A stretch of 64,000 nt of DNA from Oopsacas minuta. Its lineage: Eukaryota; Animalia; Porifera. The stretch spans positions 682,001-746,000 of the forward strand of contig JAKMXF010000310.1 in NCBI GenBank assembly GCA_024704765.1, given 5' to 3'. Below, piece by piece: positions 1 through 64,000 of this stretch. Below the pieces are notes generated by a model, which did no database searches, was not told the origin of the DNA, and saw only the letters and a program-made list of their open reading frames with translations. A program made the translations under genes and the position numbers. The stretch's first letter is position 1, and every line of letters starts with the position of its first letter.

Positions 1-128
1 CAAAATTTCGCAGCAAGACTCCTTAATCACATAAATTGGTACTACTTTCAGGTTGAGGTTTTAATCGAATTTGAGAACTGATAAAGAGTCACAATTGTAC
101 TGATGACTGAGATAGGCTAAATGTACTA

Positions 129-1461
129 CGGGCGTTCAATAAGTAGTCGTTATTCCAAATTTTGTAAGTCGGAATATTTCGACCTAGATCAAACTGAATC
201 TTCTAATAACAATCCATCTATTGTGAATTCAATAATGCAGAGCTTTTTTGATTCTGATGTCTCGTTGAAATATTGTACCTATTTACATTTTGACAGTTTA
301 TTATAGTAACATTTTTAATGGCTTCAAAAAGTACAGATTTCAAAATTGAGCAGAGAGCATATGTGAAGATCAGAACACTGCTCAAGGTTTCACCAACAGA
401 TGTCCACAAAGATTTAGAGGAAGTTTATAAGGATACAGCACTTCCATATTCCACTGTTGTTGATTGGGCTAGACGCTTTCGTGAAGGTAGAGTGTCCATT
501 GAAGATGGGGCAAGAATAGGGAGACCAGTTTCCAGCACCAATGACAAAAATATCCTTGAGGTATCCGCGTTACTTGAAGAAGACCCTCATATCACGCTTG
601 TGGAGATAGCTGATGCGGTTGGTATCTCAACGGGAACTGCTCAAGCTATTGTACATGATAATATGAAATTCCGAAAGATATGTGCTCGATGGGTGCCGCA
701 TTTACTAACTCAGGCCCAGAAAGCAAAGAGGGTCCAATGCGCTACTAAATTGCTCTCTGAGTTTGATCGAACTGACTCCAGAAGGTTATTTGAGATAGTA
801 ACAGGTGACGAAACTTGGGTACGTTATTCTGAGCCTTTATCAAAAGAAGCAAACAAAGTATGGGTGGCAAAAGGACAGGACCCACCAATGATCCCTCGAC
901 ATGACTTTCGGGATCCGAAGGTTATGTACTGTATATTTTTTGATTCTAATGGTCCAGTGTGCCAGATTTGTGTCCCCAAATACCAAACAATAACAGGCTC
1001 CTTCTACACCAATGAGTGTCTAACAGAGGTTGAAAAATTCTACCAAAATCGACGGCCAAGGACTGGAACTCGTGGATTGCGAATATTGCATGATAACGCC
1101 CGACCGCACAAGACAAAGCTGGTTAGAGAAAAGTTAGAAGCTATGAAAATTGTGGAGCTAGATCACCCTCCCTACTCGCCAGATCTAGCTCCCTGTGACT
1201 TTTGGTTGTTTCCAAAGCTAAAGAAACATCTATCAGGCAGGAAATTCGAGAGTCGAGCTCAGATAGGATCGGCGATTTTCCAGTATATGAAAGGTGTACC
1301 AACCGAAGACTACAAAAAAGTATTTTTCGATTGGATAAAAAGGCTGAAATTGGTTTTACAGCACGAAGGGGAATACTTTGAGAAACTCCATCACTGATTA
1401 CACAATTGTGCTAGAAAAATTTAGAATTACAATGTGATAACGACTACTTATTGAACGCCCG
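129..1461 (+). mobile_element. Full-length autonomous mariner (Tc1/mariner DD34D) transposon
   Basis: Perfect 25-bp TIRs CGGGCGTTCAATAAGTAGTCGTTAT at 129-153 and 1437-1461, TA duplication at 127-128 and 1462-1463, and one uninterrupted transposase ORF inside. Confidence 0.97.
318..1397 (+). CDS. Mariner transposase, 359 aa, intact
   Basis: N-terminal HTH region, WVPHLLT linker, TGDETW, LHDNARPH and YSPDLAPCDF motifs. There are 34 residues between the second and third Asp (DD34D). Confidence 0.97.
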   Translation: MASKSTDFKIEQRAYVKIRTLLKVSPTDVHKDLEEVYKDTALPYSTVVDWARRFREGRVSIEDGARIGRPVSSTNDKNILEVSALLEEDPHITLVEIADAVGISTGTAQAIVHDNMKFRKICARWVPHLLTQAQKAKRVQCATKLLSEFDRTDSRRLFEIVTGDETWVRYSEPLSKEANKVWVAKGQDPPMIPRHDFRDPKVMYCIFFDSNGPVCQICVPKYQTITGSFYTNECLTEVEKFYQNRRPRTGTRGLRILHDNARPHKTKLVREKLEAMKIVELDHPPYSPDLAPCDFWLFPKLKKHLSGRKFESRAQIGSAIFQYMKGVPTEDYKKVFFDWIKRLKLVLQHEGEYFEKLHH

Positions 1462-1546
1462 TAGTACGATGACGAGAACTATTACATAGCTATTGAATTG
1501 ATCATAAGATTATAACCAATATACCCACAATATGTAACGGAGTTCA

Positions 1547-2560
1547 ATGAACCGGGCAAACAGATCAATAATTTTTATGATAATTAATGCATTTTGTGGG
1601 CCAAACAGTATAAATTGTGGCAATTTTGAGAACAATCATATTTTTCAAATCCAATCAAGAATGGCTACTCGTTGTCCAGAACATATAGCGATACAGGGAG
1701 CAGAATTACAAAGCATTCCAATCCCGAATTATGCGGAATTTCAAGTGCCAAAAGTTGCTGTAGCGAAAACAGGATCAATACCTGGAAATTTCAATGTTCC
1801 AAGAAGTATCATGATAGAGCCTCAATCCGGGAACTTTTATGTAGCAGATTCAGGAAATAAACGGATCCAAATATTCTCTAATACAGGAGAGTATATCAAC
1901 AAATTCGGTGAAGAACATCTGACGAATCCATGGGGTATTCTGTTCCATCAGGACTCTATCTATATCACGGATATATGTCATAACGCTATATTACAATTCA
2001 AACTTAAAGATTTCACATTAGTGAAGAAAGTCGGCCAGAAAGGAGATGGCAAGAAAGAGTTCGATGGTCCTAGACAACCAGCAATATCTCATAAACATCT
2101 GATATACGTGCCAGACGAATACAATGAAAGAATACAAATCTTAACCCCAGATCTAGATTTCCATGCTGAGCTCAGAAATAATGACATGTCATCGCCAGCT
2201 GATATTATATTCCGAAATGATAAAATGTTTGTTTTAAGTTGTGATGACCTTACATGTATTTATGTGTTCGACCTGAAAGGAGAATTCATCCGCTGCTTCA
2301 TAACAATGGGAGAAGGAATGCAAATTACTAGAGGAATGTTTTTCTGCATGGACGGTCATAATAACTTCATCATTACAGACTGGTTAGAAGATGATATCAA
2401 AGTTATCTCTCCAGAAGGACAATTATTACACACGATAGGGAAGTATGGGTACAAACCAGGCACATATTCCTATCCCGCAGGCATAGTAATTCAGAATAAC
2501 ACTAATCTCATTTGTGTCTCCGAAAATAGACATTTTGGATTACAAATATATGTTTCTTAG
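1547..2560 (+). CDS. NHL-repeat beta-propeller protein (TRIM71/lin-41-like NHL domain). The true start may be ATG 1661
   Basis: Repeated NHL blades such as FNVPRSI..FYVADSGNKRIQIF, LTNPWGI, FDGPRQPAI..IYVPDEYNERIQIL and YSYPAGI. Single exon. Confidence 0.9.
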   Translation: MNRANRSIIFMIINAFCGPNSINCGNFENNHIFQIQSRMATRCPEHIAIQGAELQSIPIPNYAEFQVPKVAVAKTGSIPGNFNVPRSIMIEPQSGNFYVADSGNKRIQIFSNTGEYINKFGEEHLTNPWGILFHQDSIYITDICHNAILQFKLKDFTLVKKVGQKGDGKKEFDGPRQPAISHKHLIYVPDEYNERIQILTPDLDFHAELRNNDMSSPADIIFRNDKMFVLSCDDLTCIYVFDLKGEFIRCFITMGEGMQITRGMFFCMDGHNNFIITDWLEDDIKVISPEGQLLHTIGKYGYKPGTYSYPAGIVIQNNTNLICVSENRHFGLQIYVS

Positions 2561-3994
2561 TTTGTAAATTTGAGGTAATAGGTTATTTAGTAGTATTGTA
2601 CATTGTGAATGTAAGTAATTTGAATGTCTCGAACAATTTAAAATGTATACTAATACATAAGGATCCTGAGAAATGGGATGATAAATCACATAAAAATTGA
2701 TTAACATTGAACGAAAACGCATTTAACGTTAAACGAGGACTGATATGCTCTCTTATACACGTTGTGTGAAAATAGGAATCAGCATCAATAATTGCTTAAT
2801 TGTTCGAAATATTTTAGTAACTTGTAATACATTATGTAGGAAAAGTAGGGAAACAATTTAGAATTTTTATCTGGGCTGGATAATGTAACGGCAAATCTTA
2901 GCTTCCTAAAAATACAATTAGAAATTTCCCAAATCCTGTTTTACTACACTACGTTGTTAACAGCAGGATAGTGGCTGTTATCAACTACATAACAGATACA
3001 CAACATGTACCACACAACAGTAAAATGCTTTGAAATACTATCCAGTAATGATCTATGGTTATAATCACATAATGAAATACCTGCTGTTTACAAACCCAAA
3101 TATTGTAAATATGTATAAACTTGTGGTGTGTTGTATCATAACTACAATTCTGTTTGCAGCATAATTATCAAAAAGTATTTCGGCTCTGCTCTCTGTTCGA
3201 ATTAGCGAAATACATACTTCCCAAACTTCCCAGGATCCCTGGATATCCAGGGAATATTGAAAATCCCGAGATTTGAGATAATATTTAGGGAAATAGTTAG
3301 AAAGGGTTGGGTAAGTTTGGAAATATATAGGAGCCGAATAACACGGATATTAGAGAATTGGTATTTTTGGTGCATAGTGGTTAATCATATTTAAACAACA
3401 TTCAATTTAGTATTCATACACATATTTCATATTGATGCAATAATGCTCAAGATTGGTTTTCAAGCCAGTGATAAATGGGTGTGTGGAATCGGTTTCTGAG
3501 ATGTTTAGTGCATGAAATACGTATTTCCACTTCCATCTCCACAATTCTACATGATATATCATATGGCTTTAAACCATAGACAATAATACATTTTATGTGT
3601 CTAACCTTAACCAATTACGAAATACCAGTGGAACCAAGTTTCAGGACTAGAGATTGCCAGATACTAGTCCTTCTAGTAAGGAGTCTATGGTATAAAAACG
3701 TTAACTAATCCCGTACCAGATGTAGTACTTCGTGTCCAGTCTAAGCCCTCCACTTCTATTTATATGGTTAAGGGGTGGGAGAGGACGTATGAACGATATG
3801 CAAAGTTACATATCATTCATACCATCTGAATCTCACCGTTGCAGTAAAATCATGTAGTCAATAATTTAAGATATCATGTTAAGTAACAGTCTCAGGAAAT
3901 AGAGAAATAACAGGGGAAGGCAAAATTTCTTAATATATAGTAGTTAAGCTCTTTGAATGAACAAAGTAAATAATAGAGATATTAGCTATGATAA

Positions 3995-5770
3995 TCAAGC
4001 AACGATCTGAAAGGAAGATATGTAGATATTTCCACCTAGATTAAAGCTAGGAACCTTGTTTCCAACAAACTTAGCGCATCCCCACTGATCTTCCCCAATA
4101 TTAGCATCACTAGATAATAATGCTAGTCTGCTCCTATCCTCAAATCTGTGGATATGGAAATAAGTTTCAGATCCTGGTACTGGAATAATCAATAGGTTAC
4201 CACCTTCTGAGTAGTTTTCTACATCTCTCTTATGGTATCTAGCACATCTAGATTCATTTTCTCCCAGGGGGGCGAGAGAACCACTGAGAGATACCCTACT
4301 ACCATCTTCTACCCTCTCCAGGTGAAAGTAGAGAAGGGTACCATTCTGGAAATACGGACGGATACGTATATTACCGCCCTGTGAATAGTTTGGTCGGTTA
4401 CCTCCGTGGAACATAGCACATCTCTTGAGATTATCACCCAGTAGTCTGTTAGGTAGAACTGTTAGAGAGAGTCTGCTATAGTCTTCTACACGATGTAGAT
4501 GGAAACACCTGAATTCATCTCGTGACGTCAGCAGGATGTCAGCTACAAACTGATCAAAGTAATTCTTAACAATTTGTGTTCCACTAATAGTAGTAGTATC
4601 TCTTTTGAAATCTAATAGGTTAAATCCTATCTTGAATATATCAAAGCAAGAGTTGAGTACAGCAATAACAGCTTGAAACAGATCAATAAATCCATCTTGA
4701 TGTAGTTGTATTAACTTCTCTGAAGCAGTATTATAATCACATTCATTTACACAATTCAATACAACAGCAGATAAATTCCAGTGATCTATCTCAGCTAATA
4801 GAGAATTTGTTAATCGTGTAGCACTGGCATAGAGCTGATCTTTTGCAGGATCTTGTATCCCCACTACGTGGAATACACCTGGTTCATCTAATATAGCCCA
4901 TACAGGAGCTCCACACTCTCTCTCAGTAGTAGGATATCTGTAATATAACTTATCAGGAGTTATTGATTCAACTTGTATACCTGACATATACATCTTATAA
5001 CTACCTGTACCACAGGTGGTATAGCCTGCTATAGATAGAGTATAGTCAGGATTTGTAGAGCTCAGTGCAGCTGTCTTCCATTTGAAACAGTTTGAAAGTT
5101 TTGAAGTTATCCCATTTACCAACAAACCCACATACCCAGTATTCCCGATATATTCCCAGCTCCTGGGGAGTAATATGCAGCGCTTGTCCTTGACAACAAT
5201 TTCACCACAAGGGAATTTGTTACCATCTCTCCCAGGATATATCAGTATCTCACTGGGAGATCCTCCATGCAATTTACTATACAACATATACCCACTTGTG
5301 ATAACAAGAAAATTAGATGCAAACCAACCTGTCCCGTGAATAACAGCTCCACTCGGGTACTTGCTAGAAATATGGCATATTCCGCTGTAAGGAGAAGATA
5401 GAGTGGGAGTGATAAGCAACTTGTTAGAAGAATTAAGTAGTGTTTTCATAGAAGTATCTGCCTCGCCTGGATCATTTATTTGTGATAAATAAGAGAATGT
5501 GAGATCTACTATATTAGTGTCCCACACATACATTCTCTCTCCCCATTGGAGTACACTAAATGTTTCTGGAGTAGTATCAACCAGGGATATCCCCAACAGA
5601 GTGGAAAGAGATTGAATATCACTCATATTTGATACTGGTAGGATTCTATACACGCGTATATCTTCTTGTCCAAACAACAGGTGCATTCCTTTGTCACACT
5701 TTAGGAAAGGGGAGAGTTCTTCAAGTAAGAAATCTTCTCCTCCAATTACGTCATGCTCACTTGATGCCAT
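3995..5770 (-). CDS. V8/GluBL-type trypsin-like pseudoprotease with a C-terminal three-fold ~56-aa repeat, 591 aa
   Basis: PYSGICHISS, GTGWF, PGRDGNKFPCG, IAGY and CGAPVW align with the Bacillus glutamyl endopeptidase motifs as I recall them. The catalytic His and Ser positions read Y161 and C286. Three repeats FHLxRxEDxSR...CA...GGN cover aa 422-591. Confidence 0.8.
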   Translation of the reverse strand: MASSEHDVIGGEDFLLEELSPFLKCDKGMHLLFGQEDIRVYRILPVSNMSDIQSLSTLLGISLVDTTPETFSVLQWGERMYVWDTNIVDLTFSYLSQINDPGEADTSMKTLLNSSNKLLITPTLSSPYSGICHISSKYPSGAVIHGTGWFASNFLVITSGYMLYSKLHGGSPSEILIYPGRDGNKFPCGEIVVKDKRCILLPRSWEYIGNTGYVGLLVNGITSKLSNCFKWKTAALSSTNPDYTLSIAGYTTCGTGSYKMYMSGIQVESITPDKLYYRYPTTERECGAPVWAILDEPGVFHVVGIQDPAKDQLYASATRLTNSLLAEIDHWNLSAVVLNCVNECDYNTASEKLIQLHQDGFIDLFQAVIAVLNSCFDIFKIGFNLLDFKRDTTTISGTQIVKNYFDQFVADILLTSRDEFRCFHLHRVEDYSRLSLTVLPNRLLGDNLKRCAMFHGGNRPNYSQGGNIRIRPYFQNGTLLYFHLERVEDGSRVSLSGSLAPLGENESRCARYHKRDVENYSEGGNLLIIPVPGSETYFHIHRFEDRSRLALLSSDANIGEDQWGCAKFVGNKVPSFNLGGNIYISSFQIVA

Positions 5771-6168
5771 GCTATATAATATAGAGCATGCCTAATTTTC
5801 TGAGACGTGACGGGATGTGATGTTGTACTAACTTCCCATCCAATCAGAGCAATTATCAATTGCTGATTGTCCCCAAAACATAGTTAAGTCTCACGGATTG
5901 TATGTAAATAAGCCTTATGAGACGTAAGTAAGCCTGCATTTTTCGGGACCGCCATATCACGGAAATTAGGAACGCTCAACAGCAATGGTAATTAAATGAA
6001 GGTAGAAATCATGAGACTTGAAACGAACGGAGTGAACCAATTATTATAATTAATCACATAAACTGTCAAATTAGGTCAGTGAAATCTTTTATAATTGAAA
6101 TTACTTGCAAACAGTTTAAATAGTGAAGTGATACAATAATTTAATAACTAGAAAACGTGAATAACAAT

Positions 6169-9100
6169 TTACTTCGGACCTTGTCTAAGTCTGAGATTCC
6201 ATGGTGGTGGAGTTATACCGCTACACTCATCAGTAGGTGAAAATGAAATAACATTAGCCCTAGTAAGCAAGCTCATGCTTCTAGCACTTAGTGAGGTAGA
6301 GAGAGAAGTGTTTAGTCTGAGAGGTGGGGAACCAAAGGTATTGTTCATGAGGACATCTTGTTCCAGGCTTGGTGGGGTGAGAAAGCTAACCTTTTTCTCT
6401 TTAGGGACTCGAGCTCTAGGTCGATTTGTTTTTACAGGTTTCTTCCTTCTCTGACTAGTTTTATTCAGTTCAGGAGATCCTTCTCCTATAGCTACGACAG
6501 GATAGTTATGAGTTATACTGAGAGGAGAAGCAACCTTTCTCCTATTCTCACTTTGTATATTTGTTAGTCTATTTAGTTGTAGTACTGCAGGAGTATTCTC
6601 TACACGACTACGTATCTTAGCATCTCTCAGTGTCTTTGTAACACTAACAGAGTGAGGAGATAGCAATACAACAGGAGAGAGGTTAGTGTGAGCAAGAACA
6701 ACCTCAGCAGCTGATAGAGATGCTCTCATGCTGATACTCCTCCTAACCTGTTTCTGATCTTCTTCATACCTCTTGATATCAAACTCTATTTCTTCAGCCA
6801 GCTGTTTATCAGCTGATAGCACTTCTGTGAACTTGTCTTTGTAGTCATCTTTGAGTCGATGCAAATACCCCATGAGGTTACTTATGATAGGAGAACGTTC
6901 TTTCTGCAGCAACCGTTTCATACTAATTATAGTAGGAATAATATTCTCAATTACATCTTTCTTGACAAGAGTTTTAATCATATTACTCTGTAAGTTGACA
7001 GCATCTTCCATTGCTTCACGCTCATCATCTTCTAAGTTATCTGGTGAGTGTGTCTTTACATATGATAGCTTTATCTCATCAGAACAGAGTATAGATAGTG
7101 CATCTGTTATGAGAAGAGAGTTAGCTATGTTTAACTTGAGAACTTTATCCACAGTACTACCTAGGATTTCCTGTACGATACGTCCTGATAGATTGAATCT
7201 CTGTTCATCACTTAACTGCTCTAGCATGTAGTTATATATATTAAATCTCTTCCTTGTGTTTGAAACTCCTGGCAGACAGAATCTTTCAATTTCAGTATCA
7301 GTCTGTGTAAACTGATTACAACTAGGATGGTTACTATTATGCTGGAAGTAGAATATAGACTCTATGAAATGGTGGTATAAAGCACGAGGATATTTCTTCA
7401 GTAATACATGCTTAAGACAGTAATGTACCAGATCTCGTAGCTCATCTTCAGTATCATTAATTACAGCTAACAGATGGTAGATGAGAGTACCTTTCAGCTT
7501 AATATAATCCTCCTGTATCAGTTTAGTAAGGAGAGTAAGTGTCTGTCTCCGTACAACATATGAACCATCCTTAAGACATGGAGATATATGTGATAGGTAG
7601 TTCTCTATGAGATTAGGATACCGTACACACATATCACATAGTATTATTATAATGTTACTCTTAAGAGGGACACTGTTAGAAGTGAATAACTCCTCTGCCA
7701 GGAGGTCAGGACTGTCGTAAGCTAAGTCCTGCTTAACGAGACATAGCTTACCAAACATAATACAGATAAATGCTCTCACTCGTGGAGATAAGTCAGGTCT
7801 AATGGAACGTAAACTGGTGTCTGGATTCAAGCTTGGTTTCTGTATGAGTGCCCATTGGATGAGAGGAGGTATGTCAGGGTCTATCTCATCAGGTGACACA
7901 GTAATGAGCTCTCCTAGCAGAGACAAGCTAGTCACGAATTTATCTTCTGATGTTAAATTCTCTGGGGAAATATCCTTCGCACGATGTAACCATTCTTTCA
8001 CGAATACACTACAATTACGAATCATATCAGCTGTCCACATAGAGAACCAACCAGGTCTCCGATTGGCAGGATTCTTTGAATGACACAGGAGTATAAGTGC
8101 ATTCACATAGATTTTAATATTGTCAGGACTCATTGTAGATTTCTCTAATTCCCCAGACATCCACATCTGTAGCTTATCAGCCTGGAAATCAGTCAGTTTA
8201 CTATGTAGATTAGATAGGATCTTAATCATAGAGAATATCTGGTGATGACATCTGTCAGGAGTGTCAATAGCTTTCCTCCAGGCGTTGTACACTGTATCTA
8301 CATTTATAGATTCTGTTTGCTCAGATAGCAGAGCAAGCAGCCGCCATGCATCCAGATGGTTAGGACTAGTCGTGTAAGTGATCAGTTTGCTAATCAGCTG
8401 TGCAGTTAGTTTCTTAGCTTTATTCAGTCTCTGTAAGAATATAGTAAAGTATAGATGATAGTCAGAATAATGTTCTCCACATATGTGAGATAGAAGAGAC
8501 CAGGAGTGGAGCAACTCAGTCTCATCTGTCTTGTAGGGTCTGAGCTGTGAGAAGATCTCTTCCATCAATACCTCTACACACCTCTCCTGTACTGAGGCTT
8601 CTGGGTCTAAGACAAGGGGCAGGAGTCCTGATAGGAAAATGTCCTGTACAGGAGGATAATTTGGAAAAGATAGGAGCAGTTCTCTGAGGGATATGATAGC
8701 TTGCTTCCTGACTGAGAGAGAAACGTCGAAAGCTCTCTTACGTATGGGACGCATCCATTCTATGATGGCGTCACTTGATAACAGACGCAGGACCCCTTCT
8801 AAGGCTGATAGTGCACTCTTACGCACACCAGCCTTTTGGTCTAACAGTCTGTTGGATAGCAGATCAAGGAGATGACTAGTAGAGTCTCCAGAAGCAGTGA
8901 TAAGAGATTTGATAGCATCCTGCACGTGTGGAAGGTTAGAATTAGTCGATAGTTCGTATATAGCATTAAGAGCATTAGTACGTACGGGAGATACTGAATC
9001 AGAGCATATCCTTACTATCCAATCCAAAAGAAAAGTGTATAGCTTAGTAGTATTAGCTGATATAGTATCAATACACACCTCACAGTCTATATCAGTAGTA

Positions 9101-10215
9101 GATATAAACTCAAGTGCTACTGAGACAGACACATTCCTATGTTCGTGTCTCTTGGAGTGCGTCAATGAGGAAAACCAGCAGAAGAAAGCAGAGAAGTCCT
9201 CTCCTTGGAAATAAGATACCAACTCCTTTATTACTTTAGCTCCTCGCGTCTTGTACTGAGTGTGTACAGGACATTTCAGACATATATGTCTAGGTAGGAC
9301 GATAAAAGTAATCTTAGCTTCCCTATCCATCAGTCCTGTATCCAGTATGTAGTTTATGTAGCTAAGAGCTTGTACACATAGTTTCTGTTGAGGCTTAGAT
9401 ATGGTAGAACTGTTCTTGCTATCAACTCCTTTGAAAGTTAGCAGAGGGAATAGATGTTTGATTATTTCAGTCAGAATATCTTTCTCATTCCCGTGTAAAG
9501 GTTTATGTACCTCTTCTACACACAGCCAGGCTAGACGGTTAACTATACACGATTCATCATCTAGAGGGTAGCGAGTAATTACAGAGAACAGGGAGGAGAT
9601 GAGGTGAAACAGAGAGTCAGGATGTAACTGAAATCTGAAGTTCGTAAGCAGGACTTTTATCTCTACCAATATACTATGTAATATCCCTGGTCCTTCAATA
9701 CTACCTTCATAGTTCTCTTCAGCTAATTCAATATCCATATCAAGATCTTCTTCCTGTGTCATGACCTGTACATTGCTTCTCTTGCATACTTGTCTAACTG
9801 AAGAGCTTAATAGCTGTACACACTTGTGGAATACAGCTGGATGGAATAGTTTGTATATATTAGCTCCTTCTACAGAGAGTATACACACATAGCCTAGGCA
9901 GGCACTGAGGTTGAGATTAGTAGATCCGTTGGCAGACACAGAAAGAAACACAGCTGCTGTAATAGTGTCATGACGTACACCTGCCCGCATCAAAATATTC
10001 CACACACCTACTGTGTCCTCACGACAAGAAATACAGAACGATATGAATTCTTGCCAGGAATCAGGTTGATACACTTGGTGATCTGGTGGAAGGGAAAGTT
10101 CTAAATCTAGGAAATTAGTGTTCCAAAGCTCTGTGACAATCTCTTCTGGTATATCAAATACACTCAGTTTATCTTGAAGTAATGATATTGATGTGTCCAT
10201 ATTGAATGTATCCAT
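6169..10215 (-). CDS. NCAPD3: Condensin-2 complex subunit D3, 1348 aa, single exon
   Basis: HEAT-repeat protein with RLLDQKAGVRKSAL and the Cnd1 region LCDMCVRYPNLIENY...LIQEDYIKLKG...YHHFIESIF, plus KKDVIENIIP...LADKQLAEEIEFD typical of CAP-D3. Confidence 0.93.
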   Translation of the reverse strand: MDTFNMDTSISLLQDKLSVFDIPEEIVTELWNTNFLDLELSLPPDHQVYQPDSWQEFISFCISCREDTVGVWNILMRAGVRHDTITAAVFLSVSANGSTNLNLSACLGYVCILSVEGANIYKLFHPAVFHKCVQLLSSSVRQVCKRSNVQVMTQEEDLDMDIELAEENYEGSIEGPGILHSILVEIKVLLTNFRFQLHPDSLFHLISSLFSVITRYPLDDESCIVNRLAWLCVEEVHKPLHGNEKDILTEIIKHLFPLLTFKGVDSKNSSTISKPQQKLCVQALSYINYILDTGLMDREAKITFIVLPRHICLKCPVHTQYKTRGAKVIKELVSYFQGEDFSAFFCWFSSLTHSKRHEHRNVSVSVALEFISTTDIDCEVCIDTISANTTKLYTFLLDWIVRICSDSVSPVRTNALNAIYELSTNSNLPHVQDAIKSLITASGDSTSHLLDLLSNRLLDQKAGVRKSALSALEGVLRLLSSDAIIEWMRPIRKRAFDVSLSVRKQAIISLRELLLSFPNYPPVQDIFLSGLLPLVLDPEASVQERCVEVLMEEIFSQLRPYKTDETELLHSWSLLSHICGEHYSDYHLYFTIFLQRLNKAKKLTAQLISKLITYTTSPNHLDAWRLLALLSEQTESINVDTVYNAWRKAIDTPDRCHHQIFSMIKILSNLHSKLTDFQADKLQMWMSGELEKSTMSPDNIKIYVNALILLCHSKNPANRRPGWFSMWTADMIRNCSVFVKEWLHRAKDISPENLTSEDKFVTSLSLLGELITVSPDEIDPDIPPLIQWALIQKPSLNPDTSLRSIRPDLSPRVRAFICIMFGKLCLVKQDLAYDSPDLLAEELFTSNSVPLKSNIIIILCDMCVRYPNLIENYLSHISPCLKDGSYVVRRQTLTLLTKLIQEDYIKLKGTLIYHLLAVINDTEDELRDLVHYCLKHVLLKKYPRALYHHFIESIFYFQHNSNHPSCNQFTQTDTEIERFCLPGVSNTRKRFNIYNYMLEQLSDEQRFNLSGRIVQEILGSTVDKVLKLNIANSLLITDALSILCSDEIKLSYVKTHSPDNLEDDEREAMEDAVNLQSNMIKTLVKKDVIENIIPTIISMKRLLQKERSPIISNLMGYLHRLKDDYKDKFTEVLSADKQLAEEIEFDIKRYEEDQKQVRRSISMRASLSAAEVVLAHTNLSPVVLLSPHSVSVTKTLRDAKIRSRVENTPAVLQLNRLTNIQSENRRKVASPLSITHNYPVVAIGEGSPELNKTSQRRKKPVKTNRPRARVPKEKKVSFLTPPSLEQDVLMNNTFGSPPLRLNTSLSTSLSARSMSLLTRANVISFSPTDECSGITPPPWNLRLRQGPK

Positions 10216-10236
10216 TTTGATAAACTACGTAGAATA

Positions 10237-10425
10237 CAGTGGAAGCCGCTTAATCGGGATATCCGCTTAAACGGGACAATGGTTTGGGTACAGATTTTTT
10301 ACATAGAAAATCGTCGGATAATTGGGACATTGAATCGGTTAATCAGGATTTCTTATCCCGATTAACCGAATATGAATTATATTCGCTTAATTGGGATTTC
10401 TACCCCAATTAAGCGGCTTCCACTG
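10237..10425. mobile_element. pogo/Tigger-type MITE, 189 bp
   Basis: 18-bp perfect TIR CAGTGGAAGCCGCTTAAT, TA at 10235-36 and 10426-27, and internal subterminal GCTTAA..GGGA motifs. Confidence 0.9.
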
Positions 10426-11239
10426 TATAAATATCACTAAATAATACCAGTGTAGAATCTGGTTGGTGATTATACATATGTGGTATGGTTGTAATTCTAG
10501 GCAAGAGTCCAAAATTATATTTGGGACAAAGCAGTATATCAATTAATGTCATGGTGATGATGCTAGAGCCAAATCTCGCGGATGGTGATGCCAGGTTGGC
10601 TATATGAGACACGAAGAGACAGGGAGGAACAAAATTTCACGACCCGCACGTTCTGGGGAACTATCTGAACAATTGCTAATTCTAGATTCATGACCAGCAG
10701 CACTTTAGGCCTTAATATCTGGACAGGTCAGATGCCACATGTACAGTGAATATATTTTAGAGGATAGAATTCCAGACTCCAGTACACTCTCCACTAGAGA
10801 AGAATTGTTGTCACGGGTCTCTTAATGCGCTTAGAAATGTGGAAACATATTTTAGTGGATTAAATCCTCTCCTGCTAACTAATTGTTGTGTTCAGAGATA
10901 ATATTACAAAGTGCATAAGGGCGAGCATATCAAGGGGACAGCATTCACTGTGGTATCATGGGGACATGGAGGCATGTCTGTTAAAACGTTATGTGACACA
11001 ATATTTACGAATATATAATTGTCTAGCTTCTACTATGTATTGTAATACGAAAGGAAAATAATTAATAATGAGGCGTGAAGTAATTATAAAATTTCTGGAA
11101 CAATTCCCTTTCATATTTTATAAGTTTTAACGAAAACTCAGAGTCCAGTAAATGTATAAATGCACTAATCGCTATAATTGAGAAATAAATACCAAATAAA
11201 TAGAATAAATAGAAACAAGGGGATAGAGAAATTAGAGCC

Positions 11240-12555
11240 TCTGTAGACAGTTGTCTTCCTTCATGTCACCAACTGTAATTATAGCCAGATCGTTCTATGA
11301 ATATGCAAGAGGGACGGAATATTTGACACAGTCCATGCCTTGTCTCACAAACTGTTTCTATGAATTTACCTTCTATGCCGAAAACTTTGATGGAATTATC
11401 CCAGAAATCGCATATGTAGATTCTCCATTCATGTGTGATAGGATTCCATAACAGGTTGAAGTTGTATGCTCCTACTATCTGATCTTCTATGGGTATGGAC
11501 ACTATGAATTCTCATTCTAGAGAGAACACTTGGAGAGGAGAGGGAGATCCAGTGAAGAGACAGAAGACAAACTCATCAACAGCCTTCATGTCCTGTAGCC
11601 ATGGATGCCTGTTGGGTATCTTGGTATGCAGGATAGGATTAAGTGGGTATTCTTGTTCTATACAGAGAGGATCTAGCTGCATACGGATGAGACTGGGCGA
11701 GAGATTACCCACAAACAAATGATTACTATTAGAGGAGGTGCAATAAGCTTGCGGTATTGAGATGGTATGTTCACGATTCACGAGAGATATGTCTGTATGT
11801 GAACTATCTCTCCATTCAAGCTAAATTGTGCTAATATACTTGAATAGCATACAAATACGGACGGTTTGAAGTATGTTAATGAGACAGGAATATCAGCCAA
11901 ATTGAGATGAGGACAATAATTAGATACTTTAGCTGCAAGATCTTCATCTCTGTAGAGTGAGACAACATCACCATATCTATAAGCTACCATTACGTTTTCA
12001 TAAAACACAATTACTCCAGCTGGAGCATCTAATTGGTGACTATGAACTCCTCTATCAACACCAGATACTATAGGGATGTTCCTCTATTCTTTGTGTGGAG
12101 CTACTCTATGAGATTGTTATCAGTGTTGATGGCAAATGAAGGAATGTATATTCGGTTGACATAATAGTGACGGATCTTTCTGATATATAACTTTCAAACC
12201 CTTATACTCCTTATTGGCATATTCTTGCTGACAAGCTATTCTAGTGACTTGGCTACTCTGTATAGGAAAGATAGTTCATTGAATGTGAAAGCCACAGCGC
12301 TCAGCTATTGCATATTATCCTCCATCTCTTTGCATTTCTCTTTTACTCATTTTCATTTCTAGTTTTCAACTCATCACTAGCTACCGCACACTCCTTCTTG
12401 ATTCTATTCAGGCTGATGTCACATTCCTGACGTGTGAAACCCCAGGGAAGCAGGTCTCTCTTGGACGGATTCACAGGTTTCATGTCTTTGCCTATATCAG
12501 GATTTACATAGAAAAGGAGTTCTCCCTTTATTAAGTGTTTCGCTCCCTGCTTCAT
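11240..12555 (-). pseudogene. Degraded coiled-coil + NHL-like propeller gene
   Basis: Fragments 12343-12555, 11778-12008, 11512-11781 and 11266-11502. NHL blade IYICDFWDNSIKVFGIEGKF...IFRPSCIFI is present. A coiled-coil frame near 12200-12340 reads through several stops (KEKCKEMEDNMQ*LSAV...SLE*LV). Confidence 0.7.
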
Positions 12556-13088
12556 AGCGCTATAATACGTTCCATTTCATTGAGCACTAAATGTAGGAAG
12601 CCACATAACATTTACCTTCAATATAGAGGTTATAACCTCAGTTTGAAAATGGCTTAAGTAATCCACCAAGTTGACCATTTTGATGGCTATTACCAACAAA
12701 CCATAGAATGTGTTGAGTACTGCAATAAAGGTGCATGTATGGTAACCTGAATTTAGTCGATAATTATATTCGGACTACCGACTTGGTTGATAATAGTAGA
12801 ATTTTCATAATAAACGGGTTCGTATTAACGTCCTTAACAGTAATACATCTTTGTAATTATCATTTTGAGGCTCCGCGTGCCGCATTAATTTAGCGCAGAT
12901 TATTGTATTTACCTCGATAGGATCAGCCTGAAACTTACTAGAAAGCTGTCCCGATTAAGCAAAGTTGGATTGTATTTAGATGCCTTATAATGCGTAATAA
13001 TAATCTCAATAACAAACTGCATCAATAAACAGATCCAATAATAGTGAATAAAAATAACATTGAGAATGAATACAACTTTTGATGAGAA

Positions 13089-13619
13089 TTATGATAAGTT
13101 TAAATCAATTAGTGTCCAGAATAATTCATCTACACTAGCATCTACATTAGCACTTATCTCGTGATGTACAGCACCAATATCACCAGCATACTTCAATCCT
13201 TGTCTCCTCTCAACTGATCGTTCTGATTCTAAATCAATTTTATTACCAACTAATACTCTAGGTGTTGAAGCTAAAGTTGTATAGTTTTCTATCTCTTTTA
13301 ACCATGATTCTAGTTTGCCTAGAGATTCAGAAGCGGTTACATCATAGACAAGTAAGATACCGTTCATTCTAGTCAGAGAAAAGTTACCCATGAGACAGGG
13401 GTCCGCACCATGCATGTCCCATATCTGAAGTTCAGTTTCCCTCCCTCTTAAAATAACTCTCTTGAAATGAACTTCCATTCCTATCTTCCCCGGAGATGTT
13501 ACAGGAAAGTTCTCTGACTCGTAAATGTACCGATTAATTATAGAAGATTTACCCACACTTGGTTCTCCGACCACAACGAATTTCAGAATATTTTTCTCGT
13601 TAAATAATCCTTCAGCCAT
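13089..13619 (-). CDS. Atypical Rab-like small GTPase, 176 aa
   Basis: G1 GEPSVGKS, G3 WDMHG, G4 NKID, G5 SAN and the Rab-like LLVYDVT...WLKEI stretch. No C-terminal Cys prenylation motif. Confidence 0.85.
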   Translation of the reverse strand: MAEGLFNEKNILKFVVVGEPSVGKSSIINRYIYESENFPVTSPGKIGMEVHFKRVILRGRETELQIWDMHGADPCLMGNFSLTRMNGILLVYDVTASESLGKLESWLKEIENYTTLASTPRVLVGNKIDLESERSVERRQGLKYAGDIGAVHHEISANVDASVDELFWTLIDLNLS

Positions 13620-14159
13620 TCCTGTAGCTAATTAGATTATTAGAATGTTTTACTAATGCGAGACTAAGGATAAGAATTGTAGAATATACACATACATATA
13701 TTACTGACACCTTTATTACAAATCAATGATTGAGCTTTTTTATCCATCCATGGTGGATTTGTAGAGAGTCTGTATACGTATAGTGGGTATTGGGAAAACC
13801 GGACCAACTTCTACTACAGAACAGTATAGGTCAATGCTAGTCCTGTAAAAGTTATTAGCAAGAACGAGAAATCCATCATTGGTACATTTTCAATGTCCTC
13901 CGTTCATTAAATAGATGGGCAGAAGATTTCAATAAATCTCGAATTATCATAATGGACAGGTTAGAGAATATAGAAATAAGGGAATATGGGTCAAGCCCTT
14001 TAAATGTGGTTCTCGATAATAATTGAAGTAACTAATTTTCGGACAAAAGTGAGTATCCCTAAACCTACCTTATAGAATATACTAGTAATATATACGTCAT
14101 GATCCAGGCTATACAATATAACAATAAGTAATCGACAGTGATTAATGAATGAGTAAATA

Positions 14160-14912
14160 TTAATACAAGTGAGTCCGTTGTTTGGGATTTGCCCTTTCTT
14201 GTAATTCATTAATTTTCTGTTTTAAACAGACAACTTCTCTGCTATGCAGCTGTTGCATATGTTCTAATTTGCGTCTGTAGATATCTTGTGAGTTATTCAT
14301 TCCCGCATTTCCTGTTTGATTCTGATGAGAGCTTATCGAGTTCTGTCTCATTGCTTTCATTAGACGAGCCTCGTATTCTAGCTTCAGTTTTGTTATTTCT
14401 TCTTTCTTGTCTTTCTCAGCTACATTTAGTTGTCCCTCTAACTCACTTATTTTCTTGTCCCTGAGGGTAATCTCGTGATCGAATTTCTTGTTTAGATTTA
14501 CAACTGTAAATAACTGTTCCTCTTTTATTTCGTCAATTTCAGCTTCTTGCTTACATTCCAATTCTTTGAGATTAATCCTCCAACTCTCTCTCTCATTCTC
14601 AAACGATAATGTAACTCCCTCAGCCTTTAATTCTAACTCCTTAATTCTACTCTTCAAATTGGAATTCTCTTCTTGTTGTACAAGATGTTGTCCCAATGCA
14701 GATTGTACTGTGTCAACAGAGTCCTGTAGCAGTTGAATGTGTAGCATTTTATCCTGTAGCTGTTTCTTAGATTCAGTTTTAGACTCTGTAGCAAGAGTCA
14801 GCTGTTCTTGGAGCTGAATATTCTCAGATACCATTTCATTACATTTCAACTCAAAACTAGATAGCAATTGTAAACTGCTCTCAATGTCGATATTTTCCTC
14901 AGAAATATTCAT
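14160..14912 (-). CDS. CCDC152: Coiled-coil domain-containing protein 152-like, 250 aa
   Basis: All-heptad protein. The C-terminal EKDKKEEITKLKLEYEARL and DIYRRKLEHMQQ segments match recalled CCDC152 motifs EKEKQNEIIKLQLEFDAKL and SIYRRKLQHFQE, and the length is similar. Confidence 0.75.
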   Translation of the reverse strand: MNISEENIDIESSLQLLSSFELKCNEMVSENIQLQEQLTLATESKTESKKQLQDKMLHIQLLQDSVDTVQSALGQHLVQQEENSNLKSRIKELELKAEGVTLSFENERESWRINLKELECKQEAEIDEIKEEQLFTVVNLNKKFDHEITLRDKKISELEGQLNVAEKDKKEEITKLKLEYEARLMKAMRQNSISSHQNQTGNAGMNNSQDIYRRKLEHMQQLHSREVVCLKQKINELQERANPKQRTHLY

Positions 14913-16688
14913 CAGGATATGCTATGTGGTGAAACTCTATAGGAATTGTAAAGATTAACTCGTACGTACAAACAATTTGATTCATGATTAGTCTGTTTGT
15001 TTGTCCGATTTTAGTGTATATCTTGTCAGTTAGTATAATGGCCCAGTAATTAACTAACTTCCTATATCAGGATTTATTATTCTGTGCTCATATGACCGAA
15101 TTTTGTCTCACTTTGGCCACAGAGATATTACGAAATATTCTGATCAAATAGATTTTGACCCAATTTGACCAACGTGCCAAACATGACCAAACCTGAACCA
15201 ACAAATCAACAGTGTGGTCATGATAGTTATGTTAGACAAAGTGAGGCCACAAGGGCATGAGAGTTTGAAAAACCCTATCCTATATTATAACCTATAATAT
15301 TAAAACCCAATTAATCTTTATCAATAACTATGACTAAGGCAAAGGCATTCACTTAAATTATTGTACCATGGATTGGCTATTATATTTATATTCTTCCTCT
15401 ACATATTACAGTATAATACATTATGAATTTATATTACCCCATCCACCAAATGCCATTCATGAACAAGTGTGTTATACAGTAGTGTTAGATTGATAGTGAA
15501 ATCATATTTTAACATCAACATCAAAAGGATAAAGCAGCGGCGACACATTGTTACATAAAGTGGTCCGGCGACGCCACACCTCCGATATTATAACTGGTCA
15601 TGTGTAGGAAGAACATTGGGCAATATTTCTATAAGTAAATAGTGATATGATACCCAACTGTTCTTTTAATTTCACTCGAGTATTAAAAGTAATTCAAAAA
15701 CAGGAAATTTGCCAGATTGATCGGATAATGAGGTACGGCGCTCGTCGGATCTGCCGCCCCTGTAAATGACATCTGTTTTACCCTCTCCAAGTGAACAATA
15801 GATCTGGCACTCTTCTACCGTCGATAATGTCTTGAAAAGGCCTCTAGTATCATTGAAATAGGCCCCGGAAGTTGGAACCATTCGACCCCTAGTAGTATAC
15901 GATCCTATGTTGACACTAGCAGCTTCATGAGCCTCAATCCTTTACTTCTAGTTCTAGGTCTTGATTCCATTCTCGTAACTTGGCGTTAGAGTTCGAAGAA
16001 GCGAAGGTTCTATTGTTAACTTCCTTTCGGGAGACCTCCTGTCGATTCTACACTCTCTAAAGGGACTAGACTCTGCTAGATCAGATGCTTTAACTTTACT
16101 CCTTTATCCTTCTACAAACAAAGATCGAATCACCTTAAGGATTCCGATCCTGGGATTTTCAAACGAATTGATCACACTCCAAAAATTGGCTTCCATTGAA
16201 TTATACACGTCTACCTAATTAGGAAGCTGTAGAAATTATATGTAACAATAGCAATCTGATGTTCGTAGTACGACATAATATAATATTACCAATACATACA
16301 CATAAGTTGACATAAGTATACTACATATTACTATAGTACATTCTTAGCAGAACCGATATTGTTATTCTTTGGCTGCATGGCAGTGGACCACGTTAGATTT
16401 CGAGAATTTGAAGGTGTCCCAATTTGGACACATTGGTGTTAATTAGAAATAGCATCACTAATTAGTAATAGTATACGCTTTGGTTATCCAATCGTGATAC
16501 TTTATTGTATTCCATTGTTTCTATGCTACTTTCATTATTATTTTCATTCCTTTTCCATTTAATTCAGTATTGAAGAACGTGAATATATACTCAATCTTCG
16601 CCATACAACCTAAAGCAAGCCAATGACTTGTAACTATTACAAAGACTAATCCATCAATCATAGTATTAGTATAAGCTATGTACATATA

Positions 16689-16799
16689 TCTATATTATTA
16701 AATCACAATTGTTGTTTGTCTGTTTATTTGTCCGTTGAATGCCTCGAGGCGCAATGCGGCGAGTTCATCGCGAAGCGACGAGCCAAAGGCTCGTAGAAG
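16689..16799 (+). mobile_element. Minimal Helitron-like non-autonomous element (family A, 111 bp)
   Basis: A|TCTATATTATTAAATC...TTGTTTGTC 5' end, hairpin ACGAGCC-AAA-GGCTCGT near the 3' end, degenerate 3' terminus followed by T. Nearly identical to 60231-60331. Confidence 0.65.
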
Positions 16800-17169
16800 T
16801 AAAAATTTTAATGTATTAATTAAGTATGCTCAATCCCGGGATCCCTATCTACACCCCCAGAAAAATTAAGTGTTCTCGCCCGTGGAACCTGTATAACCCG
16901 ACGCCTGTATTTTCCGGAAGACCTCTATATCCGACAGTGTTTCTGGCCTGAAATAGCTTCGACGATACAAATTAAGTTAATATTGCAGTTTTCAAGCGTT
17001 CGTTCTGCTCCTTTCAGGGAATTGGGGTTCGATTCATGGGCGTTTAGTTCCGTTTAGCTGCTGTTCTGCAATATAATCTGAGACATAATTTGAGAACTCA
17101 TAATTCTCAGAAAGTGTACAAGAGAATACAGTAGCATACGTATAGCAGTAATTATTAGTTATTGAAAAT

Positions 17170-17225
17170 GACTATTCGCATGCGAACAAGTTACCTTCCG
17201 CATGGAAGTGACTATTCGCATGCGA
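17170..17225. repeat. Two copies of GACTATTCGCATGCGA spaced 40 bp apart
   Basis: Direct repeats at 17170-17185 and 17210-17225, each containing the palindrome TCGCATGCGA. Confidence 0.8.
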
Positions 17226-17461
17226 GAATGAGTTCATTCGCTGGTGATAATGATTGGATATGTATGCGAGATATAAAATTCATTTGTGAATTTGATGCCT
17301 GAAATCTGATACACACATATACAACAATGAACGTTTGTTCATTAACTAATTCGAGAAAAACGTTTCTCCCACTGACAGTCAATATACCAGCACTATCTGG
17401 TGTCGCAACCAACCATTTTTGAGGCATCTTAAATCCCGTATAAAAACAGGAAAAATTCTGA

Positions 17462-17631
17462 CACATTCTAATTGCTGATTATTCTTCAAATTCTATTTCC
17501 ATCTTCAATCCTGAATTCCAATCAATTCACAATATTCCAGTCTCTGAGCTTCCAACAGCTGTAACAGTAGACAATCATGATAGAGTTATAGTAGTGTGTT
17601 ATCATACTGTGAACTGTCTACAGATATTTTG
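17462..17631 (+). pseudogene. C-terminal NHL-repeat gene remnant
   Basis: Manual translation gives ILIADYSSNSISIFNPEFQSIHNIPVSELPTAVTVDNHDRVIVVCYHTVNCLQIF*, matching the last two blades and the LQIF* end of the other NHL genes here. Confidence 0.75.
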
Positions 17632-19307
17632 ATATACAACTCTATCTATATGTGTATTTCTATATTTCATTTTCTTTACTTTCCCTTTCATAACTCTACG
17701 TATTTACGTATTTCCTTACATCAGTATTATTCTTTATCAGTTATACTAATTAGAATTGTGTGTATAACCTCTTTAGTGACCTGAAGGATGTTGGTTTGGC
17801 GATTTATACATAGTAACCTGCTTGTTAGAAAATTCTATTTGAATAATCTAACAACTACACATTATGGCCATTTGTTGAAATATATATGGGTCCACTGAGA
17901 ATAATCTATATTCTAACACCTAGGAATTTAATTTGTACATTGACCTGCCCCAATGAGCTCCTCTCTACGCTTCCTGCGGTGGTAGCGATTTTAATATACA
18001 TTTGTCTTAAGCGTGAAAGGAGGATAAGGGAGAGAAGGTTACTGCAAGATCTTTGGCCAACTAGAGATATATAATCCCACAAGGAGATTGGGAGACAAAT
18101 TCTATTACGTTCCTGAATTGGTATGGGACAATGTCTCCTAAACTGGTTTTCCTAAACCAGATTGGAACATTCAATAGTAGTAACTCATTATACATACATG
18201 TTGTATAATGTATTTATGTATATATTTCATATATTTTGGGATGTTCTTGGATGTATTAATTTACGCGTTTTATACGTGTTTATGATGTGGATACTGACAT
18301 CTCGTTACATGACATTTTGCTGCACCTTTGATGGTTATTTTAGTGGATACCCCTATATGGAGACATCCGTCCGTCCGCACGGTTGTAGTGCGAAAGTCTG
18401 AAAATTGGTGCCTATATGTATTCTATCGTCTAGATTTGCACCTGGATATTTAGTTTGTTTCCGATGTCAGAACTATTCAATTCGAATTTGATGAACTTAT
18501 CTAGTATCAAGTATTCATTTTTCAGCAGTTACTACGAGTTCTATAACGGCTACATTGATATGTTATCTTTCGATACTCTTGAGAATCTGTACTGTTGCTA
18601 ATGGATGTGTTGATAGTACGATTCTTAGCTTTATTTTCGACCCTGATGTTCTTAGCAAATGACGAGGATACTCGGAAGTGCATACATAAACAAGATTTAA
18701 ATAAATATCTGTATATCGATCTAGTATATAAGGATCCTTACTGTATTGAGTTTATTGAAATTTCATTTGTTCATTATTGTAGTCGCGGAATGAAAGGTTC
18801 ACAAACTAACTGAGATAGCGTAATTCCTTACATTTCAGCCTGACGTCTGTTTAGTTCGTTGACATTTAGTGGTGTCATGCTGTGGAAGCACATGGGAGCG
18901 CCCCTCCCATTTTCTATACCTTCTTGCATTGACACGTCATAAATCCTGCATAATTTTTGAAATTTTTTACATTATCCTAATCTCCCTTGTTTATCTTTCT
19001 TTGATTAACGCGATGAATACGCTCTATATAACAACTAGAAATTGCTAATGACAAGCAGACAGATAAACAATAATTTATGTTATCCTTTTCTTTGTATCTT
19101 TTCCTTGTTTAATTTCATGGATGAATTGGGTTTCTAAATATACATTAGGTGATTTCAGTATTTTCTGCTGATACAATAGGTTCTGAACTGTTCTTACATT
19201 AATTATTTGGACCTCCATTATCAGAATATGTGCAAGAGAATATAGTAGTATCACATTACGTATAGCAGTAATAATATAACTTGATGTTATTTTGATTTTA
19301 TATATAA

Positions 19308-20290
19308 CTAGCGCGCTTTGCTTGCTGCGCGTTACACAGTTGCGAACTTTTCGTGTCCGCACTCGAGCCTACGGCTCTCGAGTACACAAACTCATAATCT
19401 TAACCGTAACAAACATGATACTGCGATAATCGTTAAACCTGCTTACTTTATGTGCCCAAAAAGTAAACAAATATTTGAGAAATGTTGTTTACAATATCAT
19501 ATTTGGACTCAGCATACTCAATTACCCCATTATAGTCGTTGAAAGCATGATTCTACCTCAATTTTGAAATTTGTTTACTTCATGTACCTAAAGGTAGACA
19601 AATATTCACAATATGTTGTTTACAATATCATATTCGGACTCAGCATACACGATAACCTCAGTATAATCATTGAAAGTATGTTTCTACAGCAATTTGAAAT
19701 TTGTTTACTTTACGTACCTAAAAGTAAACAAATATTCACAATATGTTGTTTACAATATCATATTCGGACTCAGCATACACGATTACCTCAGTATAACCAT
19801 TGAAAGCATGTTTCTACACCAATATTGAAATTTGTTTACTTTATGTACCTAAAAGTAAACAAATACTCACAATATGTTGTTTACAACATCATATTCCGAC
19901 TCAGCATACTCGATTACCCCGGGATAGTCAGTGAAAGTATGATTCTACCCCAATTTTGAAATTTGTTTACTTTATATTCATAAAAACAACAATAAATTTA
20001 CATATGAGAAATTTGAAAATGCGAAATTCAGAATCAGCGTACTTGATTATCCCTATATATCTGTTGAGAGCAAGTCTCTAAGTATAATTCGAGATTTCAA
20101 CTATTTGTTTACTTTATATTCATAAAAACAACAATAAATTTACATATGCGAAACTTGAAAATGCGAAATTCGGAATCAGCGTACTTGATTAACCCTATTT
20201 GTTTGTTGAGAGCAAGTCCCTAAGTATATTTCGAGATTTCAACTATTTAAAAACAACAATAAATTTACATATGAGAAACTTGAGAATGCG
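19308..20290 (-). mobile_element. Helitron-like non-autonomous element (family B) with internal tandem arrays
   Basis: On the minus strand the 3' end is a GC-rich stem followed by CTAG|T (CTAG at 19308-19311). It contains four ~130-bp units (register points ~19482, 19613, 19743, 19874) followed by ~2.5 units of ~143 bp. Confidence 0.65.
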
Positions 20291-20293
20291 ACC

Positions 20294-20371
20294 AACCTGC
20301 TTAACCTGCTAAACCGGTTAAACCTGTTTAACCTGCTAAACCTGTTAAACCTGCTTAACCTGCTAAACCTG
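20294..20371. repeat. 9-bp minisatellite (AACCTGYTW), about 8 copies
   Basis: aacctgctt aacctgcta aaccggtta aacctgttt aacctgcta ... read directly. Confidence 0.9.
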
Positions 20372-20419
20372 ATCTAGCATCATCTAGAAGCTAAATATCA
20401 GAAAATTGGCATACAAATA

Positions 20420-20770
20420 CTTTTTAGGTCTGAGATTGCACATTGGGTTAGAATTTTTGAATATTTCACACCTTTTTCGTGATTAATCATATTATCACAC
20501 CTTTCTATTTAATTCCAAAATCATGCTAGAGATTTTGTTTTAACTGCTAGTAAGGGGTAATCAAGTGTGTAGATTTCAATTTAGATATTTTCAAATATAT
20601 AGCTAAATGATTTATCATATGATTAATCATATTTCACACCTTTTTGCATATTATTCAAAATCATGCTAGAGATTTTGTTTTAACTGCTAATAAGGGGTAA
20701 TCAACTATGTAGATTTCAATTTTGACATTTTCAAACCTATACATACAGATACAGGATTTGTCATATGATT
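20420..20770. repeat. Diverged tandem duplication of the Helitron-family internal module
   Basis: Two copies of catgctagagattttgttttaactgcta..aaggggtaatcaa...gatttcaatt...ttttcaaa, near 20520 and 20660. Confidence 0.7.
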
Positions 20771-21434
20771 AATCTTACTTCATCCCACTTAATGTGGTAG
20801 TCGGAGCGGAAGCAAGTGCCCTACAAACATTTGGCCTAAAGGAAAATCATTTTGCACAGATTGCGATTTGAGAATTTTTTTAGGGCAAAATTTAGGGATA
20901 CCCTGTCATGGGCATGGCAACAACAGGATTTTTGAAGGGCCTACTGAATATTTTGGGAGGCACAGAAACCCAAAATTCTGAGTGTTTTTCATGTAGATAT
21001 AGAACATTTTCGGGGGGTTGTGATTTTTATATGTCCGTGATTATGGTGGTACGCGGTGTCAAAAGTTTGAGAATCGCTGGCCTAGAGTGCTAATTAATTA
21101 ACAAATTCAGATTCTAACCTATAGTACTGGTGAAACATGGGAGAAACATGAATTTGCGTCATGGTTGCAGTGCGTTTAGTAGTTCGCTACTAATCAAAAT
21201 GAAGCATTTATTCTGATGGAAATAATCATTTCACAGATATAAAAAATGTTCAGGCAACAGACTGGTAGTGCAGCTCAGGTTTATGTATTTGTTCTTTTCA
21301 GGCCTCGGGGACGGACCTAAGAGCGTATCGACGTCGCACATCATCCATGCCATTAGGGCATCTCCTTATAGGAGCTGCACTAAAAATTAGAAAATCTCGA
21401 AGTACTCATTACGACACATTGGGGACTGGGGCAG

Positions 21435-21621
21435 CACAGTACACTCAATCCGAATTTCGCATTTCAAGTTTCTCATAAATAGATTTATTGATGATTTCAT
21501 GATATGATGAATTATGTAATATTACGAACTATGGTCCTAAATAGGTCTTCAATTCGGATAATAAATAACAACTCGAGGCGCAAAACGCCTAGCCGATTGT
21601 GAAGAAACGAGTCGAGTCTAG
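21435..21621 (+). mobile_element. Helitron-like fragment with a third 3' terminus variant
   Basis: Shared module ccgaatttcgcatttcaagtttctcat, then aactcgaggcgcaa..., ending in CTAG|T at 21618-21622. Confidence 0.55.
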
Positions 21622-21681
21622 TACGTATTAGTAGAATATATGAAAATTATATGGAATTATTAAGCAACAACTTTACTAATA

Positions 21682-21853
21682 CAGTGGAGTTCGCTTATTA
21701 GCAACTCGCTTACTAGCAATATTCGCATATTAGCAACATATTTTCAGGTTCCAAGATAGATTTTGTATTGATTCTGTTCCCCAATTAACAACTTCGCGTA
21801 TTAGCAATTGAAATTCGTGTAAATTGCGTATTGCGAGTAAACGAACTCCACAG
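21682..21853. mobile_element. pogo/Tigger-type MITE
   Basis: TA-CAGTGGAGTTCGCTTATTAGCAA left end and an imperfect inverted copy at the right end (ttgcgagtaaacgaactccacag). Confidence 0.7.
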
Positions 21854-21916
21854 TTGAATAAAAGAAAACAAAATGTATTAGGTAAGATTCAAAAACGCAG
21901 TTAGAACTAGTAAAAG

Positions 21917-23116
21917 TTAGTATTTCTGGAAGCATCCTTCTTCATCAATACCATGACTCACGCAGATTATGTTATTCGAGTTGGCTATAGTTATACCTGC
22001 TAAGAATGAGAGATGTCCTTTACCCAGGATATGCTTCATCTCTCCTTGAGGTGAGAAGATACGAATTTCATTAGTAGAACAGTCTGTAATTAAGAAATTC
22101 ATCTTCTTATCAATCGTGAAAAAGAGTGTGTTTAAAATTGGCTGATTTAGTCCAGTTTGCTCAATAATCTTCTGGAGAATACAGTCTCTATTGTAGCAGT
22201 GGATGGTTTTGTTCTTTTGAGATAAAATGTAGATTGTACCAGAAAATACTGTAATGTCAATTGGATATTTGAGTTCTCCGTAGCCGAACTGGTTAATGAA
22301 GTCAAGATTAGAGTCAAAGATTTGAATCCTTTGAACGCCAAAATCACAGACATATATCAACCCAGCATCATAGCACAACCCTGAAATAGTAGTAAATCGC
22401 CCTTTCGTATTGCCTTTTGAGCCTATTCCCTTCAAGAATTGTCCTGCAAGACTAAACTTTACAAGAGACTCTTTAGCTCTATCAGTAATAAATACCTCCT
22501 CTTGTGACATGTCTATACCATGTGGTTCCTTCAAGTACCCAGTCCCAAAAGATCGCAAATACACTCCTTGTGTATTCAACACTTGAATGCGACTGTTGCC
22601 TTTATCACATATGTAAAGTTCATTCCTTACTCTTTCTACAGCAATTCATTTGGGATTCCACAACTCTCCATTTCCCCTACCACGCTTACAAACTTTTAGA
22701 ACGGGGGCTTCCCTCTTGAGATATTCAGGGATAAGTTGAATTAAATCAATATCGGCGATAGCCTTACGGATTTTATCGCAGTAGCAACGGAACTCAACAA
22801 ACTCCAAGTTGTCTACTGGAAACTTTTCAGCTATTCTCAGTTCAATATCTTTATCGAGCTTTTGTTTAACTGTGTATAGGGATGATCCTACCAATTTGCT
22901 AGTCATTATACTTACTATCTGGTCTTTGGATATTCTCAGCTGTTTTATTGCTTGCTCCAATTGTACATTCTTGTCGTATCCCTCCTTCATTTTAGCTAGT
23001 CTAGACAGAAGACTACTTCTGCGATCTGACAAATATTTGGAAAGTACATCAAATGTTCTAATTGTTTCGATTCTGAGAGCTTCTAGCTTTTGTTCCACGT
23101 TGAAGACTGCAGCCAT
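21917..23116 (-). pseudogene. Coiled-coil + NHL-repeat (TRIM-like, no RING) gene with one in-frame TGA
   Basis: ORFs 22646-23116 and 21917-22582 share a frame. Read-through gives NGELWNPK*IAVERVRNELYICDKGNSRIQVLNTQG, with TGA where the blade Gly is expected. Confidence 0.85.
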
Positions 23117-24330
23117 TTCGGTTCTAAAAATTAGAATATTTATTATATATATGTTTCGTGGGTAAAAGTTATAAAAATGTCACTGGAGAGACCGGATGTG
23201 GGCAAGGAGGGGCAAACTGGGCACTAGCCCCGGGTTTGAAATCTTGGCTTGGCCTTGTCCCAGGACATGCAAAATCCTGGGACCGCCCCTGGATGTAGCG
23301 TCCATCCGTATAAACCATATAATCTCAGGATCAATACATACTTTGTGCCTGTCATGCCCTTATCACTTTTTCTCTCCATACCATTATCCCTCATACACAC
23401 CCCTGCACAATTGCATTAAAAATGGTCTTACCAAATTAAATTTCACTACTACGAGTCATACAAATAAACCTCTTAAATAGTAAATACTACACAAGTGGTT
23501 ATTCCCTACCATATACTGGAGTTTACCTGCATGTGTCGATATCGATAAGGTTATAAATAAATATGCAGTGGTGTTGTGTAGCTTGCAACCAAGGGGGATA
23601 CAAGTTCTGGTGGTGGTGCCTGGCACAAGGTGCGAACGCTATTAGCCCTTAGTAAGTTTAAGGACAGAAACTATTGGATGAGAATATTAATCACGATTTC
23701 ATTTGGAATTAGGACAGATATTTCATGTTTTCTAGTCATTGGGTGACCTGCAAGATCAATGAGAGGGTTTGAAGATTCATCCTAGAACGACACCGCTATT
23801 CGTGCCTGAGGTTGAGAATTGTAATTGTTACAGGTTTGGTTGCATTTTTTATGAAGTATTTATGGGGTATCATGGATCAAATACACACCGCCATCAAAAT
23901 AAAAAACTTACGAAAAGTTATGTAGGGGATATCAACTTTTCTTGTCGTTGTAGAAGTGTTATTAAATGATGTTATAACTGAGTAGTAATCTAGAAATGAG
24001 TGAATTAATTCTAAAACGAATACTATCTACAAACAACATTCTAGTTATATGGTACTATAATATATCTTTACTAACTTATTCCAGCAAATTATGATAGAGA
24101 AATTCGAGACCGTCATGAACAGTAGTACATATGCTTATAACCTGAAAAAAGGTAATTAGTTAGGCATACTATAATATATTAAAATGTACAATTCTCTGGT
24201 AGGGTACTTTGGGACCGGTGTAAGCGGGTTTGGTGACCCAGCGATTTATGGATCTCCCTAAAACGCTAGCGATATAGGAACACGGGGAGGGAATTGTTAA
24301 TTATGTACCTGTAGTTACGACCTACGGGAT

Positions 24331-24710
24331 CAGGGTGACCAGACGTCCTTTTTTTGGACGACCTGTCCTTTTTGTCCTTTTTTGTCTTTTTTTACTCTAG
24401 ATTTTAATGACTCTTTAATTAACACGGAAATACATAGAGTGGATTGTAACTTATTATATGCCCTTATTGATTCTCTCTTCAGAATCACTATAATTCATAA
24501 GTCGGGTTCATTATTCTTACCTACATTATTACATATTGGGTAACAATATTACTAATTCTGTTTTATTTCTTACTCTATTGATGTAAAATCAATTTTCATA
24601 GATTAGCATATATGTATATTGTTATCGTTCAATGTTCAGTGATTTATGTATACATTGTATATCATAGAAAAGTGTCCTTTTTTTCCTAACGAAGACATCT
24701 GGTTACCCTG
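24331..24710. mobile_element. hAT-type non-autonomous element, 380 bp
   Basis: TIR CAGGGTGACCAGACGTC versus CAGGGTAACCAGATGTC. The 8-bp flanks tacgggat and tacgccgt match at only 5/8, so the TSD is degenerate. Confidence 0.7.
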
Positions 24711-24883
24711 TACGCCGTATAGTGTACAGGATGCATTTATTTGAACATATTTCACAATGTCTAAACTACATACGTCTAAATTGTTTCTAGAAGGGGTAAG
24801 TCAGCGGTTCCCAATCCTTTTTCATCCGTGTTCGGGATTGATTTAAGAAACTGGTTTATATGTAATTAGATTATTCTTCTATA

Positions 24884-25555
24884 ATGACGTCATTACCAAA
24901 GCAGAGGATAGCTCTCGCTCTATTTGGCTGTTTTAACCCGCCTACCTTCCAGCACCTGAGATTGTTTGAGCTAGCTCGCGACTGGTTACATAAGTTGGGA
25001 GGATATGAGGTAGTAAAGGGGATAATTTCTCCAGTTCATGACAAATATGAAAAGAAAGGACTCATTCCAGCTTCACATCGTGTTGCTATGTTACGCTTAT
25101 CATTAGAAACTAGTGATTGGATATGTTTGAATGAATGGGAGACGAAACAGAAAGACTGGACTCTAACTAATACAGTACTAAATCGATTACAAAGTGAATT
25201 AGACATAGAATATAAAGATAATCTCCCAATACCTAAGGTTGCACTGCTATGTGGAGCAGACTTACTTCAATCATTCTCTATTCCAGGTTTGTGGGCTACC
25301 AAGGATGTAGATGAGATATTAGAGAAGTTCGGTATTGTAGTCATATCACGTGAAGAGATTGATGCAGACAAGATAGTTTATGAGAATGATCAGCTGTCAG
25401 CTTGGTATAGTCGCATTGTATTTGTGAAAGAATGGGTGAGACATGATCTGAGTTCTACAAAAATACGGAGGTGTGTCAAGAGAGGTGAATCAATAAAGTA
25501 CCTAACTTCTGATTCTGTTATTGCTTATATTAAGGAACACGGCCTCTACATTTGA
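24884..25555 (+). CDS. NMNAT: Nicotinamide/nicotinate mononucleotide adenylyltransferase, 223 aa, single exon
   Basis: GCFNPPTFQHLRLFE (GxFxPxT/HxxH), SPVHDKYEKKGL, LLCGADLLQSF, ISSTKIR-like LSSTKIRR and VIAYIKEHGLY motifs. Confidence 0.95.
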   Translation: MTSLPKQRIALALFGCFNPPTFQHLRLFELARDWLHKLGGYEVVKGIISPVHDKYEKKGLIPASHRVAMLRLSLETSDWICLNEWETKQKDWTLTNTVLNRLQSELDIEYKDNLPIPKVALLCGADLLQSFSIPGLWATKDVDEILEKFGIVVISREEIDADKIVYENDQLSAWYSRIVFVKEWVRHDLSSTKIRRCVKRGESIKYLTSDSVIAYIKEHGLYI

Positions 25556-25949
25556 CTATTAACTTTAGTTTGTGTTTTAATTATGTCATAGAAATTTAGT
25601 CACTGAATGAAAATATTTATATAACGATATCATGTGATTCATATCCTTCCTTAAATATATACCAGTACAACCTCGATTATAATTGTCCGAACATGACCAC
25701 TAGTCTGGTTCCTATTCCACAATTTAAATACCCTCTATTCTCCGATTGGAACACCTTTAACTGCTCCCAACGAGTTAGGGTAATCCTAGTTACGCTGTAT
25801 TTGATTGTGTGTATAAGGTGCTGTACTGATACCTAATACAGGCTTCACAACATACTCACGATTTTGGATTAACTACTGAATCCTTGGTCTATTTATCTTT
25901 GGGGTTAGAAGATATTATTTTCTTATTACCATGATTAATGGCTTGTAGA

Positions 25950-26150
25950 TGTCTATACTTATAAAAGAGCCATTTCTGGAAGATGGTTCTCTACTTCTTA
26001 TAGCAGGTATTATTTAGGTGTTCTTATAACCTACATACACTGACCACTGTATTGACAAAACATGTCCTAGCCATCGTATCTAATTGAATCTCTTCCATAA
26101 ACGCCAACCCGTCAATCCAGCACAACGTACCATGGGGTGTGGATTATCAA
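25950..26150 (-). mobile_element. Possible non-LTR retrotransposon 3' remnant
   Basis: The minus-strand frame contains IRWLGHVL, resembling the RWLGHV motif downstream of RTE/L2 RT domains. Otherwise degraded. Confidence 0.3.
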
Positions 26151-28152
26151 GGCCTCTGAGAAGTCAAATTCATATGAAAGATAATCATTACTCTTATGAG
26201 TAGGCACCAAGCATCATATAATAATACGTACTATATTTACTAACATTTAATTAGATTGATTATCTTTAATGGAAGACTTTTGTAAGCACATCAATGTCTC
26301 TCGCCTTACTTTGATATTTCTCAAAAATGTAATAAAAATATAATCCACAAAACCTCAACAAGAAATTACATAATACTCAGAGCTATATGCTAAATGAAAA
26401 TATGATGCTTGATTCTACTAGTAGGAAATATCTTGATCAATTGACTCTTTTAATCCAGCATTTGGAAACAAATTTCTGGAGTGTATATGATCAGTTGATT
26501 AGGGCAAATAATCATATCTAAGGTTGGCACTCTAATTTGAATCGAGCCGCAGCAAGAAATAATTAACTATATAATTTTTAATGTTTTATTTAGGTTAAAT
26601 TAGATTATATATTTTCGACATTTCAACTATTTGTTTACTTTATATTCATAAAAATAACAACTAAATTTACATATGATTAATTCGAAAGTGTGAAAATCTG
26701 ATCAGCATACTCGATTACTCCAATGTAATTATTTACTTTTCCTATATCGTCAACAGAATAATATGTTATTCCCTATATTATATATGCAGATCATCTTCCC
26801 CTATCATTAAATTACAAAGTTCACATACACACATACACATACAATAATTGCGTTTTAATAATCTAGATAAAGTAACATTAATATGTAAAATGCTTTCGTG
26901 CATGGCTCATAGAACCATGGGCCTTAGTGTACCCTTATTTGTGTTGATAAATATTTCAAGTTTTCTTTTAGTTGAATATTTCATGGTTTTTCCACCAAAA
27001 TATTTTGACGAAAATTTCCAGTAATGCTGTGTTTTTCCTACTATCCTAAGGTAATATAGCATCGCAAATATATGGGAAAATATCATTTGAAAGCCAAGAA
27101 TTGATTTATGATGGCTTAATGCAATTCTTGGAAGTAGAGACTGGGCCTAAGCCACCTCTCTAAGGTTGTGACGCCCATAAGTATATCAAATGTCACTATC
27201 TACCCCAAATAGAACTTCGTATGTATGTAACTATATCTCTATGTTCACTATCCAATATCTGTATAGCATTATCTATTATATCTTCCTTTATGTACGTAGA
27301 ATTGTATTTCTATTATAATGCAACATATATTAGACTCTGCTTAATAGGGTCAACTCGGGACCAGACTATTTTGACCCGATTAACTAGAGTAATTTGACAC
27401 TCTTGTATGCATGGTCTGTTTCTGGCCATGTGGCCCGATAAACTAGCGGCTCTTTCAAGCGGAGTTTAATTTTCAAGATCTATTTGTGCTACTAATACGT
27501 AGCCTAATTCACTTTCAGTTTCCTAAACGAACTCTTATATATGATTAATTATTATTTATTATTTAGATATATAAAGGAATTCAAAGCATGTATAAGCCCT
27601 ACTAGCTCTTGAAAAGAAATCTATTGCATCATTTAATCTTAGGACTAAAGGTGTGAGAATCATTTATCATATTATAATAATTCTGTGTATGTGTTTGTAA
27701 ATCAGCTGCTCTAAAAATCTTGAATCGCACTTTAGAAACCCAATTAATCTTAACAAGATGTTAATACCTAGCTTTAGTTTCGTTTTGAATTTTCTATAGA
27801 AAATTGTCGGATTATAGAGGTGTATTTGTATCGTCGGAAGCCATTTCAGTTCAGAACAATTGTCGCATTATAGAGGTCTTCCGGATTATATAGGTGTCAG
27901 TCTATGCCGGTTCCACTATATGCATATTACTGCATCTTCGTGATCGTTAAGCAAAAAGAAGAGATTTGAGCGGCCGAGTACGACTAATTTCCTTTCGCGA
28001 GAGAGTGTTCATAGCGAAACGATTGACCGAAATGCTCGTATAATACATTTACCGATCCCTGCATTAGTTTAATGGATATATTCCTCATAATATTTTGATT
28101 GATACCTCACATAAACTAAAATATATCCATACTTAATGAACTTTGTATTAGA

Positions 28153-29220
28153 ATGTTCATATTCGCTATCTCATTTCTTGCAATCCTACATCTTGTCACT
28201 GTACAGTCTATCCCTGCGGGACACTCTCCTAAGGTTGGTTACGCTTTTGATGGGTATCCTGTGTATGGCCCTTATACAGACGGTGGTGGTTTGCCAACTG
28301 ACTTAGACATTTGTAACGGCAGGAACCATCCCAGTCTTGGATACCTGTATCATACCACTGTGAGTGCTCCTTACACTTTTGGCTGCTATGCTGGTGAGGT
28401 TTTATGTGCCAACTTTAATATGAACGCTCCTGCTGGTTGTCTGTCTAGTCCTCCCTCTTCTGGAGCTACATCTCTCACATGCACAGACCTTGGCCTTATT
28501 TCTGGAGTTAGCATCAAGGAAGTACCTTGGACAGTCATAGAGACTAATGTCCCTTCTCGTGTCCGCTGTACAGTTGAATCATGTGCTTCCACTGCTCCTT
28601 ACTGTTGGCATACAAACAACACCGCGAATACAGCTTATACCTCTAGTATCAACTGTGTGGAGAATGGTAACCGTTTGAAGATTACAGCAAACGGAGTACC
28701 TAATCATTTTATAGGAAAATTCCCTATGAGCGAATCAACATATCATCTAAACAGACCTAGTGATAATCCTAACTCACTATCCGAGCAATCATTCACTTGG
28801 TATATCCCCAAGTATCCAATAATGAAATCTGTGTTTCCTACTCAAAGTATTGTAACTGATGTCAATGCTCTGCCATTTGGTCCTACTGGCTTTGCGATTA
28901 ATAGCGTACCATTCTTTAACATGTATAATATGGGTATGCTAGATGCTGTGGATGGGTCTGAAGGTTTTGAGGTGCTAGACATGTGTTTGGGACATCCACA
29001 GATGTTTGGAGCTTACCATTATCATACTACTCCACACTGTCTTATCAATGAATTAAATGGAGTTACCAATGCGGTAAGTTGTGGTAATTCAAATAATGCT
29101 GCCACCTCATCACCTAACCCAGTTGTCACAAACTCACCTAACTCTACTACCAACTCTCCAACTATTACTCTGGTCCTGCTAGTGACTCTACTTTTCTTGA
29201 TTGTATTATTCCATGCATAA
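28153..29220 (+). CDS. Secreted, probably GPI-anchored YHYH-family protein with permuted domain halves, 355 aa
   Basis: Signal peptide aa 1-19. HSPKVGYAFDGYPVYGP..DLDICNG..YLYH at aa ~24-83. ITANGVPNH..GPTGFAINSVP..DMCLGHP..AYHYH at aa ~177-300. S/T/N-rich stalk and a hydrophobic C-terminus with no cytoplasmic tail. Confidence 0.88.
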   Translation: MFIFAISFLAILHLVTVQSIPAGHSPKVGYAFDGYPVYGPYTDGGGLPTDLDICNGRNHPSLGYLYHTTVSAPYTFGCYAGEVLCANFNMNAPAGCLSSPPSSGATSLTCTDLGLISGVSIKEVPWTVIETNVPSRVRCTVESCASTAPYCWHTNNTANTAYTSSINCVENGNRLKITANGVPNHFIGKFPMSESTYHLNRPSDNPNSLSEQSFTWYIPKYPIMKSVFPTQSIVTDVNALPFGPTGFAINSVPFFNMYNMGMLDAVDGSEGFEVLDMCLGHPQMFGAYHYHTTPHCLINELNGVTNAVSCGNSNNAATSSPNPVVTNSPNSTTNSPTITLVLLVTLLFLIVLFHA

Positions 29221-29449
29221 TCATTTTTGTTAGATTGTCGAATATTTTATCGGTCTTTTATCAAGTTATCGGTTTATTTATGTACGTACAAGTGTAACGT
29301 AATATATTTTTATGTGAAAATGTCACAATTATACATACCATTTATGATGCTTGTTTTATTGATTAAACTTTATATTTATGCAATTATGCTTTGTATCTGA
29401 CATTAGAACATAATTATTTGGTTGCTATTGGAAAAATATCCGTCCAAAT

Positions 29450-31791
29450 TAGGGCTTGCAATCCCGGGATTAATAATTATTACAATTATATAATCAGTTT
29501 TATTTTATTGAATGAAGTTAAGCTTTGCTGCATTTACGCACAAGATATGTAATATGTGTAATATAATAATGAACTTGGCCTATCATATTTATTATCTATA
29601 TTTAACTTGTTATTTCTAATGAAACATAGAGTGTTTAAAGTCCTGTCGCTCAATCCAGTTCTAAACCTGTTGCATGGATATGCACAAGAAGAGAATATTC
29701 TTTCTGCTTCAACCGAGGTTGGTGGTACTGAAAGCAACATCCTGTAAACTTTCTCTAAATAGTGACCTCTTCTACCTGTTTGCTCAGCAATTGTTAATTC
29801 ATATTTCAAACATGAAGATAATGATTGTTTACTTTGCGCAATCTCTTGAGGTTGGTCATTGAAGCATCGATTCCTAGTTGCAATTTCTTTGCTATGGGTA
29901 GCGTTTCTGTGCCAGCAATTTCAGATGTGATTTCTGAACTTGAGTTACATGTAGCATTATTGATATCTTCTCCCATATCCTCGCTTTCACTCATTTTGGA
30001 TAATATATCATAACAAAATTTGTTAACCACTCCTTTCTTTTCTAGTTTTGCTGTAGGGTTATGTAAATATGCGATTATGACTGAAGCATCACTATAGCTT
30101 TGCTGAATAATCCGTTCTTCAATTGCTTCAAGAATTCTAGTTTTGTAAACGGAAGTAGAATAATTTGTATTTCCTCTAATAGAAACTTGATAGTAGCTTC
30201 AGCAGATATAAAATTCGCATCCCGTCTACATAAGACTTCTACTGCTAGCTTTAATGGGTCCAGTGTTTTGACAATAATTAGAATGTGCGTAAGCTCGTCA
30301 TCATTAATATTGATCCCTATTTCAAGATCAAGTAGAGCCTTTTGGACAGGTTTCTTTATTTTAACAATCCTCTCAAGCATGCTTAGAAGTGAGCTCTAAC
30401 TAGTTTTACAATCGAGAATGAGATTCAAACCGTTTGGATGTGTCTCTTGTACATAACCCTGCAGAATTTCGTTTTTTAGAGGAGAAAGTTTGAAAAGTTT
30501 CACCACTTTACGGACTTTGTTCACTAATCAATTAATATCCATACTTAACTTTAAGATATTTTATCGTGTTCTTTACCATCAGCACCTATTACAGTTAATC
30601 CATCTGTAGTTTCTTCTTCATCAGAAGCTTCCTCATCTTCAGATCACTTGAATAATTACAAAATTCTTGCAAGCTACTAGATTGTTTCTGATAAAATAGA
30701 TCTTGTATCACAAGCTGAAGTCCGTGGGCGTAACATAATTGTTGAATTGAAGGAACTAATCGTCCAAGTTTTTTCACCATCGGACATCCATCTGTAGTAA
30801 TAGCCACGATATCAGTTTTAAAATCAATTCCAAATTCACAAAGTTTTTGGGAAATAGTATCATAGCATATATTTCGGCTGAAAATCTTCCATGTATCCTG
30901 ACTAGTCCGAGATTCCAAAAATATCCAATGCCATGGATGTTGATATTTAAGTATCTTTTATTCCGCAAGGATGTCCACTCGTCTAAAGTTAGGCTGAACT
31001 TCTCACCTTTTGTCTTTTTGAGGACTAAATCACGCTTAATCTTTTCAATTACATGTGAACCATATTTGATTACATGATCTCGTATTCCATTTACTGACTT
31101 TGGTAATGTATGGCCAAGTGCCATAATAGATTTTCGTAGATCCTGTAACTAATGAGTATACTAAAGGAAAGCCCGTCACATGCAGTCATTCTTGCAAGTA
31201 CTGCAGAGAGAGTATTATCTTGAAGAAAATAATCAATTTTGTAAAATTTTGTAGGTTTTTCTTCAGTACTAGCAGTTTCGATTATTGTTAAATTCTTACG
31301 TTTTAATAGTTCAATGTGATGTACTGATTTAGATGCACATGTAATCCCTTTGTTGACCCGCCTTCACACTTTAATATATTCTTACATATTTTGCATTCTA
31401 CCAATTTCCAACTATAAGATTTTCTGTAATGTTGCCAAATCTGGGCCCCAACGAAATCTTTAAATTGAATCTTTTCAGCCATACGAATGAAGAGAATTAC
31501 AGGGAATAGTAAGGGAGTTTAGCCACGTCATATATGCAGTTATTATAGAACTATATTTGTATGAACCTATTCGTCGATGAATCACTATAACAGGTGGTTA
31601 AAACCAATTAATTGGCTAATTTGGCTTCAAGTGAAAATAGAAAATACATCTTTTGGTCAGTGGTAGAAGGTGGCAAAACAATAATGGGGAAAATGAGAAT
31701 AGTTTCATAGTAACTGAAGTTAAGCCAATTGCACTCACAAAAGAGAACAACTAACTTATACAAGTTCGGGATCCCAGGATTGCAAGCCCTA
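29450..31791 (-). mobile_element. hAT transposon, defective, 2342 bp
   Basis: 21-bp TIR TAGGGCTTGCAATCC(C/T)GGGAT (20/21 match) and 8-bp TSD gtccaaat/ctccaaat (7/8). Fragmented transposase with a BED finger (CKIC..HL), FSLTLDEWTS, TTDG and the hATC motif PPTSVEAERIFS. Confidence 0.93.
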
Positions 31792-32089
31792 CTCCAAATA
31801 CAGTTGAATTTGGGTTATTTTGTCCATTTGATTGCACTGCCAAAACGACTAAATAACCCGATAGACCAAAACCCATATTGTTAAATACTGATAGATAGGA
31901 TTGTCTTTAATAGCTAATACATACCAATTGAATATAATCATCAAGTTATTCCAGTATTACAATAATTACATATAAAACTGAATACAAAATTGGATTATCG
32001 CCCTGTAATTAATATACACTCTCTTACTCCACTGTGTAATCTACTCTTAGACTACTTATCTAGCTTCCTAATCCTGCAACACACCTTAA

Positions 32090-35000
32090 ATGGAAGAACT
32101 TTCCCGATGCTTAAATCTCCCTCCCTCTCCTAAACAACTGACTCTATTCGATGCTATTTCTCTTGATTGTTTCATGACTAATTCGAAACTCTCTTCTAGA
32201 TCTGATCTCCCACGCTACATGTTAAGAAGGATAATGCTATTAGATACTTCTTGTAGAAAACTGCCTAGTATCAGACAAGAGGAAGCTCCTGGTAATTTCA
32301 ATTCCAAATCATTATCATTCTTAGATGAAGAAGAAGATGACGATCTAGTTCATCCAATGGATATATTTCTCTATTTGTTCTCGATATCAACTCCTATCTT
32401 TAGGCAAACTATTGTCAATCAGTTAGCCAAGTGTCAGCTGTCGCTCCCACTCATAACTCATGACAGTGATCTGATTGAGACTACTCTGAATCATTTTTCA
32501 TTCGAAACTGCCATTTTGAATCGTTATGTAGGTGAAACTGATGCAAAGTGCTTTTCTGCTCTGAAAGAACCTCTCCCGATTGTGTCATTTATTAGAATTG
32601 GAGGAAGCGATAAAAGTCAAAAATCAGAATTATTGAATATAATCCTGAATATTAGACACGATTATTTCTCTTATAGAAATTCTCCTGGTAGTACAAGGAA
32701 GAGATTACTTCTAGATGGCACAGTTGAAATTGCTTGGTACCTACCAAAGTATAAAGAAAATATGAAAATTAATCACCACTTTATTATGCTTAATCTTAGA
32801 GGAGATTCCAATCTGTTTGATAAACAATCTACTTTTATTGGTCAAATTTCTACATTAGTTTATGTATTTGTTTCTCTTTCAAAGCTGACACAAGAAATAT
32901 CAAATCAATTAGAGAACATTCATAGAACATTCAAATCTAAAGTTATATTTGTTGTGTATAAAGAATCTAGAAAAAAACTTGAAAACATTCCTAACCTTTT
33001 GGAAAATAACAATAATATATTACCTATTCGGAAAAATAACCCAAGTGATGACTCTGACGAAATTGCTGCATCTATCTCACATCATTTAGATAAGACTAAT
33101 ATTCTTCCTATCTCGTTATCACAATGTGTCGATATAGCAAGTAAAATTGGAATAGTTTGTGATTTTGATAAGAATGATTTTGCATTGAAACAACAGTGTA
33201 TTGAAACTATCTGTAAAGATTTTCCTAAAAGTATTCCTGATGGTGAAAATCCCCCACCTCTTGCAAATATGAAAGACAAATTATTGCCTCTTCAGCGATA
33301 CTTCAAAAGCTGGGCTGACTCTAATCGAGAATTACAGCTCCCGATTAGTGATCGTACGAGAAATATGGATGAATATTTTCATAGTGCGAAGGAGAAACAA
33401 GACAAAGCTAGATCCTCCCAAATACAGGAATTATTGAAGCCTTCAAATTTTTTGTGCGGGATAATGGATGAATGTGATAAACATTTTCGTGATACACATG
33501 AAATTGACCTATTTTTCGTATTACTGAAAGACAACTTAAATTCCATATCTAGAAAATTTCTTCCTATCTTATACAATCAGTATAAAAGATGGATAACCGA
33601 ATCTTACTCTGTGAATTCAGAATCAATTGGGGCTGAGAGAGACGCCAAGCAAAACAAGGCCAAAAGTTGTTTGATGAATGCTGCAGAAGCCATTACTCAT
33701 TCATCACTAGGTATTGAGCATGTATTTCGTGAATTCGGTCAGATATACGAAGCTGTCATCGCTAGTAATGATGCAAAATTGAAGGCTAGTGTAAAAGGCA
33801 AACTTAAATTCCCTCCTACTTACCTACCAGAAATTGCAGTCCATTTAATTCTTCATGGACACTCATTCGAGATTGTGAATGGAGATGACAATCACGTTCC
33901 TCTCACATGGGTATCTGACGTACTAACTAAACTATCTGAAATTGTAGGGCCAGACAAGAAGTTATTCGTGGTTTCAGTTCTTGGTATTCAAAGTAGCGGA
34001 AAATCTACACTACTAAATACAATGTTTGGTATTAATTTCCCGGTATCATCAGGTCGCTGTACTCGTGGTTTGTTCCTACAGATGATACCAATTACTAAAG
34101 AGCTCCGGAGCAAAGTTGGATATGATTTTCTTTTGCTTCTCGATACAGAGGGACTCCGAGCCCCAGAACTTTCTGGAGGTCTCTCCTATAAAAGGGATAA
34201 TGAAATGGCAACATTCACTGTAGGATTAGCGGATTTAGCTCTGATTAATATAAAAGGAGAGAGTCACTCAGAAGTTCAGGATATCTTGCAAATTACCATC
34301 ATTGCATTCATGAGAATGAAATTAACTTTGAGAAAGCCGAAATGCATTTTTGTGCATCAAAACGTGGGTGATATTCAGGCAGGAACCAATTTAATGATAG
34401 CAAGGAGGAATCTAATCGATACTTTGGATGAAATGACTAAATGCGCTGCTCAACAAGAGAACAAAGAGTTACAATTTTCCCATTTCTGTGACCTCATAGA
34501 ATTTGATCCTGAACAAGACGTATTCTACTTTCCAAGCCTTTTTGAGGGAGATCCCCCGATGACTTCTATAGCACCTGGATACATAGAGAAAGCACAGGAG
34601 CTGAAAACGAAGATCATAGCAAATTATGCAACTAAAGATAAAATCTTCCAATCTGTGAAAGAGTGGAGGAAAAAATTATCAAATCTATGGAACTCAGTGT
34701 TAAAGGAAAACTTTGTATTCAGCTATAGGAATATTCTTGAAATCAATGCTCGTATTGAATTGGATAGTGCTATGTGTTGTTGGCATTCAAACTTCATACA
34801 AGCTATGGCAGCTGTCAAATCTGAATTCATTAATAAACTCTACAATGTTGAGTCTGAATTTCTTCAAGATACACTGCAAGACATTAATACCCATCTAATT
34901 AGAATAGTTCAAGAATATTCACAATTCGAAGAGTTGAATGACTACTTTTTTGTTCAGCACGAGAAGAAAGTGATTTTTGAACAGTGGAAGTTTAGCACCG

Positions 35001-37093
35001 AGCTATACTTTGAATGTTGCAAAAAGAAAGAAATAGAACGGATACGTAAAGATTGTGAAACTATTTGCAATGTTGAAAGACAAAAACAAGATATTGATAA
35101 TAAGTTTTCGATTTGCAGGAAAGAATTGTTTATTGAAGTACGACGTCTGTTTGACATACACAATGATAAAACGTATTTTGATGAGACAGGTATTGTTAAT
35201 AGTCTATTCGATACATTTTGGAAACGCTGGAAGTCATCCTTTCATTACGTTCCTGTTGAGAGCACTGATATATCGAATGATCTACGACAAGTGTTGGTTG
35301 AGTATTCTCGCTTGAAACAACTTGATGTGTTTAAAATGAAGCAACCTTTGATTTTAGATAAAAATAAATTCAAATTAATAGGGATGGATGAGTTTGATGA
35401 AATTTACAATATTCTTTCGATACTCCATGCTGAAGAACATTGTTATTATACAATTATTGACTATCAACAAAGCACTATGAGGAAATTAGTTAATTACTTT
35501 CATCTGTCTAAGGCTCAAAATTCAAATTCAAATCAACAGGAACTTCATTGTCTACTTAACGATCAGACTAAATTAATAGACGATATTATAAAAAATTCCC
35601 AAAAAATGCTAATTACTCGATTGAGTATTTTAAATACTTAATTGACAAATGTATCAGCCTGATAACAGAACACAATGCATCTGAAAAGAAAACTAACGCT
35701 CGCCAGGCGATTATATTCACGAATCATTATATTTTTGATTTTACATTCTATCAATGTTGTAGAGCTATTAAATCATTTGAAGAATTGCAAGAAGGTTTTA
35801 TTGAACAGAATAGCTTAGAATTTAAACTTGAATCACTAGAATCTATTTCGAGAGGAATATTTTCCCAACTCTGTTCAGGTATTAAATCTGAGAATATATG
35901 CGCTGATGTATTAACTTCAATCATTTTAACTGGAATCAGAATGTATCTCAAAGATACAGTACTCCAACTCATGCAAAATCTATTTGTTAACTATCCAGAA
36001 CATGGTACAATCTACTCTAACCGAGGCTCCCTACAGCTCTATATCCTCAAGGACTTAGCTAAAAAGAAGGATTTTAAGGCTTATATTTCGTATATAAGCT
36101 CTCCATTCGGGTATATCAATTCAATCATTCATAATAATATTCTAGAATATTCCCAAAAAGAGACTGTGGTAACTAATATTTTAATTAATATAAACCAATG
36201 TATTCATAATCTCAAAACTCAATGTATTGATGCAGCCAATTCTGTTTCTCAAAACATAGACTCATGGGATGAATGGAAACAGCATTTCATAAATCTATCA
36301 TCAAGTTTGTAAGGAGTGTAAAACTCAGTGACTTGATATTTTGAATGTTCATATTGTAAATAATTATAAACAGTTTTCAGACTTATTTGCACAAATGTTA
36401 GAAGCTTCGATTGGAACTTTCGACTGGAGAGCATGGATCTCTGAGGTCTTGACTTTAGATCTTTTTAATGAAATACAAGAGAATATTCTTATTTCATTAA
36501 TTGAATGTAAATCATTATGTCCATTCTGTAGAGAACCTTGTCAACTATCAGCTGGAGAGCATGAACATTACTGTGGAACATTCCACAGACCTCAAGGGCT
36601 CAGTGGATGGCGTTATCTACAGTCTCGTAAAATAGTTGTAGAAGAATGTACTACAAGTATTCGATGTGATATGAGATTTAGATACAAAGAAGAATTTTAT
36701 AACTACTCAGACTACAGAACAGTAAATGAGTATTTCAATTCCTGGAGGATCTTAGGAGACGATTCAATTGACTCTAAATACTGGCAGTGGGTTCTCTACA
36801 CGTTTCAGAAGGAATTTGTTGCCTACTACGAAATTTTAGAAAATGAAAAGATAGACATTGCTTGGTCTAATCTCACTGAAGAAGAAATTATTAATGATAT
36901 TGAGAAACATTATGAAATTTTATTTTTAAAAATTTCTAATTGCTCCCGAATTAATACTTTTATATTTACCTTACTAAGACGATTAGATTTGTACATTTTA
37001 GTTATTTATGTCAATGTTTTTGTGCTAATTGTAGCTACTAGTGGAGAAGATTTTTCTAACCAGCAACTTAGGCATAGGCTGCTATATAAATAA
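32090..37093 (+). pseudogene. GVIN1: Very large inducible GTPase (GVIN1/VLIG/URGCP family), about 1600 aa once three 1-bp indels are repaired. Pseudogene or assembly error
   Basis: GIQSSGKSTLLN (G1), GRCTRG, LLDTEGL (G3), FVHQNV, N-terminal HPMDIF and DGTVEIAWYLP, C-terminal CPFCREPC..HRPQGL. Frame breaks at ~35606, ~36310 and ~36335. Confidence 0.9.
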
Positions 37094-37416
37094 AATACCA
37101 GCGAGTACCTATGATTCACGTTACCAAATAGGGTGCTGAAATATTTGAAATATTTTAGGAAATCTAAATCACTGGGAAATTTGTATATAGGAACTTAGGT
37201 TGCTGGTTATAAATACCATAGCGAATATTGTAAATGATATTATAATGAATACTTTATTTATATTGAGCTTGTAGGTTATTTGTTGAATTACCCGAAAATC
37301 GGTTTTTCCTATCCCCCGACTGAATAATAATTTTTTAGCCCCTTACATAATTAGGACTTCCAGTTGCACTTTGTTAAGAATGATCTGCATCATCCAGTGA
37401 TTTTACATTAGTTAGA

Positions 37417-38294
37417 ATGTCCGCTAACATATTAGCAGAGACATTGGAATTAATAACCAGTGAGAGCGAATTAATTCAAGTGGGTCAGACTACAAACATA
37501 AAATTACCCCGATAATAACAGCAGGTAATCATTCAAATTTCTCTTCAACATCCGGAGAGTTCTGTATTCCTCAGTCTTTAGCAATTTACCCTGAGACTAA
37601 TGATGTTTATATTTGTGATTGCGCTAATAATCGAGTTCAAGTATTTGACGAATCATTAGTATTCATATTTGAGTTCAATCAATACATGAATGCACCGTTT
37701 GGCATATCCATTTGTCATGATAAAGTGTACATCACACAATGTTCTGCTCATTCTCTCAATGTGTACTCTACAGACGGTGGATACATTAATTCTGTTGGAA
37801 CAAGAGGTGAAAACGAATTAGAATTTCTTTTTCCAACAGGAGTAGACGTATCAAATAGTTTTCATCGCATATACATCTGCGATAATAACAATAATAGAGT
37901 TCAATGTTTCAATCTGAACTTAACTTTCAATTCGTATATTTCTGAGGTTTTTAAACCAATAGATATCAAATTGACATCACAGGATATCTTCATAATGACT
38001 CAGCGTTCTTCTATTAGAATCTACGATTATTCTCACATTCTGACAAGAGTGTTAATCGATCAAATGGATGAATCATATCATTTTTGTTTAGACGGAAGAT
38101 ATAACATTCTATTGATAGAATACACGAATAATTGTGTGATTATATTATCAAACAGTGGGGACCAACTACACAAGTTTGGTAAGACAGGAGAAGGAATAAA
38201 TGAATTTATTTCACCAGCAGGAATAGTTACTGATACTAAAAATAGAATAATTGTAGTTTCACAAAATAGAGATTATTGTATTCAAATGTTCTGA
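37417..38294 (+). pseudogene. NHL-repeat gene with one frameshift near 37483
   Basis: ATG 37417 opens MSANILAETLELITSESELIQV. Adding one G to gtggg continues GSDYKHKITPIITAG...FCIPQSLAI..VYICDCANNRVQVF into ORF 37686-38294, which ends CIQMF*. Confidence 0.8.
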
Positions 38295-40388
38295 GGAGTA
38301 TGTTGTCTAAAATTTCTATTTTTATCAGATTATCCCTCACTTGCTTTCTAAGTTTTTTAAGCAGAGTTTTATCGGCTATAGAACAAGAAATCACGTAAAA
38401 CCAAATTAGAATATTAGTTTAAATTTTATTTTTTTCTAATTTTTCGTGTAAAATCCTTTTCTTGAAACTAATATTCACTTAGCACCTTTAACTCGACTGC
38501 ATTTGTAATTCCAAAATGGAGGACAGAGAAGAAAGCTCTCCCACTTTACAGGTGAACAATCCCTTTTACATGAGCGTGTAATTAGTTACTACGTACATGG
38601 TTTGTAAAGTTTGTGTTGTATGCTTTTTTCAGATTTCAGCTTAATACTCTGCTTAGTATGTTGAAAGCGCATCAGTGTGGGTGGTGTTCTGTCTTAAGGT
38701 CGATTCTTTCGACAAAATAGTCTCTTGCCTCATTGTCAAAATTTAGTGAACTTGTGAACAAATGCCCCACCCACCGCGTCATACACTTTTTTAAAATAAT
38801 CATAACTCTTCATGAGTGGGCGTGTGTCCAACAAAAGAGTTGTAAACACAGCCTATTGGATACGGATTCCGGGAGAAGTTTTTCACAATGATTATACTCC
38901 TCCAATCTCCCAACCAACATACACATTTGAACTCGTTCCTCCAACAAACATACACGTTGCAATAAAGTTGTATGTAACACTATTGCATTTGTTGTGGTAA
39001 GTTTTACGTTGTCAATTTTAGATCATTACCTAATGTTGGCTCTACTTTCAATATTCACTAAATCATAGAACTTTACTGAATAATTATTACACATATTATG
39101 TTTGTGTGTATAAGAGACAGATGTGTGTGTGTATTGTGACATTACTTAAGCTTACATCTCTAAAAATCCAATTATACCCGTCTGACTAGATAGCATCACG
39201 ATATGCACTGATTGTACTCTCAATGTTTATTCAGACTAAAGGCTCTGTACTCTAAGATGTAGATCTAAAATTGTTTGCCATTTCGATGTCGTCATTTAAA
39301 ATTTGGATATTGTAAAAGAATTTAGTTTTTGTATTACAGAATTTACAGTAGAACTCGCTTAGTACGTACTCGGATTAATATGGCTCTCGGTTTGTACGTC
39401 GTCTCCTCTAAAATGGATTTTCTATTCTTGTACAAATTGTGTCGGAAGAATATTCAAATAAGATATACTTCGGTTAGTGCATACTACTTTTTGTATCTCG
39501 AGGCAGGGGCGTATTTGAAGGGTGGACCCCAAGGAGCCCCAGGGAGCTCCTAGCCGGTGCGCTCCTGAATCTCGTTATAGATAAATATGAGGATGGAAAG
39601 AAAATATAGAATGGTTTGAAAATTTTGAATGAGCAATTAGATCGTAACTTATTTATTTTAGAATAAGTGCTCCGTCGTTTTGAGTGCTAACTGAGCTTTG
39701 CTCCTCATAGAGACTATGATACAATTTTGGATTACATATTTAACCAAATTGTAAACGCTAAAATTTATTTTCGCTTCTCTCGCATCTTCCCACAATATTC
39801 TGTTAAATCACCCAAATAACTGGTATGTCACTCGAAAATGATCACCAATATGTTTGTCCCTAGCCTAAATTAAGAATAATATCACCTCTATACACTATAA
39901 CTAGATTAACTACCTTGTGTAATATTTTGCTTACATTCTTAGTGATCATTAGTTAAATCGGAGGAATTTAATAAAATTCGTCGGGTCTTAATTTGTGTAG
40001 CCCCCACTTTTTGTTTGGGGCCCTATGCGGCTAAGCCCCTGCCTCGAGGGTTACGTTAAAGTTGACTTGTCCTCATGTGACCCTTTAAAACCTAATCTAC
40101 TGCGTTATTTACTATTTTTATAATATTAGAATACCATTAATATTTATTCGAATTCCAAATCGGACAAACAGACTTCAATCAAAGATTACTAATCTATGTT
40201 ATTCCACCAATCTTCCAGAAGATATTATCTACAATTAAGTAATATTACCTGTTTAAAGAGCTATACACAGCTTCTCTTATGTGTGCATTCAATCAGTATA
40301 CAATATATACTACGTATACTTGTATTTCAAAGGATATAAATAATTGTAGAGTTTAATCAACTCCTAAACAATACGTACGATCAATAAA

Positions 40389-41513
40389 ATGTATTCAAAT
40401 TTTCTTCCTAATGAATCTTATCCTAACCCCACTATGCATATGATTGTTCAATCGCTTATAAGACTCAACCCATACACGCCGATTGCATTTATCGTTTTAA
40501 CTCTCATCCTGTTGATATATTTCATACTGAAAATTTATTCACTCAGAAAACGATTATCAAAAGATTATCATTTACAATTCAAACTCTTTCGGTTTAAATT
40601 CATCTTTCTGATCCTGAGCCTAGAATTAATCATAAATGTTCTAGGCTTGGTTAGCTGGAATATAGCAAACACATCCAAGAATGATTTCACTCCAGATCGG
40701 AGAATTAGTAACGGATGTTGGATCCATGGAGACAACAGTTTACTGTCTCTGAATTCAAATTTCCAAGGATTATACTGGGCATATTTCTTAGTTAGAATTT
40801 TGGATGTATTAAGCTTGATGCTGATGCCAATTATAACACTCTTCTTGAAATGTTTAATAAATTATTATCTGAAAAGACCTTCGCAGAATCTCGTGAATCA
40901 TCAAATATGTTGGTTGGCATTCAGATTTATTATAATGTTTATCCTAATTAACCTATTCAGCACCTATATAATCTACCTGCTTGTACAAAATATACTTTTC
41001 TTCTTAGATTTTGGTTGTTATCTTGTAAGCAGACATAAGCTCTATTCAGTGTTGAAGGGTTTAAGAAACGTGGCAAGAATCCAAACAAAACATCTGAAAT
41101 CAAGACAGAAGGAATTAAAACATTTCCAGATTACATCTATTTACACGGGTGTCATCTTATATGCAATAGTCTGTGAGATTACAATCAGTGCTGTGTTTGA
41201 TACAGTTAAGATGTCTATTGTAAACCCATGCTATTTCCATTATATTTCATGGGGATATATACCAAACTATGCGTTTAGTAAATCGGTTGTAGAGCTAGTA
41301 TACATCATTGGAGATTACGTATTAGTAATTACCTTCATAGCTGGAATTCTGCATCAGATACTTATGTCTTTGGCTTATCTACTACTCATCCTCTCAATTA
41401 TATATAACTTCTGGATTATGTGGAAGTACGTCAGAACCATCCATAAATCAACGAGACCTCTATTGGAAGCATATCATCGGGAATGTCTTAGACATCGAAA
41501 ATGGACAGAATAA
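40389..41513 (+). CDS. Orphan multi-pass (about 7TM) membrane protein, GPCR-like topology, 374 aa
   Basis: About seven hydrophobic stretches, an N-terminal NES sequon, Cys in two predicted extracellular loops, a basic third intracellular loop and a basic C-tail. No DRY or NPxxY motif. Confidence 0.7.
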   Translation: MYSNFLPNESYPNPTMHMIVQSLIRLNPYTPIAFIVLTLILLIYFILKIYSLRKRLSKDYHLQFKLFRFKFIFLILSLELIINVLGLVSWNIANTSKNDFTPDRRISNGCWIHGDNSLLSLNSNFQGLYWAYFLVRILDVLSLMLMPIITLFLKCLINYYLKRPSQNLVNHQICWLAFRFIIMFILINLFSTYIIYLLVQNILFFLDFGCYLVSRHKLYSVLKGLRNVARIQTKHLKSRQKELKHFQITSIYTGVILYAIVCEITISAVFDTVKMSIVNPCYFHYISWGYIPNYAFSKSVVELVYIIGDYVLVITFIAGILHQILMSLAYLLLILSIIYNFWIMWKYVRTIHKSTRPLLEAYHRECLRHRKWTE

Positions 41514-41702
41514 TTATCCATTACATATATTGTTGTGTATATCTTGTATTCATACTGCTATCAGGAGCTAGGGTAAGTAGGTTCCAACTTGTATTTGGTA
41601 TATTTTATAACAATTAGCATATTAGGAAATGTTAATTCAATAACTAATTACAAAGATTGAGCTAATTAGAATCAAATATTACACAACATAACAACAACAA
41701 CA

Positions 41703-41927
41703 ACATTATACTGAGGTACTCGAGTATGCTGGTTCCGAATATGATATTGTAAACAACATATTGCGAATATTTGTTCACTTTTGGTGACATAAAGTAATCA
41801 GATTTAAAGATTATGGCAGTATTATGTTTGCTACTATTAAGATTATGAATTTATGTACTGGCCGCAGGCCCGAGTGGAAACACGAAGTGTTCGCAACCGC
41901 GTAGCGCCAGCAAGCGAAGCGCTCTAG
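41703..41927 (+). mobile_element. Helitron-like family B fragment
   Basis: Reverse-orientation homologue of 19308-19530, ending gcgccagcaagcgaagcgctCTAG|T at 41924-41928. Confidence 0.65.
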
Positions 41928-42149
41928 TACAAACTTATATTTCTAAATAAAGCCTCGTCCCCAGAATGGAATAATCATTTGTGTTTTTAGATTATTTTTG
42001 CAATATCTGTCATGGCTAGTGTTAGAGCGCTTGTTTTGAAAACAGAAATCATCTTACCTAAAAAGAGTACCCAGAGCAATTCAGGAAATATTCCTGAGAG
42101 CACACAAGGTCCCTCAGGACAGAGAAAGTGACTTAGAACAGCTCTACAA

Positions 42150-42470
42150 AGTTTGATGGGTCTGTATCCTGGGAACGAAACGTGACAGATGATGGCCTCT
42201 AGAGAATTGCGGCTATATACTAAGAAATGGAACACTTGTAAAGATCATGATCAGAGTGTTGCTCGCATGGACACGATGTTAGGAGAGTTGGAGAGAAAAC
42301 TCGGTACATTTCGCTTACCTATAAACGCATTGAATTTGAATGGGATTAGTTGCTGAGGAAGAAACTGGTAGAAACTATTACAATACGATTTAACCCGAGG
42401 AAGAACAAGACACCCGACTACAAGATGATGTCACAACCTATAGAGGTGTATGGAAGCTACAGTGAAAAGA
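42150..42470 (+). mobile_element. Possible degraded non-LTR reverse transcriptase fragment
   Basis: TDDGL (YADD-like) followed by ITIRFNPRKN, resembling the GLxxNxxK motif. Multiple stops. Confidence 0.3.
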
Positions 42471-42610
42471 ATAATCAGCTGTTGTGTTTGTATCCTGATT
42501 GTATAGCTATATATCATGTGGCTAATAATATCAAGTTATTTACGTTAGGTTAAAACCAAGTTTAAGTATTTACATTTGATTGATAATGTAGAATCGTAGA
42601 GAGAGGTTGA

Positions 42611-42731
42611 AAAGTTCGTAGCAGGAAGATTCGTCGTGGCATTCCTGGCTTGATTGCGGTGGAGATTTACGCTGGATTAGTGTCTGTAACTGCTTGGATG
42701 TTTTTACCACGAATCTTCCTGCAACGAGTTT
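42611..42731. repeat. Inverted repeat with ~24-bp arms
   Basis: aaagttcgtagcaggaagattcgt on the left and the reverse complement of acgaatcttcctgcaacgagttt on the right. Confidence 0.7.
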
Positions 42732-42962
42732 CCTTACGACGAAATTCTGACATTCACCCTTTTCTCATACTCTTATATAGATTTTTATATGATATATGAT
42801 ACTTTAATGGTTCAGGAGCATTTAACTCAGTGAATTGGCCTTACCTTAGTAGACTATGATAGTAATTATATTTCTACTTATATACTTATTGCTATGTGCT
42901 ACTACTTTACAGTTAAATAGATCATACTATACCAGCAGTAGATCATGCTTTTACTCTACTGA

Positions 42963-43889
42963 ATGAAGCATTTGCAAATATCGAACATTCTAGGCAGTTG
43001 CTGCATCTACATTATCATTCTAGCTTACTATTTGGGAAGTAGTGTTTTTATTTTGTTACCATTCGCTCTATTCGATGTACGCTACGCCTTCCTCACTACC
43101 ATAGCTATATTACTATTCTATAGAATACGTTTCCCGTTCGAATATAACGGTGCTTTCGAAATACAGTTTTTACGGAGAAATCGATTTGTCGATTTTATTC
43201 AGAAACAACAGTCATGGTATAATATACATACTTCAAAGCTTGATATAAACAAGAAATACATGTTCATTGGGTGTCCTCACGGTATGCTTCCTATTTCTTG
43301 GTTCTTTTTCGTCCTGCACCTTGCAAGTGTCGGTATTTATCCAAGACCTCTTTTGGGAGATATTATATTCCGTTTGCCCTACGTTAGAGAATTCTCATTC
43401 ATTTTCGGTGGAGCGAATGCGAGTTGGAAATCAGTTAAGATTGCAGCTGACAATGAGAGAAGTCTGATTATACTTGCTGGGTCAGCGGAAGAAATGAAAT
43501 ACTCAGGGAAATTTAAAGATAAAGTGATTGTGGTGAAGCGGACAGGATTTATTAAGGCAGCATTGCAGTACGGTTATTCTCTGGTACCTGTGATGGGTGT
43601 GGGAGTAGACGACTTATATCATCCTTATGTCCTTCAGTGGGAATGGTTTAAGCGAATGCTTGGGTATTACCTCTTTATTGCAATTGGAAAGTTTGATATA
43701 ATATACCCACGGAGTACTGAAGTATACAATATCATAGGTAAACCAATTGATGTTGTTGTGAATACGAAACCTAGTAAAAGAGAAATTCAAGATTTATCAG
43801 ATCTATTCTATCAAAAATTGGAGAATTGTCTGGAATATTATAATCAAACTAACAATAAGAACATCAAACTCGAATACATAATGTATTAG
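42963..43889 (+). CDS. DGAT2/MOGAT-family (DAGAT) acyltransferase, 308 aa
   Basis: N-terminal TM hairpin, YMFIGCPHG (HPHG-like), PYVREF, GSAEEM, RTGFIKAALQYGYSLVPV and IIGKPIDV motifs. Confidence 0.85.
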   Translation: MKHLQISNILGSCCIYIIILAYYLGSSVFILLPFALFDVRYAFLTTIAILLFYRIRFPFEYNGAFEIQFLRRNRFVDFIQKQQSWYNIHTSKLDINKKYMFIGCPHGMLPISWFFFVLHLASVGIYPRPLLGDIIFRLPYVREFSFIFGGANASWKSVKIAADNERSLIILAGSAEEMKYSGKFKDKVIVVKRTGFIKAALQYGYSLVPVMGVGVDDLYHPYVLQWEWFKRMLGYYLFIAIGKFDIIYPRSTEVYNIIGKPIDVVVNTKPSKREIQDLSDLFYQKLENCLEYYNQTNNKNIKLEYIMY

Positions 43890-44775
43890 TTAGTTAAATA
43901 ATTAATTATTTATACTCGGCACTTTGCAGCCTTGAGTGATCAAACTTGTAACTTTAATTTGAATTTCTGAATCTTGTATCCATTGTCATTATATGTTTCA
44001 ACGCTTGGGCCATCTGAGGACTAAGACACCGTAAATTTATGTCTCGCGCTTTTCGCTCATGGCAGGCTTACGGTTTACCAACCTCAGTGTTAGATTGAAT
44101 TCCGTACTGTATTATGAATGTTTGATAATAACATAACACCATTTACTCAGCCGCCTAAAGATTTCCGGATGGCGGGTGGGTTACGAACTTAGACGTCGTA
44201 ACGCATCCGGGAATGTCTGGGAAGCCTAGAGGCCTACCCTGTATTCATCTGGAACATAAGGTGTTACCCGAAACGAATTTATCCTGGAGCACTATACAAA
44301 AGATATTTTTGGTGTCTCTGGATTTCGTATTTACGAAGATCTAGTACGTGACGTCTTTATAACTATTTCTTCCTATTATAGAATTTAGATTGCACCAAGG
44401 TAATCAATGATTATCCCCAAACATAACCATGGAGGATGGTCCGGTTGGTCAGGTTTCAACCGGACCAACATTTAGACTGTAATTAGATTTAGTATTAGTC
44501 AACCAGACCAAATTTGGTGCCCATATATTTTGTATTGGCCAACATGACCAATTGAAATCTGCTTGCTACGGCCTTACCATATCGACTCTTTACAAATCTA
44601 ATAATCAAAAAGTATAGAAATCAAAGCAAAATGATGAGAAACCAAGCAAAAGTTATTTAACTCAGTAGTTAGTATTATTATTATTATTTTACAAAAGAGA
44701 GTACAAAAATGACCACAATATACAAAACGAAACATTATAATCCCGAAACAAAAGATCCGAGCTTGAAGGTATAAC

Positions 44776-46059
44776 TTAACAGTTAGCCAATTTATCTTTC
44801 ATAATCTTCCTTAGGATATGGTTGAAACTCCCTTCTCTTTCTGCTATCCTCTGGCAACAAACATTTTTTGAACCTTTTTTACTTAATTCTATCCACTTGA
44901 CCTTGCAAAGCTCTTGCACTATTCTATACATTTCTGGGGTTAAGCAAAATTCTGCAATTCTTGAATTCAACTTTTCGATATTAGCAACTTCGTAGCTCAA
45001 GTCATATTTCAAACTTGACTTGATTATTTCAAACTTCACAAGCATTTTCTCATATAATAACCAATCTATGTAACTCCATTCTATTATGAGGTCTTGTTGT
45101 TTTTCTGATAATTTATCTTTGCTATTGTCCTGTATTGCTGAGTTTATTGGGAAATGAGCTACGTCACTATAATCTAGTTGAAACATATTCCTGAAAATCG
45201 CCATTGATTCCATAAAGTATTCAGTTATAAATACAAATTCAACTTCTCTATCCACTCTATCTAAGAATTTTTCAATTTCTTCTTTATAACTGACATTTTG
45301 GAGAATTTCGCTACGACCAATCCCGGGTGGTATTTTGTAATCGTAGAGACCAAAAACTTGAGATTGCATATTCCAGTGAGCCAAGATTAGCGGTTTATCC
45401 AAAACTTTCATTTCTTTAGGAAAATCTAAATATTCTCTTGAATATTTCAAAGGGTTTTCAATAAACCGATCGAAATCAATGCCATTCTTCTTAAGTATTT
45501 GTCCAAAGGGCAAATAACTGAATGACGATAGAAATTGGCTGACCGGATTTCGTACACTAGCAAATATTCTCGTACCTTTTGGCATAGTCCTTTCCAGTAG
45601 CTCCTTCCCTTCATATCTACTATGTATTGTACTCAAATTGTATGTTATACCACACGAAGGTATTAATGGCCACTCTGAAACAGTGTCCAGATGTGAAAAT
45701 GGAAATATTTGGTTTGTTTGTATAGCATATGGTTCTACAAATGATAAATCATGCTTCAAGCCATAACGATACAGCACATTTGAGAGTGTGCTACTCGCTG
45801 CCTTATACGATTTTATGAGATAGAAATTTTGAATATTCTTTCTAGTAGAATTTTCACATTGTAGGAACGATTGGAATTCAGATATTTTGTCTGATTTAAT
45901 TAGATTCCGAGGGACTGGGATATTGTTTTTGAATACAAATTCTTGTAAATCATTTGTTCCAATGCTACCAATTATTATAAGAACTATTACAAATAGAATT
46001 GTAATAGTTATTAGGCCAATTTTAATTCTTAACAGCATCTTTTGAAATTTTTCATGCAT
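44776..46059 (-). CDS. Galactose-3-O-sulfotransferase (GAL3ST/cerebroside sulfotransferase)-like type II membrane protein, 427 aa
   Basis: N-terminal TM anchor, 5'-PSB-like IKSYKAASSTLSNVLYRYG, 3'-PB-like SVRNPVSQFLSSFSY, and VFITEYFMES, DWLLYE motifs. Confidence 0.88.
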   Translation of the reverse strand: MHEKFQKMLLRIKIGLITITILFVIVLIIIGSIGTNDLQEFVFKNNIPVPRNLIKSDKISEFQSFLQCENSTRKNIQNFYLIKSYKAASSTLSNVLYRYGLKHDLSFVEPYAIQTNQIFPFSHLDTVSEWPLIPSCGITYNLSTIHSRYEGKELLERTMPKGTRIFASVRNPVSQFLSSFSYLPFGQILKKNGIDFDRFIENPLKYSREYLDFPKEMKVLDKPLILAHWNMQSQVFGLYDYKIPPGIGRSEILQNVSYKEEIEKFLDRVDREVEFVFITEYFMESMAIFRNMFQLDYSDVAHFPINSAIQDNSKDKLSEKQQDLIIEWSYIDWLLYEKMLVKFEIIKSSLKYDLSYEVANIEKLNSRIAEFCLTPEMYRIVQELCKVKWIELSKKGSKNVCCQRIAEREGSFNHILRKIMKDKLANC

Positions 46060-46649
46060 ACTTTTTTGTTTGATTTCAAATGTATAATCCGTTTTACATT
46101 CAATTCATAAGATGTCTGCATATTATACTATATTAATAATTACAGACTCATTATTAGGAGCTGAGTTACCACTAACTGGACCTAACAATAGCATTTTAAT
46201 ACACTAAGTCACTGACACTGCCTTGATATTTGGGTTATCATGTGTATGTTAATGCCTACTGAAAACTCGAATTTGATTGACTAGATTTTAGTCGCCAAAT
46301 TTGCACTAAGATAGTATATGCATTACACTATAATATTTGTTTACTAACTTTTACTGTGCCAACTAATACTATTACATAATATAGTGGCTCAGTTCTAAAA
46401 TGGTTAACAATGTATATATCTATATGTCTATATATCTACTATCTATATATGTTTTCGCTCTACAGTTTACACCTTTAGAGATTAAGACACCAAATTTGGC
46501 ATTTCTACTCTTAGTGACATATAGTTGTGCATTTGACATATTAAAAATTGCTAGTAATTCCCTGGATTTAAGCGCCCAGTAGTTGAATATTTAGATACAC
46601 TTAAAGTATGGTTATAACTGAAAATATAACATTAATTCTCCTTTTGAAG

Positions 46650-47820
46650 GATTTTTCGAGTAGCTTTCTTGGCCATCTCTATCAATTCTTCAGAAATAAC
46701 ATCATGACTTAAGTAGCAAGCTGAATCGTGATTCATCTTTATATTGAGTAGATCACACGTCGTTGATGGGCTCAATAATGAACGAGAATCAGTCTCGATT
46801 TTTTCACAATACTGAATAAGCGTTCTGGGTTAAAATTAGCAATATAACCACGAATAAGTAACATTATATCTTCTTTAATGCTACCGATACGGCTAGTATG
46901 AGTTTGAAATATTATACGAAATTTGTTGAGTGGCTGAAGAGCAAAGTGTACAAATTTACCAATTAATTTTACCTCTATTTAATGAGTCAGTGACTCTTTT
47001 AACACGGTGGTTTTTCGGTTCTAGATCTATTTGCTTGTCAAAATATGCTCTCAAGGCTGGCCACTGTTCAACCAAGCGTTTGAGGAACCTAAGTAGACTC
47101 AACTACCTGGTTGTGCAGTGCTACGTGCTTCAAAACTCTAACTGGTTTGATTTCCTCAAACTCTGCTTGTGTCACTGAAAATTCTTCCCATCTCTTAGCA
47201 CTATATTTATAGTGATAAAAACATCAATAACTAAAGCATCGAAGATATAGGGATAGACTTTAGTGCAGCAGATACACACAAGTGAGCCAAGTCGCACAAA
47301 CGCCCGAGGCTGGAAACGCGTGGTTGCTTTTCTCGTATTCAACTGAGCACCGTTACGCGCTTCAACCATGACATTTGCGGTATCCTACGCAAATCCGATC
47401 AAAATTTCCCAAGGAAGCTTTCGAGATTTAGAGCTGTTGCAATATTACAAATATGCATTGCCATAAACCGTGTTACAGCTTGGTTGTTTGTATTGCACCA
47501 ATATCTCACGAGAATAGTAAAATATTTCATTTCGTTGCCTCCATCACAAAGGATCGAAAACGGTTCAGAGCGGCATTTGTCACTGACCATGCTGCTAAGG
47601 GTTGTGATAAGGCGTGGTGATAATAGCAGTAGTTTTGGTTCTGGCACATGAATAAGATTGAACAATATGGCTATCAGGAAACATAACATTAGTCAAATGA
47701 GATAAGTGGTCTTCGACCAGGAACGGTAAATTATGTTCAGCGACGAATAAGGAGAAATATATTTCTGCAGACATTACTTGTATGTTCTAGGGGTTCTAAT
47801 AGAAGGTTTTTCATCTACTT
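46650..47820 (-). mobile_element. hAT transposase relic, second family, no termini found
   Basis: FSILCDGGNE..KYFTILVRYW..VTRFMAMHICNIAT, then VRVLKH...LKRLVEQWPALRAYFD across frameshifts. Confidence 0.75.
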
Positions 47821-47889
47821 GACTTAGCAAACTTTCATGTTGAGTTCTCTTTAGGAAGGTGAGGGTCTATTTCATGTTGAGATTTGTAC

Positions 47890-48070
47890 TCTTAGACGTT
47901 AAGAGCAAGTCTCTACTTATATTTTAAGATTTCAACTATTTGTTTACTTATATTCATAAAAACAACAATAAAATTGCATATGAGAAACATGAAAATGCGA
48001 AATTCGGATCCAGCGTACTTGATTACCCCATATTTCTGTTGGAGAGCAAGTTCCAACGAATTCAAACACT
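47890..48070 (-). repeat. Helitron-family ~143-bp internal module copy
   Basis: Matches 20040-20250 (gagagcaagtc...gatttcaactatttgtttactttatattcataaaaacaacaataaa...gaaaatgcgaaattcgg). Further copies lie at ~26620-26720 and ~48380-48560. Confidence 0.8.
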
Positions 48071-48143
48071 TATCCAATCAGCCAAGTTCCGACACATCCC
48101 AACAATTTACAATAGTCTCCAACACCCCTTACAATGAACAAGT

Positions 48144-48358
48144 TGGAAACTATTGGAAACTGCTGGAAACTGTTGGAAATTGCTAGAAACTGCTACAAAC
48201 TCCTACAAACTGTTGGAAACTGCTAGAAACTGTTGGAAATTGCTAGAAACTGCTACAAACTCCTACAAACTGTTGGAAACTGCTAGAAACTGTTGGAAAT
48301 TGCTAGAAACTGCTAGAAACTGTTGGAAATAGCTGGAACCTGATAGAACCGATAGAAA
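48144..48358. repeat. 10-bp minisatellite with a 60-bp higher-order repeat
   Basis: Units (g/a)gaaactg(c/t)t and variants. The block ttggaaattgctagaaactgctacaaactcctacaaactgttggaaactgctagaaactg recurs at 60-bp spacing (lines 48181 and 48241 are identical). Confidence 0.9.
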
Positions 48359-48597
48359 AGGTGAACGAATTAGCCAAATCTCAAAATATACTTAAAGGCT
48401 TGCTCTAAACGGCTACCCATGGGTAACTAAGTACGCTGAATCCGAATTTCGTATTTTGAAGTTTTTCATATGGAAATTTATTGTGGCTTTATGAATATAA
48501 AATAAACAAATTTCAAAATTGCGGTAGCATCATACTTTCAACGACTATACTGAGGTAATCGAGTATGCTGTGCCCGAATATGGTATTGTAAACAACT

Positions 48598-49020
48598 TCT
48601 ATATTATTAAATCTCAATTGTTGTTTGTCTGTTGTTTGTCCGTTGATATGCAGATATATTGTTGTTTTCATGAATTGGCTTCTCTTAACGGCTCCTCAGG
48701 GGTAACACAATATGCTGAACCCGAATTTCGCATTTTCAAGTTTCTCATATGTACATTTATTGTTGTTTTTATCATTATAAAGTAAACATATTAGCAAATC
48801 TCAAAGTTTACTTAGATCCTTGCTCTCAACGGCTTCAAAGGGGATTGATCTTACAAAATTTTCAATTACATATTTACCATATACGTATATTTGTGAATTA
48901 CATTATCTTAAATATATCTATATTATAATACCCAAAGGGGCAGTCAATTCGAAGAATAGTGGATAGCTCGAGGCACAATGTGCCGAGTTCATTACAAAGC
49001 TACGAGCCAAAGGCTTCAAG
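48598..49020 (+). mobile_element. Helitron-like family A, long form
   Basis: TCTATATTATTAAATCTCAATTG 5' end, internal module, and the ctcgaggcacaatg...acgagccaaaggct 3' hairpin region. Confidence 0.65.
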
Positions 49021-49399
49021 TTTTGTAAGATACAATCGCATTATAATAACATCACCATTGCGTTAGTACTAAATAACCATAGATTACTATAATCAAAGAC
49101 TTTTCTTACCTCAGAGCCAGAACCTCATATTAAATTGTGAAATTTGGACTAGGGATTTAAACGGGGCCTGTAACGGTGCCTTTTCCCCAATTATGTGTAT
49201 TACACATTTGTATTACAACAGTTATCAATTATTATACACTAGAAAATTCAAGAATGTGCCAAAATATTGTCTAGCAAGCATTTATTTGGTAAAATATGTA
49301 ATTATTTAATAGCTTGTAATGGCTCGTTTAACATTAAATATTACATCTTTCATCTGTCTGAAACTGAATCTATGAAAATGGATAAACTTGTTAAGTATT

Positions 49400-49963
49400 T
49401 CTAAAATGTTGGTTGCTCCAGACAACCTGAGGAACTCTCTATATACGAAGCAAAAGTGACAACAACCAATGGTGCAGAAAGCTACCACGCGAAACTCAAT
49501 TATAAAGATATCTCATCCAAGAATTTGGAATTTATGACAACATTAAAGATATAATAGCTGACACTGATAATGAAATTGGGAGAGTAAGACTGAGAAATGG
49601 ATATCAAGGCCAAGGAAGAAGAAGAATATCATATTAGAAGAAAGCCGGGAAACCTGCAAGGAAAACTACAGAGTAGACCATACGCTCCTTGGCAGTATAT
49701 AGAAGCAATTAGCCATACGGTTAGTAGTATTGTGACAGCTGATACAGAATTTCGGACATTGAGTCGGAGTTAGAGAATGACGTTGCCGATGAAATTACAG
49801 AACATACTTGCGTGGTTTGACAGTTCACACAACAAATTGGTTATTTATGCCTTGCAGACACGCTAATAGTTGCTCGGCCTGCAGCCAAATAATAGTAGAC
49901 TTAGAACAACCATGCCCAGTTTGTCGAGCTCCAATTGAAAACAGACGTCAGATATTTATTTAA
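49400..49963 (+). mobile_element. Mutator/MULE transposase C-terminal relic ending in a RING-HC finger
   Basis: TTNGAESYHAKLN (TNNxxE catalytic Glu motif), ISHPRIWN, IIADTDNEIGRVRL, then CVV..MPCRHANSCSACSQIIVDLEQPCPVCRAPIENRRQIFI*. Frameshifted. Confidence 0.75.
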
Positions 49964-50914
49964 TTATCTATCCTTTGAACTATATTTTCTTTCAATCATA
50001 AATCTGAATAAATACTCTGAATCTTTCAGAGTGTAGCCAAAGTACCTTTTACAACTTCTAAAATTACAATATGTTCCGGCTGCACTCTATGTTAATTTTA
50101 ATATTATTTATTTAATGCGTCAGTTCGCTAAACGAGCATTTGACTAGTCAAGTCGCGATAAACTCCGCTGAAACTCTACTTCTATCACGAAATCAGTATG
50201 AACGTATTCGTTATTGAAGAGCTAGAAATGTTACTGTAGTACGTATGTACTTGTATTTCTACTAGGATCATATACATTTCTCAAATATTAGAGACTGCCA
50301 TTCATTACTTAGTAATAAAGTTTGAACAGAAAGTGGGATATTAGAGAAATCTTACAAAAAGAAATATAAGTACTACAGTTGCATAGTCTTGATAAATATA
50401 TTTGTAACTCCTCCCCACTGTAAGCAATGAGGAGTAATAGGCAAACTAGCTAGCACAAATGAGGCAACTATCCACATAGCCAATAGGTAACTTGAGAATT
50501 CAATAATTTTTCCTGCTAAGTGTCAATTCGATTCATAGACATCACAGACTGACTTTATAATTTAATCAAATGCAATCTCATTGCTCATTATTGAAATTTC
50601 GTCATATTTTTCTACCAATTTTCGCAATTGATTTATTTTCAATAGTTTAATAGAATTTGAATCCGTAGCTAGGATGTGAGATATTTACTTGTCATTTTGT
50701 CTATCAAACACTAAATCCCCTCAGAAACACAATTAACAAATTTAAGATAGTTATTCTGTATTTTACATAAAAAGTAAAAGTGTTAAAAAGTGTGAAATGT
50801 ATTTACAGAATAATACATTTACTATATTCAGTGTAGATATACATTAAAATTGACTTACTGAATAATAATAATAATACATTTATTAACAAACTCGATAGAC
50901 AGACTGAAAATCTA

Positions 50915-53900
50915 CTAAAGAGTAAGTTCTCCATCATAACTATCGGAAGGGATATTGGTCATACAGTACTGTGCCTGATTTGATATATTGGTGTCGTTAT
51001 CAGAATATAATCCAGTACTTAGGTCGCCTTCTGACGTCATATCAGAACTAATGTAGATAGGGACAGCTCCGTAGGGCGGTCTTTCAGAATCGTCTGTGGT
51101 TTCTGAATCCAGCACATCCGGCATTATATCAGCAGGGTCTATATAATTGAATAAAATGTTAATAAATATTTTCTAGATTAAATTATTTATACTCAAATAT
51201 ATTGACTTTTAATTAATTATTTACTGCCATATTTGATTTGCTGTCTCGAAGGTAATTACAATACTTACCGTATCTAGTGGTGGCCATCTGATCATCAGAC
51301 TCGTCAGTGCTGCTAACTCGGTTTGCATAACAATCAGAGTATCCGGCCTGAACAGTATTCATATTGTTATTGTTTTGATATGTGTGAGGGTTAGAAATGA
51401 CTCGTGTGTCATGGAAATAACCACTATTAGAAGGAATAGGTTAGATTAATAGAGAAATAATGCATGACGAATTGTACATTACATATTGTGCTTCAAATAG
51501 TTCCAGTAAAACTAAATTCAATTTGATCTACTGAATGAAACAAACCAATCCCAAGCCGATGAAACTATTAGAGTGGAACTTAGATAAGACATCAGAGAAT
51601 AAAATTAGTACCTATCATCCCATTTATCCGAATTGATATATTTATTAAACGACTTAGAATTCGAATTTTAGTTTGACTGAGTTTTACTGTACTTACTGTT
51701 TAGGATCAATAAGAGGTGCATTGCTGTCCTTTGATTCAATCCCTTGAGAAAGTTCTGAACTCGTACTAGTTGAGACAGCTTGTCTATGACCCTGTTGTTG
51801 ATAACGATATTGCGAAGTATCTAGCCAAGCTTCCGGATCTGAAAAAAGATAAAATATAATAATAAGTAAAAACGAACTGTGATTTTAGAATTTCAGAATA
51901 TTTGTATGCAAAATACAAGTCAGTGGAGTTTTAAGTTTTGAATAAATGTATACAATCTAATCACCAATCGTTACATCAATGATATGTAAAATGTAAACTA
52001 AAATTATTCAGGAAGAATAACATTTTCGTAATACGTACAAATATATTTTCATATTTCTATATTATTAAATATCAATTGTTGTTTGTTTGTTTGTTTGTCC
52101 GTTGTCAAGGAAAGGATTTGCGGTATGCAATTTTGAAATCGTCGCATAACTATGTATTTATCGTGTTTATCAAGAAAGTAAATAGAATTCAATAAAACTT
52201 CACTAAATATATCGCACATGCTAAATCCGATTTTCACACTTTTGGATAATCATATGTAAATTTATTGTTGTTTTTATTAATATAAAGTAAACAAATTATC
52301 CAAATCTCAAAATATACGTTGATACTTGTTCTCAACGACTACAAAGGGCGTTGATCTTACAAAATAATATGTATATTTAGAATAATTAAATTGTTCTAAA
52401 TATATAAATAATATAACATTTAAAGGGGCCGTCAATTTAGAGAATAATGGATAACTCGAGGCGCAATGCGCCGAGTTCATCGAGAAGCGACGTGCGTGTA
52501 TTTAATGTATCGATTATATTATAAAAGTTCTAAGCTAATCTGCTGTATATTAATTAGGTTTAATTAATATGTGAAATATAATCAATTAATTAGTTAGAAT
52601 CAAAAGATAAATCTTGCTAGATAAGCCCAGCTTTAACTATTAATATATATATATCACAACACAAATATTATCTAATGATTTAGTGTGCATCACCATTAAT
52701 TTTTCAGTAATAAGTGTATATTATGATTATCAGTACCATTTGTTGTTGGGGTTGAATAAGTTTTGATCAGTATTAGTGTAGGAGAGCAGGTTAACATAAT
52801 GTGCGTAGATATGTGGTATACCAGGTTTGAAATTTGCATAATACGATAAGGATACCATCTGCACTGCCAATACATGTGATGAGTGCATTAAGTAATTATA
52901 TGGCTAAACTGGCTCTTGTAACTGAAACTACATTGGGATTATTGTTATCAAAATGAACCTTTAGAAGTATTTTAAGTATTCGAACGGTCCAAAACTATTT
53001 TGAAAATATTTCTGAGATATCTAATACACATCAATGGGATGAACCATCAACCAGATATCAGAATTCTATTGCTAACATAATCCTTTGGAAGTATCCATTA
53101 TACCCAGCAGGTGCAGCAGCATCTTAATCTTATGTAAGATCTTAAATGCTCAAACAAGAAAACTCAAATACCTTAGTTATATTATTTTGATAAATTGCCT
53201 AACATCCAACCAGCTGTGATCTTTATAAGGCAGCAGGATAATTAGATTTTATCAGGATTAACATAGTTACACAGTAGAGATGATCAATGGTGCTATTATT
53301 TGTTGTCGTAAGGGAAGTTTGAATATACTTTAGATATAGTATGGAAGTCTCAACATCAGATTGTTCAATTTCCCGTTAGTTTATTAGACTACATGGATAT
53401 ACGTAGACAACTATTCTCATGACATTATAGTTAGTTACAAGTATTTATATATTAATTTATATAGAATAAACATACCGTTGTGACCGTTGTGTGCATCCCT
53501 ATTAGCGTTCTGCCATTGATTTCCTTGTTCCTCGTTAGAAATATCACTTGTGGTAAAAGCGCTCTCAGAGCTACTTCCCTTGAATGTCATTAGTTGCACG
53601 TTCCCGTTGAATGATACTTTCTTAGAATTATTCCCTTCTGAGAATTTCGTACTTGGCTTCAATATAGAGGATGGATTTATTGCGCTGGTACGTTTCTTTC
53701 TATGTTGAATTTGAGGTTGATACTTGATATTACCAACTCTACGTCTCACTGCGAATATTGTCAAACACACGATGGATACGATAACTATCAGGATAAGGAG
53801 GAGGAGGATAGATAGACCGACTCCAGCTATGACAGGAGCTAGAGATATCTCTCCGTCTGTTGGGTATGTACCATCAGGACGGTAATCTAACGTACATCTA

Positions 53901-56900
53901 GCTGCGGTCTCTTCTAAAGATAGCGATGGATCACTGACATATACAGTAATTTCATAAAATCCATCTGATATAGCAGATGGATTTTCTAGGACAATATGAC
54001 GCGTGATCTCATCAAAGATCAATGCCTTATCTAACTGAGAATTTCCATGGAAATCTAACCTAATATCTGCAATTATTTCAGAATCTTTATCACTGACTGG
54101 AACACCCCAAGTGTCATTCCCCATCCTTAGCGTGAATGTGTATGATGAATATTCAAAATATGGCCTGTTATCATTCACATCCAGAATATTGATGTTAAAG
54201 GCTTGTATCTCGGATTCAAGCGGCGGATCTCCATTGTCAGTTGCAACTAGTTTGAGACTGTAACTAGAGTTAGATTCTCTATCTAAGATGTCATTAGTCA
54301 CCAGCGACCATCCTTCATTAGAATACTCAACTATAAAGGGTACCATAGCTGGTTGAAGGGTAAAAGTTAACCGACTATTCTCACCAGAATCTACGTCTAC
54401 AACAGAGAAATGAAACACTATAAATCCGCTAGGAACATCTTCTGATATCATATAGTCCTGATCTATAGGTTCTACTTTGGGAGCATTATCATTAACATCT
54501 ATAACTTCTAGTGAAATATTAGCAATCGAATACTTGGTACCGTCAACGTTAGATGCCTAAATAGGGAATAGTAAATAACTATTAATATGTGATTATAACT
54601 ACAAAATGGTACAAGGAGGATCACATGTAACCAAAACAAATATACAGTAGAACTCGGATAAGACGGACCCCTTCTGGGAAACAAAATTGGTACATACTAT
54701 CCGAAATTCCGAATAGATATTGTATCTAAGTGAATAATGCATCTGATTAATGAGGGATTAATGTTACGATATAGGTTCACACTAGAGGAAAATTTGCATC
54801 TCTACTAGATGTAGTAATTATGGTATTGGTAAGTATTGGCAATAATTTATCTGAAATATTCCCTATCTAATTAGTAGAAAATTTAGCTGCTATATTCGGT
54901 TGTGAAAATTACAGTAAATAATGCGAACTTACATTAAGTTGGAAGAAATATTTCGTTTCATTAGAAGATAGCGACTCGAAGTCAAACTCTTTCAATAGTA
55001 CAAGAGAGTTGGTTACATAACTGAATGCGAAATATTCGTTAACAACTTCAATGCTAGGAATAGCCGTATCAGTATGAATACAGTATGTTATCTGTCCATC
55101 TTCACCAGCATCTTTATCAGTTGCAATAGCTTCAGTGCAGAAGCTTTTTCCTTCAGTGAGATCTTCCCTAACAGTGCAACTGTAAGTAGAATTTGAGAAT
55201 ACAGGCCAATACTCGTTCAAGGGAGTAATTGTTAGATTGAACTAAATGTAAGGTAATAGTAAGATATGAGAATATGATACTAGAAGAAAAGGTCTAATTA
55301 ATACAAGTACAGTATAACCCTGTTAGTAAGTACTCTTAGTTGATACATACATTTCTCCAAAACGGATTTCTAATCTTGTACTAATTGTATGGAAGAATAT
55401 TCGGATAAGACCTTCGGGTATTACGTAATAATATTTGTTTCCCGATACGTCCTATACGAGTCTTACTGTATGAATAATATTTGTAGAAACTACTCACCGC
55501 ATATGAGCCATTTCTAGGACTATTACCATTATCCTTGTAATAAAAGGTTATAGCAACTCCAGTAGCTAATTCATAATCTAGTGGCTGTTCTAATTTGAAG
55601 TTATATACACCAGGCGCTAATTCTTCTAGTTCAAAGTTTTGAGCGCAATTTGTGATATTTTCACAAGTAAAAGTCAGATTAACTATTCCATTAGCAGAAC
55701 TATCCAGGTCCATTGTTAATATACGGGCAATAGTCAATCCAATAGATTCTTCTTCGACTGATTCTGCTTCTATTGTTATTTGTATTTCAGGAGAATTGTC
55801 ATTGATGTCTATTATCTCTACCTTTAAATCCACACAATCAAATCTACAAGGTATATAATGATTATCTGAACTATTTAGAGTCATAACCAGCTCCAATTAG
55901 TTCTCCTCTGATAGGATCTTATATAGAATAATTAATATATTAATCTATAATATTGTATTCAGATTGTTGCTTTTTGTTCTATTTTGAATGTTGAATGTGT
56001 CGAGTGCTAAATCAAACTTAGCAGCTCTTTTATCGAATATGCGCAGAGTACAAATAAAAACATAACGTCCTTTCTACCTCAAAGCACGTAAATATTTAGA
56101 ATTTTCTAATATTCCAAAAACTGTGCTCTAGTAGAACTGAGCTCTCTCTATATTTTTTCTCATATTATATTACAACTCATTCGTAATATCAATGCTTAGA
56201 TTGTATCATACGATTTTCTGTTAATGAAGTGCAGATCATAGGAAAAATATTGATTTTGTTCGTGGAGGTAAGATTCAAAACTACAGTTTAATATATCCTT
56301 AAGTTCATTTGTTAACAGCTATGTATATTCCGTCATGATTGCACAATACAATATTGTAAAAGAGTATTTTGTTAACTAACTCATTTATTGATGAAAGAAT
56401 ATGGTATATCATGTTTCAACCCTTCCTTTGTATACCTGATAAGTTCGTTGTAATATTAATTCACTAATCTTTTGCTTATCGCAGAAATATTGGAATAAAC
56501 AAAATTAATTAAAATTATGCAAATTCATTGAACTATTTTGAGCGAAAATCAGTTAAATTGACTCATAACTAATATTGCAAATATTACGTATTTGATATTT
56601 TACAGTTAAGCATTTGAGATAAACTGACAAGATATCGAAATAGACAACCACCACAATAATCACAGATATAGAGTAAGTTACTATCTGCGAATTAATTATT
56701 TTCTTTTTGAAAAGTTAAGAAAGAAACATAACGACAAGCATGAGTAATATATTAACTAACCTGTTAGTATCTGTTGGGTCAATAGCTACTACTTGTATAT
56801 TGAGAGTTAGTATGTTAAGTATGTCAGCATCGATTGATTCCTTCAATGTAATATCTCCAGTATCAGGGTTGATAAGCAGTAGAGTGCTAATTGAATTGGT

Positions 56901-58207
56901 GGTGTAGACACAACTTGTGCTCAAATAGTAGTTTATCTGATTGTTGGGGTATACATCCATATCTTCAGCATACACATAGCCAAACTAATAATGATAATAA
57001 TTCTATAATTGTTATGCTTAATACGATTTTCACACTTTAGATTAATCATATCTAAATTAAATACTCGTTTATACGTATAATAAACTCAACAAAATATTAT
57101 AGTCCTAAATACGGTCCCAGGGCCTTCAATTTGAATGACATATTTGAACTCAAGAAGCAAAGAAATGAGCCAATGGCTTGTAAAATTCATATGGAAATTA
57201 TTATGATCTCTTTTGAATAGGAAATAACCCAATCAAAGAACCTATATTAAGGTACTATTATTGTATTTACCTTTGTTCCGGATAGTGCATCCTCTCGTAT
57301 TTTTATAATAATAGATAAGTTCTTTATTTCTGGTGAATTGTCGTTACTATCCATTATTTCCACTTTGAGCTGTGCGGTTGCAGTCAGAGTAGAATTTACC
57401 ACATCATTAGCTACCAGTGTAAGATTATAAGTATTTATTATCTCTCTGTCAAGCCGCTCAGCGTTCTGTATAAGATAAATTCCAAAGAGATTACTCTCCG
57501 TTATTAGATTAAAAACAGTTTGTTCTGTCAGGTTTGAGTCGAATAATTGGATCTCATATTCAGAATTGAGGCCTATATAATATTGAATAGAATCACGAAT
57601 ATAAAATCAGTAGCAAATTTTGCTGTTGTTTATTCACAGTAACATTTGTGTATATTATCTTAGTGAATATATTTTAATAAGGATGAAAGTTACCTGCATC
57701 ATTATCACTGACTATCGGTGTCTCTGCTATCTTCACTCTATACACATCTGATATATCAGTCTCAAACATAGAGATTGTGTATGTATCCTGTGAAAACACT
57801 GGTCCATTGTCGTTAACATCCCTGACGTGTAGTATGAAATCAAAGATGTCACAAATGCTTGATTCGCTATTACTCACTCCTGAAAAGAAACATCTCAGAT
57901 TATAGGTCTCCCTTTCTTCTCTATCCAGCTCCCCTGCTGCAGTAAGAACTATATTATTCGAAATCTGCAGGGGGAATAATGACGAACCTTCTGTGTTATG
58001 ACAGTCAAGCACTAAAGTAGAATCCATATCACAGGTTCCCAAATGTTTTTCTATGCAATCTGAAAAGTTATAGATTTCTGTATTTACTGGGACAGTTTCA
58101 TTCAAAGTTATTTCATCGAGGCATGACGAACAGTATGAATGTTTAAAATGTATATTTACAAATAGTATGCTTAATATAAACAATAAATTAAAATTTAATT
58201 GCATCAT
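50915..58207 (-). CDS. Protocadherin-like type I membrane protein, 9 exons, about 1098 aa
   Basis: Exons 57694-58207, 57271-57572, 56761-56984, 55498-55843, 54933-55241, 53476-54556, 51697-51838, 51269-51423 and 50915-51138, all GT-AG and phase-compatible. Signal peptide, six EC repeats (DxNDNxP, LDRE/LDYE) plus a degenerate seventh, one TM, and a low-complexity tail. Confidence 0.9.
51504..51689. mobile_element. Tigger-type MITE in protocadherin intron 7
   Basis: CAGTAAAACT inverted termini. TA at 51690-91 is present on one side only. Confidence 0.6.
52056..52495 (+). mobile_element. Helitron-like family A, long form with truncated 3' end
   Basis: TCTATATTATTAAATATCAATTG(TTTG)nTCCGTTG 5' end and ctcgaggcgcaatgcgccgagttcatcg 3' region. 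Colinear with 48598-49020. Confidence 0.65.
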
Positions 58208-59374
58208 AGTGAATACGCTATTAGGATTTGATTTATTTTATTGTAAAGATTCCATATTTATATTTGGGGCGGTGTTTTGATGATCACCATGGACCTTAGT
58301 TGTTTGTAATTGATATAGCAAAGTTGAATATTGAAATGTGAGCTAATATGTGATGCATAACAAAATGGAGAAATAGTTGTTAGTGTAACTGGCATCTTAA
58401 TTTGGTAAGATAATGCTAAACTTTGATATTCAGTGTACTATAGTGAGATTTGATATTATAGATAGACTCAATATACGATGTGGTAGGAATATGAAGAAAT
58501 ATTATCTATGCAATAGACTAATTAGTATTAATTAATATAATATTACCAAATATACAATAGTGACTTGAATTAGGGAATATATTGATTTTTAGGTTCTCAA
58601 TAAAGTAATGGAAATTTTTACTGCTTTTCGCAAGATTTATTATATTGAAATATTATTTATTTGTACTCAAAATATTATATAAAATATTTAGAGATTATTG
58701 CGAAGAATAATTACAAATCTTTATAATCATGATTTAATTACGCTCTAGATATTATTTTCTTTCTATTTTGCATTATTTGGACTGGTATGAAATAAATGGG
58801 ACTCCAGCCCAATTGTCTATTTATTACGATTTAACCGGATAACTTTAGCGGGCAGGGTATAAGGAATCTCCATGAATATACATTTTATTCCGATTAAATA
58901 GCATTTTCCTAAAGTTTCAACACTGCCCAATATTTCAGGAAAAATATCCTTTGGGCTTATACAATAGACAAAGACGTCTCCCGTAAATTCGAACTGTCAC
59001 TGCAGAGTGGTAGGAACGGGGGCGCACCCCATTTTTTTCAGAAATATTTGCTGTGTGTATCAATGAGGTGTTGTGCATTTGTGTACTACATATTTGCACT
59101 TGTTTGCATTGTATAGCCAGCCCTAGCCGTTCGATGTTTCGATTATTCACGGAAATATTCAGTCTCGTTTCGCCGTACGTGATGTATTGCCTCGATTATT
59201 CGCTGTTTTTGTCACGGGTTATGTCAGTTTGGTAGAAAATTTTATATTTTGTTGAATTACTATGGCGAAAATGTATTTTTTCTCGATAAACAGCCCACTT
59301 ACATTGGACATTTTATCTAATTCAACATATTTAGTGTTTTATGGTATTTAATCATGTGAAAACCATATATTAAA

Positions 59375-59456
59375 AAGTACTGTGCGCATGTCCGTTAAGT
59401 ACTGTGCGCATGTCCGTTAAGTACTGTGCGCATGTCCATTAAGTGCTGTGCGCATG
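59375..59456. repeat. 22-bp tandem array x3.7 (AAGTACTGTGCGCATGTCCGTT), putative subterminal or regulatory repeats
   Basis: Units start at 59375, 59397, 59419 and 59441. Each contains TGTGCGCATG. The array ends ~275 bp upstream of ATG 59732. Confidence 0.92.
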
Positions 59457-59547
59457 CATGTAAAAATATTTATTCAATTTGTTGTATGCATATATATTGT
59501 GAATGTAGGTCAGAAAAAGTAATATCACGAATTGTACGTATTCCGAT

Positions 59548-59650
59548 ATCAATAGAGTCTCGTTAATACGAACAGGGTTAAGGCGTAACTCCGGATAAGG
59601 AGTACGTATTTTGGCAGTCCCCTGTGTACGTATTAACGAGAGTCTACTAT
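59548..59650. mobile_element. Short internally deleted Tigger-like MITE or hairpin
   Basis: tctcgttaatacgaacaggg versus the reverse complement tctcgttaatacgtacacaggg. The right end reads (rc) tatagtagactctcgttaatacg. Confidence 0.55.
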
Positions 59651-59731
59651 AGTATTAGTACTCTGGTATAAGTCTCTGACTGTCTCATACAATAAGAAAT
59701 AATCAGTTTCATCCTTCTCACCCATTTAAAC

Positions 59732-62361
59732 ATGGCCGAAAATATCTCTACCTCAACTTTTGAAATTAAACACCCACATCCAAGGAAACGAAGAATAGTT
59801 GAGGAGAAATTTGACATTACTGCAACAACCCTCAACATTGGAGGAATTGAAATTTCGAAGACAAATGTTTCGCCAGTAGATATCACAATATCAGAAGAGC
59901 AGTTTGAAGTTGTACCAAGTAAGTTACGTATTGAAAAGGCCCATTTCCATGGAATGTTATACTATTTAACACGACACTACCTAATATACTTTTTTAGGTC
60001 ATCCCAAGAAAGAAGTATACACTGAAATCTTTTCACAAGAAGAGCTAACTATTCCAATACTAGATCAATATGTACATCTGCTTGCTGATAAACAGAAGGC
60101 TTGGCGTTTGCAAGATTGCTCTGTAGTATTCATGTCAGATTTTGAAGTAATCAATGGTATGACACCTATATGTAACTACAGTGACCCTCGCTAATCCGAA
60201 CCTCGAATCAGAACAGAGCCTAATGTTATACAAGTATACGAGCCTTTGGCTCGTCGCTTCGCGATGAAATCGCCGCATTGCGCCTCGGGGTATTCAACGG
60301 ACAAACAACAATTGAGATTAAATAATATAGATTTAATTCAACTGCGAACAAATCCATAATACTATATTACACATCTTGGCAGCATTCCCGATAAATCCGT
60401 AGCTTTTTTCCTTAAGCCACCAAAGAATTTAGCCTAGTTAGGCGAGGTGGTGGCTAAGTTAGCTACCATGTATTCAATTTTATCAAACGCTGCTTGGCAG
60501 CCTTGTAATCATTTGCACACAACATTCGAAAAATGTACTCCCAGATCCTATAGTGTTTCAATTCGTGTTTTCATTTTCTAGGTGAAGTAATATTAACCAA
60601 GAAAAAAGTTTTGATCGAAACTTGTCTGATGAAATGCTTGTCTTGTCATACGAATTCTTGCACACATTATCAAGCATATGAATTGTGTTTGGAATTCCGA
60701 ACCTTAAACAATTCCGAATCCAAATCCCATGCTGGCAGTACTTACTACACATTAGGTGCAAATACAATTTTTTTGCTGAAGAATGGCTATCATTGCCTAT
60801 ATAGGAAAGAAATGAAGTGGTATTGCGACAATTGTAGTAGTATGTGTCAAGAAAAGTTAATTCTACAGGCAATCATGGCAGAATACAATGATCAGTTACC
60901 CGTTCCTCAGAAACCTCTTGATTATTCTACCATATCTAAACAATATCTTCCTTTTAAACTTAGTAAGAACCAGGCCATTATATATAATGGACAGTTAAGA
61001 CGAGGATTATTTCTACCCCCAAATCTTGAACCAGATATTTTGCATTGTGAGCAAGGACATAAATATGTTGCCAAAAGTCTAGTCGTAGCAAAAAAGGGAA
61101 TCATTATATACACAGAAAATGATGTCCTCGATTTAAAAGAACATACAGGTATGTTATTTAATTATATACTACATAGTATATATTTTTATTTGTCGTTTAA
61201 TATTCAAGCTAGCTTATTTACCCAATTTTTAGTGTATACATCCACTTGTGAAGGAAGTTGTAAATGCACCTCTGTGTTTGAAGGAAATAAATATTTACTG
61301 CTGAATGTCAACAATCGCTATTTCATCCACTATGGAGTATTATTTGAATACAGCGAGTTTATGACGATGTCTCGGAATACACTACATGGATACATGAGGT
61401 ATGTATTTTAGATACTTTTTGTCCGTTGGTTATGTACTCAATCGAATACCAAAATAACAAAAGAAATACATATCGATTGAAAGTGATCTATTACGGTCGG
61501 TAGTCATAATTATATAACCAATTAAATCAAATTCATTTTAGAAAGTTGATCTGGTTACTCTTTATTGTATTTAGAGCAAAGAATAATAAATTTGAGAGAA
61601 TGGGAAGGGAACTCACCTTCAGTTATCATATACTACAGCATGGATGGAATGGGTACTTACGTATGTTAGACATTAACTATAAGACAAGCTATATTTGCCC
61701 ATTATGCCAAGAAGCTCCAGAATTCTTAATTATGGATGGTATAACAGTGGGGACAATTAAGGAACTCCCGAATACAGTTGAAGAATACCTGGAAGATCAG
61801 AGGTTATCGTTTGTCCCATTATCAAACAGGGTATTGGTATCTGATCTAAAAACCAGAAAATTGATCAAAAGTTACTATTCATTTGGATTGGGTGAAAGCG
61901 AGTTTCACACCATGATCAATTCTTTAGAGTTTGAAGAAATTACAGAGTACATTATTTACGCTAACAATGTAATTGATGAGGTCAATGTGATTAATCCGAC
62001 TTATCCAAATGCCAAAGCTATTATGGAACTATTCTCCAGATCAGAACCTATTTCTGGCATTTTTCCTGTTTCTATCCTTAGCGAGTGCGAGAATAAAGCT
62101 ATTGCTAGTCTCTCTTGTGGTAACCAAATTGATACATGTCTGCTTTATGAGATTTTTGAAAAAATGCATACTCTAAGGCTATTCCTTAGCTCGTTTGGTG
62201 AAGTTAAAGAACAATGTACTACTGGTACAGGATTCACCCTTCATCCTATTCTTGCTGGTGTTCTAAGGGCTATTCTATCCAAGATTGAATTACTCAATAA
62301 CTATAGAGAAGGACGGAAGGCAGTAGAGGCTTCCCCATCAAATGACACTCTAGATAATTAA
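59732..62361 (+). CDS. KDZ/Zisupton (HMGXB3-related) transposase-like gene, 5 exons, about 621 aa, apparently lacking the C-terminal catalytic half
   Basis: Exons 59732-59918, 59998-60156, 60582-61148, 61233-61398 and 61575-62361 splice in frame. Cys clusters (CLSC..CTH, CDNCSSMC, CEQGH, CEGSCKC) and YICPLCQEAPEFLIMDGITVG, the CxxC..xxDG first catalytic Asp of this family. Confidence 0.75.
60231..60331 (-). mobile_element. Minimal Helitron-like family A element (101 bp) in transposase intron 2
   Basis: On the minus strand: A|TCTATATTATTTAATCTC...ACGAGCCAAAGGCTCGT ATA CTTG|T. Confidence 0.7.
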
Positions 62362-62371
62362 CAAGTATACT

Positions 62372-64000
62372 TTATAGTATCTTTACTAAACTCTTTTTGC
62401 TGTTACAACTTTTACAAATGAACGAGGAAACCTTTTGTGTAATATCCTGTAGGCCAACACATGGTTTGTGAAACCATTGGGTACACACTTGACAATTCAC
62501 CATATTCTTGAAAGCGAACTCGGGTAGACGACAAATACACCAAAGTTCAATTGTATATTCCAACTTCTTATTAACCTTTATCCGTGAACAGAGTCTTTCA
62601 GAAATTGTAGGCAGGGGTGATAATTTTTCAGAAATAATGAAATTACGCAGGTGACGTCTCATATTGCCCTGGTTCCATCTCAATATACTTGGTTCTAAAC
62701 CATTCGCCAACGCGATACTAACTACAATAGCAAAGACACCACAATCTGAAATCCCTCTTTGTTGTTGTAGCTCTTGAACTGTAACTTTTAAATCTTCAGT
62801 CTCGCTTCGATAAAGCAGTGCAAGTTGGATGTCCAGCTCTTCACTTAGACCCCGGATTAATAACGAATCATATACTGATATATTTCCTTCATCGTCAATC
62901 CTAGACACTTTCCAGTGTAGTTTACCATCGTGGTGTATTTGAAAACTATTTAGTGCTGCTCTAACAAATTGGCGATTCTAACAAGATAAAAGACATGCAA
63001 TTTGAAATGCCAATTATTTTCAGGATGATAAAATAAGCAAAATAATAGATTTACCTTAGATAAAATAGTATCCTGGAATCCTTCAATGTCTGGATAATTA
63101 TTCTTTATCAAAACCTAAACATAATGCATTAAGTAACCTGGTAAAAGTTGTTTAGTTGTTTGTCGAAGCGAAGTGCGAACGTAGGTTATAAATGGTATTG
63201 AAATATAATATAATTAAATCATAGAGAGAGCTTACCCCAAAGGCGTTGATAGTCACATCACTAAGAAAGGTTTTGTCATTCGATAGCTCTTTAAGACAGT
63301 CATCCCTTACTTTTTCGTCTAAAATTCTCACAAATGTTACATTTAATGGAATTAAAGCCTTTGCTGCTGATAATCCTGCCATTGAAACTACAGATGTATC
63401 CAAAAGAGACTGAGGGGAAGTAAAGGGTGAGTGATCGGGTTGCTGTTCTGATATGGTATTTGGTGTTGAATGGATCGATTCACCAAGATATAGTGGAGAC
63501 GATGGGCATTTCTCTGGAGAAGTATTTAGAGATATTTCCACATTGGAATTCGGAGAGGAAGGTGAATGATAAGTTGGATTATATATATTCCGTCATCCAA
63601 GTCTGAATCTAAACAATCTTCTTTTGATAAATGTATAGGTGACCTGTCTCTAAAACTATCAGATAGATCTGGAGAAAAGTATTCGCGCATCGATTTGATA
63701 ACAGATAGCAAAGTAGTTCTGCCCATATTCTTTGATTGCTTGAGAAATGGAATTTCCTTGGGCCAAAATATTGGCCGGAGTTCACTTTTCCCCCAAAAAT
63801 TACGCGGTTTTCCTACAATTAAAATATGATATACGTATTACCAAATTATTACTTACTTAAGTATTACATACCAATTTGTTTCAATAGCAGTACATACCCT
63901 GTACCCACGAAATAACAACAAAGGGTGGCTTCCAAAACTAAGGGTAAGAAAAACAAGAAACTTACTGTTCATCTTTTGAGTTCCCCATGATAAAATCTTT
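62372..64000 (-). CDS. NRF1/EWG-like motif + Ulp1/C48-like cysteine protease + PHD finger gene, 5' end outside the window, one frameshift at an (AT)n run near 63585
   Basis: Exons ~63236-63812, 63055-63114 and 62372-62977. Spliced product: GKPRNFWGKSELRPIFWPKEIPF ... FLSDVTINAFG|VLIKNNYPDIEGFQDTILSK|..QIHHDGKLHW..YDSL..QQQRGISDCGVFAI ... WCICRLPE..CQVCTQWFHKPCVG..FICKSC. Confidence 0.82.

Follow-up and report, generated by a model that had tools for sequence, protein, structure and literature searches.

A predicted cell-surface protein of the glass sponge Oopsacas minuta with a circularly permuted YHYH domain

In canonical YHYH proteins, the first half of the domain (hereafter module A) precedes the second (module B). 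An earlier note on the 64,000 nucleotides of Oopsacas minuta DNA analyzed here (the window) described an open reading frame (ORF) in which both halves follow a signal peptide in the opposite order and precede a tail resembling a glycosylphosphatidylinositol (GPI) attachment signal. The question raised by this locus is whether the YHYH domain has genuinely been circularly permuted and, if so, how this arrangement came about, how the rearranged chain may fold, and what the permutation means for the family.

Order of the modules at the locus

The ORF had been placed exactly: it spans positions 28153-29220 of the plus strand and encodes 355 amino acids (aa). As a whole, the protein scores 58.4 bits against the Pfam YHYH family (PF14240; cutoff 25; E=1.2e-15) over three separate stretches, matches no NCBIfam family, and carries the NG.P.H, D..GH, and YHYH motifs of PF14240. 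Scanned in pieces, aa 24-41 correspond to profile positions 93-110 and aa 237-307 to profile positions 14-94, that is, to the profile in reversed order rather than to a colinear match in which the N-terminal half comes before the C-terminal half. With half-specific HMMs (A for the first half, B for the second) built from nine canonical bacterial proteins, the B half was assigned to aa 23-78 (iE 2e-9), the A half to aa 160-295 (iE 2e-20); the same HMMs recovered B then A in 6 other full-length relatives, and A then B in 20 of the 20 distant matches of the first search. BLASTP, for its part, aligned the window protein with its homolog from the sponge Sycon in two swapped segments, aa 103-291 with Sycon 17-198 (41% identity, E 3e-46) and aa 18-84 with Sycon 209-276 (63% identity, E 1e-29). 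The reversal described in the earlier note is thus borne out by the split Pfam match, the half-specific HMMs, and the swapped Sycon alignments alike. It is far beyond chance, and the protein reads as a homologous YHYH member with a permuted topology. Its features are as follows (aa positions refer to the window protein):

28153..29220, plus strand: complete single-exon gene for a predicted permuted YHYH-domain surface protein (ORF list; 355 aa plus stop, ATG start)
28153..28215, plus strand: predicted signal peptide, aa 1-21, with a hydrophobic h-region (Kyte-Doolittle hydropathy across aa 3-12 of 2.95)
28216..28404, plus strand: module B, equal to repeat R2, aa 22-84 (Pfam profile 93-110 at aa 24-41; half-B HMM; Sycon match)
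28405..28473, plus strand: connector X, aa 85-107, ~23 aa, with C85 and C96 (found in B-to-A forms only; pLDDT ~90)
28474..28680, plus strand: module N, aa 108-176, Cys-rich (sponge-based N HMM; BLASTP alignment)
28681..29052, plus strand: module A, aa 177-300, with NGVPNH and repeat R1 at ~aa 240-295 (Pfam profile 14-92 at aa 237-306; half-A HMM; motif table)
29053..29157, plus strand: Ser/Thr/Asn/Pro-rich low-complexity stalk, aa 301-335, with the invariant C310 (composition; pLDDT <50 at 313-335)
29158..29217, plus strand: C-terminal hydrophobic tail, aa 336-355, resembling a GPI-attachment signal (Kyte-Doolittle 3.31, 15-aa window at aa 338-352)

The architecture of the window protein is accordingly written SP–B–X–N–A–stalk–tail (SP, signal peptide), against SP–N–A–B–stalk–tail for the canonical sponge proteins of Sycon, Oscarella, and Corticium, so that the C-terminal half of the canonical domain, module B, here comes first. 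What had been described as a Cys-rich linker between the halves needs to be divided in two. Much of it (aa 108-176) is the conserved module N, with which the mature canonical sponge proteins begin: the sponge-based N HMM places this module right behind the signal peptide in several of them (Sycon 22-82, Oscarella pearsei 21-78, and others), and the short, Cys-containing motif that opens the mature canonical proteins recurs in the window protein at aa 108-118. Only ~aa 85-107 constitute a truly new connector, which joins the old C-terminus to the old N-terminus. Reciprocally, the site of the new termini in the permuted form corresponds to the A-to-B junction of canonical proteins, which is 4-14 aa long.

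The two halves are themselves related. Indeed, R1, the last 60 residues of A, and R2, that is, B, were matched by hhalign with 98.1% probability (E 1.3e-13); MAFFT placed A pieces of canonical proteins onto B columns unprompted; and the A and B half HMMs cross-match, albeit weakly, as do BLASTP alignments (E 4e-4 and 0.009). R1 and R2 are homologous, and therefore the canonical domain can be written N–R1–R2 and the window protein R2–X–N–R1. The proteins of Sycon ciliatum (XP_065178600), O. pearsei, O. lobularis, and Corticium are likewise composed of N, A (including R1), and B (R2), with identities of 41-63%, and share with the window protein a predicted signal peptide, the stalk, a hydrophobic tail or transmembrane (TM) segment, a degenerate R2, and an intact R1. 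However, they run N-A-B without X, and their tether leaves from B, whereas that of the window protein leaves from the end of R1.

The permuted form is by no means restricted to this gene. At least 6 other hexactinellid sequences share the architecture of the window protein, and a word-index search retrieved 6 full-length relatives at 50-78% identity. One of these relatives is a transcriptome ORF of the hexactinellid Vazella pourtalesii flagged as complete; others, including those at the loci L001 and L002, come from long contigs of separate ENA assemblies and likewise consist of a single exon. A nine-sequence alignment of hexactinellids revealed 12 invariant cysteines and a conserved C-terminal hydrophobic tail, and a hydrophobic segment equivalent to the signal peptide is kept at the N-terminus of all orthologs aligned. 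Compared with L001, dN/dS is 0.116 overall, with values of 0.04 for A, 0.09 for N, and 0.13 for B, against 0.39 for the signal peptide and 0.33 for the stalk plus tail, dS being near saturation. The permuted form is maintained by purifying selection. The locus is also syntenic with L001 and L002, whose flanking genes have counterparts in the window at 40.6-41.5 kb and 0.3-1.1 kb; relative to them, the window locus is enlarged by insertions, among them the remnant of a hAT transposase ~320 bp 3' of the gene.

Distribution and origin of the permuted order

An exhaustive profile search through 1.84 billion representatives yielded 2178 relatives; the best matches were named, and modules were mapped with sponge-based HMMs. 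The B-to-A order was found in 5 of the 150 best representative clusters; the permuted order is thus not usual in the family, but the uniqueness that the earlier note implied does not hold, since this small minority spans several eukaryotic lineages. The B-to-A form is rare but established. It occurs, with a predicted signal peptide and a hydrophobic tail, in the protein P0034 (EP01135_P000485) of Chromosphaera perkinsii, an ichthyosporean placed by published work close to animals. It also occurs in a gene (L004) on a GC-rich (63%) metagenomic eukaryotic contig, where it is split into three frame-shifted pieces in a manner that resembles two short introns. Finally, the MMETSP protist proteins P0033 and P0182/P0041 are built as arrays in which B-X-N-A units alternate with Pro/Thr-rich spacers, P0182 additionally carrying a multicopper-oxidase domain. 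The B-X-N-A order of the window protein thus recurs in Chromosphaera, L004, and P0033/P0182, together with its connector pattern: X, with a shared Cys pattern, is found in hexactinellids, Chromosphaera, L004, and the protist arrays, and is absent from A-to-B forms. Beside the protist (B-N-A)n, tandem arrays are found in other arrangements as well: a scallop protein reads ABAB, the brittle star Amphiura has an array of 11 halves, and ABABAB is among the further forms.

Among the sponges with named relatives, the permuted order occurs only in glass sponges, and the canonical order in Calcarea (Sycon ciliatum), in Homoscleromorpha (O. pearsei and O. lobularis), and likewise in Corticium candelabrum. 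A search with the Sycon query, whose coverage falls short of whole hexactinellid genomes, returned only N-A-B proteins and the already known B-to-A ones, and no hexactinellid protein in canonical order. In the searchable part of the YHYH/PF14240 literature, we found no mention of a permutation, its incomplete coverage making this weak evidence of absence.

To place these forms relative to one another, a tree of rearranged A+B regions was inferred from 88 units. All B-to-A forms fall into one 22-row clade together with Sycon, Oscarella, and several long A-to-B proteins (SH-aLRT 91), and hexactinellids group with Chromosphaera (SH-aLRT 89). The free tree search implies two topology changes, a single origin being left open only by starred branches and by the AU test. 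These two changes speak for a scenario in which hexactinellids, ichthyosporeans, and protists derived their B-to-A forms independently from tandem arrays, a scenario for which seed arrays are widespread and to which the R1/R2 repeat may lend itself by making the fold tolerant of permutation. We nevertheless consider independent origins unlikely: a homologous X with the same Cys pattern is present in all B-to-A forms and absent from A-to-B forms, and constraining the B-to-A forms to one clade gave a log-likelihood 34.9 units higher (p-AU 0.83). We therefore infer a single origin of the permutation, which the AU test does not reject and which is favored because all B-to-A forms share the X connector. 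The permutation would have arisen once and before the glass sponges, because it is common to an ichthyosporean, to the spliced L004 gene, and to protist arrays.

As regards the mechanism, the duplication followed by trimming put forward in the earlier note is plausible, because its predicted intermediates, tandem arrays, do exist (ABAB, ABABAB, the 11-half array, and the protist B-N-A arrays). A tandem array of domains would have been trimmed at both ends, leaving the permuted R2–X–N–R1; the 23-aa, Cys-containing X would bridge the former C-terminus of R2 and the former N-terminus of N, and new termini would have been opened at the short R1-R2 junction. Swaposin, relative to saposin, is a classical natural circular permutant explained by duplication and trimming, and the parallel extends to the swapped homologous halves, the new linker, and the tandem duplicates as plausible intermediates, although YHYH is a different fold, without a solved relative, and has both topologies within one animal phylum. 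Exon shuffling, a mechanism that we also considered, is not indicated, because the introns of the Sycon gene miss the module borders, its A/B junction lying inside exon 3.

Predicted fold, surface tether, and candidate metal site

The earlier note had further suggested that halves unable to close in cis might complement each other in trans and polymerize on the cell surface. Here, AlphaFold2 was given an alignment whose B…A rows are colinear by nature, junction-spanning segments of arrays among them, and predicted the window monomer as one compact fold (mean pLDDT 82.1, pTM 0.79), with an ordered connector (~90) and ten-residue blocks that score 80-97 in B, X, N, and the greater part of A; the canonical Sycon protein was modeled with a pLDDT of 74.7 and a pTM of 0.72. 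The predicted strands of the two models are the following:

Module B, Sycon: 218-222, 227-229, 247-250, 254-258
Module B, window protein: 27-31, 36-38, 56-59, 63-67
Module A, Sycon: 121-126, 150-154, 159-161, 187-189, 195-197
Module A, window protein: 214-219, 244-248, 253-255, 280-282, 288-290

On these listed positions, the strands correspond one-to-one in cyclic order, and in both models each repeat forms a four-strand unit with the same spacing. The modeling thus supports halves that close in cis, the permuted chain being predicted to fold as one compact domain. Permuted or linker-altered domains can undergo domain swapping, which lends a general appeal to trans-complementing dimers or polymers at the cell surface; for the window protein, this is very improbable in view of the confidence of the monomer model, of a path from B to A that consists of ~80 aa of ordered connector X and module N, and of the protist B-N-A units, whose separation by Pro/Thr-rich spacers suggests that each unit folds alone.

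The cis fold predicted here was best matched in the ESM Atlas by a cluster of canonical YHYH proteins, with a target TM of 0.65 and an rmsd of 2.7 Å. The alignment covers residues 104-304 only, which is what an aligner bound to sequence order should give for a permutant. Among solved structures, a sequence search of the PDB gave no relative, the best Foldseek match had an E of 0.31, and a wide search with VIA gave no chain at Z >=2, an unusually empty result that may partly reflect the tool. The predicted fold would hence be one without a detectable solved relative, which fits the 2026 N-Zinclopedia preprint, where a YHYH-family protein is listed as a novel-fold candidate with a predicted three-His site and it is stressed that no member of the YHYH family has been characterized (bioRxiv 10.64898/2026.10.18.759936).

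The signal peptide and GPI-like tail reported in the earlier note fit simple sequence rules and recur in orthologs. In the window protein, the hydrophobic stretch of the tail is followed by only 3 uncharged residues and preceded by small ones, and 80% of the 40 aa before the tail are S/T/N/P/G/A. A hydrophobic C-terminal tail is also present in hexactinellid orthologs, Chromosphaera, Sycon, and O. lobularis; O. pearsei differs in having a TM segment and a charged, cytoplasmic tail of 20 aa. By these rules, the window protein is probably secreted and GPI-anchored to the cell surface, and the permutation would have shifted its membrane tether, which would leave the domain from the R1 end instead of the R2 end. 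A histidine brace of the LPMO kind at the new N-terminus was considered and discarded, His24 lying several residues past the likely cleavage site.

With regard to function, the earlier note had taken the His, Asp, and Cys motifs as suggestive of metal binding. The part concerning His and Asp is plausible, because the residues retained in the window protein are those kept family-wide. For this domain, there called "enigmatic," Iyer et al. 2021 (PMC7824862) predict a hydrolase role and a Zn site formed by a His triad plus Asp. The R1 motif is intact (D276, H281, H289, and H291, to which H185 of NGVPNH at 180-185 is added), and the predicted site, like the NG.P.H, D..GH, and YHYH motifs, is shared between window R1 and the bacterial and phage members of PF14240. 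The cysteines, by contrast, look like the disulfide cysteines of an extracellular protein rather than metal ligands. The R2 motif of the window protein is degenerate (GR.H, YLYH), as it is in all sponge and Chromosphaera relatives, whichever their topology. Across the family, the state of the two motifs is as follows:

Bacteria: R1 intact, R2 intact
Sponges and Chromosphaera: R1 intact, R2 degenerate
Protist B-N-A arrays: R1 histidines lost, R2 intact
Brittle-star array: R1 lost, R2 lost

By analogy with these family-level predictions, we infer that the window protein may be a metal-dependent extracellular enzyme or binding protein using the R1 site; that it acts specifically as a hydrolase is a possible but somewhat doubtful prediction. 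The protist arrays kept R2 and lost the R1 histidines, whereas the sponge protein did the reverse, and this reciprocal decay between holozoans and protist arrays suggests that one complete His/Asp site is enough. On this basis, a broader scenario can be proposed, to which we give a little short of even credence, namely that a single ancient permutation, before the split between animals and ichthyosporeans, created a second YHYH topology, that one complete His/Asp site suffices, and that pseudo-symmetric repeats are what makes the fold permutable.

Ancestry of the gene and meaning for the YHYH family

Horizontal transfer from bacteria had been raised in the earlier note on the grounds that the gene is intronless and the domain mainly bacterial. 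That the sponge recently acquired a YHYH gene from bacteria, which was permuted only later, would indeed agree with the single exon of the window gene and with the abundance of the family in bacteria. Such a transfer is unsupported and extremely unlikely, though, because the proteins closest to the window protein come from eukaryotes (hexactinellids, Chromosphaera, Sycon, Oscarella, Corticium, MMETSP protists, and a clade member adjoining saposin genes on its contig, saposins being a eukaryotic family) and homologs are spliced, the Sycon gene having five exons and four introns over 8.7 kb against one exon in the window gene, and the L004 homolog being apparently spliced too. The bacterial proteins, for their part, have A before B, are devoid of module N and of most cysteines, keep both R1 and R2 intact, and are only 27-35% identical to the window protein over ~40% of the query; moreover, the locus is syntenic among hexactinellids, and the GC content of the gene matches that of its surroundings.

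A gene-model or assembly artefact, in which the canonical order is hidden by missed exons or by the truncation of a tandem gene, might come to mind for a eukaryotic genome whose homologs elsewhere are spliced, but it is hardly credible at all: the predicted signal peptide begins right at the ATG with an in-frame TAA 12 codons 5' of it, the ORF is closed by the hydrophobic tail and a stop, tblastn with canonical proteins confined YHYH-like coding sequence to this ORF and found no second YHYH-coding piece on either strand of the 64 kb, and the same complete architecture recurs in independent assemblies and in the Vazella transcript.

Taken together, it is quite probable that the window gene encodes a secreted, cell-surface-tethered, circularly permuted YHYH domain with a single old origin and a fold closed in cis, held under purifying selection. 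The window protein belongs to a conserved, naturally permuted subfamily of the known YHYH family, an old variant and not a one-off, which does not amount to a new kind of system.

From the perspective of the family, the make-up of the YHYH domain, which is found widely among bacteria, phages, diatoms, and animals, can now be defined as N plus two homologous repeats. The existence within one phylum of a permuted and a canonical form that are 41-63% identical, together with tandem arrays that resemble duplication intermediates, offers a clean natural test case for research on protein evolution and folding. In terms of annotation, colinear HMM matching under-scores permuted YHYH proteins. As for the sponge itself, the permutation relocates the membrane tether on the domain, and this may influence the way in which the predicted active site is oriented at the cell surface.

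Reciprocal decay of the two YHYH repeats

In the motif table drawn from two alignments (A3 and A4), bacterial YHYH proteins carry the D..GH...YHYH motif in both R1, the repeat within half A, and R2, its homologue that constitutes half B. The motif is retained solely in R1 in sponges and in the ichthyosporean Chromosphaera, and solely in R2 in the protist B-N-A arrays, in which N is the Cys-rich module. In these alignments, the homologous repeats have undergone reciprocal decay across YHYH lineages. The 11-half array of the brittle star Amphiura lacks the motif in R1 and in R2.

Further permuted copies and the genomic neighbourhood

Two other contigs, one metagenomic and GC-rich (63%) and one from a hexactinellid, bear permuted genes:
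L004, 730-1814: permuted YHYH gene, complete and divided into three frame-shifted pieces
L002, 9853-10377, minus strand: partial, inverted second copy of the permuted YHYH gene, ~74% identical to the A half of the Oopsacas protein

The three pieces of the metagenomic gene, which is ~50% identical to the Chromosphaera protein, are apparently separated by two short introns, and the 344-aa gene-caller product enters the first gap out of frame. In L002, the first copy and the inverted partial one are arranged tail-to-tail, with the latter at the end of the contig; this hexactinellid therefore has at least two adjacent permuted YHYH paralogues.

Around the Oopsacas gene, the following ORFs have Pfam matches:
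24884-25555, plus strand: 223-aa ORF matching PF01467 (cytidylyltransferase-like domain, E = 1e-19)
29537-29809, minus strand: 91-aa ORF, remnant of a hAT transposase (PF05699, hAT family C-terminal dimerisation region, E = 3e-7)
32090-35641, plus strand: single 1183-aa ORF with a URGCP-like domain (PF25496, E = 1e-49) and a URGCP-like GTPase domain (PF25683, E = 4.5e-113)

Some 320 bp separate the YHYH gene from the hAT remnant downstream, beside which the short minus-strand ORFs at 29806-30380 had no match in Pfam. The distance from the YHYH gene to the syntenic downstream gene (40.6-41.5 kb) is ~11 kb here, versus ~3 kb in the orthologous hexactinellid locus L001; the URGCP-like ORF sits between these two genes.

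Domain partners of the YHYH family

In four canonical-order, Sycon-related proteins (P0206, P0209, P0212, and P0214), a C-terminal Cys-rich module, recorded in P0214 as an antistasin domain (PF02822), stands in place of the hydrophobic tail; one putative catalytic YHYH module therefore occurs with varied C-terminal attachments. Another partner is found in a protist (MMETSP) protein:
L005, 204-4793: P0182, 1529 aa, with a multicopper-oxidase domain (PF07731) and three permuted B-N-A YHYH units

Pro/Thr-rich spacers lie between these units, and the PF07731 fusion may hint that the YHYH family is linked to copper or redox chemistry. The ESM Atlas matches include prokaryotic fusions of a YHYH domain with a He_PIG, DUF305, PBP (PF01161), or sulfatase domain; these fusions are possible leads to the substrate of the family.

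Follow-up and report, generated by a model that had tools for sequence, protein, structure and literature searches.

The end of a 64,000-nucleotide stretch of the genome of the glass sponge Oopsacas minuta (assembly GCA_024704765.1, contig JAKMXF010000310.1; hereafter the window) is almost certainly occupied by a copy of a KDZ (Zisupton-like) cut-and-paste DNA transposon. The element is 5,171 bp long, running from position 59364 to ~534 bp beyond the window end, with its left 4.6 kb inside the window, and its insertion site lies between a cadherin gene on one side and a caspase-SH2 gene on the other. As a whole, it is best explained, with good confidence, as an internally deleted, non-autonomous two-gene copy, whose intact relatives would encode an accessory protein that binds the element ends. 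Zisupton/KDZ (Kyakuja-Dileera-Zisupton) elements go back to Bohne et al. 2012 and Iyer et al. 2014, as cited in PMC5718144 and PMC12730594, and have been described in Cryptococcus as KDZ1 and KDZx1 (PMC11343200); Zisupton and Dileera generate 8-bp target-site duplications (TSDs) (PMC12730594, PMC11343200).

The left end of the element comprises the following features:

59356..59363, no strand: left copy of the TSD, GTGAAAAC, 8 bp, predicted from the layout of the terminus in paralog L002

59364..59380, plus strand: left terminus, where CATAT precedes the conserved ATTAAAAAGTAC; paralogs L002 and L003 are homologous from 59364 on

59375..59456, plus strand: left subterminal array of 3.7 units of 22 bp (TRF, period 22, 96% matches)

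59553..59646, no strand: foldback lying between array and plus-strand gene, its arms being 22 nt long and 91% complementary

The duplication GTGAAAAC was first predicted from the paralog, and an exact repeat (8/8 identical) was then found at the predicted spot on the same contig, in reverse complement and adjoining the right terminus (L007 9758-9765), next to a mirror array of four inverted units (L007 9771-9860, ~440-529 bp beyond the window end). The window element accordingly shows the 8-bp TSD around inverted termini that is a feature of KDZ/Zisupton elements. A previous interpretation made from the letters alone, the sequence-only reading, had proposed a single KDZ/Zisupton-type mobile unit and pointed beyond position 64000 for a mirror 22-bp array, inverted ends, and an 8-bp TSD; all three are there, and together with the matching termini they bear the proposal out. 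Position 59364 is also the exact point at which contigs from other copies diverge, as loose ends, and an ATT[A/T]AAAAG core occurs at both ends of L001, L002, L004, L005, and L006, with variants in L008 and L009. Elsewhere, 8-bp TSDs flank L002 (GTAGTTTG), L004 (GAACGAGA), and L006 (CTTTTCCA), and L008 is flanked by a 7-bp TSD, so that matching duplications are found in 4 of the 8 other loci. The left part of the foldback is similar to repeats in L001, and L002 carries a 3.1-kb foreign insertion at the corresponding spot.

Like other KDZ families, this one exists as multiple dispersed copies. Paralogs in the same assembly include L002 (~97% identity) and L003, both at other sites; with the window copy and the P0164 locus, these make four separate sites, spread over three GCA_024704765.1 contigs. 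The CxC/KDZ transposase gene is constantly linked, tail to tail, with the accessory gene: the pair recurs in eight further loci in five assemblies (L001, L002, L004, L005, L006, L009, L010, and a remnant in L008), as the sequence-only reading had anticipated. That reading had also named three outcomes fatal to it (independent genes, no shared termini or TSD, and an array absent from other copies), none of which was found. Some sister copies have other transposons nested inside them. Transcripts of the family appear as spliced contigs in run X3, which match at 98% likeness and may stem from sister copies instead of the window copy.

The plus-strand gene encodes the transposase, and what is left of it in the window is as follows:

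59732..62361, plus strand: KDZ transposase gene, truncated, with five exons that encode 621 aa (gene model; the NCBI model agrees in both ends and in length)

60237..60335, no strand: unrelated interspersed repeat in intron 2, with further copies in the window (16685-16795, 48598-48634, and 52056-52492) and in L003

62356..62360, no strand: breakpoint at which 1.23 kb of internal sequence, with the last two transposase exons, has been lost (comparison with L002)

The five exons (59732-59918, 59998-60156, 60582-61148, 61233-61398, and 61575-62361) are separated by introns that are all GT..AG, and introns 1 to 3 are backed by spliced X3 contigs, which join 59918 to 59998 and 60156 to 60582, with a loose end at 61148 that continues into exon 4. 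The protein has Cys clusters and C-P-x-C ... M-D-G, a motif conserved in KDZ transposases, and the spliced Cys-cluster/DG transposase gene of the sequence-only reading is in this way corroborated. Exon 5 matches the Pfam-confirmed KDZ and CxC4 proteins P0064 (E 9e-8) and P0112 (E 3.5e-4). CxC4 (PF18717) reaches E 0.072 on exon 4, with the domain split by introns and the exons searched singly; among relatives, P0112 scores 29 bits against a cut-off of 26.9, and P0064 (24.9) and P0021 (21.6) fall below it. The Cys-cluster domain could itself serve as an alternative binder of the arrays. The KDZ catalytic domain (PF18758) has no Pfam match on any exon of the window copy, tblastn of the window with the transposase C-tail finds nothing, and the IYDNAC, VDRFH, and NSQ..EQ blocks are absent from the window transposase in the alignment. 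The same domain scores 26.7 bits on the C-tail of paralog P0015 and 26.4 in P0164, against a cut-off of 26.6, and 35 bits in the distant relatives P0064 and P0112.

The KDZ catalytic exons are absent from the window copy because of the 1.23-kb deletion. Window positions 62065-62360 correspond to L002 9902-10197 and positions 62356-64000 to L002 11427-13068, and loose contig ends at 62357 run on into what is the following coding segment in intact copies. The element is a derivative of a KDZ family member and not an autonomous member; other deletion variants of the family are also present in read contigs. The stop codons of the two genes (plus strand, 62359-62361; minus strand, 62372-62374) are separated by 10 bp, and since the last transposase exons are deleted, this gap is a deletion scar. 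The sequence-only reading was right that a convergent, spliced minus-strand gene is present; the closeness of the two stop codons, on which it had also remarked, is not part of the element's design.

The minus-strand accessory gene has exons at 62372-62977, 63055-63114, 63236-63812, and from 63966 up to an ATG that lies ~299 bp outside the window (L007 10001):

62372..62977, minus strand: last exon, C-terminal Ulp1-like protease part (His, Asp, Gln, and Cys kept) and PHD finger (Pfam, alignment, Foldseek)

63055..63114, minus strand: mini-exon of 20 codons in the protease domain (X3 joints 62977/63055 and 63114/63236; tblastn)

63236..63812, minus strand: large exon coding for the NRF1-like motif, low-complexity linker sequence, and the first part of the protease domain; reading frame broken between 63590 and 63591

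63690..63812, minus strand: NRF1-like motif KPRNFWGK..RPIFWPKEIPF (Pfam Nrf1_DNA-bind, E 0.0023, below cut-off)

63966..64000, minus strand: end of the first accessory exon (X3 joint 63812/63966; P0163; locus L007)

The frameshift is a 1-nt deletion, an A missing relative to L002 and L003; L001 has an uninterrupted ORF across the region, and NCBI annotates two separate products, of 206 aa and 270 aa, that part at this point. With its transposase truncated and its accessory gene frameshifted, the window copy cannot function alone and is very probably dead.

The sequence-only reading had seen in this gene a combination of DNA binding, histone reading, and deSUMOylation and suggested HHpred or Foldseek for the spliced proteins; a DNA-binding region, a PHD finger, and a Ulp1-fold protease are indeed combined, with the DNA-binding part below threshold. 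The PHD finger (PF00628) is significant (E 1e-6, with 29 bits over a cut-off of 24), with its Cys4-His-Cys3 pattern conserved in the alignment. The Ulp1 catalytic blocks HW, YDS, QQQRG, and DCG are conserved across 16 sequences, and the window copy has all of them intact; the Pfam Ulp1 family (PF02902) scores 13-18.5 bits, under its cut-off of 20.7. With a model of the paralog product P0131 (pTM 0.60), Foldseek places yeast Ulp1 first (probability 1.00, E 5e-3), with XopD, SENP1/2/5/7, and NEDP1 ranking next. The model and the conserved blocks together give a protease domain of Ulp1 fold with a His-Asp-Cys triad and an oxyanion Gln, whose substrate may be SUMO or another modifier.

The accessory protein likely also carries an NRF1-type DNA-binding region, judging by sequence comparison. 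NRF1 is the best and the sole specific match in Pfam, the PDB, and the protein-atlas family clusters: the spliced 206-aa product P0163 scores 18.5 bits on PF10491 against a threshold of 23.5 (E 0.0017; residues 40-135 on profile positions 72-171), the NRF1 structures 8k3d and 8k4l are the only PDB matches of profile A2 (E 0.0019 and 0.0059), and NRF1 is the nearest Pfam-annotated family among the clusters (score 0.83, 13 clusters). As the PF10491 score lies under the gathering threshold, the region is best termed NRF1-like and is not a filed member of that family. The likeness at the sequence level spans ~21 residues, and a 19-sequence profile of the N-terminal half has no NRF1 match. The model of that half has low confidence (pLDDT 52.6), and its best matches, which are not significant, are MADS boxes (SEPALLATA3, MEF2, SRF with Z 3.1, and MCM1 with Z 3.0).

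The region resembles NRF1/EWG/P3A2 (8K4L, 8K3D; PMC10810270) in its predicted order of an N-terminal helix, two strands, helices, and then the WGK..KP.WWP..IP motif, which in NRF1 lies in the loop that enters the major groove (PMC10810270), and in being accompanied by an element-end motif that is GCGCATGCGC or a CATG-centred variant. Unlike NRF1, it is the product of a mobile element and has a protease and a PHD finger as fusion partners in place of an activation domain, and its match falls under the Pfam threshold. The base-contacting residues of NRF1 are R206, N242, and R244 (PMC10810270), two of which, N242 and R244, are not retained in the window copy. An arginine that can be aligned by eye with R206, there being no NRF1 row in alignment A1, is invariant in five lineages; in an alignment of the short motif only, the N242 position is K in the window copy and N in L005, L006, and L008, and the R244 position is S in the window copy.

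The ends to which such a protein might bind are arrays of CATG-centred palindromes, which match the NRF1 site exactly in four loci and take lineage-specific forms at the window element. The array with TGCGCATG that the sequence-only reading had placed upstream of the transposase is real: TGCGCATG occurs four times in the 64-kb window, always in the left array, against 0.65 expected, and four occurrences were reached in 0 of 100 shuffles. Three of the left units have GCGCATGTCC and the last has GCGCATGCATG. L005, L006, and L009 have the exact NRF1 consensus GCGCATGCGC at their ends and nowhere else, and non-consensus variants are uniform at both ends of other copies (GCGCATGTCC in the window element and L002, GGACATGTCC in L004, and GTGCATGCAC in L008), with GCGCATGTCC holding a single canonical half-site only. 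GCGCATGCGC is bound by the NRF1 dimer, and the isolated NRF1 DNA-binding domain binds a TGCGC half-site (PMC10810270). A simple correspondence between recognition-loop residue and end motif failed across the nine loci compared.

In intact copies, the transposase would cut and paste the element, and the NRF1-type dimerisation and DNA-binding region of the accessory protein would sit on the palindromes at both ends, marking or pairing them in the manner of TnpA of En/Spm and bringing the Ulp1-type protease and PHD finger to the element; the window copy would be mobile only with proteins from intact relatives. That the accessory protein reads the arrays, the docking proposed in the sequence-only reading, is slightly favoured, because a sub-threshold NRF1 likeness coincides with NRF1-type sites at the ends.

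It is less probable that the arrays are promoter elements read by host NRF1, with the element borrowing a housekeeping activator and its own NRF1-like protein competing with or tuning that activator, an autoregulation separate from transposition. NRF1 acts as an activator bound at promoters (PMC10810270), each of the two inward-facing genes has an array close upstream (the left array 276 bp from the plus-strand ATG, the right ~140 bp from the minus-strand ATG), the exact consensus is found in L005, L006, and L009, and X3 depth climbs only downstream of the left array, which is a weak measure. A site for a host factor should, however, keep its consensus, whereas several lineages have uniform non-consensus variants at both ends, and human NRF1 binds weakly when the GCGC half-sites are symmetrically changed (PMC10810270). 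Furthermore, the arrays form inverted ends beside the cleavage termini, as the sites of transposases and their cofactors do.

Somewhat less probable again is binding of the arrays by the transposase's Cys-cluster region, with the accessory protein having another job, such as targeting chromatin or removing SUMO-dependent silencing, without recognising element DNA; this would keep the chromatin module of the sequence-only reading but drop its docking. Many DNA transposases themselves bind subterminal repeats, KDZ transposases bear CxC zinc-chelating domains beside the catalytic core, and Ulp1 and PHD are chromatin-type modules, but this would leave unexplained why the accessory protein's sole DNA-binding likeness is to NRF1 while NRF1-type palindromes stand at the ends, and at the ends only in three loci. 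That two ordinary or domesticated host genes lie side by side by chance, next to a chance microsatellite, is very improbable: NCBI does label both as hypothetical host proteins, but this is already contradicted by the exact TSD and inverted termini, the same pair kept in multiple diverged copies, the inactivation of both genes in the window copy, and other transposons nested in sister copies.

Known systems offer parallels to an accessory protein that reads the element ends. Maize En/Spm (CACTA) encodes the transposase TnpD and a second protein, TnpA, which binds short motifs in both subterminal regions, helps end pairing, and reactivates silenced copies. A transposase with a second, end-motif protein is by analogy the working model for the Oopsacas element, although the proteins of the two systems share no relationship, neither a protease nor a PHD finger is present in TnpA, and both En/Spm products come from a single transcription unit, as opposed to two convergent genes. 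VANC of VANDAL elements binds tandem motifs of its own element, and Ulp1-like proteases are recurrent transposon passengers (MULEs, KAONASHI, plants). These too are accessory genes within DNA transposons; the host kingdom and transposase superfamily differ, and no homology of the accessory protein to VANC was seen. An anti-silencing role for the accessory protein, as put forward in the sequence-only reading, is a tentative proposal of low probability.

KDZ/Zisupton elements have been described mainly in fungi and fish, and few of their passenger genes have an assigned role. The Oopsacas family shares with them, as seen in its paralogs and distant relatives, a CxC4 cysteine cluster that precedes a KDZ transposase domain, and further 8-bp TSDs and inverted ends, and an extra gene beside the transposase, which is common in the group, as in fungal elements with TET/JBP genes or unknown ORFs. 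It differs in its animal lineage and spliced genes, in a passenger of NRF1-like/Ulp1/PHD type at a fixed tail-to-tail position, and in short terminal inverted repeats with arrays of a transcription-factor-type palindrome.

For annotation, the three Oopsacas "hypothetical protein" models of this locus, of 621, 206, and 270 aa, are fragments of a dead transposon and not host genes. With a recognisable DNA-binding likeness in the passenger and a matching motif in the element's own ends, the helper role of a transposon-borne protease becomes a direct question of binding, and the relation of the widespread animal factor NRF1 to mobile elements is opened to inquiry. A broader conjecture, which we hold to be unlikely as it stands, is that NRF1-type domains are end-recognition modules of transposons, in which a dimer on CpG palindromes senses the unmethylated state and brings a SUMO-type protease and histone reader that keep the element open or pair its ends. 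If this were true, animal NRF1 and the transposon protein would share a common origin, through capture one way or domestication the other, and truncated copies that keep the Cys-cluster part without the catalytic part could act as inhibitors.

The element is a copy of a KDZ (Zisupton-like) DNA transposon with a transposase gene on the + strand and a convergent accessory gene on the - strand. The 22-bp array that the sequence-only reading had placed upstream of the transposase was confirmed at 59375-59456 (3.7 units, 96% matches), and all four copies of the octamer TGCGCATG within the 64-kb window fall inside this left array, with 0.65 occurrences expected and none of 100 shuffles reaching four. 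The contig past base 64000, retrieved as locus L007, was reached via the 90% cluster of a paralog's product, which led to LOD99_7758 (P0163), the NCBI annotation of the window's own - strand gene; coordinates were converted as window position = 74300 - L007 position. The terminus of L002, a paralog in the same genome, is laid out as an 8-bp flank, 5 bp, ATTAAAAAGTAC, and the arrays, and from this layout a window target-site duplication (TSD), GTGAAAAC at 59356-59363, was predicted before L007 was inspected. In L007, GTTTTCAC, the reverse complement of GTGAAAAC, lies immediately outside the right terminus GAGGT-ATTAAAAAGTAC (chance of such a match at a fixed position ∼1.5e-5), four inverted 22-bp units follow that terminus, and the accessory ATG is ∼140 bp further in. 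The mirror array, inverted terminus, and 8-bp duplication that had been proposed as checks beyond the window are thus all present, and the element is therefore 5,171 bp long, from 59364 to ∼64534 in window coordinates, and has an exact TSD. Contigs of sister copies, assembled from the public read run X3, part from the window sequence exactly at 59364.

To the left of the element lies a large cadherin gene (window ∼53526-58027, - strand) that starts ∼1.3 kb away, and to the right, beyond the window end, lie two further genes (L007 1-1795), one for Rad17 and one for a caspase (Peptidase_C14)-SH2 protein. A foldback at 59553-59646, with 22-nt arms that are 91% complementary, sits between the left array and the + strand gene; its left part resembles a sequence repeated three times in the related locus L001 (482-549, 2689-2756, and 4897-4964).

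Coding features of the window copy

59732-59918, + strand, transposase exon 1
59998-60156, + strand, transposase exon 2
60582-61148, + strand, transposase exon 3
61233-61398, + strand, transposase exon 4
61575-62361, + strand, transposase exon 5
62359-62361, + strand, transposase stop, 10 bases from the accessory stop
62372-62374, - strand, accessory stop, 10 bases from the transposase stop
62372-62977, - strand, accessory exon
63055-63114, - strand, accessory exon
63236-63812, - strand, accessory exon
63966 onward beyond the window end, - strand, accessory exon

The spliced Cys-cluster gene of the sequence-only reading was borne out as five exons with GT..AG introns and a 621-aa product, and the NCBI model on the same contig has identical ends and the identical 621 residues. 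Because X3 contigs carry splice joints of both genes (59918/59998 and 60156/60582 on the + strand; 62977/63055, 63114/63236, and 63812/63966 on the - strand), the gene models are supported by spliced molecules, either from the window copy or from a near-identical one. Pfam searches of single + strand exons gave no usable match, and the long exon-5 relatives P0064 and P0112 carry CxC4 and KDZ domains; both proteins exceed the curated Pfam cut-off for KDZ, and P0112 also exceeds that for CxC4. By alignment, the window transposase keeps the C-P-x-C ... M-D-G block and ends before I-Y-D-N-A-C, V-D-R-F-H, and N-S-Q..E-Q, three blocks that together account for most of Pfam KDZ. Missing from the window are 1,230 bp of L002 (10197-11427) that hold the last two transposase exons, the product of which scores 26.7 bits on Pfam KDZ, and loose read-contig ends at 62357 run on into exactly that deleted coding sequence. 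The convergent arrangement with stops 10 bp apart was also correctly read; since the stops are ∼63 bp apart in better preserved copies (L001) and the 1,230 bp are absent relative to L002, this spacing is what a deletion at 62356-62360 left behind, and the + strand stop is fortuitous. Intron 2 of the transposase gene contains a short interspersed repeat (60237-60335), at which read depth peaks, with more copies at 16685-16795, 48598-48634, and 52056-52492 and in L003, another same-genome paralog.

The accessory gene encodes a PHD finger in its last exon (Pfam 29 bits, cut-off 24) and a clan-CE protease whose His, Asp, Gln, and Cys blocks are kept across 16 sequences. The top structural match to a model of the paralog accessory product P0131 (pTM 0.60) was yeast Ulp1 (probability 1.00), followed by XopD, SENPs, and NEDP1. 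Compared with L002 and L003, the window lacks one A between 63590 and 63591, whereas the reading frame of L001 is open here; as no long X3 contig spans 63570-63651, the apparent 1-nt frameshift may be a real mutation or an assembly error. Because of this apparent frameshift, the NCBI annotation has two products, of 206 aa and 270 aa, in place of one gene. From the transposase deletion and the accessory frameshift together, both genes of the window copy are judged to be broken.

A search of exon 5 of the + strand gene against 1.8 billion representative proteins returned 130 relatives, one of which was traced to L002, a ∼97% identical copy in Oopsacas minuta GCA_024704765.1; L003 is a second, heavily deleted copy on a different contig. 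Exact matching of the window's exon-5 ORF, by contrast, hit no called gene. Co-occurrence of the genes, another proposed check, was examined by tblastn of both products against fetched loci, which belong to GCA_024704765.1 and to four ENA assemblies, five in all. The genes lie tail to tail between inverted ends in seven loci (L001, L002, L004, L005, L006, L009, and L010), and L008 holds a deleted remnant of the arrangement, with protein identities among linked loci ranging from ∼30% to 97%. Perfect 8-bp TSDs were found at L002, L004, and L006 and a 7-bp TSD at L008; the search for a TSD found none at L001 and L009 and only a partial one at L005. Neither independent occurrence of the two genes, nor a lack of shared termini and TSD, nor absence of the array from other copies, the three outcomes named in advance as contrary to a two-gene element, was observed.

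More distant two-gene family members flank the L002 copy directly on both sides (1009-2449 and 13635-16155), which suggests clustered or nested insertion. L002 also carries a 3.1-kb foreign insertion (2921-6034) at the place of the window's foldback, with a 710-aa ORF weakly matching RAG1_RNase_H (Transib-like), and a Tc1/mariner element (8573-9902; HTH_Tnp_Tc3_2 and DDE_3) within transposase exon 5. Read-contig joints at 60347/62531, corresponding to L003, and at 59648/60235 reveal further element variants with internal deletions.

A survey of nine loci found a CATG-centred palindrome repeated beside both termini in every lineage. The window and L002 share the end motif GCGCATGTCC, L004 has GGACATGTCC, and L008 has GTGCATGCAC; GCGCATGCGC, the exact NRF1 site, is found at the ends of L005, L006, and L009 and nowhere else in those loci; it occurs once in L001. 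Because these lineage-specific variants are uniform at both ends, they argue for an array reader that evolves with the element, either the accessory protein or the transposase, rather than the conserved NRF1 of the host. A correspondence between the end motif and whether N or K stands at the position of NRF1 N242 looked promising in five lineages and then failed, because L009 combines K with GCGCATGCGC and L008 combines N with GTGCATGCAC.

The outermost 5 bp differ between the window element's ends, being CATAT on the left (59364-59368) and GAGGT on the right (reverse-complement view; L007 9766-9770). The CAT-type end adjoins the accessory gene in L004, L005, L006, and L008 and the transposase gene in the window and L002, so that the element interior seems to have been flipped between the inverted arrays. 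Both ends of L009 are CATAT.

The N-terminus of the accessory protein shows a consistent, though sub-threshold, likeness to the transcription factor NRF1. Pfam Nrf1_DNA-bind matched the spliced product below threshold (E 0.0017; 18.5 bits, cut-off 23.5), and a five-lineage profile of the second accessory exon, searched against the whole PDB, matched only two NRF1 structures (E 0.0019 and 0.0059). The PDB matches cover a WGK..KP.WWP..IP motif that, by the numbering of the structure paper, belongs to the DNA-binding-domain loop with which NRF1 enters the major groove (PMC10810270). A protein-atlas query with just the N-terminal exon told little; in a further atlas search, Nrf1_DNA-bind clusters were the nearest among Pfam-bearing clusters (score 0.83, 13 clusters). 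Two of three NRF1 base-contact residues are not conserved in the window copy. Profiles of 5, 19, and 15 sequences, the third with DNA-binding-domain columns dropped, gave no NRF1 match when the dimerisation domain was sought. The best structural matches to a low-confidence AlphaFold model of the N-terminal exon were MADS boxes, whose fold the NRF1 dimerisation domain resembles (PMC10810270); because the model is poor, these matches favor an NRF1-like dimerisation domain only weakly. Taken as a sub-threshold likeness and not as family membership, an NRF1-type domain is probably present. The atlas cluster nearest to P0163 residues 1-165, with a score of 0.93 and 209 features in common, is a hypothetical family of 210 aa recorded mostly in molluscs; structurally, the C-terminal half of its model neighbors NRF1 and the N-terminal half SRF-type MADS. 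The accessory protein may have relatives outside sponges.

KDZ/Zisupton elements have been described before, as have the 8-bp duplications they make and their tendency to carry passenger genes (PMC12730594, PMC11343200). Searches of the literature brought up nothing that joins Zisupton to Ulp1 or Nrf1_DNA-bind to a transposase, and no paper was found tying an NRF1-type domain or the three-part accessory protein to a transposon.

In intact copies, the transposase would excise and insert the element, generating 8-bp duplications, while the accessory protein most likely sits as a dimer on the subterminal palindromes, a predicted binding that resembles that of En/Spm TnpA. Its protease and PHD finger would thereby be carried to the element ends, and by analogy with VANC, an anti-silencing role is possible. 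The window copy, with both ends and no working gene, would move only in trans.
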